DNA of 64,000 bases, taken from the NCBI GenBank assembly GCA_964016885.1, contig OZ024742.1, forward strand, positions 11,284,001 to 11,348,000. The letters are read 5' to 3'. The notes under the pieces are model-generated. The model ran no database searches and had not been told where the DNA came from. It worked only from the letters and a program-made list of their open reading frames with translations. Numbering within the stretch: the stretch's first letter is position 1; each line of letters opens with the position of its first letter. Of this stretch, positions 1-64,000 are shown piece by piece. Made by a program: the position numbers and the translations under genes. The DNA is from Eledone cirrhosa. Lineage: Eukaryota.

Positions 1-173
1 ATTAATTAATAAACAAGACGTTTCTCCAGATATCAATCAGAAAAAAATGAAGGAATAAATCCTCGCTTGCTGATGAAATTTATGTTTAAACCATATTTCA
101 GTGATGGTATTTGATGTACATTATAATATATATAAATATAGACTCCAGTTGCATTTTCAATTTCATCTTTTTT

Positions 174-176
<3 letters not shown>

Positions 177-218
<42 letters not shown>
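177..218. repeat. (TA)n microsatellite
   Basis: Perfect TA run. Confidence 0.95.
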
Positions 219-222
<4 letters not shown>

Positions 223-350
223 CCGACAGCATTTATCTTTGTTACGATCATGTGAAAAATGTCAAATATCTATTAAGTAATAATAAATGACTTTTTAGCA
301 AGTTAATGCGAAGTTTATAGGATTTCTGTAAAACTATGATATATATATAT

Positions 351-650
351 ATGATGATGATGGATGCCCCCTCGTTATCGAGTATGGCCATTGCAGAATA
401 TAACATTATTAATAATTATTTATTAATTCTATCGTGCAATGCCCGTGCGTGAAGATATTTTTTAAAGTGAGAAAAGACTGAGCCAATCCCACTCTCTAAG
501 CGACAGTAGCTATAACCCAAAAAGAAGAAAAGATCAACATCATCGGTAACTACTGAGCCGCAGGTTTTATGTCGGAGTAATCCTAGTTTCCAGAGTTGCC
601 TTCTCCTCGAAGAATGCCCTGACAAGAGATAGGGGTCCTTCACTCCCAGT
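351..650 (-). mobile_element. Non-autonomous retroposon, probably RTE-related; 5'-truncated relative to the copy at 7847-8197
   Basis: The reverse complement aligns along its length with 7899-8197. On the minus strand it ends in ctcgataacgagggggcatc(cat)n, a stem-loop plus short-repeat tail typical of LINE-mobilised elements. The family assignment is inference. Confidence 0.65.
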
Positions 651-730
651 ATATATTATAGGTAAAAACAAAAACAAAGCGAAGAGTGCAGTACAAAGTG
701 TTACTATTTGGTTCACGCTTGAGAGTGGGG

Positions 731-797
<67 letters not shown>

Positions 798-798
798 C
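731..798. repeat. (TA)n-(TG)n compound microsatellite
   Basis: Direct inspection. Confidence 0.95.
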
Positions 799-799
799 T

Positions 800-2470
800 T
801 AGTTAATTTAATCAACCAAATCAAATTCTGTAAGTACTCTAACCCTTTTCAATCTAAACTCTCTAACGAAACGATATTTCAAAATTCAAATCTTCTAAAA
901 ATAAGTTCATTTTCTCTGATAAAACTAAAAACTTATACGAAGTTAATAATAACTTACATGACCAACTCTTAACAGATAACATCACCTCTAAATACCAAAT
1001 AGCTAATATAAACACCTATAATACTATTAATAAGGTAGCTAAAGAATTAGCTAGTTTTTTTTTAAATAGACAATAGAACAGAAAAACTTGCTAAACGTAA
1101 TGCCTATATCACCCTCAAAGATCACAAACCTGATTTTATTAATCGTCCTCGTTGTAGATTAATCAACCCTGCTAAGATTGAAATCGGCCTTGCTAGCAAA
1201 AAATATATTAAATAATATAAACAAACATATTAGAAGTAAGTCTGAATTACTCCAATGGATAAATAGCTCTTCCGTAGTACATTGGTTTAATAATATTAAA
1301 GATAAAAATAGTTCTAGATTCACCCAATTTGACATTGTAGACTTCTACCCGTCTATTACTCACCCTCTTTTAACGAAAGCATTAAATTTCGCTAGAAAGT
1401 TTATCAATATTTCTGATATTGAAGAGAATGTCATTTTGCATGCTAGAAACACTTTACTGTTTACTAATAATGACACTTGGGTAAAACAATCTAATCCAGA
1501 GAACCCATTCGATGTTTCAATGGGTTCTTTTTACAGTGCTGACGTGTGTAATTTAGAGAAATTCCCTAACCATACATTTGGGATTTATCGCGTCGATGAT
1601 CTAATACTTTCCCATACCACTATAGGCCATAACTTAGATAGATTCAGGAAAGACTTAATAAAAACCTTCGCTAGTTTTAATCTTAAAATTACTATTGACA
1701 CTAAACTTTCTAATGTTAATTTTCTATATATAAACCTAGATCTGCCTACTGCTTCTTATAAACCGTAAAATAAACCTAATGAAAATTTAAAATATATAAA
1801 TAAAGGCTCTTGCCATCCTCCTATAGTTTTTAAAAACCTTATCCCTAATATTAGCCGTAGGATCTCCACCCTCTCTTCCTCAGAAGCTATTTTCAATGAG
1901 GCCTCCACCTACTATAATAGAGCCGTTCAAAATAGCGGATTTAGCGAACCGATTAAGTACATACCCAACAATACTAACTCCTTTAAACATAATAATAGGA
2001 AAAGAAAAATAATCTGGTTCACACCCCCTACTCTTTAGCAGTTAAAACTAATGTAGGCAAAACATTCCTAAAGCTTTTAGATAAACATTTCCCTAGAACA
2101 CATAGATACTATAAGATCTTCAATAGAAACTGTGTCAAAATAAGCTACTCCTGCGGTCCCCCTATTAAATCTTATATCCTCAATAAGAAAATACCCAGAG
2201 AACATCAAAATTGCTCCTGTAGAGTCAAAAGTGAATGCCCATTACAAGGTAAATGCAACACCAAAGCCATTGTTTATGCGGCTAAAGTGACAACCACCAG
2301 CAACAACCTACCAGCCACCAGCGAACGATATGTGGGTATGACAAGACAAATTCAAAACGCGTTATTACTCACATGTCGCATCTTTGCGACATCCTGAAAA
2401 AAGATTTACAACAGCTCTGGCTAGCAGAATATGGGATTTGAAAGACCAGTTGCCCACATATGAAATCACA
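800..2470 (+). pseudogene. Degenerate Penelope-like retroelement ORF: reverse transcriptase plus C-terminal GIY-YIG endonuclease (Hydra-clade-like)
   Basis: Translation across frameshifts and stops gives [37 protein letters not shown] (RT motif A), FDVSMGS (motif B) and a mutated catalytic GIYRVDD (normally YRDD). It continues GSCHPP, IIWFTPP, KIFNRNCVKISYSC, CSCRVKSECPLQGKC (2212 onward), IVY (2269-2277), YVG (2329-2337) and FKTRYYSH...IWDLKD. There is an in-frame stop at 1766-1768, at least 3 frameshifts, and the C-terminus is truncated. Confidence 0.92.
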
Positions 2471-2829
2471 CTTGATTTCCAGCTCATATAAACTTAACTC
2501 ACTTTCAGATACTTATCCTCCATAAACTCTTGTTCTTCACTTTCCTTAACTTACCTTCTTTACAGACTTCTCTTTCTGATTTACTTTTATTTTTATTTTT
2601 AACTTTATTTTTACTTCACATCCACTAGTGACACCCACCCCCGTGCTTTTTGATTCACTTACTTTATATCTTCACAATTTTACATATTTTACTTCCCCCT
2701 TTTCTTTCACTACCTGATATCAAATGTCACTTGTGTTTTCAACTCCAGATATATTCTGTTGTCCCTCAGCCGCTTTTATGTATGTTTACTTGCGTATAAT
2801 TTGTACCCATTTATTCATACGGCTGGTTT

Positions 2830-3056
2830 TTATATTGTATGTATGCATGTAAGTGTGCTTATGTGTGTATACGTGTTTGTATATGTGTATATGTGTGTGT
2901 GTATGTGTGTTTTTATATCTATGTTTTTTACATACTTATATATATATATGGTTGCGTGCGTGTGATTAGATGTACATGTATGTATATATATGTGTATCGT
3001 GTGTATGTATGCGCGCTTTTGTATGTATGTACGCATGAATGTGCTTTTGTCTGTAC

Positions 3057-3100
<44 letters not shown>
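2830..3100. repeat. Degenerate (TG/TA) low-complexity tract ending in (TA)n
   Basis: Direct inspection; source of the spurious Y/I/C/V-rich ORFs. Confidence 0.85.
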
Positions 3101-3103
<3 letters not shown>

Positions 3104-3729
3104 TACGAACCTCTGTATTTTTTCTACTTTTTATTTATTTTTTTCTAATGTTACTTTATAATTGATAACCCCCACCCCTCTTACTTTCTCTTTGATTTAA
3201 TTTTTTTATTCTTATATATTATTTCATTTTCATATTTTATATTTTTATATCAGTATCGACCTTCAGCCTGACACTGCTTTGACTGATACACTCCCTTCCC
3301 TGTATATATCTCATAAATGTATGTGGTTGCGCGTGTGTGTATGTTTATACGCGTCCTTTCATCCTTGTATGTGTATATATTTCAATCCTTAGTCCCTGAG
3401 TCTGTATGTACGCTAACTCTATTATCTTACAATTTCTTTTTTCAACATATATTATATACGTAGTTGAGGTCACACATACACTGATATGCTTGCCCTCATG
3501 TATGTACTTACGCACACATTTTTTCATTATACACATGCATTTGTACATACACACATATGTACATTTGTAGGTGCATATACACACATTTATACACATACCC
3601 TTATTATATTTCCTTATTTTATTTTTATATATCTCTTGCATTACTTTTATTTATATATTTCTTTTGCCCGTTAAACTTTTGCCTTTCTTGAAGAGATTTT
3701 TCAAATATTTCACTATGTTTTAAATTGCC

Positions 3730-3801
3730 TTGTCTGACGAACGAATGAGGACGTTTCTTGTATTTGTCTTATTCGGGAAACCTCTGGTAATGAGGTAATT
3801 A
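3730..3801 (+). ncRNA. Candidate type I hammerhead ribozyme (degenerate), probably in the PLE terminal repeat
   Basis: CTGACGA core at 3734-3740; stem II cgaatgag/cttattcg; GAAA at 3777-3780; stem III cctc/gagg closing a 7-nt loop; GUA cleavage triplet at 3795-3797. Stem I is weak and the first stem II pair is an A-G mismatch. Confidence 0.6.
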
Positions 3802-3835
3802 TATTGTATTGTTTATTATATATATATATATATAT

Positions 3836-3950
3836 ATAGGAACGAGTAGGACCCCGACGGCTGAGCTCAAGCCGTTTCGACGGCTAATTGGTCCAGAATT
3901 AGCCGTCGAAACGGCTTGATCTCAGCCGTCAGGGTCCTACTCGTTCCTAT
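3836..3950. repeat. 115-bp near-perfect palindrome (54-bp arms, 2 mismatches, 7-nt loop); possible MITE or foldback element
   Basis: Arm 3836-3889 is the reverse complement of 3897-3950. It is GC-rich against an AT-rich background and abuts (TA)n. Confidence 0.9.
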
Positions 3951-4094
3951 TACCCACTCTACTACCATAAGTATTGAGTACTTTGGTGCGTTATGGTCCA
4001 CCTGGTTCCTTACCACATTTCCTTCGTTATATATAAACAAAATGGCGTAGGGCAGAACAAAGGAGAGGCACAAAAACAAAGAAAAGAATCCCCA

Positions 4095-4137
4095 GTCACT
4101 GAAGAGGTCACAGAATGTGTGACGAAAGAACTTTGAC
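4095..4137 (+). ncRNA. Candidate minimal type I hammerhead ribozyme
   Basis: Stem I gtca(4095-98)/tgac(4134-37); CTGAAGA at 4099-4105 followed by one extra G; stem II gtcaca/tgtgac; GAAA at 4124-27; vestigial stem III A-U and G-C with a 2-nt loop; CUU triplet at 4131-33. Confidence 0.55.
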
Positions 4138-4267
4138 AATATATAAACAACCATCTGATTATGGAACCAACCAACCAACCGGAAATTTATAAATTTATTA
4201 TAATAAATTGAAGTGAAAGCAACTGGTGCGTGTGTTTCTTATTGGCAACATGACCCTCCCAAAGTAT

Positions 4268-4302
<35 letters not shown>

Positions 4303-4389
4303 GTATATATAATTACGTAGAGCTATTGTTGGTGGTAATTAAGGAGATGGTTGATTGTATTACTTGCCTTAATCTTTATTTGTTAAACT

Positions 4390-4515
4390 GGGTGGCTGAA
4401 TGGTTATATTAAGTCAGGATTGTAAGGTTGCGAGTGCCAGGTGTGTTTTGTGTTCTTGAGCAAGACACTTTATTTTACGTTCCTTCAGTCAATTCAACTA
4501 AGAGAAATGAGTCCT
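4390..4515 (+). mobile_element. Degenerate tRNA-derived SINE (family B, CORE-like body)
   Basis: A-box-like tggctgaatgg, and gtgttcttgagcaagacactttattttacg matching the reverse complement of 7600-7635. Confidence 0.55.
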
Positions 4516-4759
4516 TCTTGTATTCAAAATTGTCAGATTTGTGGTATATTGGGTCTCACTGAATCTTCCTCAGAACTACGAAGGTAGGTTGACTATGAGG
4601 GATTGATGCTAGAGCTGTGAAATCTTGCATGCTTTAATTTCAACTCTTCTAATTAATAATTGCATTGTTTATTTCCAAGGACTATGTTGAAAATTAACCT
4701 CATTTGGTCATTCCATGAGAGTATCTTGGTCAGCTTATGAACTTTTTAACAGTATATAT

Positions 4760-4912
4760 GAGCATATATACATAAAACACACATATACGTACATTGCCAA
4801 AGTGTACATACATACATTCATTCATACATACATACATACCCACACACATACTCACGCACATACAGATATACATGCCTGCATACATACATACATTGCGTAC
4901 ATACATACATAT
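4760..4912. repeat. (TACA)n-type degenerate microsatellite
   Basis: Direct inspection. Confidence 0.85.
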
Positions 4913-5402
4913 TTGCTTGAAACCATATGATTTTGAAATGAAAAGTCGTGTGACCAAAACCTTTCCCGAGGGCAAACGTGACTGAAATTACTGAAAATTG
5001 GTTTCAAATATATTATTGAACATCTATGATGAATCAGCCGCTCTAAGACTATACCATTCATCCTACCTATATATGTTATTCAGTTGTTAGGGAAACTCAA
5101 CCTTGTCGCTCGACATGTTAAAATTAGCAGTCAAATCTCCCTCAAATCATATCCTACCGTCTTAGAAAAAGACATCTTTGATAATGTGATTCCTTGCTCA
5201 CAGAAAACCAACGTATTAGTCACTCCTGGAATACCTACAAACATAGGATGTCTGATCAGTGCTATTGTCAAGATAAACAACAACAACAACAACGACACGA
5301 TGTAAGTCAATGACTCAGCCTGTACACCAGTGTTTCTAAACCTTTTTACCATTGTGGAACCCTGGAAATAGTTTTCATGTCTCAGGGAACCTCTGCGTAA
5401 AC

Positions 5403-5590
5403 TTGGCAGTATCGGTAGAGGGTCGGACACCATACTTTGACGCATAGAGTTACGGCCCTTGCCATTCTGAGTTCAAGTCCCGCCGAGGTTAACTTTGCCT
5501 TTCATCCTTACGGGGTCGATAACATAAAGTACCAGTAATGCGCTGGGATAATTGCTGGCCTTGTGTCAAAAAGTAGAAACAATTATTATA
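5403..5590 (+). mobile_element. tRNA-derived SINE (family A), tandem copy 1
   Basis: A box tggcagtatcgg, B box gagttcaagtc, conserved body gccgaggttaactttgcctttcatccttacggggtcgataa...gtaccag, AT-rich tail. Confidence 0.85.
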
Positions 5591-5785
5591 AGGGCGGTGG
5601 ATTGGCAGTATCGGTAGAGCATCGGACGCTATGCTTTGACGAATAGATTTACGCCCTTTATGGTCTGAGCACAAATCCCTCCGAGGTTAACTTTGTCTTT
5701 TATCCTTACGGGGTCGATAAAAAAGTACCAGTAATATACTAGGATATTTGCTGGCCTTGTGCCAAAAGTAGAACAAATTATTAAT
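5591..5785 (+). mobile_element. tRNA-derived SINE (family A), tandem copy 2
   Basis: Direct repeat of 5403-5590 with scattered substitutions; 5' end ggcggtggattggcag is retained. Confidence 0.85.
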
Positions 5786-6059
5786 ATCTAAATGCATTAG
5801 TTTATTTATCACTGTTTCTCGCGGAAGCCCTAGCGACCTCTAGCGGAACCTTAAGTCTCCGGGGAACACCGGTTGAGAAATATTACTCTACGCCATCGAT
5901 TCCACGACTTTTTACATCACAACCAATTTTAATAAATCAGTAACCCCACCCTCAAAGTCATTTTCTAAAATATATTAAAACGGAGCACACTTAAAATTTG
6001 ATGATTTGGGAGTGAAAAGTTAATTTAAAAGTCTAAAGTCTGTCTCTAGCCCGCAGGTT

Positions 6060-6420
6060 CATCAGGCCAGTACTTATACCAGTTTCTGTGGCGTGAAGCG
6101 ACTAACAGTACAAGGCTTCCCCTGAACAGGATACCAGTCCATCACAGGGTTATGTAAAGTATACCTTAAATGTTAAGTAAATCCCTCTCCAGGCTGGTGC
6201 TTATCCAGATTTCTGGGGCATTAAGCGACTGAGAGTACAATAATCCTCTCTGAACAGGACGCTTGTCCATTGCAGGGTTAAATCCCCAAATATCACTTGT
6301 ACACATTCTCAGCTGAGTATACTGGAGACAAGAGTATACAAGAACACAATTCATAACACAGTCCAGGAATCAAACGTACGAAGTTTGATCGTACATCCAA
6401 CACACTTACCACCAGGCTAA
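6060..6420 (-). mobile_element. Degenerate SINE (family B-like) with a duplicated ~90-bp segment
   Basis: 6063-6152 and 6190-6280 are diverged direct repeats (caggc...cttat...aagcgact...ctgaacagga...gtccat...cagggtta). The right end gtccaggaatcaaac resembles the reversed B-box region at 7648-7662. Confidence 0.55.
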
Positions 6421-6884
6421 ACCTGAAGCCCTTATGGTATATCATATTCATGAATGTTTTATATTTCATTAAACTATTCTTAAAGTAAAATATGTAGACA
6501 TTACCCCTCTTTCAGGATTGTATCGTGAGTCAATATTATAACCTACACTCCTTAACTCTTTAGCATTTAAACCGGCCATATCCGGCCAGAATTCTCTCAC
6601 CTGTTTCTATTCAAACCGGCTGTAACTAGCTACTCACACTTATGTTAAGCTATTCTTCTCAAAATAAATGATATCAAAATCTCCTAGATTTGATATCATG
6701 TAAAATAAAGTGTTTAACATGAAAATACAATAGTATATATTGAGTAATGTAAATATTAAAGTGTTAAATATGTAAGGAGTGTACAGATTAGATAACGTAG
6801 GCTTAAATATATTTAAAATGAAAGGGTTACGGCTGGAATGTCTTTTGCTTATTTATCGGCTTGATCAAGGTTATCTTGGACATA

Positions 6885-6965
6885 ACAAACGACAATGACA
6901 ACAGCAAAAATAACAACAACAACAACGACAACAGCAACGACAACAACAGCAACAACAACATCAAC
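6885..6965. repeat. (CAA/CAG)n trinucleotide microsatellite; a similar tract lies at 7140-7180
   Basis: Direct inspection. Confidence 0.85.
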
Positions 6966-6974
6966 GGTTCCTGA

Positions 6975-7135
6975 GATAGGCACAAGGCCAACACATTTTG
7001 GAGAGGGGAAAATCGATTAATCGACCCTAGTTCGATACTGGTACATTATTCATCGACAACGTCAGGAAGAAAAGCAAAGCTAACCACGGTGGGATTTGAA
7101 CTCAGAACGTAAAAAGCAGTAACTATATGCCACGA
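6975..7135 (-). mobile_element. Degenerate family A SINE
   Basis: ggcacaaggcca...ctggtac...gaaaagcaaagctaaccacggtgggatttgaactcagaac is the reverse complement of the family A body and B box. Confidence 0.7.
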
Positions 7136-7289
7136 AGCAATACAACAACAACAAAAATAACAGCAACAGCAACAACAACGTAACTAAAATGTATCTCTCT
7201 GTCTGAAATTATGGAATAGTTCCGTAACTCCTGATGGAGTCGTCGAGGGGACGTATGACGGAGTTTCTTAGAGAATTTCAAACCTTGCG

Positions 7290-7468
7290 GAGCCCTTCCC
7301 TCTCCAAGTCTGAATACAGTAGATTTCCTTCAGGGAACGATAGAAAGTAAAAGAATGGAAGTAAGTAAGAGATATAGAGGAAGAATAGACCCCAATACCA
7401 GACTGGTACTCTTTTATTGACTTCGAAAGGATGAAAGGAAAAGTTAACCTCGGCGGGATTTGAAATGA
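7290..7468 (-). mobile_element. Family A SINE fragment with an extended 3' region shared with 10750-10930
   Basis: ctggtact...aggatgaaaggaaaagttaacctcggcgggatttgaa; the segment tctcca(a/g)gtctgaatacag..agattt...gagatatagaggaaga is shared with 10755-10850. Confidence 0.7.
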
Positions 7469-7594
7469 GGGAGTATGTATGTATGTATATATAAAAGGAA
7501 CGATCGACTTTCGTCAAATCGGACCGAGGGAACAATGTTTCCGTTGGTCTTTCCAATTGCTAATACTATCTATCGGGCGCAACTCCAGGTAGAA

Positions 7595-7715
7595 GGAGCA
7601 ACGTGAAAAATAAAGTGTCTTGCTCAAGGACATAACGCATCGCCTGGTCCAGGAATCGAACTCACAACCTTACGATTGCGAATCCAATTCTCTAACCACT
7701 CAGCCACACGCCTTC
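7595..7715 (-). mobile_element. tRNA-derived SINE head (family B, CORE-like body)
   Basis: The minus strand reads ggcgtgtggctgagtggttagag...gtgagttcgattcctgg (A and B boxes), then gtccttgagcaagacacttta. Confidence 0.75.
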
Positions 7716-7846
7716 ACGTATGTATATATATATATATATATATATATACATACATACATTTACAAAAAATGTGTAAATGTGTATATACATATGTATACAT
7801 GTGTGCATGTATATATGTATATACATGTGTACATATGTATATATAT

Positions 7847-8197
7847 GCGCGGGGACATAGAAATAATCGGGTTGAATACCCGATCGCGCAGGTAAACCAC
7901 TGGGAGTGAAAGACCCCTAACCTTTGTCAGGGCATTCTTCTAGGAGAAGGCAACTCAGGAAGCTGGGATATCTCCGACATAAAACCTGCGGCTCAGTAGT
8001 TACTGATAATGTTGATCTTTTCTTCTTTTCGGGTTATAGCTAGTGTCGCTCAGAGAGTGGGATTGGCTCAGTGCACAGTCTTTCCTCACTTTAAAAAATA
8101 TCTTTACGCACAGGCATTGCACGATAGAATTAATTAATGATTATTAATAATGTTATATTGTGCAATGGCCATACTCGATAACGAGGGAGCAGCCATC
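7847..8197 (+). mobile_element. Non-autonomous retroposon, probably RTE-related (longer copy)
   Basis: Homologous to 351-650 in the opposite orientation, flanked by TA-rich microsatellites. It has a 5' hairpin atcgggt-tgaat-acccgat and a ggagaaggcaactc...taaaacc motif reminiscent of RTE 5' UTRs. Confidence 0.65.
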
Positions 8198-8795
8198 CTA
8201 TATGTATATATATATATATATATATAATAAACGTATTTACGTGAGTACATGTATTTGTGTGAATGTATGTTCGAGTGTTTTGTATATATTGACTTGTTTT
8301 TATGTATCGTGTGTGCGGGTTTGGTTAGTGTGAGTATGTATATGTAGGCTTGTACGTGTTCGTGTTGTGTGCCTTTGTGTAATATGTACGTTGTGTGTGT
8401 GTGTGTGACTTGATGAACGTAGCTATCCAGGAGGCCATTCATGTGTTGTCTGTATGTTTGTATACTTCTGGGCGTTTTCTCCTCTCAGGATTAACAGTAT
8501 TTGAGATTCCATGAAAAATGCATGAGAATAGGTTTAAATTGTTGACGAACTGATTATGTGTCTGTACTGTATAGAGAATCAGGTCCCACCCTCTCCATAT
8601 ATATATATGTGTGTCTGTGTGTGTATTGTTCTCCGTGTTTGCTTCTCATTTTTAACCTTGCGCTATATACATACATGATGATGGTGATGATGATGATATA
8701 CATATATAGATGCATATATATTAGTTTTAGTATATGTGTCTGTGTGCATATGTACATATACACACACACAACCCCCAGCATATACCTTATATATA

Positions 8796-8966
8796 TAATT
8801 GTTTCTACTTTTGGCACAAGGCCAGCAATGCCCCAGTGTATTACTGGTACTTTATTTTATCAACTCCGTAAGGAGGAAAAGCAAAGTTAACCTCGGCGGG
8901 ATTTGAACTCAGACCGTAAAGGGACGTAACTATGCTAGAAATCATGGCGTCCGACCCTCTACCGAT
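8796..8966 (-). mobile_element. Family A SINE
   Basis: Close reverse complement of 5410-5590, including the tail and the B box. Confidence 0.85.
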
Positions 8967-9171
8967 GAGAGGTACGCACATATATGTGCATACATACACA
9001 TGTATATATATACATATTTTTTCACAAGTATATATGTGTCTATTACTTCTTCTTACTTTATAATTTATATATATATATTATATATTATATATATATATAT
9101 ATATGGTGTGTCAGCATTTTCTATTCCGTTTACCAATATATAATAACTTGTGTGTTACACCTCTATTCTTT

Positions 9172-9213
<42 letters not shown>

Positions 9214-9333
9214 TATATATATATATAAATACATACTCGGAGAAAGCTAATAGCGATACTCCGGCCAAATTCCAACTCACTCAACAAACATTAGGAAATA
9301 CCTGAGTCTATTCCCAATGAAACGTTCGTGGTT

Positions 9334-9428
9334 GCCTCGGTAGCGCAGTAGGCAGCGCCTCAGTCTCATAATCAACAGTAATGCTTGGAGAAATCTGAAT
9401 GTCGTGAGTTCGATCCTCACCTGGGGCA
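9334..9428 (+). tRNA. trnM-CAT: Elongator tRNA-Met (CAT) with a 22-nt intron at canonical position 37/38 (9371-9392)
   Basis: Acceptor stem GCCTCGG/CTGGGGC plus discriminator A; D stem GCGC/GCGC; anticodon arm TCAG-T-CT-CAT-A[intron]A-T-CTGA with the T31-T39 pair typical of eukaryotic elongator Met; T arm GTGAG-TTCGATC-CTCAC. The exons are nearly identical to the metazoan tRNA-Met(e) consensus. Confidence 0.9.
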
Positions 9429-9634
9429 CATATATATATATACACACATATATATATACAAATATACATATATGTTGTGTGTGTATATACTTCACTTTTG
9501 CCTCTCTCCGCTGTTGACCAGTTCTCTTTAATACCCTGACACAAGTCTTTAACAATCAATTTTTATTTCCTTTAAGACTATAAAAATATTATTCTTATCC
9601 CCCCCCCTCAACATTACAGCCCTGAAATATACCC

Positions 9635-9975
9635 CTACTACCACTATTTTATCTACCACCACCACTACTACTACCACCACCATTACTACTACTACTACTA
9701 CTACTATTACTACTATTACTACTACTATTACCACTACCACCACCACCACCACCAGTAGTACTACTACTACTACTATTAATACTACTACTATTACCACTAC
9801 CACTACCACCACCACCACCACTACTACTACTACTACTACCACTACCACTATTTCATCTACTACTACTAATACCACCACAACTAGTAGTATTACTAGTACT
9901 ACAACTACTACTACCACCACCACCACCACTACTACTATTACTACTACTATTACTACTACTACGACTACTACTACA

Positions 9976-10019
<44 letters not shown>

Positions 10020-10190
10020 AACCACCAAACCACCACCACCACCACCACCACCACCACTACAACTACTACTACTACTACTACTACAACCACCAAACCACCA
10101 CCACCACCACCATCACAACTACTACTACTACTACAACCACCAAACCACCACCACCACTACCACCACTACCACTACTACTACAACCACCCC
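9635..10190. repeat. Long compound (ACT)n/(ACC)n trinucleotide microsatellite
   Basis: About 550 bp of alternating ACT/ACC/ATT tracts; it produces the poly-Val ORF. Confidence 0.95.
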
Positions 10191-10294
10191 AAACACAATG
10201 TATATTTACGAGTACATTGTACTGTGACCACCACAACAAACAATCTAGATATATTCATACACCCCCAACTGAGTCTTCATATTACCCCCCCCCC

Positions 10295-10392
10295 GACCAC
10301 CACCGCCTCCACCACTTCCACTGCCACCACCAACACCAATACCACCATCACTACCACCAACACCACCATCATCATCATCTTCATCATCATTA
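10295..10392. repeat. (CAC/CAT)n microsatellite
   Basis: Direct inspection; it produces the poly-His ORF. Confidence 0.85.
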
Positions 10393-10504
10393 TGCAGCAG
10401 TTACAATATCTTTATTTGCCACATTAAATGTTTCACATTGCAAAATGTCGGACTATATTATTACAATGGAGAGACAGTCCAGTAAAAGTTTATATAGGAA
10501 TTAT

Positions 10505-10615
10505 TTTACGTTCTAAGTTCAAATCCCTCTCAGGCCCTATTTTCCTATCATCTTTTCTGAGGTCGATAACATAAAATAGTGATTAAGTGCTGGGATAGAT
10601 ATAATCGATGATATC
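10505..10615 (+). mobile_element. Highly degenerate family A SINE fragment
   Basis: ttctaagttcaaatcc...tcatcttttctgaggtcgataacataaaatag resembles the B box and body. Confidence 0.5.
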
Positions 10616-10749
10616 ATCCTCGTAAAATATAGCATCCCCATAAAATATACGATCCTCATAAAATATGGTATTCTATGGTATGGTCCCGTACTTCCCGAGG
10701 GAGTTGTAGTAGCATCGTATAGTTATATGGAGTTTTTTAACCTGGAATA

Positions 10750-11006
10750 GTCCATCTCTCCAGGTCTGAATACAGCAGATTTTGTACGGAGAAGGATAGA
10801 GAGAGTGAGAGAGAGAAAGTGGGAAAGGGATAGAGATATAGAGGAAGATCGATCGCAGTACTAGATTGGTACATATTTTATCGACCGTGAATGGATAAAA
10901 TACATGGTTGACCTCGGTGGGATTTGAACTCAGAGAGACGAGAGCCGGAACCAATACCGCAAAGCATTCTATCCGACGTTCTCCCACTCAGCCAATTTGC
11001 CGCCTC
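10750..11006 (-). mobile_element. Family A SINE with a full tRNA-like head
   Basis: ttggtac...tttatcgacc...ggttgacctcggtgggatttgaactcag...cagccaatttgccgcct is the reverse complement of the family A head and body. Confidence 0.75.
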
Positions 11007-11134
11007 ACATACAATATACTACCCCACATGTAATATACTATAACTATATGATATACCATCACTTGCTCAACGACCGTTACGATTAGCAGGACATTGCTAA
11101 AGAAGTAAACAAGATATTATACACTAACTACTGT

Positions 11135-11540
11135 TGTAGGAACCAACCCACAGGAGTTGCAGTAGAAGAAGACTTGCTTAAACCTTCAACAATCAACTGT
11201 GAAACGTCACAAACCTCAGTAGGGAGTGTTTGGCAGGAGCAGTGAAAAATGGTGAATTGTTGAGGGAGTTTCTCAAGAATGTGAGATTGTTGTCATGATG
11301 ATGATCTAACTATCTATCTACCTATCTATCTACCTACCTATCTATGTACCTATCTGTGGGAACCAACTCATAGGAGACCAAGAGATGCAGTAGAGGAAGA
11401 CTTGCACGAACCTTCATCGATCAACTCTGAAATGTTACAAACCTCAGTAGGTAGTGTTTGGCAGGAGCAGTGGAAAGTAGTGAATTGTTGAGGGAGTGTG
11501 TAAGGAATGTTACAGTGTGGTCACAGTGATGGTGATAAAC
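11135..11540 (+). repeat. Tandem pair of a ~170-bp element separated by (TATC)n; the second copy runs into the satellite
   Basis: 11135-11310 and 11355-~11540 align throughout (ggaaccaac...gcagtaga.gaagacttgc...acaaacctcagtagg.agtgtttggcaggagcagtg...gtgaattgttgagggagt). Confidence 0.9.
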
Positions 11541-14500
11541 AACAGTCTGTAGAAAGATGACTATAGCAGTGCGGTCACAGTGATGGTGATAAACAACAGT
11601 CTGTAGAAAGATGGTTATTGCAGTGTGGTCACAGTGATGGTGATAAACAACAGTCTGTAGAAAGATGACGATTGCAGTGTGGTCACAGTGATGGTGATAA
11701 ACAAGTCTGTAGAAAGATGACGATTGCAGTGTGGTCACAGTGATGGTGATAAACAACAGTCTGTAGAAAGATGGCGATTGCAGTGTGGTTACAGTGATGG
11801 TGATAAACAACTCTGTAGAAAGATGACGATTGCAGTGTGGTCACAGTGATGGTGATAAACAACAGTCTGTAGAAAGATGACGATTGCAGTGTGGTCACAG
11901 TGATGGTGATAAACAACAGTCTGTAGAAAGATGACGATTGCAGTGTGGTCACAGTGATGGTGATAAACAAGTCTGTAGAAAGATGATGATTGCAGTGTGG
12001 TCACAGTGATGGTGATAAACAAGTCTGTAGAAAGATGACGATTGCAGTTTGGTCATAGTGATGGTGATAAACAACAGTCTGTAGAAAGATGAAGATTGCA
12101 GTGTGGTCACAGTGATGGTGATACACAAGTCTGTAGAAAGATGACGATTGCAGTGTGGTCACAGTGATGGTGATAAACAACAGTCTGTAGAAAGATAACT
12201 ATTGCTGTGTGGTCACAGTGATGGTGATAAACAACAGTCTGTAGAAAGATAACTATTGCTGTGTGGTCACAGTGATGGTGATAAACAACAGTCTGTAGAA
12301 AGATAACTATTGCAGTGTGGTCACAGTGATGGTGATAAACAACAGTCTGTAGAAAGATAACTATTGCTGTGTGGTCACAGTGATGGTGATAAACAACAGT
12401 CTGTAGAAAGATAACTATTGCTGTGTGGTCACAGTGATGGTGATAAACAACAGTCTGTAGAAAGATAACTATTGCAGTGTGGTCACAGTGATGGTGATAA
12501 ACAACAGTCTGTAGAAAGATAACTATTGCAGTGTGGTCACAGTGATGGTGATAAACAACAGTCTGTAGAAAGATAACTATTGCTGTGTGGTCACAGTGAT
12601 GGTGATAAACAAGTCTGTAGAAAGATGACTATTGCAGAGTGGTCACAGTGATGGTGATAAACAAAGTCTGTAGAAAGGTGACGATTGCAGTGTGGTCACA
12701 GTGATGGGGATAAACAACAGTCTGTAGAAAGATGACTATTGCAGTGTGGTCACAGTGATGGTGATAAACAACAGTCTGTAGAAAGCTGACTATTGCAGTG
12801 TCGTCACAGTGATGGTGATAAACAACAGTCTGTAGAAAGATGACTATTGCAGTGTGGTCACAGTGATGGTGATAAACAACAGTCTGTAGAAAGATGATGA
12901 TTGCAGTGTGGTCACAGTGATGGTGATAAACAAGTCTGTAGAAAGATGACGATTGCAGTGTGGTCACAGTGATGGTGATTATCAAGTCTGTAGAAAGATG
13001 ACGATTGCAGTGTGGTCACAGTGATGGTGATAAACAAGTATGTAGAAAGATGACGATTGCAGTGTGGTCACAGTGATGGTGATAAACAAGTCTGTAGAAA
13101 GATGACGATTACAGTGTGGTCACATTGATGGTGATAAACAACAGTCTGTAGAAAGATGGCGATTGCAGTGTGGTCACATTGATGGTGATAAACAACAGTC
13201 TGTAGAAAGATGACGATTGCAGTGTGGTCACAGTGATGGTGATAAACTAGTCTGTAGAAAGATGACGATTGCACTGTGGTCACAGTGATGGTGATAAACA
13301 ACAGTCTGTAGAAAGATGACGATTGCTGTGTGGTCACAGTGATGGTGATAAACAACAGTCTGTAGAAAGATGACTATTGCAGTGTGGTCACAGTGATGGT
13401 GATAAAGAACAGTCTGTAGAAAGATGACTATTGCAGTGTGGTCACAGTGATGGTGATAAAAAACAGTCTGTAGAAAGATGACAATTGCAGTGTGGTCACA
13501 GTGATGGTGATAAACAACAGTCTGTATAAAGCTGACTATTGCAGTGTCGTCACAGTGATGGTGATAAACAACAGTCTGTAGAAAGATGACTATTGCAGTG
13601 TGGTCACAGTGATGGTGATAAACAACAGTCTGTAGAAAGATGACGATTGCAGTGTGGTCACAGAGATGGTGATAAACTAGTCTGTAGAAAGATGGCGATT
13701 GCAGTGTGGTCACATTGATGGTGATAAAGAACAGTCTGTAGAAAGATGACGACTGCAGTGTGGTCACATTGATGGTGATAAACAACAGTCTGTAGAAAGA
13801 TGGCGATTGCAGTGTGGTCACAGTGATGGTGATAAACTAGTCTGTAGAAAGATGACGATTGCAGTGTGGTCACAGTGATGGTGATAAACAACAGAATGTA
13901 GAAAGATAACTATTGCTGTGTGGTCACAGTGATGGTGATAAACAAGTCTGTAGAAAGATGACGATTGCAGTGTGGTCACAGTGATGGTGATAAACAACAG
14001 TCTGTAGAAAGATGACTATTGCAGTGTGGTCACAGTGATGGTGATAAACAACAGTCTGTAGAAAGATGACGATTGCTGTGTGGTCACAGTGATGGTGATA
14101 AACAACAGTCTGTAGAATGATGACGATTGCAGTGTGGTCACAGTGATGGTGATAAACAACAGTCTGTAGAAAGATGACGATTGCTGTGTGGTCACAGTGA
14201 TGGTGATAAACAACAGTCTGTAGAATGATGACGATTGCAGTGTGGTCACAGTGATGGTGATAAACAACAGTCTGTAGAAAGATGACGATTGCTGTGTGGT
14301 CACAGTGATGGTGATAAACAACAGTCTGTAGAAAGATGGCGATTGCAGTGTGGTCACAGTGATGGTGATAAACAACAGAATGTAGAAAGATAACTATTGC
14401 TGTGTGGTCACAGTGATGGTGATAAACAAGTCTGTAGAAAGATGACGATTGCAGTGTGGTCACAGTGATGGTGATAAACAACAGTCTGTAGAAAGATGAC

Positions 14501-17500
14501 GATTGCTGTGTGGTCACAGGGATGGTGATAAACAACAGTCTGTAGAAAGATGACGATTGCTGTGTGGTCACAGTGATGGTGATAAACAACAGTCTGTAGA
14601 AAGATGACTATTGCAGTTTGGTCACAAAGATGGTGATAAACAACAGTCTGATGAAAGATGGCGATTGCAGTGTGGTCACAATGATGGTGATAAAAAACAG
14701 TCTGTAGAAATATGGAGATTGCAGTGTGGTCACAGTGATGGTGATAAACAAGTCTGTACAAAGATGGCGATTGCAGTGTGGTCACAGTGATGGTGATAAA
14801 CAAGTATGTAGAAAGATGACCTTTGCAGTGTGGTCACAGTGATAGTGATAAACAAGTCTGTAGAAAGATGACTTTTGCAGTGTGGTCACAGTGATGGTGA
14901 TAAACAAGTCTGTAGAAAGATGACGATTGCAGTGTGGTCACAGTGATGATGATAAACAAGTCTGTAGAAAGATGACGATTGCAGTGTGGTCACAGTGATG
15001 GTGATAAACAACAGTCTGTAGAAGGATGACGATTGCAGTGTGGTCACATTGATGGTGATAAACAACAGTCTGTAGAAAGATAACTATTGCTGTGTGGTCA
15101 CAGTGATGGTGATAAACAAGTCTGTAGAAAGATGACTATTGCAGAGTGGTCACAGTGATGGTGATAAACAAGTCTGTAGAAAGGTGACGATTGCAGTGTG
15201 GTCACAGTGATGGGGATAAACAACAGTCTGTAGAAAGATGACGATTGCAGTGTGGTCACAGTGATGGTGATAAACAACAGTCTGTAGAAAGCTGACTATT
15301 GCAGTGTCGTCACAGTGATGGTGATAAACAACAGTCTGTAGAAAGATGACTATTGCAGTGTGGTCACAGTGATGGTGATAAACAACAGTCTGTAGAAAGA
15401 TGACGATTGCAGTGTGGTCACAGTGATGGTGATAAACAAGTCTGTAGAAAGATGATGATTGCAGTGTGGTCACAGTGATGGTGATAAACAACAGTCTGTA
15501 GAAATATGACGATTGCTGTGTGGTCACAGTGATGGTGATAAACAACAGTCTGTAGAATGATGACGTTTGCAGTGTGGTCACAGTGATGGTGATAAACAAC
15601 AGTCTAACGAAAGATGACTATTGCAGTGTGGTCACAGTGATGGTGATAAACAAGTCTGTAGAAAGATGACTATTGCAGTGTGGTCACAGTGATGGTGATA
15701 AACAACAGTCTGTAGAAAGATGACGATTGCAGTGTGGTCACAGTGATGGTGATAAACAACAGTCTGTAAAAAGATGACTATTGCAGTGTGGTCACAGTGA
15801 TGGTGATAAACAACAGTCTGATGAAAGATGGCGATTGCAGTTTGGTCACAATGATGGTGATAAACAACAGTCTGATGAAAGATGGCGATTGCAGTGTGGT
15901 CACAATGATGGTGATAAAAAACAGTCTGTAGAAAGATGGCGATTGCAGTGTGGTCACAGTGATGGTGATAAACAAGTCTGTAGAAAGATGACGATTGCAG
16001 TGTGGTCACAGTGATGGTGATAAATAAAGTCTGTAGAAAGATGGCGATTGCAGTGTGGTCACAGTGATCGTGATAAACAACAGTCTGTAGAAAGATGACG
16101 ATTGCAGTGTGGTCACAGTGATGGTGATAAACAAGTATGTAGAAAGATGACGATTGCAGTGTGGTCACAGTGATGGTGATAAACAAGTCTGTAGAAAGAT
16201 GACGATTACAGTGTGGTCACATTGATGGTGATAAACAACAGTCTGTAGAAAGATGGCGATTGCAGTGTGGTCACATTGATGGTGATAAACAACAGTCTGT
16301 AGAAAGATGACGATTGCAGTGTGGTCACAGTGATGGTGATAAACTAGTCTGTAGAAAGATGACGATTGCACTGTGGTCACAGTGATGGTGATAAACAACA
16401 GTCTGTAGAAAGATGACGATTGCTGTGTGGTCACAGTGATGGTGATAAACAACAGTCTGTAGAAAGATGACTATTGCAGTGTGGTCACAGTGATGGTGAT
16501 AAAGAACAGTCTGTAGAAAGATGACTATTGCAGTGTGGTCACAGTGATGGTGATAAAAAACAGTCTGTAGAAAGATGACAATTGCAGTGTGGTCACAGTG
16601 ATGGTGATAAACAACAGTCTGTATAAAGCTGACTATTGCAGTGTCGTCACAGTGATGGTGATAAACAACAGTCTGTAGAAAGATGACTATTGCAGTGTGG
16701 TCACAGTGATGGTGATAAACAACAGTCTGTAGAAAGATGACGATTGCAGTGTGGTCACAGAGATGGTGATAAACTAGTCTGTAGAAAGATGGCGATTGCA
16801 GTGTGGTCACATTGATGGTGATAAACAACAGTCTGTAGAAAGATGACGACTGCAGTGTGGTCACATTGATGGTGATAAACAACAGTCTGTAGAAAGATGG
16901 CGATTGCAGTGTGGTCACAGTGATGGTGATAAACTAGTCTGTAGAAAGATGACGATTGCAGTGTGGTCACAGTGATGGTGATAAACAACAGAATGTAGAA
17001 AGATAACTATTGCTGTGTGGTCACAGTGATGGTGATAAACAAGTCTGTAGAAAGATGACGATTGCAGTGTGGTCACAGTGATGGTGATAAACAACAGTCT
17101 GTAGAAAGATGACTATTGCAGTGTGGTCACAGTGATGGTGATAAACAACAGTCTGTAGAAAGATGACGATTGCTGTGTGGTCACAGTGATGGTGATAAAC
17201 AACAGTCTGTAGAATGATGACGATTGCAGTGTGGTCACAGTGATGGTGATAAACAACAGTCTGTAGAAAGATGACGATTGCTGTGTGGTCACAGTGATGG
17301 TGATAAACAACAGTCTGTAGAATGATGACGATTGCAGTGTGGTCACAGTGATGGTGATAAACAACAGTCTGTAGAAAGATGACGATTGCTGTGTGGTCAC
17401 AGTGATGGTGATAAACAACAGTCTGTAGAAAGATGGCGATTGCAGTGTGGTCACAGTGATGGTGATAAACAACAGAATGTAGAAAGATAACTATTGCTGT

Positions 17501-20500
17501 GTGGTCACAGTGATGGTGATAAACAAGTCTGTAGAAAGATGACGATTGCAGTGTGGTCACAGTGATGGTGATAAACAACAGTCTGTAGAAAGATGACGAT
17601 TGCTGTGTGGTCACAGGGATGGTGATAAACAACAGTCTGTAGAAAGATGACGATTGCTGTGTGGTCACAGTGATGGTGATAAACAACAGTCTGTAGAAAG
17701 ATGACTATTGCAGTTTGGTCACAAAGATGGTGATAAACAACAGTCTGATGAAAGATGGCGATTGCAGTGTGGTCACAATGATGGTGATAAAAAACAGTCT
17801 GTAGAAATATGGAGATTGCAGTGTGGTCACAGTGATGGTGATAAACAAGTCTGTACAAAGATGGCGATTGCAGTGTGGTCACAGTGATGGTGATAAACAA
17901 GTATGTAGAAAGATGACCTTTGCAGTGTGGTCACAGTGATAGTGATAAACAAGTCTGTAGAAAGATGACTTTTGCAGTGTGGTCACAGTGATGGTGATAA
18001 ACAAGTCTGTAGAAAGATGACGATTGCAGTGTGGTCACAGTGATGATGATAAACAAGTCTGTAGAAAGATGACGATTGCAGTGTGGTCACAGTGATGGTG
18101 ATAAACAACAGTCTGTAGAAGGATGACGATTGCAGTGTGGTCACATTGATGGTGATAAACAACAGTCTGTAGAAAGATAACTATTGCTGTGTGGTCACAG
18201 TGATGGTGATAAACAAGTCTGTAGAAAGATGACTATTGCAGAGTGGTCACAGTGATGGTGATAAACAAGTCTGTAGAAAGGTGACGATTGCAGTGTGGTC
18301 ACAGTGATGGGGATAAACAACAGTCTGTAGAAAGATGACGATTGCAGTGTGGTCACAGTGATGGTGATAAACAACAGTCTGTAGAAAGCTGACTATTGCA
18401 GTGTCGTCACAGTGATGGTGATAAACAACAGTCTGTAGAAAGATGACTATTGCAGTGTGGTCACAGTGATGGTGATAAACAACAGTCTGTAGAAAGATGA
18501 CGATTGCAGTGTGGTCACAGTGATGGTGATAAACAAGTCTGTAGAAAGATGATGATTGCAGTGTGGTCACAGTGATGGTGATAAACAACAGTCTGTAGAA
18601 ATATGACGATTGCTGTGTGGTCACAGTGATGGTGATAAACAACAGTCTGTAGAATGATGACGTTTGCAGTGTGGTCACAGTGATGGTGATAAACAACAGT
18701 CTAACGAAAGATGACTATTGCAGTGTGGTCACAGTGATGGTGATAAACAAGTCTGTAGAAAGATGACTATTGCAGTGTGGTCACAGTGATGGTGATAAAC
18801 AACAGTCTGTAGAAAGATGACGATTGCAGTGTGGTCACAGTGATGGTGATAAACAACAGTCTGTAAAAAGATGACTATTGCAGTGTGGTCACAGTGATGG
18901 TGATAAACAACAGTCTGATGAAAGATGGCGATTGCAGTTTGGTCACAATGATGGTGATAAACAACAGTCTGATGAAAGATGGCGATTGCAGTGTGGTCAC
19001 AATGATGGTGATAAAAAACAGTCTGTAGAAAGATGGCGATTGCAGTGTGGTCACAGTGATGGTGATAAACAAGTCTGTAGAAAGATGACGATTGCAGTGT
19101 GGTCACAGTGATGGTGATAAATAAAGTCTGTAGAAAGATGGCGATTGCAGTGTGGTCACAGTGATCGTGATAAACAACAGTCTGTAGAAAGATGATGATT
19201 GCAGTGTGGTCATAGTGATGGTGACAAACAACAGTCTGTAGAAAGAGTGCGATTGCAGTGTGGTCACAGTGATGCTGATAAACAACAGTCTGTAGAAAGA
19301 TGATGATTGCAGTGTGTTCATAGTGATGGTGATAAACAACAGTCTGTAGAAAGATGGCGATTGCAGTGTAGTCACAATGATGGTGATAAACAACAGAATG
19401 TATAAAGATGACTATTGCAGTGTGGCCACAGTTATGGTGATAAACAAGTCTGTAGAAAGATGGCGATTGCAGTGTGGTCACAGTGATGGTCATAAACAAG
19501 TCTGTAGAAAGATGACTATTGCAGTGTGGTCACAGTGATGGTGATAAACAAGTCTGTAGAAAGATGACAATTGCAGTGTGGTCACATTGATGGTGATAAA
19601 CAACAGTCTGTAGAAAGATAACTATTGCTGTGTGGTCACAGTGATGGTGATAAACAAGTCTGTAGAAAGATGACTATTGCAGAGTGGTCACAGTGATGGT
19701 GATAAACAAGTCTGTAGAAAGGTGACGATTGCAGTGTGGTCACAGTGATGGGGATAAACAACAGTCTGTAGAAAGATGACGATTGCAGTGTGGTCACAGT
19801 GATGGTGATAAACAACAGTCTGTAGAAAGATGACGATTGCAGTGTGGTCACAGTGATGGTGATAAACAACAGTCTGTAGAAAGCTGACTATTGCAGTGTC
19901 GTCACAGTGATGGTGATAAAAAACAGTCTGTAGAAAGATGACTATTGCAGTGTGGTCACAGTGATGGTGATAAACAACAGTCTGTAGAAAGATGACGATT
20001 GCAGTGTGGTGACAGTGATGGTGATAAACATGTCTGTAGAAAGATGACGATTGCAGTTTGGTCATAGTGATGGTGATAAACAACAGTCTGTATAAAGATG
20101 AAGATTGCAGTGTGGTCACAGAGATGGTGATAAACAAGTCTGTAGAAAGATGACGATTGCAGTGTGGTCACATTGATGGTGATAAACAACAGTCTGTAGA
20201 AAGATGGCGATTGCAGTGTGGTCACAGTGATGGTGATAAACAACAGAATGTAGAAAGATAACTATTGCTGTGTGGTCACAGTGATGGTGATAAACAAGTC
20301 TGTAGAAAGATGACTATTGCAGTGTGGTTATAGTGATGGTGATAAACAAGTCTGTAGAAAGATGGCGATTGCAGTGTCGTCACAGTGATGGTGATAAACA
20401 AGTCTATAGAAAGGTGACGATTGCAGTGTGGTCACAGTGATGGGGATAAACAACAGTCTGTAGAAAGATGACTATTGCAGTGTGGTCACAGTGATGGTGA

Positions 20501-23500
20501 TAAACAACAGTCTGTAGAAAGATGACGATTCCAGTGTTGTCACAGTGATGGTGATAAACAACAGTCTGTAGAAAGACGACTATTGCAGTGTGGTCACAGT
20601 GATGGTGATAACAACAGTCTGTAGAAAGATGGCGATTGCAGTGTGGTCACAGTGATGGTGATAAACAACAGTCTGTAGAAAGCTGACTATTGCAGTGTCG
20701 TCACAGTGATGGTGATAAACAAAAGTCTGTAGAAAGATGACTATTGCAGTGTGGTCACAGTGATGGTGATAAACAACAGTCTGTAGAAAGATGATGATTG
20801 CAGTGTGGTCACAGTGATGCTGATAAACAAGTCTGTAGAAAGATGACGATTGCAGTGTGGTCACATTGATGGTGATAAACAACAGTCTGTAGAAAGATGG
20901 CGATTGCAGTGTGGTCACAGTGATGGTGATAAACAACAGAATGTAGAAAGATAACTATTGCTGTGTGGTCACAGTGATGGTGATAAACAAGTCTGTAGAA
21001 AGATGACTATTGCAGTGTGGTTATAGTGATGGTGATAAACAAGTCTGTAGAAAGATGGCGATTGCAGTGTCGTCACAGTGATGGTGATAAACAAGTCTAT
21101 AGAAAGATGGAGATTGCAGTGTGGTCACAGTGATGGTGATAAACAACAGTCTGTAGAAAGATGGCGATTGCAGTGTGGTCACAGAGATGGTGATAAACAA
21201 CATTCTGTAGATAGATAACGATTGCAGTGTGGTCACAGTGATGGTGATAAACAAGTCTGTAGAAAGATGGCGATCGCAGTGTGGTCTCAGTGATGGTGAT
21301 AAAGAAGTCTGTAGGAAGATGGTGATTGCAGTGTGATCTCAGTGATGGTGATAACAACAGTCGATAGAAGATCGCGATTGCAGTGTGGTCACAGTGATGG
21401 TGATAAACAACAGTCTGTAGAAAGATGACGATTGCAGTGTGGTCACAGTGATGGTGATAAACAACAGTCTGTAGAAAGATGGCGATTGCAGAGTGGTCAC
21501 AGTGATGGTCATAAACAACAGTCTGTAGAAAGATGGCGATTGCAGTGTGGTCACAGTGATGGTGATAAACAACTCTGTAGAAAGATGACGATTGCAGTGT
21601 GGTCACAATGATGGTGATAAACAACAGTCTGTAGAAAGCTGACTATTGCAGTGTGGTCACAGTGATGGTGATAAAAAACAGTCTGTAGAAAGATGACTAT
21701 TGCAGTGTGGTCACAGTGATGGTGATAAACAACAGTCTGTAGAAAGGTGACGATTGCAGTGTGGTCACAGTGATGGTGATAAACAAGTCTGTAGAAAGAT
21801 GACTATTGCAGTGTGGTCACAGTGATGGTGATAAACAAGTCTGTAGAAAGATGACGAATGCAGTGTGGTCACATTGATGGTGATAAACAACAGTCTGTAG
21901 AAAGATAACTATTGCGGTGTGGTCACAGTGATGGTGATAAACAAGTCTGTAGAAAGATGACTATTGCAGAGTGGTCACAGTGATGGTGATAAACAAGTCT
22001 GTAGAGAGGTGACGATTGCAGTGTGGTCACAGTGATGGGGATAAACAACAGTCTGTAGAAAGATGACTATTGCAGTGTGGTCACAGTGATGGTGATAAAC
22101 AACAGTCTGTAGAAAGATGACGATTGCAGTGTCGTCACAGTGATGGTGATAAACAACAGTCTGTAGAAAGATGACTATTGCAGTGTGGTCACAGTGATGG
22201 TGATAAACAACAGTCTGTAGAAAGATGATGATTGCAGTGTGGTCACAGTGATGGTGATAAACAAGTCTGTAGAAAGATGAAGATTGCAGTGTGGTCACAG
22301 TGATGGTGATAAACAACAGTCTGTAGAAAGATGACGATTGCAGTGTGGTCACAGTGATGGTGATAAACAATATAATGTAGAAAGATGACGATTGCAGTGT
22401 GGTCACAGTGATGGTGATAAACAAGTCTGTAGAAAGATGACGATTGCAGTGTGGTCACAGTGATGGTGATAAACAATAGAATGTAGAAAGATGACGATTG
22501 CAGTGTGGTCACAGTGATGGTGATAAACAACAGTCTGTAGAAAGATGACGATTGCAGTGTGGTCACAGTGATGGTGATAAACAATATAATGTAGAAAGAT
22601 GACGATTGCAGTGTGGTCACAGTGATGGTGATAAACAAGTCTGTAGAAAGATGACGATTGCAGTGTGGTCACAGTGATGGTGATAAACAAGTATGTAGAA
22701 AGATGACGATTGCAGTGTGGTCACAGTGATGAAGATAAACAACAGTCTGTAGAAAGATGACTATTGCAGTGTGGTCACAGTGATGGTGATAAACAACAGT
22801 CTGTAGAAAGATGACGATTGCAGTGTCGTCACAGTGATGGTGATAAACAATAGAATGTAGAAAGATGACGATTGCAGTGTGGTCACAGTGATGGTGATAA
22901 ACAAGTCTGTAGAAAGATGACGATTGCAGTGTGGTCACAGTGATGGTGATAAACAACAGTCTGATGAAAGATGGCGATTGAAGTGTGGTCACAATGATGG
23001 TGATAAAAAACAGTCTGTAGAAATATGGCGATTGCAGTGTGGTCACAGTGATGGTGATAAACAAGTCTGTACAAAGATGGCGATTGCAGTGTGGTCACAG
23101 TGATGGTGATAAACAAGTATGTAGAAAGATGACCTTTGCAGTGTGGTCACAGTGATGGTGATAAACAACAGTCTGTAGAAGGATGACGATTGCAGTGTGG
23201 TCACAGTGATGGTGATAAACAACAGTCTGTAGAGAGATGGCGATTGCAGTGTGGTCACAGTGGTGGTGATAAACAAGTCTGTAGAAAGATGGCGATTGCA
23301 GTGTGGTCACAGTGATAGTGATAAACAACATCTGTAGAAAAATGCCGATTGCAATGTGGTCACAGTGATGGGGATAAACAAGTCTGTAGAAAGATGGCGA
23401 TTGCAGTGTCGTCACAGTGATGGTGATAAACAAGTCTATAGAAAGATGGCGATTGCAGTGTTTTCACAGTGATGGTGATAAACAACATTCTGTAGATAGA

Positions 23501-26500
23501 TAACGATTGCAGTGTGGTCACAGTGATGGTGATAAACAAGTCTGTAGAAAGATGACTATTGCAGTGTGGTTATAGTGATGGTGATAAACAAGTCTGTAGA
23601 AAGATGGCGATTGCAGTGTCGTCACAGTGATGGTGATAAACAAGTCTATAGAAAGATGGAGATTGCAGTGTGGTCACAGTGATGGTGATAAACAACAGTC
23701 TGTAGAAAGATGGCGATTGCAGTGTGGTCACAGAGATGGTGATAAACAACATTCTGTAGATAGATAACGATTGCAGTGTGGTCACAGTGATGGTGATAAA
23801 CAAGTCTGTAGAAAGATGGCGATCGCAGTGTGGTCTCAGTGATGGTGATAAAGAAGTCTGTAGAAAGATGGTGATTGCAGTGTGATCTCAGTGATGGTGA
23901 TAACAACAGTCGATAGAAGATCGCGATTGCAGTGTGGTCACAGTGATGGTGATAAACAACAGTCTGTAGAAAGATGACGATTGCAGTGTGGTCACAGTGA
24001 TGGTGATAAACAACAGTCTGTAGAAAGATGGCGATTGCAGAGTGGTCACAGTGATGGTCATAAACAACAGTCTGTAGAAAGATGGCGATTGCAGTGTGGT
24101 CACAGTGATGGTGATAAACAACTCTGTAGAAAGATGACGATTGCAGTGTGGTAACAATGATGGTGATAAACAACAGTCTGTAGAAAGCTGACTATTGCAG
24201 TGTGGTCACAGTGATGGTGATAAAAAACAGTCTGTAGAAAGATGACTATTGCAGTGTGGTCACAGTGATGGTGATAAACAACAGTCTGTAGAAAGATGAC
24301 GATTGCAGTGTGGTCACAGTGATGGTGATAAACAAGTCTGTAGAAAGATGACTATTGCAGTGTGGTCACAGTGATGGTGATAAACAAGTCTGTAGAAAGA
24401 TGACGAATGCAGTGTGGTCACATTGATGGTGATAAACAACAGTCTGTAGAAAGATAACTATTGCGGTGTGGTCACAGTGATGGTGATAAACAAGTCTGTA
24501 GAAAGATGACTATTGCAGAGTGGTCACAGTGATGGTGATAAACAAGTCTGTAGAGAGGTGACGATTGCAGTGTGGTCACAGTGATGGGGATAAACAACAG
24601 TCTGTAGAAAGATGACTATTGCAGTGTGGTCACAGTGATGGTGATAAACAACAGTCTGTAGAAAGATGACGATTGCAGTGTCGTCACAGTGATGGTGATA
24701 AACAACAGTCTGTAGAAAGATGACTATTGCAGTGTGGTCACAGTGATGGTGATAAACAACAGTCTGTAGAAAGATGATGATTGCAGTGTGGTCACAGTGA
24801 TGGTGATAAACAAGTCTGTAGAAAGATGAAGATTGCAGTGTGGTCACAGTGATGGTGATAAACAACAGTCTGTAGAAAGATGACGATTGCAGTGTGGTCA
24901 CAGTGATGGTGATAAACAATATAATGTAGAAAGATGACGATTGCAGTGTGGTCACAGTGATGGTGATAAACAAGTCTGTAGAAAGATGACGATTGCAGTG
25001 TGGTCACAGTGATGGTGATAAACAATAGAATGTAGAAAGATGACGATTGCAGTGTGGTCACAGTGATGGTGATAAACAAGTCTGTAGAAAGATGACGATT
25101 GCAGTGTGGTCACAGTGATGGTGATAAACAAGTATGTAGAAAGATGACGATTGCAGTGTGGTCACAGTGATGGTGATAAACAACAGTCTGTAGAAAGATG
25201 ACTATTGCAGTGTGGTCACAGTGATGGTGATAAACAACAGTCTGTAGAAAGATGACGATTGCAGTGTCGTCACAGTGATGGTGATAAACAATAGAATGTA
25301 GAAAGATGACGATTGCAGTGTGGTCACAGTGATGGTGATAAACAAGTCTGTAGAAAGATGACGATTGCAGTGTGGTCACAGTGATGGTGATAAACAACAG
25401 TCTGATGAAAGATGGCGATTGAAGTGTGGTCACAATGATGGTGATAAAAAACAGTCTGTAGAAATATGGCGATTGCAGTGTGGTCACAGTGATGGTGATA
25501 AACAAGTCTGTACAAAGATGGCGATTGCAGTGTGGTCACAGTGATGGTGATAAACAAGTATGTAGAAAGATGACCTTTGCAGTGTGGTCACAGTGATGGT
25601 GATAAACAACAGTCTGTAGAGAGATGGCGATTGCAGTGTGGTCACAGTGGTGGTGATAAACAAGTCTGTATAAAGATGGCGATTGCAGTGTGGTCACAGT
25701 GATAGTGATAAACAACATCTGTAGAAAAATGCCGATTGCAATGTGGTCACAGTGATGGGGATAAACAAGTCTGTAGAAAGATGGCGATTGCAGTGTCGTC
25801 ACAGTGATGGTGATAAACAAGTCTATAGAAAGATGGCGATTGCAGTGTTTTCACAGTGATGGTGATAAACAACATTCTGTAGATAGATAACGATTGCAGT
25901 GTGGTCACAGTGATGGTGATAAACAAGTCTGTAGAAAGATGGCGATTGCAGTGTGGTCTCAGTGATGGTGATAAACAACAGTCTGTAGAAGATGGCGATA
26001 GCAGTGTGGTCACAGTGATGGTGATAAACAACAGTCTGTAGAAAGATGAAGATTGCAGTGTGTTCACAGTAATGGTGATAAACAACAGTCTGTAGAAAGA
26101 TGGCGATTGCAGTGTGGTTACAGTGATGGTGATAAACAACAGTCTGTAGAAAGATGACGATTGCAGTGTGGTCACAGTGATGGTGATAAACAACAGTCTG
26201 TAGAAAGATGACTATTGCAGTGTGGTCACAGTGATGGTGATAAACAAGTCTGTAGAATGATGACTATTGCAGTGTGGTCACAGTGATGGTGATAAACAAC
26301 AGAATGTAGAAAGATGACTATTGCAGTGTGGTCACAGTGATGGTGATAAACAAGTCTGTAGAAAGATGACGATTGCGGTGTGGTCACAGTGATGGTGATA
26401 AACAAAGTCTGTAGAAAGATGGCGATTGCAGTGTGGTCACAGTGATCGTGATAAACAACAGTCTGTAGAAAGATGATGATTGCAGTGTGGTCATAGTGAT

Positions 26501-29500
26501 GGTGATAAACAACAGTCTGTAGAAAGATGGCGATTGCAGTGTGGTCACAGTGATGGTGATAAACAACAGTCTGTAGAAAGATGATGATTGCAGTGTGTTC
26601 ATAGTGATGGTGATAAACAACAGTCTGTAGAAAGATGGCGATTGCAGTGTAGTCACAATGATGGTGATAAACAACAGAATGTATAAAGATGACTATTGCA
26701 GTGTGGCCACAGTGATGGTGATAAACAACAGTCTGTAGAAAGATGACGATTGCAGTTTGGTCATAGTGATGGTGATTAACAACAGTCTGTAGAAAGATGA
26801 CGATTGCAGTGTGGTCACAGTGATAGTGATAAACAAGTCTGTAGAAAGATGACTATTGCAGTGTGGTCACAGTGATGGTGATAAACAAGTCTGTAGAAAG
26901 ATGACGATTGCAGTGTGGTCACAGTGATGGTGATAAACAAGTCTGTAGAAAGATGACGATTGCAGTGTGGTCACAGTGATGGTGATAAACAACAGTCTGT
27001 AGAAGGATGACGATTGCAGTGTGGTCACATTGATGGTGATAAACAACAGTCTGTAGAAAGATAACTATTGCTGTGTGGTCACAGTGATGGTGATAAACAA
27101 GTCTGTAGAAAGATGACTATTGCAGAGTGGTCACAGTGATGGTGATAAACAAGTCTGTAGAAAGGTGACGATTGCAGTGTGGTCACAGTGATGGGGATAA
27201 ACAACAGTCTGTAGAAAGATGACGATTGCAGTGTGGTCACAGTGATGGTAATAAACAACAGTCTGTAGAAAGCTGACTATTGCAGTGTCGTCACAGTGAT
27301 GGTGATAAACAACAGTCTGTAGAAAGATGACTATTGCAGTGTGGTCACAGTGATGGTGATAAACAACAGTCTGTAGAAAGATGACGATTGCAGTGTGGTC
27401 ACAGTGATGGTGATAAACAAGTCTGTAGAAAGATGATGATTGCAGTGTGGTCACAGTGATGGTGATAAACAACAGTCTGTAGAAAGATGACGATTGCTGT
27501 GTGGTCACAGTGATGGTGATAAACAACAGTCTGTAGAATGATGACGTTTGCAGTGTGGTCACAATGATGGTGATAAACAACAGTCTAACGAAAGATGACT
27601 ATTGCAGTGTGGTCACAGTGATGTTGATAAACAAGTCTGTAGAAAGATGACAATTGCAGTGTGGTCACAGTGATGGTGATAAACAACAGAATGTAGAAAG
27701 ATAACTATTGTTGTGTGGTCACAGTGATGGTGATAAACAAGTCTGTAGAAAGATGACGATTGCAGTGTGGTCACATTGATGGTGATAAACAACAGTCTGT
27801 AGAAAGATGGCGATTGCAGTGTGGTCACAGTGATGGTGATAAATAACAGAATGTAGAAAGATAACTATTGCTGTGTGGTCACAGTGATAGTGATAAACAA
27901 GTCTGTAGAAAGATGACTATTGCAGTGTGGTCATAGTGATGGTGATAAACAAGTCTGTAGAAAGATGACGATTGCAGTGTGGTCACAGTGATGGTGATAA
28001 ACAACAGTCTGTAGAAAGATGACGATTGCTGTGTGGTCACAGTGATGGTGATAAACAACAGTCTGTAGAATGATGACGTTTGCAGTGTGGTCACAGTGCT
28101 GGTGATAAACAACAGTCTAACGAAAGATGACTATTGCAGTGTGGTCACAGTGATGGTGATAAACAAGTCTGTAGAAAGATGACTATTGCAGTGTGGTCAC
28201 AGTGATGGTGATAAACAACAGTCTGTAGAAAGATGACGATTGCAGTGTGGTCACAGTGATGGTGATAAACAACAGTCTGTAGAAAGATGACTATTGCAGT
28301 GTGGTCACAGTGATGGTGATAAACAACAGTCTGATGAAAGATGGCGATTGCAGTTTGGTCACAATGATGGTGATAAACAACAGTCTGATGAAAGATGGCG
28401 ATTGCAGTGTGGTCACAATGATGGTGATAAAAAACAGTCTGTAGAAAGATGGCGATTGCAGTGTGGTCACAGTGATGGTGATAAACAAGTCTGTAGAAAG
28501 ATGACGATTGCAGTGTGGTCACAGTGATGGTGATAAACAAAGTCTGTAGAAAGATGGCGATTGCAGTGTGGTCACAGTGATCGTGATAAACAACAGTCTG
28601 TAGAAAGAGTGCGATTGCAGTGTGGTCACAGTGATGCTGATAAACAACAGTCTGTAGAAAGATGATGATTGCAGTGTGTTCATAGTGATGGTGATAAACA
28701 ACAGTCTGTAGAAAGATGGCGATTGCAGTGTAGTCACAATGATGGTGATAAACAACAGAATGTATAAAGATGACTATTGCAGTGTGGCCACAGTTATGGT
28801 GATAAACAAGTCTGTAGAAAGATGGCGATTGCAGTGTGGTCACAGTGATGGTGATAAACAAGTCTGTAGAAAGATGACTATTGCAGTGTGGTCACAGTGA
28901 TGGTGATAAACAAGTCTGTAGAAAGATGACGATTGCAGTGTGGTCACATTGATGGTGATAAACAACAGTCTGTAGAAAGATAACTATTGCTGTGTGGTCA
29001 CAGTGATGGTGATAAAGAAGTCTGTAGAAAGATGACTATTGCAGAGTGGTCACAGTGATGGTGATAAACAATAGAATGTAGAAAGATGACGATTGCAGTG
29101 TGGTCACAGTGATGGTGATAAACAAGTCTGTAGAAAGATGACGATTGCAGTGTGGTCACAGTGATGGTGGTAAACAATAGAATGTAGAAAGATGACGATT
29201 GCAGTGTGGTCACAGTGATGGTGATAAACAAGTCTGTAGAAAGATGACGATTGCAGTGTGGTCACAGTGATGGTGATAAACAAGTATGTAGAAAGATGAC
29301 GATTGCAGTGTGGTCACAGTGATGGTGATAAACAACAGTCTGATGAAAGATGGCGATTGCAGTGTGGTCACAATGATGGTGATAAAAAACAGTCTGTAGA
29401 AATATGGCGATTGCAGTGTGGTGACAGTGATGGTGATAAACAAGTCTGTACAAAGATGGCGATTGCAGTGTGGTCACAGTGATGGTGATGAACAAGTATG

Positions 29501-32500
29501 TAGAAAGATGACCTTTGCAGTGTGGTCACAGTGATGGTGATAAACAACAGTCTGTAGAAGGATGACGATTGCAGTGTGGTCACAGTGATGGTGATAAACA
29601 ACAGTCTGTAGAGAGATGGCGATTGCAGTGTGGTCACAGTGGTGGTGATAAACAAGTCTGTAGAAAGATGGCGATTGCAGTGTGGTCACACTGATAGTGA
29701 TAAACAACATCTGTAGAAAAATGCCGATTGCAGTGTGGTCACAGTGATGGGGATAAACAAGTCTGTAGAAAGATGGCGATTGCAGTGTCGTCACAGTGAT
29801 GGTGATAAACAAGTCTATAGAAAGATGGCGATTGCAGTGTTTTCACAGTGATGGTGATAAACAACATTCTGTAGATAGATAACGATTGCAGTGTGGTCAC
29901 AGTGATGGTGATAAACAAGTCTGTAGAAAGATGGCGATTGCAGTGTGGTCTCAGTGATGGTGATAAACAACAGTCTGTAGAAGATGGCGATTGCAGTGTG
30001 GTCACAGTGATGGTGATAAACAACAGTCTGTAGAAAGATGAAGATTGCAGTGTGTTCACAGTAATGGTGATAAACAACAGTCTGTAGATAGATGACGATT
30101 GCAGTGTGGTTACAGTGATGGTGATAAACAACAGTCTGTAGAAAGATGACGATTGCAGTGTGGTCACAGTGATGGTGATAAACAAGTCTGTAGAAAGATG
30201 ACGATTGCAGTGTGGTCACAGTGATGGTGATAAACAAGTATGTAGAAAGATGACGATTGCAGTGTGGTCACAGTGATGGGGATAAACAACAGTCTGTAGA
30301 AAGATGACTATTGCAGTGTGGTCACAGTGATGGTGATAAACAACAGTCTGTAGAAAGATGACGATTGCAGTGTCGTCACAGTGATGGTGATAAACAATAG
30401 AATGTAGAAAGATGACGATTGCAGTGTGGTCACAGTGATGGTGATAAACAAGTCTGTAGAAAGATGACGATTGCAGTGTGGTCACAGTGATGGTGATAAA
30501 CAATAGAATGTAGAAAGATGACGATTGCAGTGTGGTCACAGTGATGGTGATAAACAAGTCTGTAGAAAGATGACGATTGCAGTGTGGTCACAGTGATGGT
30601 GATAAACAACAGTCTGATGAAAGATGGCGATTGCAGTGTGGTCACAATGATGGTGATAAAAAACAGTCTGTAGAAATATGGCGATTGCAGTGTGGTCACA
30701 GTGATGGTGATAAACAAGTCTGTACAAAGATGGCGATTGCAGTGTGGTCACAGTGATGGTGATAAACAAGTATGTAGAAAGATGACCTTTGCAGTGTGGT
30801 CACAGTGATGGTGATAAACAACAGTCTGTAGAAGGATGACGATTGCAGTGTGGTCACAGTGATGGTGATAAACAACAGTCTGTAGAGAGATGGCGATTGC
30901 AATGTGGTCACAGTGGTGGTGATAAACAAGTCTGTAGAAAGATGGCGATTGCAGTGTGGTCACAGTGATAGTGATAAACAACATCTGTAGAAAAATGCCG
31001 ATTGCAGTGTGGTCACAGTGATGGGGATAAACAAGTCTGTAGAAAGATGGCGATTGCAGTGTCGTCACAGTGATGGTGATAAACAAGTCTATAGAAAGAT
31101 GGCGATTGCAGTGTTTTCACAGTGATGGTGATAAACAACATTCTGTAGATAGATAACGATTGCAGTGTGGTCACAGTGATGGTGATAAACAAGTCTGTAG
31201 AAAGATGGCGATTGCAGTGTGGTCTCAGTGATGGTGATAAACAACAGTCTGTAGAAGATGGCGATTGCAGTGTGGTCACAGTGATGGTGATAAACAACAG
31301 TCTGTAGAAAGATGAAGATTGCAGTGTGTTCACAGTAATGGTGATAAACAACAGTCTGTAGATAGATGACGATTGCAGTGTGGTTACAGTGATGGTGATA
31401 AACAACAGTCTGTAGAAAGATGACGATTGCAGTGTGGTCACAGTGATGGTGATAAACAACAGTCTGTAGAAAGATGACTATTGCAGTGTGGTCACAGTGA
31501 TGGTGATAAACAAGTCTGTAGAATGATGACTATTGCAGTGTGGTCACAGTGATGGTGATAAACAACAGAATGTAGAAAGATGACTATTGCAGTGTGGCCA
31601 CAGTGATGGTGATAAACAAGTCTGTAGAAAGATGACGATTGCAGTGTGGTCACAGTGATGGTGATAAACAAAGTCTGTAGAAAGATGGCGATTGCAGTGT
31701 GGTCACAGTGATCGTGATAAACAACAGTCTGTAGAAAGATGATGATTGCAGTGTGGTCATAGTGATGGTGATAAACAACAGTCTGTAGAAAGATGGCGAT
31801 TGCAGTGTGGTCACAGTGATGGTGATAAACAACAGTCTGTAGAAAGATGATGATTGCAGTGTGTTCATAGTGATGGTGATAAACAACAGTCTGTAGAAAG
31901 ATGGCGATTGCAGTGTAGTCACAATGATGGTGATAAACAACAGAATGTATAAAGATGACTATTGCAGTGTGGCCACAGTGATGGTGATAAACAACAGTCT
32001 GATGAAAGATGGCGATTGCAGTGTGGTCACAATGATGGTGATAAAAAACAGTCTGTAGAAAGATGGCGATTGCAGTGTGGTCACAGTGATGGTGATAAAC
32101 AAGTCTGTAGAAAGATGACGATTGCAGTGTGGTCACAGTGATGGTGATAAACAAAGTCTGTAGAAAGATGGCGATTGCAGTGTGGTCACAGTGATCGTGA
32201 TAAACAACAGTCTGTAGAAAAAGTGCGATTGCAGTGTGGTCACAGTGATGCTGATAAACAACAGTCTGTAGAAAGATGATGATTGCAGTGTGTTCATAGT
32301 GATGGTGATAAACAACAGTCTGTAGAAAGATGGCGATTGCAGTGTAGTCACAATGATGGTGATAAACAACAGAATGTATAAAGATGACTATTGCAGTGTG
32401 GCCACAGTTATGGTGATAAACAAGTCTGTAGAAAGATGGCGATTGCAGTGTGGTCACAGTGATGGTGATAAACAAGTCTGTAGAAAGATGACTATTGCAG

Positions 32501-35500
32501 TGTGGTCACAGTGATGGTGATAAACAAGTCTGTAGAAAGATGACGATTGCCGTGTGGTCACATTGATGGTGATAAACAACAGTCTGTAGAAAGATAACTA
32601 TTGCTGTGTGGTCACAGTGATGGTGATAAACAAGTCTGTAGAAAGATGACTATTGCAGAGTGGTCACAGTGATGGTGATAAACAATAGAATGTAGAAAGA
32701 TGACGATTGCAGTGTGGTCACAGTGATGGTGATAAACAATAGAATGTAGAAAGATGACGATTGCAGTGTGGCCACAGTTATGGTGATAAACAAGTCTGTA
32801 GAAAGATGGCGATTGCAGTGTGGTCACAGTGATGGTGATAAACAAGTCTGTAGAAAGATGACGATTGCAGTGTGGTCACAGTGATGGTGATAAACAAGTA
32901 TGTAGAAAGATGACGATTGCAGTGTGGTCACAGTGATGGGGATAAACAACAGTCTGTAGAAAGATGACTATTGCAGTGTGGTCACAGTGATGGTGATAAA
33001 CAACAGTCTGTAGAAAGATGACGATTGCAGTGTCGTCACAGTGATGGTGATAAACAATAGAATGTAGAAAGATGACGATTGTAGTGTGGTCACAGTGATG
33101 GTGATAAACAAGTCTGTAGAAAGATGACGATTGCAGTGTGGTCACAGTGATGGTGATAAACAATAGAATGTAGAAAGATGACGATTGCAGTGTGGTCACA
33201 GTGATGGTGATAAACAAGTCTGTAGAAAGACAACGATTGCAGTGTGGTCACAGTGATGGTGGTAAACAATAGAATGTAGAAAGATGACGATTGCAGTGTG
33301 GTCACAGTGATGGTGATAAACAAGTCTGTAGAAAGATGACGATTGCAGTGTGGTCACAGTGATGGTGATAAACAAGTATGTAGAAAGATGACGATTGCAG
33401 TGTGGTCACAGTGATGGTGATAAACAACAGTCTGATGAAAGATGGCGATTGCAGTGTGGTCACAATGATGGTGATAAAAAACAGTCTGTAGAAATATGGC
33501 GATTGCAGTGTGGTCACAGTGATGGTGATAAACAAGTCTGTACAAAGATGGCGATTGCAGTGTGGTCACAGTGATGCTGATGAACAAGTATGTAGAAAGA
33601 TGACCTTTGCAGTGTGGTCACAGTGATGGTGATAAACAACAGTCTGTAGAAGGATGACGATTGCAGTGTGGTCACAGTGATGGTGATAAACAACAGTCTG
33701 TAGAGAGATGGCGATTGCAGTGTGGTCACAGTGGTGGTGATAAACAAGTCTGTAGAAAGATGGCGATTGCAGTGTGGTCACAGTGATAGTGATAAACAAC
33801 ATCTGTGGAAAAATGCCGATTGCAGTGTGGTCACAGTGATGGGGATAAACAAGTCTGTAGAAAGATGGCGATTGCAGTGTCGTCACAGTGATGGTGATAA
33901 ACAAGTCTATAGAAAGATGGCGATTGCAGTGTTTTCACAGTGATGGTGATAAACAACATTCTGTAGATAGATAACGATTGCAGTGTGGTCACAGTGATGG
34001 TGATAAACAAGTCTGTAGAAAGATGGCGATTGCAGTGTGGTCTCAGTGATGGTGATAAACAACAGTCTGTAGAAGATGGCGATTGCAGTGTGGTCACAGT
34101 GATGGTGATAAACAACAGTCTGTAGAAAGATGACGATTGCAGTGTGGTCACAGTGATGGTGATAAACAACAGTCTGTAGAAGATGGCGATTGCAGTGTAG
34201 TCACAGTGATGGTGATAAACAACAGTCTGCAGAAAGATGAAGATTGCAGTGTGTTCACAGTAATGGTGATAAACAACAGTCTGTAGAAAATGGCGATTGC
34301 AGTGTGGTTACAGTGATGGTGATAAACAACAGTCTGTAGAAAGATGACGATTGCAGTGTGGTCACAGTGATGGTGATAAACAACAGTCTGTAGAAAGATG
34401 ACTATTGCAGTGTGGTCACAGTGATGGTGATAAACAAGTCTGTAGAATGATGACTATTGCAGTGTGGTCACAGTGATGGTGATAAACAACAGAATGTAGA
34501 AAGATGACTATTGCAGTGTGGTCACAGTGATGGTGATAAACAAGTCTGTAGAAAGATGACGATTGCAGTGTGGTCACAGTGATGGTGATAAACAAAGTCT
34601 GTAGAAAGATGGCGATTGCAGTGTGGTCACAGTGATCGTGATAAACAACAGTCTGTAGAAGGATGATGATTGCAGTGTGGTCATAGTGATGGTGATAAAC
34701 AACAGTCTGTAGAAAGATGGCGATTGCAGTGTAGTCACAATGATGGTGATAAACAACAGAATGTATAAAGATGACTATTGCAGTGTGGCCACAGTTATGG
34801 TGATAAACAAGTCTGTAGAAAGATGGCGATTGCAGTGTGGTCACAGTGATGGTGATAAACAAGTCTGTAGAAAGATGACTATTGCAGTGTGGTCACAGTG
34901 ATGGTGATAAACAAGTCTGTAGAAAGATGACGATTGCAGTGTGATCACATTGATGGTGATAAACAACAGTCTGTAGAAAGATGACTATTGCAGTGTGGTC
35001 ACAGTGATGGTGATAAACAAGTCTGTAGAAAGATGACGATTGCAGTGTGATCACATTGATGGTGATAAACAACAGTCTGTAGAAAGATGACTATTGCAGA
35101 GTGGTCACAGTGATGGTGATAGCAATAGAATGTAGAAAGATGACGATTGCAGTGTGGTCACAGTGATGGTGATAAACAAGTCTGTAGAAAAATGACGATT
35201 GCAGTGTGGTCACAGTGATGGTGATAAACAATAGAATGTAGAAAGATGACGATTGCAGTGTGGTCACAGTGATGGTGATAAACAAGTCTGTAGAAAGATG
35301 ACGATTGCAGTGTGGTCACAGTGATGGTGATAAACAAGTATGTAGAAAGATGACGATTGCAGTGTGGTCACAGTGATGGGGATAAACAACAGTCTGTAGA
35401 AAGATGACTATTGCAGTGTGGTCACAGTGATGGTGATAAACAACAGTCTGTAGAAAGATGACGATTGCAGTGTCGTCACAGTGATGGTGATAAACAATAG

Positions 35501-38500
35501 AATGTAGAAAGATGACGATTGCAGTGTGGTCACAGTGATGGTGATAAACAATAGAATGTAGAAAGATGACGATTGCAGTGTGGTCACAGTGATGGTGATA
35601 AACAAGTCTGTAGAAAGATGACGATTGCAGTGTGGTCACAGTGATGGTGATAAACAACAGTCTGATGAAAGATGGCGATTACGGTGTGGTCACAATGATG
35701 GTGATAAAAAACAGTCTGTAGAAATATGGCGATTGCAGTGTGGTCACAGTGATGGTGATAAACAAGTCTGTACAAAGATGGCGATTGCAGTGTGGTCACA
35801 GTGATGGTGATAAACAAGTATGTAGAAAGATGGCCTTTGCAGTGTGGTCACAGTGATGGTGATAAACCACAGTCTGTAGAAGGATGACGATTGCAGTGTG
35901 GTCACAGTGATGGTGATAAACAACAGTCTGTAGAGAGATGGCGATTGCAGTGTGGTCACAGTGGTGGTGATAAACAAGTCTGTAGAAAGATGGCGATTGC
36001 AGTGTGGTCACAGTGATAGTGATAAACAACATCTTTAGAAAAGTGCCGATTGCAGTGTGGTCACAGTGATGGGGATAAACAAGTCTGTAGAAAGATGGCG
36101 ATTGCAGTGTCGTCACAGTGATGGTGATAAACAAGTCTATAGAAAGATGGCGATTGCAGTGTTTTCACAGTGATGGTGATAAACAACATTCTGTAGATAG
36201 ATAACGATTGCAGTGTGGTCACAGTGATGGTGATAAACAAGTCTGTAGAAAGATGGCGATTGCAGTGTGGTCTCAGTGATGGTGATAAACAACAGTCTGT
36301 AGAAGATGGCGATTGCAGTGTGGTCACAGTGATGGTGATAAACAACAGTCTGTAGAAAGATGAAGATTGCAGTGTGTTCACAGTAATGGTGATAAACAAC
36401 AGTCTGTAGAAAGATGGCGATTGCAGTGTGGTTACAGTGATGGTGATAAACAACAGTCTGTAGAAAGATGACGATTGCAGTGTGGTCACAGTGATGGTGA
36501 TAAACAACAGTCTGTAGAAAGATGACTATTGCAGTGTGGTCACAGTGATGGTGATAAACAAGTCTGTAGAATGATGACTATTGCAGTGTGGTCACAGTGA
36601 TGGTGATAAACAACAGAATGTAGAAAGATGACTATTGCAGTGTGGCCACAGTGATGGTGATAAACAAGTCTGTAGAAAGATGACAATTGCAGTGTGGTCA
36701 CAGTGATGGTGATAAACAAAGTCTGTAGAAAGATGGCGATTGCAGTGTGGTCACAGTGATCGTGATAAACAACAGTCTGTATAAAGATGATGATTGCAGT
36801 GTGGTCATAGTGATGGTGATAAACAACAGTCTGTAGAAAGATGGCGATTGCAGTGTGGTCACAGTGATGGTGATAAACAACAGTCTGTAGAAAGATGATG
36901 ATTGCAGTGTGTTCATAGTGATGGTGATAAACAACAGTCTGTAGAAAGATGGCGATTGCAGTGTAGTCACAATGATGGTGATAAACAACAGAATGTATAA
37001 AGATGACTATTGCAGTGTGGCCACAGTGATGGTGATAAACAACAGTCTGATGAAAGATGGCGATTGCAGTGTGGTCACAATGATGGTGATAAAAAACAGT
37101 CTGTAGAAAGATGGCGATTGCAGTGTGGTCACAGTGATGGTGATAAACAAGTCTGTAGAAAGATGACGATTGCAGTGTGGTCACAGTGATGGTGATAAAC
37201 AAAGTCTGTAGAAAGATGGCGATTGCAGTGTGGTCACAGTGATCGTGATAAACAACAGTCTGTAGAAATAGTGCGATTGCAGTGTGGTCACAGTGATGCT
37301 GATAAACAACAGTCTGTAGAAAGATGATAATTGCAGTGTGTTCATAGTGATGGTGATAAACAACAGTCTGTAGAAAGATGGCGATTGCAGTGTAGTCACA
37401 ATGATGGTGATAAACAACAGAATGTATAAAGCTGACTATTGCAGTGTGGCCACAGTTATTGTGATAAACAAGTCTGTAGAAAGATGGCGATTGCAGTGTG
37501 GTCACAGTGATGGTGATAAACAAGTCTGTAGAAAGATGACTATTGCAGTGTGGTCACAGTGATGGTGATAAACAAGTCTGTAGAAAGATGACGATTGCAG
37601 TGTGGTCACATTGATGGTGATAAACAACAGTCTGTAGAAAGATAACTATTGCTGTGTGGTCACAGTGATGGTGATAAACAAGTCTGTAGAAAGATGACTA
37701 TTGCAGAGTGGTCACAGTGATGGTGATAAACAATAGAATGTAGAAAGATGACGATTGCAGTGTGGTCACAGTGATGGTGATAAACAATAGAATGTAGAAA
37801 GATGACGATTGCAGTGTGGTCACAGTGATGGTGATAAACAAGTCTGTAGTAAGATGACGATTGCAGTGTGGTCACAGTGATGGTGATAAACAAGTATGTA
37901 GAAAGATGACGATTGCAGTGTGGTCACAGTGATGGGGATAAACAACAGTCTGTAGAAAGATGACTATTGCAGTGTGGTCACAGTGATGGTGATAAACAAC
38001 AGTCTGTAGAAAGATGACGATTGCAGTGTCGTCACAGTGATGGTGATAAACAATAGAATGTAGAAAGATGACGATTGCAGTGTGGTCACAGTGATGGTGA
38101 TAAACAAGTCTGTAGAAAAATGACGATTGCAGTGTGGTCACAGTGATGGTGATAAACAATAGAATGTAGAAAGATGACGATTGCAGTGTGGTCACAGTGA
38201 TGGTGATAAACAAGTCTGTAGAAAGATGACGATTGCAGTGTGGTCACAGTGATGGTGATAAACAAGTATGTAGAAAGATGACGATTGCAGTGTGGTCACA
38301 GTGATGGGGATAAACAACAGTCTGTAGAAAGATGACTATTGCAGTGTGGTCACAGTGATGGTGATAAACAACAGTCTGTAGAAAGATGACGAATGCAGTG
38401 TCGTCACAGTGATGGTGATAAACAATAGAATGTAGAAAGATGACGATTGCAGTGTGGTCACAGTGATGGTGATAAACAAGTCTGTAGAAAGATGACGATT

Positions 38501-41500
38501 GCAGTGTGGTCACAGTGATGGTGATAAACAATAGAATGTAGAAAGATGACGATTGCAGTGTGGTCACAGTGATGGTGATAAACAAGTCTGTAGAAAGATG
38601 ACGATTGCAGTGTGGTCACAGTGATGGTGATAAACAACAGTCTGATGAAAGATGGCGATTGCAGTGTGGTCACAATGATGGTGATAAAAAACAGTCTGTA
38701 GAAATATGGCGATTGCAGTGTGGTCACAGTGATGGTGATAAACAAGTCTGTACAAAGATGGCGATTGCAGTGTGGTCACAGTGATGGTGATAAACAAGTA
38801 TGTAGAAAGATGACCTTTGCAGTGTGGTCACAGTGATGGTGATAAACAACAGTCTGTAGAAGGATGACGATTGCAGTGTGGTCACAGTGATGGTGATAAA
38901 CAACAGTCTGTAGAGAGATGGCGATTGCAGTGTGGTCACAGTGGTGGTGATAAACAAGTCTGTAGAAAGATGACGATTGCAGTGTGGTCACAGTGATAGT
39001 GATAAACAACATCTGTAGAAAAATGCCGATTGCAGTGTGGTCACAGTGATGGGGATAAACAAGTCTGTAGAAAGATGGCGATTGCAGTGTCGTCACAGTG
39101 ATTGTGATAAACAAGTCTATAGAAAGATGGCGATTGCAGTGTTTTCACAGTGATGGTGATAAACAACATTCTGTAGATAGATAACGATTGCAGTGTGGTC
39201 ACAGTGATGGTGATAAACAAGTCTGTAGAAAGATGGCGATTGCAGTGTGGTCTCAGTGATGGTGATAAACAACAGTCTGTAGAAGATGGCGATTGCAGTG
39301 TGGTCACAGTGATGGTGATAAACAACAGTCTGTAGAAAGATGAAGATTGCAGTGTGTTCACAGTAATGGTGATAAACAACAGTCTGTAGAAAGATGGCGA
39401 TTGCAGTGTGGTTACAGTGATGGTTATAAACAACAGTCTGTAGAAAGATGACGATTGCAGTGTGGTCACAGTGATGGTGATAAACAACAGTCTGTAGAAA
39501 GATGACTATTGCAGTGTGGTCACAGTGATGGTGATAAACAAGTCTGTAGAATGATGACTATTGCAGTGTGGTCACAGTGATGGTGATAAACAACAGAATG
39601 TAGAAAGATGACTATTGCAGTGTGGCCATAGTGATGGTGATAAACAAGTCTGTAGAAAGATGACGATTGCAGTGTGGTCACAGTGATGGTGATAAACAAA
39701 GTCTGTAGAAAGATGGCGATTGCAGTGTGGTCACAGTGATCGTGATAAACAACAGTCTGTAGAAAGATGATGATTGCAGTGTGATCATAGTGATGGTGAT
39801 AAACAACAGTCTGTAGAAAGATGGCGATTGCAGTGTGGTCACAGTGATGGTGATAAACAACAGTCTGTAGAAAGATGATGATTGCAGTGTGTTCATAGTG
39901 ATTGTGATAAACAACAGTCTGTAGAAAGATGGCGATTGCAGTGTAGTCACAATGATGGTGATAAACAACAGAATGTATAAAGATGACTATTGCAGTGTGG
40001 CCACAGTGATGGTGATAAACAACAGTCTGTAGAAAGATGACGATTGCAGTTTGGTCATAGTGATGGTGATTAACAACAGTCTGTAGAAAGATGACGATTG
40101 CAGTGTGGTCACAGTGATAGTGATAAACAAGTCTGTAGAAAGATGACTATTGCAGTGTGGTCACAGTGATGGTGATAAACAAGTCTGTAGAAAGATGACG
40201 ATTGCAGTGTGGTCACAGTGATGGTGATAAACAACAGTCTGTAGAAGGATGACGATTGCAGTGTGCTCACATTGATGGGGATAAACAACAGTCTGTAGAA
40301 AGATAACTATTGCTGTGTGGTCACAGTGATGGTGATAAACAAGTCTGTAGAAAGATGACTATTGCAGAGTGGTCACAGTGATGGTGATAAACAAGTCTGT
40401 AGAAAGGTGACGATTGCAGTGTGGTCACAGTGATGGGGATAAACAACAGTCTGTAGAAAGATGACGATTGCAGTGTGGTCACAGTGATGGTGATAAACAA
40501 CAGTCTGTAGAAAGCTGACTATTGCAGTGTCGTCACAGTGATGGTGATAAACAACAGTCTGTAGAAAGATGACTATTGCAGTGTGGTCACAGTGATGGTG
40601 ATAAACAACAGTCTGTAGAAAGATGACGATTGCAGTGTGGTCACAGTGATGGTGATAAACAAGTCTGTAGAAAGATGATGATTGCAGTGTGGTCACAGTG
40701 ATGGTGATAAACAACAGTCTGTAGAAAGATGACGATTGCTGTGTGGTCACAGTGATGGTGATAAACAACAGTCTGTAGAATGATGACGTTTGCAGTGTGG
40801 TCACAATGATGGTGATAAACAACAGTCTAACGAAAGATGACTATTGCAGTGTGGTCACAGTGATGTAGATAAACAAGTCTGTAGAAAGATGACTATTGCA
40901 GTTTGGTCACAGTGATGGTGATAAACAACAGAATGTAGAAAGATAACTATTGCTGTGTGGTCACAGTGATGGTGATAAACAAGTCTGTAGAAAGATGACG
41001 ATTGCAGTGTGGTCACATTGATGGTGATAAACAACAGTCTGTAGAAAGATGGCGATTGCAGTGTGGTCACAGTGATGGTGATAAATAACAGAATGTAGAA
41101 AGTTAACTATTGCTGTGTGGTCACAGTGATAGTGATAAACAAGTCTGTAGAAAGATGACTATTGCAGTGTTGTCATAGTGATGGTGATAAACAAGTCTGT
41201 AGAAAGATGACGATTGCAGTGTGGTCACAGTGATGGTGATAAACAACAGTCTGTAGAAAGATGACGATTGCTGTGTGGTCACAGTGATGGTGATAAACAA
41301 CAGTCTGTAGAATGATGACGTTTGCAGTGTGGTCACAGTGATGGTGATAAACAACAGTCTAACGAAAGATGACTATTGCAGTGTAGTCACAGTGATGGTG
41401 ATAAACAAGTCTGTAGAAAGATGACTATTGCAGTGTGGTCACAGTGATGGTGATAAACAACAGTCTGTAGAAAGATGACGATTGCAGTGTGGTCACAGTG

Positions 41501-44500
41501 ATGGTGATAAACAACAGTCTGTAGAAAGATGACTATTGCAGTGTGGTCACAGTGATGGTGATAAACAACAGTCTGATGAAAGATGGCGATTGCAGTTTGG
41601 TCACAATGATGGTGATAAACAACAGTCTGATGAAAGATGGCGATTGCAGTGTGGTCACAATGATGGTGATAAAAAACAGTCTGTAGAAAGATGGCGATTG
41701 CAGTGTGGTCACAGTGATGGTGATAAACAAGTCTGTAGAAAGATGACGATTGCAGTGTGGTCACAGTGATGGTGATAAACAAAGTCTGTAGAAAGATGGC
41801 GATTGCAGTGTGGTCACAGTGATGGTGATAAACAACAGTCTGTAGAAAGATGATGATTGCAGTGTGGTCATAGTGATGGTGATAAACAACAGTCTGTAGA
41901 AAGAGTGCGATTGCAGTGTGGTCACAGTGATGCTGATAAACAACAGTCTGTAGAAAGATGATGATTGCAGTGTGTTCATAGTGATGGTGATAAACAACAG
42001 TCTGTAGAAAGATGGCGATTGCAGTGTAGTCACAATGATGGTGATAAACAACAGAATGTATAAAGATGACTATTGCAGTGTGGCCACAGTTATGGTGATA
42101 AACAAGTCTGTAGAAAGATGGCGATTGCAGTGTGGTCACAGTGATGGTGATAAACAAGTCTGTAGAAAGATGACTATTGCAGTGTGGTCACAGTGATGGT
42201 GATAAACAAGTCTGTAGAAAGATGACGATTGCAGTGTGGTCACATTGATGGTGATAAACAACAGTCTGTAGAAAGATAACTATTGCTGTGTGGTCACAGT
42301 GATGGTGATAAACAAGTCTGTAGAAAGATGACTATTGCAGAGTGGTCACAGTGATGGTGATAAACAAGTCTGTAGAAAGGTGACGATTGCAGTGTGGTCA
42401 CAGTGATGGGGATAAACAACAGTCTGTAGAAAGATGACGATTGCAGTGTGGTCACAGTGATGGTGATAAACAACAGTCTGTAGAAAGATGACGATTGCAG
42501 TGTGGTCACAGTGATGGTGATAAACAATAGAATGTAGAAAGATGATGATTGCAGTGTGGTCACAGTGATGGTGATAAACAAGTCTGTAGAAAGATGACGA
42601 TTGCAGTTTGGTCATAGTGATGGTGATAAACAACAGTCTGTAGAAAGATGAAGATTGCAGTGTGGTCACAGAGATGGTGATAAACAAGTCTGTAGAAAGA
42701 TGACTATTGCAGTGTGGAAACAGTGATGGTGATAAACAAGTCTGTAGAAAGATGACGATTGCAGTGTGGTCACATTGATGGTGATAAACAACAGTCTGTA
42801 GAAAGATGGCGATTGCAGTGTGGTCACAGTGATGGTGATAAACAACAGAATGTAGAAAGATAACTATTGCTGTGTGGTCACAGTGATGGTGATAAACAAG
42901 TCTGTAGAAAGATGACTATTGCAGAGTGGTCACAGTGATGGTGATAAACAAGTCTGTAGAAAGGTGACGATTGCAGTGTGGTCACAGTGATGGGGATAAA
43001 CAACAGTCTGTAGAAAGATGACTATTGCAGTGTGGTCACAGTGATGGTGATAAACAACAGTCTGTAGAAAGATGACGATTGCAGTGTTGTCACAGTGATG
43101 GTGATAAACAACAGTCTGTAGAAAGACGACTATTGCAGTGTGGTCAAAGTGATGGTGATAACAACAGTCTGTAGAAAGATGGCGATTGCAGTGTGGTCAC
43201 AGTGATGGTGATAAACAACAGTCTGTAGAAAGCTGACTATTGCAGTGTCGTCACAGTGATGGTGATAAACAAAAGTCTGTAGAAAGATGACTATTGCAGT
43301 GTGGTCACATTGATGGTGATAAACAACAGTCTGTAGAAAGATGATGATTGCAGTGTGGTCACAGTGATGCTGATAAACAAGTCTGTAGAAAGATGACGAT
43401 TGCAGTGTGGTCACATTGATGGTGATAAACAACAGTCTGTAGAGAGATGGCGATTGCAGTGTGGTCACAGTGATGGTGATAAACAACAGAATGTAGAAAG
43501 ATGACTATTGCTGTGTGGTCACAGTGATGGTGATAAACAAGTCTGTAGAAAGATGACTATTGCAGTGTGGTTATAGTGATGGTGATAAACAAGTCTGTAG
43601 AAAGATGGCGATTGCAGTGTGGTCACAGTGATGGTGATAAACAACAGTCTGTAGAAAGATGGCGATTGCAGTGTGGTCACGGAGATGGTGATAAACAACA
43701 TTCTGTAGATAGATAACGATTGCAGTGTGGTCACAGTGATGGTGATAAACAAGTCTGTAGAAAGATGGCGATTGCAGTGTGGTCTCAGTGATGGTGATAA
43801 AGAAGTCTGTAGAAAGATGGTGATTGCAGTGTGATCTCAGTGATGGTGATAAACAACAGTCGGTAGAAGATCGCGATTGCAGTGTGGTCACAGTGATGGT
43901 GATAAACAACAGTCTGTAGAAAGATGACGATTGCAGTGTGGTCACAGTGATGGTGATAAACAACAGTCTGTAGAAAGATGGCGATTGCAGAGTGGTCACA
44001 GTGATGGTGATAAACAACAGTCTGTAGAAAGATGGCGATTGCAGTGTGGTCACAGTGATGGTGATAAACAACTCTGTAGAGAGATGACGATTGCAGTGTG
44101 GTCACAGAGATGGTGATAAACAACAGTCTGTAGAAAGATGACGATTGCAGTGTGGTCACAGTGATGGTGATAAACAACAGTCTGTAGAAAGCTGACTATT
44201 GCAGTGTGGTCACAGTTATGGTGATAAAAAACAGTCTGTAGAAAGATGACTATTGCAGTGTGGTCACAATGATGGTGATAAACAACAGTCTGTAGAAAGA
44301 TGACGATTGCAGTGTGGTCACAGTGATGGTGATAAACAAGTCTGTAGAAAGATGACTATTGCAGTGTGGTCACAGTGATGGTGATAAACAAGTCTGTAGA
44401 AAGATGACGATTGCAGTGTGGTCACATTGATGGTGATAAACAACAGTCTGTAGAAAGATAACTATTGCTGTGTGGTCACAGTGATGGTGATAAACAAGTC

Positions 44501-47500
44501 TGTAGAAAGATGACTATTGCAGAGTGGTCACAGTGATGGTGATAAACAAGTCTGTAGAAAGGTGACGATTGCAGTCTGGTCACAGTGATGGGGATAAACA
44601 ACAGTCTGTAGAAAGATGACTATTGCAGTGTGGTCACAGTGATGGTGATAAACAACAGTCTGTAGAAATATGACGATTGCAGTGTCGTCACAGTGATGGT
44701 GATAAACAACAGTCTGTAGAAAGATGACTATTGCAGTGTGGTCACAGTGATGGTGATAAACAACAGTCTGTAGAAAGATGATGATTGCAGTGTGGTCACA
44801 GTGATGGTGATAAACAAGTCTGTAGAAAGATGACGATTGCAGTGTGGTCACAGTGATGGTGATAAACAACAGTCTGTAGAAAGATGACGATTGCAGTGTC
44901 GTCACAGTGATGGTGATAAACAATAGAATGTAGAAAGATGACGATTGCAGTGTGGTCACAGTGATGGTGATAAACAAGTCTGTAGAAAGATGACGATTGC
45001 AGTGTGGTCACAGTGATGGTGATAAACAATAGAATGTAGAAAGATGACGATTGCAGTGTGGTCACAGTGATGGTGATAAACAAGTCTGTAGAAAGATGAC
45101 GATTGCAGTGTGGTCACAGTGATGGTGATAAACAAGTATGTAGAAAGATGACGATTGCAGTGTGGTCACAGTGATGGTGATAAACAAGTCTGTAGAAAGA
45201 TGACGATTGCAGTGTGGTCACAGTGATGGTGATAAACAACAGTCTGTAGAAAGATGGCGATTGCAGTGTGGTCACAGTGATGGGGATAAACAACAGTCTG
45301 TAGAAAGATGACGATTGCAGTGTGGTCACAGTGATGGTGATAAACAACAGTCTGTAGAAAGATGACGATTGCTGTGTGGTCACAGTGATAGTGATAAACA
45401 ACAGTCTTTAGAATGATGACGATTGCAGTGTGGTCACAGTGATGGTGATAAACAACAGTCTGTAGAAAGATGACGATTGCTGTGTGGTCACAGTGATGGT
45501 GATAAACAACAGTCTGTAGAATGATGACGATTGCAGTGTGGTCACAGTGATGGTGATAAACAACAGAATGTAGAAAGATAACTATTGCTGTGTGGTCACA
45601 GTGATGGTGATAAACAAGTCTGTAGAAAGATGACGATTGCAGTGTGGTCACAGTGATGGTGATAAACAACAGTCTGTAGAAAGATGACGATTGCTGTGTG
45701 GTCACAGTGATGGTGATAAACAACAGTCTGTAGAAAGATGACGATTGCTGTGTGGTCACAGTGATGGTGGTAAACAACAGTCTGTAGAAAGATGACGATT
45801 GCTGTGTGGTCACAGTGATGGTGATAAACAACAGTCTGTAGAAAGATGACTATTGCAGAGTGGTCACAGTGATGGTGATAAACAAGTCTGTAGAAAGGTG
45901 ACGATTGCAGTGTGGTCACAGTGATGGGGATAAACAACAGTCTGTAGAAAGATGACTATTGCAGTGTGGTCACAGTGATGGTGATAAACAACAGTCTGAT
46001 GAAAGATGGCGATTGCAGTGTGGTCACAATGATGGTGATAAAAAACAGTCTGTAGAAATATGGCGATTGCAGTGTGGTCACAGTGATGGTGATAAACAAG
46101 TCTGTACAAAGATGGCGATTGCAGTGTGGTCACAGTGATGGTGATAAACAAGTATGTAGAAAGATGACCTTTGCAGTGTGGTCACAGTGATGGTGATAAA
46201 CAACAGTCTGTAGAAGGATGACGATTGCAGTGTGGTCACAGTGATGGTGATAAACAACAGTCTGTAGAAAGATGGCGATTGCAGTGTGGTTACAGTGATG
46301 GTGATAAACAACAGTCTGTAGAAAGATGACGATTGCAGTGTGGTCACAGTGATGGTGATAAACAACAGTCTGTAGAAAGATGACTATTGCAGTGTGGTCA
46401 CAGTGATGGTGATAAACAAGTCTGTAGAAAGATGACGATTGCAGTGTGGTCACAGCGATGGTGATAAACAAAGTCTGTAGAAAGATGGCGATTGCAGTGT
46501 GGTCACAGTGATCGTGATAAACAACAGTCTGTAGAAAGATGATGATTGCAGTGTGGTCATAGTGATGGTGATAAACAACAGTCTGTAGAAAGATGGCGAT
46601 TGCAGTGTGATCACATTGATGGTGATAAACAACAGTCTGTAGAAAGATGACTATTGCAGTGTGGTCACAGTGATGGTGATAAACAACAGTCTGTAGAAAG
46701 ATGACGATTGCAGTTTGGTCATAGTGATGGTGATTAACAACAGTCTGTAGAAAGATGACGATTGCAGTGTGGTCACAGTGATGGTGATAAACAAGTCTGT
46801 AGACAGATGACTATTGCAGTGTGGTCACAGTGATGGTGATAAACAAGTCTGTAGAAAGATGACGATTGCAGTGTGGTCACAGTGATGGTGATAAACAACA
46901 GTCTGTAGAAAGATGACGATTGCTGTGTGGTCACAGTGATGGTGGTAAACAACAGTCTGTAGAAAGATGACTATTGCTGTGTGGTCACAGTGATGGTGAT
47001 AAACAAGTCTGTAGAAAGGTGACGATTGCAGTGTGGTCACAGTGATGGTGATAAACAAAGTCTCTAGAAAGATGGCGATTGCAGTGTGGTCACAGTGATC
47101 GTGATAAACAACAGTCTGTAGAAAGATGATAATTGCAGTGTGGTCATAGTGATGGTGATAAACAACAGTCTGTAGAAAGATGACGATTGCAGTGTGGTCA
47201 CAGTGATGGTGATAAACAACAGTCTGTAGAAAGATGACTATTGCAGTGTGGTCACAGTGATGGTGATAAACAAGTCTGTAGAATGATGACTATTGCAGTG
47301 TGGTCACAGTGATGGTGATAAACAACAGAATGTAGAAAGATGACTATTGCAGTGTGGTCACAGTGATGGTGATAAACAAGTCTGTAGAAAGATGGCGATT
47401 GCAGTGTGGTCACAGTGATCGTGATAAACAACAGTCTGTAGAAGGATGATGATTGCAGTGTGGTCATAGTGATGGTGATAAACAACAGTCTGTAGAAAGA

Positions 47501-50500
47501 TGGCGATTGCAGTGTAGTCACAATGATGGTGATAAACAACAGAATGTATAAAGATGACTATTGCAGTGTGGCCACAGTTATGGTGATAAACAAGTCTGTA
47601 GAAAGATGGCAATTGCAGTGTGGTCACAGTGATGGTGATAAACAATAGAATGTAGAAAGATAACTATTGCTGTGTGGTCACAGTGATGGTGATAAACAAG
47701 TCTGTAGAAAGATGACTATTGCAGAGTGGTCACAGTGATGGTGATAAACAAGTCTGTAGAAAGATGACGATTGCAGTGTGGTCACATTGATGGTGATAAA
47801 CAACAGTCTGTAGAAAGATAACTATTGCTGTGTGGTCACAGTGATGGTGATAAACAAGTCTGTAGAAAGATGACTATTGCAGAGTGGTCACAGTGATGGT
47901 GATAAACAATAGAATGTAGAAAGATGACGATTGCAGTGTGGTCACAGTGATGGTGATAAACAATAGAATGTAGAAAGATGACGATTGCAGAGTGGTCACA
48001 GTGATGGTGATAAACAAGTCTGTAGAAAGATGACGATTGCAGTGTGGTCACAGTGATGGTGATAAACAATAGAATGTAGAAAGATGACGATTGCAGAGTG
48101 GTCACAGTGATGGTGATAAACAAGTCTGTAGAAAGATGACGATTGCAGTGTGGTCACAGTGATGGTGATAAACAATAGAATGTAGAAAGATGACGATCGC
48201 AGTGTGGTCACAGTGATGGTGATAAACAAGTCTGTAGAAAGATGACGATTGCAGTGTGGTCACATTGATGGTGATAAACAACAGTCTGTAGAAAGATGAT
48301 GATTGCAGTGTGGTCACAGTGATGCTGATAAACAAGTCTGTAGAAAGATGACGATTGCAGTGTGGTCACATTGATGGTGATAAACAACAGTCTGTAGAGA
48401 GATGGCGATTGCAGTGTGGTCACAGTGATGGTGATAAACAACAGAATGTAGAAAGATAACTATTGCTGTGTGGTCACAGTGATGGTGATAAACAAGTCTG
48501 TAGAAAGATGACTATTGCAGTGTGGTTATAGTGATGGTGATAAACAAGTCTGTAGAAAGATGGCGATTGCAGTGTGGTCACAGTGATAGTGATAAACAAC
48601 AGTCTGTAGAAAGATGGCGATTGCAGTGTGGTCACGGAGATGGTGATAAACAACATTCTGTAGATAGATAACGATTGCAGTGTGGTCACAGTGATGGTGA
48701 TAAACAAGTCTGTAGAAAGATGGCGATTGCAGTGTGGTCTCAGTGATGGTGATAAAGAAGTCTGTAGAAAGATGGTGATTGCAGTGTGATCTCAGTGATG
48801 GTGATAAACAACAGTCGGTAGAAGATCGCGATTGCAGTGTGGTTACAGTGATGGTGATAAACAACAGTCTGTAGAAAGATGACGATTGCAGTGTGGTCAC
48901 AGTGATGGTGATAAACAACAGTCTGTAGAAAGATGGCGATTGCAGAGTGGTCACAGTGATGGTGATAAACAACAGTCTGTAGAAAGATGGCGATTGCAGT
49001 GTGGTCACAGTGATGGTGATAAACAACTCTGTAGAAAGATGACGATTGCAGTGTGGTCACAGAGATGGTGATAAACAACAGTCTGTAGAAAGATGACGAT
49101 TGCAGTGTGGTCACAGTGATGGTGATAAACAACAGTCTGTAGAAAGCTGACTATTGCAGTGTGGTCACAGTGATGGTGATAAAAAACAGTCTGTAGAAAG
49201 ATGACTATTGCAGTGTGGTCACAGTGATGGTGATAAACAACAGTCTGTAGAAAGATGACGATTGCAGTGTGGTCACAGTGATGGTGATAAACAAGTCTGT
49301 AGAAAGATGACTATTGCAGTGTGGTCACAGTGATGGTGATAAACAAGTCTGTAGAAAGATGACGATTGCAGTGTGGTCACATTGATGGTGATAAACAACA
49401 GTCTGTAGAAAGATAACTATTGCTGTGTGGTCACAGTGATGGTGATAAACAAGTCTGTAGAAAGATGACTATTGCAGAGTGGTCACAGTGATGGTGATAA
49501 ACAAGTCTGTAGAAAGTGACTATTGCAGTGTGGTCACAGTGATGGTGATAAACAACAGTCTGTAGAAATATGACGATTGCAGTGTCGTGACAGTGATGGT
49601 GATAAACAACAGTCTGTAGAAAGATGACTATTGCAGTGTGGTCACAGTGATGGTGATAAACAACAGTCTGTAGAAAGATGATGATTGCAGTGTGGTCACA
49701 GTGATGGTGATAAACAAGTCTGTAGAAAGATGACGATTGCAGTGTGGTCACAGTGATGGTGATAAACAACAGTCTGATGAAAGATGGCGATTGCAGTGTG
49801 GTCACAATGATGGTGATAAAAAACAGTCTGTAGAAATATGGCGATTGCAGTGTGGTCACAGTGATGGTGATAAACAAGTCTGTAGAAAGATGACGATTGC
49901 AGTGTGGTCACAGTGATGGTGATAAACAAGTCTGTAGAAAGATGACGATTGCAGTGTGGTCACAGTGATGGTGATAAACAACAGTCTGTAGAAGGATGAC
50001 GATTGCAGTGTGGTCACATTGATGGTGATAAACAACAGTCTGTAGAAAGATAACTATTGCTGTGTGGTCACAGTGATGGTGATAAACAAGTCTGTAGAAA
50101 GATGACTATTGCAGAGTGGTCACAGTGATGGTGATAAACAAGTCTGTAGAAAGGTGACGATTGCAGTGTGGTCACAGTGATGGGGATAAACAACAGTCTG
50201 TAGAAAGATGACGATTGCAGTGTGGTCACAGTGATGGTGATAAACAACAGTCTGTATAAAGCTGACTATTGCAGTGTCGTCACAGTGATGGTGATAAACA
50301 ACAGTCTGTAGAAAGATGACTATTGCAGTGTGGTCACAGTGATGGTGATAAACAACAGTCTGTAGAAAGATGACGATTGCAGTGTGGTCACAGTGATGGT
50401 GATAAACAAGTCTGTAGAAAGATGATGATTGCAGTGTGGTCACAGTGATGGTGATAAACAACAGTCTGTAGAAAGATGACGATTGCTGTGTGGTCACAGA

Positions 50501-53500
50501 GATGGTGATAAACAACAGTCTGTAGAATGATGACGTTTGCAGTGTGGTCACAGTGATGGTGATAAACAACAGTCTAACGAAAGATGACTATTGCAGTGTA
50601 GTCACAGTGATGGTGATAAACAAGTCTGTAGAAAGATGACTATTGCAGTGTGGTCACAGTGATGGTGATAAACAACAGTCTGTAGAAAGATGACGATTGC
50701 AGTGTGGTCGCAGTGATGGTGATAAACAACAGTCTGTAGAAAGATGACTATTGCAGTGTGGTCACAGTGATGGTGATAAAAAACAGTCTGTAGAAAGATG
50801 GCGATTGCAGTGTGGTCACAGTGATGGTGATAAACAAGTCTGTAGAAAGATGACGATTGCAGTGTGGTCACAGTGATGGTGATAAACAAAGTCTGTAGAA
50901 AGATGGCGATTGCAGTGTGGTCACAGTGATGATGATAAACAACAGTCTGTAGAAAGATGACTATTGCAGTGTGGTCACAGTGATGGTGATAAACAACAGT
51001 CTGTAGAAAGATGACTATTGCAGTGTGGTCACAGTGATGGTGATAAACAAAGTCTGTAGAAAGATGACGATTGCAGTGTGGTCACAGTGATGGTGATAAA
51101 CAACAGTCTGTAGAAAGATGACTATTGCAGTGTGGTCACAGTGATGGTGATAAACAAAGTCTGTAGAAAGATGACTATTGCAGTGTGGTCACAGTGATGG
51201 TGATAAACAACAGTCTGTAGAAAGATGACTATTGCAGTGTGGTCACAGTGATGGTGATAAACAAAGTCTGTAGAAAGATGACGATTGCAGTGTGGTCACA
51301 GTGATCGTGATAAACAACAGTCTGTAGAAAGATGATGATTGCAGTGTGGTCATAGTGATGGTGATAAACAACAGTCTGTAGAAAGAGTGCGATTGCAGTG
51401 TGGTCACAGTGATGCTGATAAACAACAGTCTGTAGAAAGATTATGATTGCAGTGTGTTCATAGTGATGGTGATAAACAACAGTCTGTAGAAAGATGGCGA
51501 TTGCAGTGTAGTCACAATGATGGTGATAAACAACAGAATGTATAAAGATGACTATTGCAGTGTGGCCACAGTTATGGTGATAAACAAGTCTGTAGAAAGA
51601 TGGCGATTGCAGTGTGGTCACAGTGATGGTGATAAACAAGTCTGTAGAAAGATGACTATTGCAGTGTGGTCACAGTGATGGTGATAAACAAGTCTGTAGA
51701 AAGATGACGATTGCAGTGTGGTCACATTGATGGTGATAAACAACAGTCTGTAGAAAGATAACTATTGCTGTGTGGTCACAGTGATGGTGATAAACAAGTC
51801 TGTAGAAAGATGACTGTTGCAGAGTGGTCACAGTGATGGTGATAAACAAGTCTGTAGAAAGGTGACGATTGCAGTGTGGTCACAGTGATGGGGATAAACA
51901 ACAGTCTGTAGAAAGATGACGATTGCAGTGTGGTCACAGTGATGGTGATAAACAACAGTCTGTAGAAAGATGACGATTGCAGTGTGGTCACAGTGATGGT
52001 GATAAACAATAGAATGTAGAAAGATGATGATTGCAGTGTGGTCACAGTGATGGTGATAAACAAGTCTGTAGAAAGATGACGATTGCAGTTTGGTCATAGT
52101 GATGGTGATAAACAACAGTCTGTAGAAAGATGAAGATTGCAGTGTGGTCACAGAGATGGTGATAAACAAGTCTGTAGAAAGGTGACTATTGCAGTGTGGA
52201 AACAGTGATGGTGATAAACAAGTCTGTAGAAAGATGACGATTGCAGTGTCGTCACAGTGATGGTGATAAACAAAAGTCTGTAGAAAGATGACTATTGCAG
52301 TGTGGTCACATTGATGGTGATAAACAACAGTCTGTAGAAAGATGATGATTGCAGTGTGGTCACAGTGATGCTGATAAACAAGTCTGTAGAAAGATGACGA
52401 TTGCGGTGTGGTCACATTGATGGTGATAAACAACAGTCTGTAGAGAGATGGCGATTGCAGTGTGGTCACAGTGATGGTGATAAACAACAGAATGTAGAAA
52501 GATAACTATTGCTGTGTGGTCACAGTGATGGTGATAAACAAGTCTGTAGAAAGATGACTATTGCAGTGTGGTTATAGTGATGGTGATAAACAAGTCTGTA
52601 GAAAGATGGCGATTGCAGTGTGGTCACAGTGATGGTGATAAACAACAGTCTGTAGAAAGATGGCGATTGCAGTGTGGTCACGGAGATGGTGATAAACAAC
52701 ATTCTGTAGATAGATAACGATTGCAGTGTGGTCACAGTGATGGTGATAAACAAGTCTGTAGAAAGATGGCGATTGCAGTGTGGTCTCAGTGATGGTGATA
52801 AAGAAGTCTGTAGAAAGATGGTGATTGCAGTGTGATCTCAGTGATGGTGATAAACAACAGTCGGTAGAAGATCGCGATTGCAGTGTGGTTACAGTGATGG
52901 TGATAAACAACAGTCTGTAGAAAGATGACGATTGCAGTGTGGTCACAGTGATGGTGATAAACAACAGTCTGTAGAAAGATGGCGATTGCAGAGTGGTCAC
53001 AGTGATGGTGATAAACAACAGTCTGTAGAAAGATGGCGATTGCAGTGTGGTCACAGTGATGGTGATAAACAACTCTGTAGAAAGATGACGATTGCAGTGT
53101 GGTCACAGAGATGGTGATAAACAACAGTCTGTAGAAAGATGACGATTGCAGTGTGGTCACAGTGATGGTGATAAACAACAGTCTGTAGAAAGCTGACTAT
53201 TGCAGTGTGGTCACAGTGATGGTGATAAAAAACAGTCTGTAGAAAGATGACTATTGCAGTGTGGTCACAGTGATGGTGATAAACAACAGTCTGTAGAAAG
53301 ATGACGATTGCAGTGTGGTCACAGTGATGGTGATAAACAAGTCTGTAGAAAGATGACTATTGCAGTGTGGTCACAGTGATGGTGATAAACAAGTCTGTAG
53401 AAAGATGACGATTGCAGTGTGGTCACATTGATGGTGATAAACAACAGTCTGTAGAAAGATAACTATTGCTGTGTGGTCACAGTGATGGTGATAAACAAGT

Positions 53501-56500
53501 CTGTAGAAAGATGACTATTGCAGAGTGGTCACAGTGATGGTGATAAACAAGTCTGTAGAAAGGTGACTATTGCAGTGTGGTCACAGTGATGGTGATAAAC
53601 AACAGTCTGTAGAAATATGACGATTGCAGTGTCGTGACAGTGATGGTGATAAACAACAGTCTGTAGAAAGATGACTATTGCAGTGTGGTCACAGTGATGG
53701 TGATAAACAACAGTCTGTAGAAAGATGATGATTGCAGTGTGGTCACAGTGATGGTGATAAACAAGTCTGTAGAAAGATGACGATTGCAGTGTGGTCACAG
53801 TGATGGTGATAAACAACAGTCTGATGAAAGATGGCGATTGCAGTGTGGTCACAATGATGGTGATAAAAAACAGTCTGTAGAAATATGGCGATTGCAGTGT
53901 GGTCACAGTGATGGTGATAAACAAGTCTGTACAAAGATGGCGATTGCAGTGTGGTCACAGTGATGGTGATAAACAAGTATGTAGAAAGATGACCTTTGCA
54001 GTGTGGTCACAGTGATGGTGATAAACAACAGTCTGTAGAAGGATGACGATTGCAGTGTGGTCACAGTGATGGTGATAAACAACAGTCTGTAGAAAGATGG
54101 CGATTGCAGTGTGGTTACAGTGATGGTGATAAACAACAGTCTGTAGAAAGATGACGATTGCAGTGTGGTCACAGTGATGGTGATAAACAACAGTCTGAAG
54201 AAAGATGACTATTGCAGTGTGGTCACAGTGATGGTGATAAACAAGTCTGTAGAAAGATGACGATTGCAGTGTGGTCACAGCGATGGTGATAAACAAAGTC
54301 TGTAGAAAGATGACGATTGCAGTGTGGTCACAGCGATGGTGATAAACAAAGTCTGTAGAAAGATGGCGATTGCAGTGTGGTCACAGTGATCGTGATAAAC
54401 AACAGTCTGTAGAAAGATGATGATTGCAGTGTGGTCATAGTGATGGTGATAAACAACAGTCTGTAGAAAGATGGCGATTGCAGTGTGGTCACATTGATGG
54501 TGATAAACAACAGTCTGTAGAAAGATGACTATTGCAGTGTGGTCACAGTGATGGTGATAAACAACAGTCTGTAGAAAGATGATGATTGCAGTGTGTTCAT
54601 AGTGATGGTGATAAACAACAGTCTGTAGAAAGATGGCGATTGCAGTGTAGTCACAATGATGGTGATAAACAACAGAATGTATAAAGATGACTATTGCAGT
54701 GTGGCCACAGTGATGGTGATAAACAACAGTCTGTAGAAAGATGACGATTGCAGTTTGGTCATAGTGATGGTGATTAACAACAGTCTGTAGAAAGATGACG
54801 ATTGCAGTGTGGTCACAGTGATGGTGATAAACAAGTCTGTAGAAAGATGACTATTGCAGTGTGGTCACAGTGATGGTGATAAACAAGTCTGTAGAAAGAT
54901 GACGATTGCAGTGTGGTCACATTGATGGTGATAAACAACAGTCTGTAGAAAGATAACTATTGCTGTGTGGTCACAGTGATGGTGATAAACAAGTCTGTAG
55001 AAAGATGACTATTGCAGAGTGGTCACAGTGATGGTGATAAACAAGTCTGTAGAAAGGTGACGATTGCAGTGTGGTCACAGTGATGGTGATAAACAAGTCT
55101 GTAGAAAGATGACTATTGCAGTGTGGTCACAGTGATGGTGATAAACAAGTCTGTAGAAAGATGATGATTGCAGTGTGGTCACAGTGATGGTGATAAACAA
55201 CAGTCTGTAGAAAGATGACGATTGCAGTGTGGTCACAGTGATGGGGATGAACAACAGTCTGTAGAAAGATGACTATTGCAGTGTGGTCACAGTGATGGTG
55301 ATAAACAAGTCTGTAGAAAGCTGACTATTGCAGTGTCGTCACAGTGATGGTGATAAACAACAGTCTGTAGAAAGCTGACTATTGCAGTGTGGTCACAGTG
55401 ATGGTGATAAACAACAGTCTGTAGAAAGCTGACTATTGCAGTGTGGTCACAGTGATGGTGATAAACAAGTCTGTAGAAAGCTGACTATTGCAGTGTCGTC
55501 ACAGTGATGGAGATAAACAACAGTCTGTAGAAAGATGACTATTGCAGTGTGGTCACAGTGATGGTGATAAACAACAGTCTGTAGAAAGCTGACTATTGCA
55601 GTGTCGTCACAGTGATGGTGATAAACAACAGTCTGTAGAAAGATGACTATTGCAGTGTGGTCACAGTGATGGTGATAAACAAGTCTGTAGAAAGATGATG
55701 ATTGCAGTGTGGTCACAGTGATGGTGATAAACAAGTCTGTAGAAAGATGACGATTACAGTGTGGTCACATTGATGGTGATAAACAACAGTCTGTAGAAAG
55801 ATGGCGATTGCAGTGTGGTCACAGTGATGGGGATAAATAACAGAATGTAGAAAGATAACTATTGCTGTGTGGTCACAGTGATAGTGATAAACAAGTCTGT
55901 AGAAAGATGACTATTGCAGTGTGGTCATAGTGATGGTGATAAACAAGTCTGTAGAAAGATGACGATTGCAGTGTGGTCACAGTGATGGTGATAAACAACA
56001 GTCTGTAGAAAGATGACGATTGCTGTGTGGTCACAGTGATGGTGATAAACAACAGTCTGTAGAATGATGACGTTTGCAGTGTGGTCACAGTGATGGTGAT
56101 AAACAACAGTCTAACGAAAGATGACTATTGCAGTGTGGTCACAGTGATGGTGATAAACAAGTCTGTAGAAAGATGACTATTGCAGTGTGGTCACAGTGAT
56201 GGTGATAATCAACAGTCTGATGAAAGATGGCGATTGCAGTGTGGTCACAATGATGGTGATAAAAAACAGTCTGTAGAAAGCTGACTATTGCAGTGTCGTC
56301 ACAGTGATGGAGATAAACAACAGTCTGTAGAAAGCTGACTATTGCAGTGTGGTCACAGTGATGGTGATAAACAACAGTCTGTAGAAAGCTGACTATTGCA
56401 GTGTAGTCACAGTGATGGCGATAAACAACAGTCTGTAGAAAGATGACTATTGCAGTGTGGTCACAGTGATGGTGATAAACAAGTCTGTAGAAAGATGACG

Positions 56501-59500
56501 ATTGCAGTGTGGTCACAGTGATGGTGATAAACAACAGTCTGTAGAAAGATGACGATTGCAGTGTCGTCACAGTGATGGTGATAAACAATAGAATGTAGAA
56601 AGATGACGATTGCAGTGTGGTCACAGTGATGGTGATAAACAAGTCTGTAGAAAGATGACGATTGCAGTGTGGTCACAGTGATGGTGATAAACAATAGAAT
56701 GTAGAAAGATGACGATTGCAGTGTGGTCACAGTGATGGTAATAAACAAGTCTGTAGAAAGATGACGATTGCAGTGTGGTCACAGTGATGGTGATAAACAA
56801 GTATGTAGAAAGATGACGATTGCAGTGTGGTCACAGTGATGGTGATAAACAAGTCTGTAGAAAGATAACGATTGCAGTGTGGTCACAGTGATGGTGATAA
56901 ACAACAGTCTGTAGAAAGATGATGATTGCAGTGTGGCCACAGTGATGGTGATAAACAACAGTCTGTAGAAAGATGACGATTGCAGTGTGGTCACAGTGAT
57001 GGTGATAAACAACAGTCTGTAGAAAGATGGCGATTGCAGTGTGGTCACAGTGATGGGGATAAACAACAGTCTGTAGAAAGATGACTATTGCAGTGTGGCC
57101 ACAGTGATGGTGATAAACAAGTCTGTAGAAAGATGACGATTGCAGTGTGGTCACAGTGATGGTGATAAACAAAGTCTGTAGAAAGATGGCGATTGCAGTG
57201 TGGTCACAGTGATCGTGATAAACAACAGTCTGTAGAAAGATGATGATTGCAGTGTGGTCATAGTGATGGTGATAAACAACAGTCTGTAGAAAGATGGCGA
57301 TTGCACTGTGGTCACAGTGATGGTGATAAACAACAGTCTGTAGAAAGATGATGATTGCAGTGTGTTCATAGTGATGGTGATAAACAACAGTCTGTAGAAA
57401 GATGGCGATTGCAGTGTAGTCACAATGATGGTGATAAACAACAGAATGTATAAAGATGACTATTGCAGTGTGGCCACAGTGATGGTGATAAACAACAGTC
57501 TGTAGAAAGATGACGATTGCAGTTTGGTCATAGTGATGGTGATTAACAACAGTCTGTAGAAAGATGACGATTGCAGTGTGGTCACAGTGATAGTGATAAA
57601 CATGTCTGTAGAAAGATGACTATTGCAGTGTGGTCACAGTGATGGTGATAAACAAGTCTGTAGAAAGATGACGATTGCAGTGTGGTCACAGTGATGGTGA
57701 TAAACAAGTCTGTAGAAAGATGACGATTGCAGTGTGGTCACAGTGATGGTGATAAACAACAGTCTGTAGAAGGATGACGATTGCAGTGTGGTCACATTGA
57801 TGGTGATAAACAACAGTCTGTAGAAAGATAACTATTGCAGTGTGGTCACAGTGATGGTGATAAACAAGTCTGTAGAAAGATGACTATTGCAGAGTGGTCA
57901 CAGTGATGGTGATAAACAAGTCTGTAGAAAGGTGACGATTGCAGTGTGGTTACAGTGATGGGGATAAACAACAGTCTGTAGAAAGATGACGATTGCAGTG
58001 TGGTCACAGTGATGGTGATAAACAACAGTCTGTAGAAATCTGACTATTGCAGTGTCGTCACAGCGATGGTGATAAACAACAGTCTGTAGAAAGATGACTA
58101 TTGCAGTGTGGTCACAGTGATGGTGATAAACAACAGTCTGTAGAAAGATGACGATTGCAGTGGGGTCACAGTGATGGTGATAAACAAGTCTGTAGAAAGA
58201 TGATGATTGCAGTGTGGTCACAGTGATGGTGATAAACAACAGTCTGTAGAAAGATGACGATTGCTGTGTGGTCACAGTGATGGTGATAAACAACAGTCTG
58301 TAGAATGATGACGTTTGCAGTGTGGTCACAGTGATGGTGATAAACAACAGTCTAACGAAAGATGACTATTGCAGTGTAGTCACAGTGATGGTGATAAACA
58401 AGTCTGTAGAAAGATGACTATTGCAGTGTGGTCACAGTGATGGTGATAAACAACAGTCTGTAGAAAGATGACGATTGCAGTGTGGTCACAGTGATGGTGA
58501 TAAACAACAGTCTGTAGAAAGATGACTATTGCAGTGTGGTCACAGTGATGGTGATAAACAACAGTCTGATGAAAGATGGCGATTGCAGTTTGGTCACAAT
58601 GATGGTGATAAACAACAGTCAGATGAAAGATGGCAATTGCAGTGTGGTCACAATGATGGTGATAAAAAACAGTCTGTAGAAAGATGGCGATTGCAGTGTG
58701 GTCACAGTGATGGTGATAAACAAGTCTGTAGAAAGATGACGATTGCAGTGTGGTCACAGTGATGGTGATAAACAAAGTCTGTAGAAAGATGGCGATTGCA
58801 GTGTGGTCACAGTGATCGTGATAAACAACGGTCTGTAGAAAGATGATGATTGCAGTGTGTTCATAGTGATGGTGATAAACAACAGTCTGTAGAAAGATGG
58901 CGATTGCAGTGTAGTCACAATGATGGTGATAAACAACAGAATGTATAAAGATGACTATTGCAGTGTGGCCACAGTTATGGTGATAAACAAGTCTGTAGAA
59001 AGATGGCGATTGCAGTGTGGTCACAGTGATGGTGATAAACAAGTCTGTAGAAAGATGACTATTGCAGTGTGGTCACAGTGATGGTGATAAACAAGTCTGT
59101 AGAAAGATGACGATTGAAGTGTGGTCACATTGATGGTGATAAACAACAGTCTGTAGAAAGATAACTATTGCAGAGTGGTCACAGTGATGGTGATAAACAA
59201 GTCTGTAGAAAGGTGACGATTGCAGTGTGGTCACAGTGATGGTGATAAACAACAGTCTGTAGAAAGGTGACGATTGCAGTGTGGTCACAGTGATGGTGAT
59301 AAACAACAGTCTGTAGAAAGGTGACGATTGCAGTGTGGTCACAGTGATGGTGATAAACAACAGTCTGTAGAAAGATGACGATTGCAGTGTGGTCACAGTG
59401 ATGGTGATAAACAACAGTCTGTAGAAAGATGACGATTGCAGTGTGGTCACAGTGATGGTGATAAACAATAGAATGTAGAAAGATGATGATTGCAGTGTGG

Positions 59501-62500
59501 TCACAGTGATGGTGATAAACAAGTCTGTAGAAAGATGACGATTGCAGTTTGGTCATAGTGATGGTGATAAACAACAGTCTGTAGAAAGATGAAGATTGCA
59601 GTGTAGTCACAATGATGGTGATAAACAACAGAATGTATAAAGCTGACTATTGCAGTGTGGCCACAGTTATTGTGATAAACAAGTCTGTAGAAAGATGGCG
59701 ATTGCAGTGTGGTCACAGTGATGGTGATAAACAAGTCTGTAGAAAGATGACTATTGCAGTGTGGAAACAGTGATGGTGATAAACAAGTCTGTAGAAAGAT
59801 GACGATTGCAGTGTGGTCACAGTGATGGTGATAAACAAGTATGTAGAAAGATGACGATTGCAGTGTGGTCACAGTGATGGGGATAAACAACAGTCTGTAG
59901 AAAGATGACTATTGCAGTGTGGTCACAGTGATGGTGATAAACAACAGTCTGTAGAAAGATGACGATTGCAGTGTCGTCACAGTGATGGTGATAAACAATA
60001 GAATGTAGAAAGATGACGATTGCAGTGTGGTCACAGTGATGGTGATAAACAATAGAATGTAGAAAGATGACGATTGCAGTGTGGTCACAGTGATGGTGAT
60101 AAACAAGTCTGTAGAAAGATGACGATTGCAGTGTGGTCACAGTGATGGTGATAAACAACAGTCTGATGAAAGATGGCGATTACGGTGTGGTCACAATGAT
60201 GGTGATAAAAAACAGTCTGTAGAAATATGGCGATTGCAGTGTGGTCACAGTGATGGTGATAAACAAGTCTGTACAAAGATGGCGATTGCAGTGTGGTCAC
60301 AGTGATGGTGATAAACAAGTATGTAGAAAGATGACCTTTGCAGTGTGGTCACAGTGATGGTGATAAACCACAGTCTGTAGAAGGATGACGATTGCAGTGT
60401 GGTCACAGTGATGGTGATAAACAACAGTCTGTAGAGAGATGGCGATTGCAGTGTGGTCACAGTGGTGGTGATAAACAAGTCTGTAGAAAGATGGCGATTG
60501 CAGTGTGGTCACAGTGATAGTGATAAACAACATCTTTAGAAAAGTGCCGATTGCAGTGTGGTCACAGTGATGGGGATAAACAAGTCTGTAGAAAGATGGC
60601 GATTGCAGTGTCGTCACAGTGATGGTGATAAACAAGTCTATAGAAAGATGGCGATTGCAGTGTTTTCACAGTGATGGTGATAAACAACATTCTGTAGATA
60701 GATAACGATTGCAGTGTGGTCACAGTGATGGTGATAAACAAGTCTGTAGAAAGATGGCGATTGCAGTGTGGTCTCAGTGATGGTGATAAACAACAGTCTG
60801 TAGAAGATGGCGATTGCAGTGTGGTCACAGTGATGGTGATAAACAACAGTCTGTAGAAAGATGAAGATTGCAGTGTGTTCACAGTAATGGTGATAAACAA
60901 CAGTCTGTAGAAAGATGGCGATTGCAGTGTGGTTACAGTGATGGTGATAAACAACAGTCTGTAGAAAGATGACGATTGCAGTGTGGTCACAGTGATGGTG
61001 ATAAACAACAGTCTGTAGAAAGATGACTATTGCAGTGTGGTCACAGTGATGGTGATAAACAAGTCTGTAGAATGATGACTATTGCAGTGTGGTCACAGTG
61101 ATGGTGATAAACAACAGAATGTAGAAAGATGACTATTGCAGTGTGGCCACAGTGATGGTGATAAACAAGTCTGTAGAAAGATGACAATTGCAGTGTGGTC
61201 ACAGTGATGGTGATAAACAAAGTCTGTAGAAAGATGGCGATTGCAGTGTGGTCACAGTGATCGTGATAAACAACAGTCTGTAGAAAGATGATGATTGCAG
61301 TGTGGTCATAGTGATGGTGATAAACAACAGTCTGTAGAAAGATGGCGATTGCAGTGTGGTCACAGTGATGGTGATAAACAACAGTCTGTAGAAAGATGAT
61401 GATTGCAGTGTGTTCATAGTGATGGTGATAAACAACAGTCTGTAGAAAGATGGCGATTGCAGTGTAGTCACAATGATGGTGATAAACAACAGAATGTATA
61501 AAGATGACTATTGCAGTGTGGCCACAGTGATGGTGATAAACAACAGTCTGATGAAAGATGGCGATTGCAGTGTGGTCACAATGATGGTGATAAAAAACAG
61601 TCTGTAGAAAGATGGCGATTGCAGTGTGGTCACAGTGATGGTGATAAACAAGTCTGTAGAAAGATGACGATTGCAGTGTGGTCACAGTGATGGTGATAAA
61701 CAAAGTCTGTAGAAAGATGGCGATTGCAGTGTGGTCACAGTGATCGTGATAAACAACAGTCTGTAGAAATAGTGCGATTGCAGTGTGGTCACAGTGATGC
61801 TGATAAACAACAGTCTGTAGAAAGATGATAATTGCAGTGTGTTCATAGTGATGGTGATAAACAACAGTCTGTAGAAAGATGGCGATTGCAGTGTAGTCAC
61901 AATGATGGTGATAAACAACAGAATGTATAAAGCTGACTATTGCAGTGTGGCCACAGTTATTGTGATAAACAAGTCTGTAGAAAGATGGCGATTGCAGTGT
62001 GGTCACAGTGATGGTGATAAACAAGTCTGTAGAAAGATGACTATTGCAGTGTGGTCACAGTGATGGTGATAAACAAGTCTGTAGAAAGATGACGATTGCA
62101 GTGTGGTCACATTGATGGTGATAAACAACAGTCTGTAGAAAGATAACTATTGCTGTTTGGTCACAGTGATGGTGATAAACAAGTCTGTAGAAAGATGACT
62201 ATTGCAGAGTGGTCACAGTGATGGTGATAAACAATAGAATGTAGAAAGATGACGATTGCAGTGTGGTCACAGTGATGGTGATAAACAATAGAATGTAGAA
62301 AGATGACGATTGCAGTGTGGTCACAGTGATGGTGATAAACAAGTCTGTAGAAAGATGACGATTGCAGTGTGGTCACAGTGATGGTGATAAACAAGTATGT
62401 AGAAAGATGACGATTGCAGTGTGGTCACAGTGATGGGGATAAACAACAGTCTGTAGAAAGATGACTATTGCAGTGTGGTCACAGTGATGGTGATAAACAA

Positions 62501-64000
62501 CAGTCTGTAGAAAGATGACGATTGCAGTGTCGTCACAGTGATGGTGATAAACAATAGAATGTAGAAAGATGACGATTGCAGTGTGGTCACAGTGATGGTG
62601 ATAAACAAGTCTGTAGAAAAATGACGATTGCAGTGTGGTCACAGTGATGGTGATAAACAATAGAATGTAGAAAGATGACGATTGCAGTGTGGTCACAGTG
62701 ATGGTGATAAACAAGTCTGTAGAAAGATGACGATTGCAGTGTGGTCACAGTGATGGTGATAAACAAGTATGTAGAAAGATGACGATTGCAGTGTGGTCAC
62801 AGTGATGGGGATAAACAACAGTCTGTAGAAAGATGACTATTGCAGTGTGGTCACAGTGATGGTGATAAACAACAGTCTGTAGAAAGATGACGATTGCAGT
62901 GTCGTCACAGTGATGGTGATAAACAATAGAATGTAGAAAGATGACGATTGCAGTGTGGTCACAGTGATGGTGATAAACAAGTCTGTAGAAAGATGACGAT
63001 TGCAGTGTGGTCACAGTGATGGTGATAAACAATAGAATGTAGAAAGATGACGATTGCAGTGTGGTCACAGTGATGGTGATAAACAAGTCTGTAGAAAGAT
63101 GACGATTGCAGTGTGGTCACAGTGATGGTGATAAACAACAGTCTGATGAAAGATGGCGATTGCAGTGTGGTCACAATGATGGTGATAAAAAACAGTCTGT
63201 AGAAATATGGCGATTGCAGTGTGGTCACAGTGATGGTGATAAACAAGTCTGTACAAAGATGGCGATTGCAGTGTGGTCACAGTGATGGTGATAAACAAGT
63301 ATGTAGAAAGATGACCTTTGCAGTGTGGTCACAGTGATGGTGATAAACAACAGTCTGTAGAGAGATGGCGATTGCAGTGTGGTCACAGTGGTGGTGATAA
63401 ACAAGTCTGTAGAAAGATGGCGATTGCAGTGTGGTCACAGTGATAGTGATAAACAACATCTGTAGAAAAATGCCGATTGCAGTGTGGTCACAGTGATGGG
63501 GATAAACAAGTCTGTAGAAAGATGGCGATTGCAGTGTCGTCACAGTGATTGTGATAAACAAGTCTATAGAAAGATGGCGATTGCAGTGTTTTCACAGTGA
63601 TGGTGATAAACAACATTCTGTAGATAGATAACGATTGCAGTGTGGTCACAGTGATGGTGATAAACAAGTCTGTAGAAAGATGGCGATTGCAGTGTGGTCT
63701 CAGTGATGGTGATAAACAACAGTCTGTAGAAGATGGCGATTGCAGTGTGGTCACAGTGATGGTGATAAACAACAGTCTGTAGAAAGATGAAGATTGCAGT
63801 GTGTTCACAGTAATGGTGATAAACAACAGTCTGTAGAAAGATGACTATTGCAGTGTGGCCACAGTGATGGTGATAAACAAGTCTGTAGAAAGATGACAAT
63901 TGCAGTGTGGTCACAGTGATGGTGATAAACAAAGTCTGTAGAAAGATGGCGATTGCAGTGTGGTCACAGTGATCGTGATAAACAACAGTCTGTAGAAAGA
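11510..64000. repeat. Satellite DNA array with a 54-bp consensus monomer and 52/53-bp length variants, ~980 head-to-tail copies, continuing past the window end
   Basis: Consensus AGTCTGTAGAAAGATGACGATTGCAGTGTGGTCACAGTGATGGTGATAAACAAC. Variants are AAACAAGT (52 bp) and AAACAAAGT (53 bp), mostly with 0-4 substitutions per unit. One orientation throughout, with no insertions seen. Confidence 0.99.

What the first reader, a model, noticed from the sequence alone, without database searches (positions are those of the whole stretch)
11135..11560. Possible birthplace of the satellite: the array grows from the 3' end of a duplicated element whose sibling is unamplified
Seen: copy 1 ends gaatgt-gaga-ttgttgtca---tgatgatgatctaac and stops at (TATC)n. 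Copy 2 ends gaatgt-taca-gtgtggtca-cag-tgatggtgataaac, which is the first satellite monomer. Homology between the copies therefore continues across the array boundary, and the preceding agtgtgtaaggaatg loosely resembles the other half of the monomer (agtctgtagaaagatg). Inference: a pre-amplification ancestor is preserved 220 bp upstream of a >52-kb array, a rarely observed record of satellite origin.
Basis: partly seen in the sequence, partly recalled or inferred. Interest (0 to 1): 0.75.

Follow-up and report, generated by a model that had tools for sequence, protein, structure and literature searches.

The report
Satellite grown from duplicated LINE tail
A 99,000-base run of a 54-base repeat begins inside the tail of a dead, locally duplicated jumping gene (likely an RTE-type LINE) and likely grew there on the spot, a known way for satellite DNA to arise that is well recorded here but not new in kind.

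Summary
The two copies are about 80% alike, and their homology runs into the first monomer.

The 170-bp element is not unique. It is the coding 3' end plus (ATG)n tail of a dispersed endonuclease/reverse-transcriptase LINE, likely RTE-type, with at least 298-370 candidate copies. Copies 1 and 2 are local sisters.

The array is 99 kb with 1,861 units. All forward exact matches of two monomer motifs lie in it. The only other site is a young 5-unit insertion fused to a SINE on C1, without the leader. Birth in place is therefore likely (0.85).

Copy 1 is a sibling, not the ancestor: it matches the monomer's tail half poorly (39th of 45). The array's far end, however, resembles copy 1's tail best of 44 copies (p 0.002-0.02, post hoc, not read-confirmed).

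Such events are common: 9 of 39 sampled family loci carry tandem 3'-end pieces. This scan noted RTE-born satellites many times before in this genome.

The parts
11059..11306 (+). Copy 1: 5'-truncated 3' end of an RTE-like LINE (last ~80 codons of the ORF, broken by stops, then stop codon and (ATG)n tail)
   Evidence: tblastn of full-length endonuclease+RT proteins, E 4e-13 to 2e-6, ends at their C-terminus; family alignment
11307..11354 (+). (CTAT/CTAC)n spacer; likely the start of copy 2, expanded from the LINE's own CTAACTAC motif (inferred)
   Evidence: The spacer starts with CTAACTA, as does copy 1's own sequence just 5' of 11135; 0 of 42 family copies have that 7-mer there
11355..11536 (+). 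Copy 2: local tandem duplicate of the last ~180 bp of the LINE copy; its end is the first satellite half-monomer
   Evidence: 14 shared derived changes with copy 1, against at most 9 and 5 with any of 42 other copies; diagnostic 20-mer occurs only twice in the genome; clade 100/96
11513..11536 (+). LINE-derived half of the monomer: last codons (W-S-Q), stop codon and (ATG)n-type tail
   Evidence: Frame translation; tblastn of P0001 reaches 11520; family tails
11537..11566 (+). Other half of the monomer: likely a short filler plus a decayed third copy of the LINE tail, or else plain flank DNA
   Evidence: Not significant against copy 2 alone. Far-end unit matches copy 1's tail best of 44 under four further scorings, with 7-70 of 2988 null windows as high
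11513..64000 (+). 54/52-bp satellite array; continues beyond the window to G000:C3:11,394,601 (99.1 kb, 1,861 units, one orientation, uninterrupted)
   Evidence: monomers differ 3.8% from their consensus; internal block duplications of 24-40 kb
11041..11060 (+). Possible decayed left target-site duplication of copy 1 (weak; competes with the spacer reading)
   Evidence: 17 of 21 columns match 11307-11326; no null test was run and the sequence is low-complexity

Best explanation
The 99-kb, 54-bp satellite starts inside the tail of a dead, locally duplicated LINE 3' end (likely RTE clade) and likely arose at this spot by a short tandem duplication that was later amplified about 1,860-fold. Step 1 (shown): a 5'-truncated LINE 3' end lies here. 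Step 2 (shown): its last ~190 bp are present twice as sisters, about 18% diverged. Step 3 (inferred, about 0.55): a still shorter tail piece of about 49 bp was also duplicated early, and its decayed remains survive at the far end of the array. Step 4 (inferred): an out-of-register exchange at a short imperfect match (TTACAGT on the left, TTGCGGT on the right) fixed the 54-bp unit. Step 5 (inferred from repeated blocks): unequal exchange or replication slippage in blocks of kilobases to tens of kilobases built the array, much later than step 2 or with continued homogenisation. Step 6 (inferred): five units later reached C1 fused to a young SINE, likely by template switching during retrotransposition. 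No function is indicated; the array is likely neutral.
For: Leader is a LINE C-terminus. The array is contiguous and in register with the LINE tail. Single locus: the 24-mer has 1031 forward matches in the genome and 1031 in the array; the 19-mer has 613 and 613; the only reverse matches are 5 and 1, on C1. The C1 piece lacks the leader, sits between 178-bp direct repeats and is joined to a SINE 99.5% identical to another copy, so it looks like a recipient. Sister status of copies 1 and 2. Far-end relic: best match is copy 1 of 44 tails; the flank continues as a decayed monomer, 26 of 40 columns, reached by 3 of 500 flank windows and 1 of 400 shuffles when anchored with a 5-base skip. Parallel cases in the same family: L065 (58 bp x 12, the last 58 bp of the element) and L009 (190 bp x 5.6).
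Against: Only 21-24 of 54 bases are securely LINE-derived. The far-end evidence was noticed by eye and then tested; p ranges 0.002-0.023 with scoring. The unanchored test of the flank is not significant (144 of 2794 windows; 122 of 2000 shuffles), and the in-register anchored test is weaker (8 of 500; 12 of 400). The right junction and the next ~230 bp had no depth in the X1 and X2 contigs; the tool warns that a hole proves nothing, but the junction rests on the assembly alone. Exact-pattern counts miss diverged or unassembled arrays. One monomer contig at depth 3.6 occurs in a run under another organism label (X4) and is unexplained. No sister-species empty site was available.
Confidence: 0.85

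Rival explanations
1. Born here, but as a simple junction unit: 24 bp of LINE tail plus about 30 bp of ordinary flank, duplicated at a 7-base imperfect match. The far-end likeness to copy 1 is chance. This is a variant within the best explanation, about 0.4 of it.
For: The second half alone does not match the family consensus, copy 1 or copy 2 (807, 3699 and 1094 of 4922 windows). The right flank is unique in the genome.
Against: The far-end unit ranks copy 1 first of 44 under four further scorings, and 0 of 1860 ordinary monomer frames score as high against copy 1. L065 shows the same family making a tail-only unit.
Confidence: 0.35
2. Secondary insertion: the satellite arose elsewhere, probably from another copy of this LINE, and recombined into copy 2 through the shared 21-bp tail.
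For: Three dispersed copies (L065, L071, L075) differ at only one base from the monomer's tail half, so many tails could act as landing sites. Earlier unchecked notes propose repeat units moving between LINE copies in this genome. A monomer is present in X4.
Against: No donor array in the assembly. Copy 2 is the best match to the whole monomer among 45 tails (score 55, next 45), though partly by construction because it contains the first unit. The far end points to the local lineage.
Confidence: 0.1
3. One reading: copy 1 is the preserved pre-amplification ancestor of the monomer.
For: Copy 1 is the closest relative of copy 2 and the best match to the far-end unit.
Against: Copy 1 ranks 33rd of 45 for the whole monomer and 39th of 45 for its tail half. 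It carries 21 private changes against 9 in copy 2, so it is the more altered sister, not a frozen ancestor.
Confidence: 0.05

Closest known systems
SINE-derived satellites (sSat) of squamate reptiles, PMC10702118 (parts 1, 3 and 4 of 5 read)
   Same: A tandem array of part of a retroposon with a longer terminal unit that keeps the element's sequence; up to about 1000 units; arises independently at many loci; tends to distal chromosome regions (here 11.3 Mb into a 379-Mb contig).
   Different: The parent here is a LINE coding end plus tail, not a SINE. The unit is 54 bp (theirs 70-290). The large array is at one locus. Only about half of the unit is clearly element-derived.
LINE-derived satellites: cetacean common satellite (L1 3' part), chicken HinfI (CR1 3' UTR and part of ORF2), PROsat and Pvc20 (L1 ORF2), as listed in PMC9659126 (passages)
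   Same: The monomer holds 3'-terminal LINE sequence.
   Different: The passages seen report monomer-to-LINE similarity. Here the array is still joined to its parent copy and has a sister copy beside it. The parent is RTE-like.
CRM1TR and CRM4TR of maize, PMC3648361 (abstract and outline)
   Same: Locus-restricted tandem repeats born repeatedly from similar regions of a retrotransposon and homogenised locally.
   Different: Those come from LTR elements (LTR and UTR) in a centromeric setting.
RTE-clade non-LTR retrotransposons (RTE-1, SR3; PMC1291365 passages; RTE-2_OV, PMC9115989 passages)
   Same: One ORF of about 1000 aa with endonuclease and RT in the nearest full-length relatives; very short 3' end made of an AT-rich trimer repeat.
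   Different: No RT tree was built here, so the clade is assigned by architecture only. No full-length copy from this genome was recovered.

Membership tests
RTE-clade LINE (parent element) | Single ORF of about 1000-1100 aa with AP-type endonuclease and RT | tested here: met
   Met in relatives: P0003, P0005 and P0010 (1007-1061 aa) carry PF03372 and PF00078, and their C-termini match copies 1 and 2. Locus L090 of this genome matches P0005 from residue 597 to 905.
RTE-clade LINE (parent element) | Very short 3' UTR of AT-rich tri- to pentamer repeats | tested here: met
   Most of the 42 family tails end in (ATG)n directly at the stop codon; feature as stated in PMC1291365.
RTE-clade LINE (parent element) | RT phylogeny groups with named RTE elements | not tested
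   No named reference RTs were fetched; the homologues carry no clade names.
RTE-clade LINE (parent element) | Dispersed, 5'-truncated copies | tested here: met
   298 and 370 first-look candidates, 40 scored each, on many contigs; shared 3' end with variable 5' extent.
Retroposon-derived satellite (sSat-like anatomy) | Monomer homologous to part of the element | tested here: met
   Tail half: 0-1 of 2000 shuffles; one base from three dispersed copies. Second half inconclusive.
Retroposon-derived satellite (sSat-like anatomy) | Longer terminal unit continuous with the element | tested here: met
   Copy 2 runs in register into the first monomer; junction present in an X1 contig.
Satellite DNA | Long homogeneous head-to-tail array | tested here: met
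   1,861 units over 99 kb, 3.8% from consensus.
Satellite DNA | Heterochromatic location or chromatin state | not testable with these tools
   No chromatin data; position is 3% along contig C3.
Chimeric retro-insertion (C1 piece) | Tail-bearing retroposon at the 3' end, foreign 5' part, flanking target duplication | tested here: inconclusive
   All three features are present, but the duplication is 178 bp while six other SINE copies show 10-21 bp, so DNA-repair capture is not excluded.

The most novel reading that the evidence does not exclude
One locus records a satellite's whole early life in order. A LINE end was re-duplicated in ever shorter pieces (about 250, 190 and 49 bp). A hybrid of the last two pieces expanded 1,860-fold while decayed pre-amplification units stayed at both ends, 99 kb apart. 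A transcript of the array was then captured by a SINE during retrotransposition, giving the satellite's first and only outpost on another chromosome.
Probability: 0.3. Interest if true: 0.6.

Novelty: new member of a known kind. Interest (0 to 1): 0.36.

Why it matters
How a satellite's first duplication happens is usually erased by later homogenisation. Here the parent copy, an unamplified sister, probably the old far edge, and one dispersed offshoot can all be read, so the order of events can be tested in sister species. The kind of event is published, and it recurs within this LINE family and, by unchecked notes of this scan, across this genome. Its value is that of one well-resolved example in a series. 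The most distinctive piece is the SINE-satellite chimera on C1, which would show RNA-mediated first dispersal if confirmed.

Tried and rejected
- Coding function of the array: 52- and 53-bp units break any frame (641 and 87 of 1860 spacings), and the plus strand holds the LINE's own stop codon.
- Hairpin-driven origin: no unusual folding of the monomer dimer or of the junction (z 0.04, 1.05 and 0.08).
- Copies 1 and 2 as members of an older dispersed subfamily: a diagnostic 24-mer with 2 mismatches finds only one further hit, which is not in a LINE copy.
- A target duplication spanning copy 1 to the array's far end: none found.
- An exact source in the array for the C1 piece: best match 96.8%; its thrice-repeated variant has 0 exact matches among 1860 monomers.
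- A nearby SINE as the C1 partner: the closest near the array is 93.5%, against 99.5% at an unrelated locus.
- Older monomer layers at the array edges: no clear gradient in 20 bins; only the share of unique monomers rises in the last bin (0.24).
- Expression: no RNA holder listed, so no evidence either way.
- RAD-seq runs X5-X7 showed no depth on the array or its junctions and are uninformative.
- Pfam on a C-terminal piece found nothing; a sub-threshold DUF6451 hit lay upstream.
- Two paper searches for long RTE target duplications returned 0 papers.
- Rows dropped: of 46 family loci fetched, 7 were the same place fetched twice, leaving 39 loci and 42 copies.

Full report
**1. Observation.** Copy 1 and copy 2 start 220 bp apart and align at 79.7% over 182 columns. 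A (CTAT/CTAC)n stretch separates them, and a 54-bp array starts at 11513. The alignment crosses the array boundary. Copy 1's last 31 bases against 11511-11545 are matched by 0 and 1 of 2000 shuffles under two scorings, and by 15 and 26 of 2000 against a full dimer. The second resemblance (agtgtgtaaggaatg to the other monomer half) is not significant without the six junction bases (1094 of 4922 flank windows) and is borderline with them (8-9 of 600 windows; 12-28 of 400 shuffles). A short-read contig spans 11453-11542 without differences; that run may be the assembly's own sample.

**2. The element is a LINE end.** Searches of the genome with copy 1 and copy 2 gave 298 and 370 candidates, 40 scored each, at 75-83% identity on many contigs. 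The fetched copies share one 3' end with an (ATG)n tail and extend 5' by different lengths. A stop-free piece of one copy hits a protein at 69% identity. That protein leads to 41 longer proteins, 40 annotated with RT, among them ORFs of about 1000-1100 aa with endonuclease plus RT. Their C-termini match 11059-11295 (E down to 4e-13) and 11383-11520. The monomer's first half is therefore the last codons, the stop codon and the tail of the LINE. A single ORF of this size and a trimer-repeat 3' end fit the RTE clade as described in PMC1291365 (passages). I built no RT tree, so the clade is likely, not shown. The host looks octopus-like from recalled SINE motifs and earlier notes; this was not tested.

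**3. Copies 1 and 2 are local sisters.** Against the majority of 42 other copies they share 14 changes. Copy 1 has 21 private changes and copy 2 has 9. The most shared with any other copy is 9 for copy 1 and 5 for copy 2. A shared 20-mer occurs exactly twice in 3.0 Gb; allowing two mismatches in a 24-mer adds one hit that is not in a LINE. A tree of 44 rows joins them at 100/96, though the bootstrap had not fully settled. The spacer begins with a 7-mer that copy 1 also has just upstream of 11135 and that 0 of 42 other copies have, so copy 2 likely starts at 11307 with an expanded microsatellite. A decayed target duplication (17 of 21 columns, no null test) is a weaker alternative.

**4. Copy 1 is not the ancestor.** It ranks 39th of 45 for the monomer's tail half and 33rd of 45 for the whole monomer. 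L065, L071 and L075 differ from the tail half at only one base. Copy 1 is the more altered sister.

**5. The array and its far end.** Adjoining stretches show an uninterrupted single-orientation array of 1,861 units ending at G000:C3:11,394,601, 99.1 kb in all. Monomers differ by 3.8% from their consensus, and long blocks recur at 24-40 kb. The array is thus much younger, or more homogenised, than the 18% split between the copies. The right flank is unique. The last partial unit plus flank aligns in register with the LINE tail. It matches copy 1 best: 7 of 2988 flank windows and 5 of 3000 shuffles score as high; copy 1 comes first among all tails; and it is first of 44 under four further scorings, with 7-70 of 2988 null windows as high and 0 of 1860 ordinary monomer frames. 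The flank also continues as a decayed monomer for 26 of 40 columns: anchored with a 5-base skip, 3 of 500 windows and 1 of 400 shuffles reach it; in register, 8 of 500 and 12 of 400; unanchored, 144 of 2794, which is not significant. I saw this by eye before testing it, and the contigs of runs X1 and X2 have no depth over this junction. I put the relic reading at about 0.55.

**6. Distribution.** A 24-mer has 1031 forward and 5 reverse exact matches in the genome, and all 1031 are in this array. A 19-mer of the other half gives 613 and 1, with 613 in the array. The reverse matches are one site on C1: 5.4 units with no LINE leader, fused 5' of a SINE that is 99.5% identical to another copy, between 178-bp direct repeats. 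This reads as a young recipient site. Six other SINE copies show duplications of 10-21 bp, so 178 bp is atypical; PMC1291365 states that L1 duplications reach several hundred bases. Template switching onto a satellite transcript is my preferred reading, and repair capture is not excluded. Exact patterns miss diverged or unassembled arrays. One monomer contig in a run under another organism label (X4, depth 3.6) is unexplained.

**7. How common.** Of 39 distinct family loci (46 fetched, 7 duplicates dropped; these are top-scoring hits, not a random sample), 9 carry extra pieces of the 3' 180 bp nearby; some may be separate insertions. L065 has the last 58 bp x 12, L009 has 190 bp x 5.6, and a 51-bp internal unit is amplified at three loci. 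Unchecked notes of this scan report many other RTE-born arrays in this genome, several with preserved junctions; none was near this place. I did not check them. They were a prompt for the secondary-insertion rival and agree with the direct count above.

**8. Mechanism.** Shown: a truncated LINE end, its local duplicate, an array continuous with the duplicate's tail, confinement to one large locus, and block-wise growth. Inferred: an early short tail duplication; fixing of the 54-bp unit by an out-of-register exchange at a 7-base imperfect match; amplification by unequal exchange or slippage; and later export of five units with a SINE. Microhomology-based repair and non-allelic recombination are the mechanisms proposed in PMC12628747 (passages). 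There is no sign of coding capacity or unusual folding. Confidence in birth in place is 0.85; secondary insertion 0.10; copy 1 as the literal ancestor 0.05.

**9. Known relatives and novelty.** The anatomy equals that of squamate SINE-derived satellites, which have a longer terminal unit continuous with the element (PMC10702118, parts 1, 3 and 4 of 5 read). LINE 3'-derived satellites are listed in PMC9659126 (passages), and locus-restricted retrotransposon-born repeats in PMC3648361 (abstract). RTE activity in octopus and microsatellite 3' ends appear in PMC9115989 (passages), and RTE tails and short target duplications in PMC13295347 (passages). Six paper searches listed no title or abstract start describing this array or an RTE-tail satellite in an octopus; the library is incomplete and no supplements were read, and repeat annotations there (for example PMC13282606, listing only) may include it. 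Verdict: a new member of a known kind, interest 0.36. The most novel reading, a complete staged record including RNA-mediated first dispersal, has probability 0.3 and would merit 0.6.

Noticed in passing
G000:C1:280,955,658-280,956,510 (L038, minus strand): 5.4 satellite units fused 5' of a nearly full-length young SINE, between 178-bp direct repeats; a 13-base restart of the target follows the SINE tail. It is the only other site of the satellite in the assembly.
   Followed up: partly
L065:1587-2285 and L065:1-1270: One copy of the same LINE carries two separate arrays: its last 58 bp x 12, and an internal 51-bp coding piece x 25 or more.
   Followed up: partly
L020:1851-2911, L084:1020-1276, L065:1-1270: The same 51-bp internal unit, bounded by a 5-base direct match in the single-copy form, is amplified at three separate loci.
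   Followed up: partly
L008, L009, L013, L069, L086, L088: Second pieces of the LINE end often start at positions 4-5 of the 181-bp core, the same point as copy 2, and several follow an (AT)n or (CTAT)n filler. This suggests a breakpoint hot spot.
   Followed up: partly
window 900-2460: Broken frames of 201 and 132 aa that I recall as resembling a Penelope-like reverse transcriptase element; Pfam gave no hit, so the name is recalled only.
   Followed up: partly
window 9653-10374: A (CTA/CCA)n microsatellite field of about 700 bp, 750 bp upstream of copy 1.
   Followed up: no
run X4 (organism B), laid on window 11537-11613: One 84-bp contig at depth 3.6 holds a consensus-type monomer without the leader. 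It may be a relative, a mixed sample or contamination.
   Followed up: partly
P0001: The nearest protein to the family's C-terminus is 69% identical and named from Penaeus chinensis, high for a host that is likely a mollusc (host recalled from SINE motifs and earlier notes, not tested). It may be a horizontal-transfer lead.
   Followed up: no
window 25,700-60,000 and beyond: Blocks of identical monomer order recur at lags of 24.5, 27.2, 31.0 and 40.5 kb, with a 3.1-kb spacing near the left end.
   Followed up: partly
G000:C3:11,600,001 and 11,700,001 (L029, L030): Other unrelated short-period tandem arrays lie 0.2-0.3 Mb downstream, so the region is repeat-rich.
   Followed up: no
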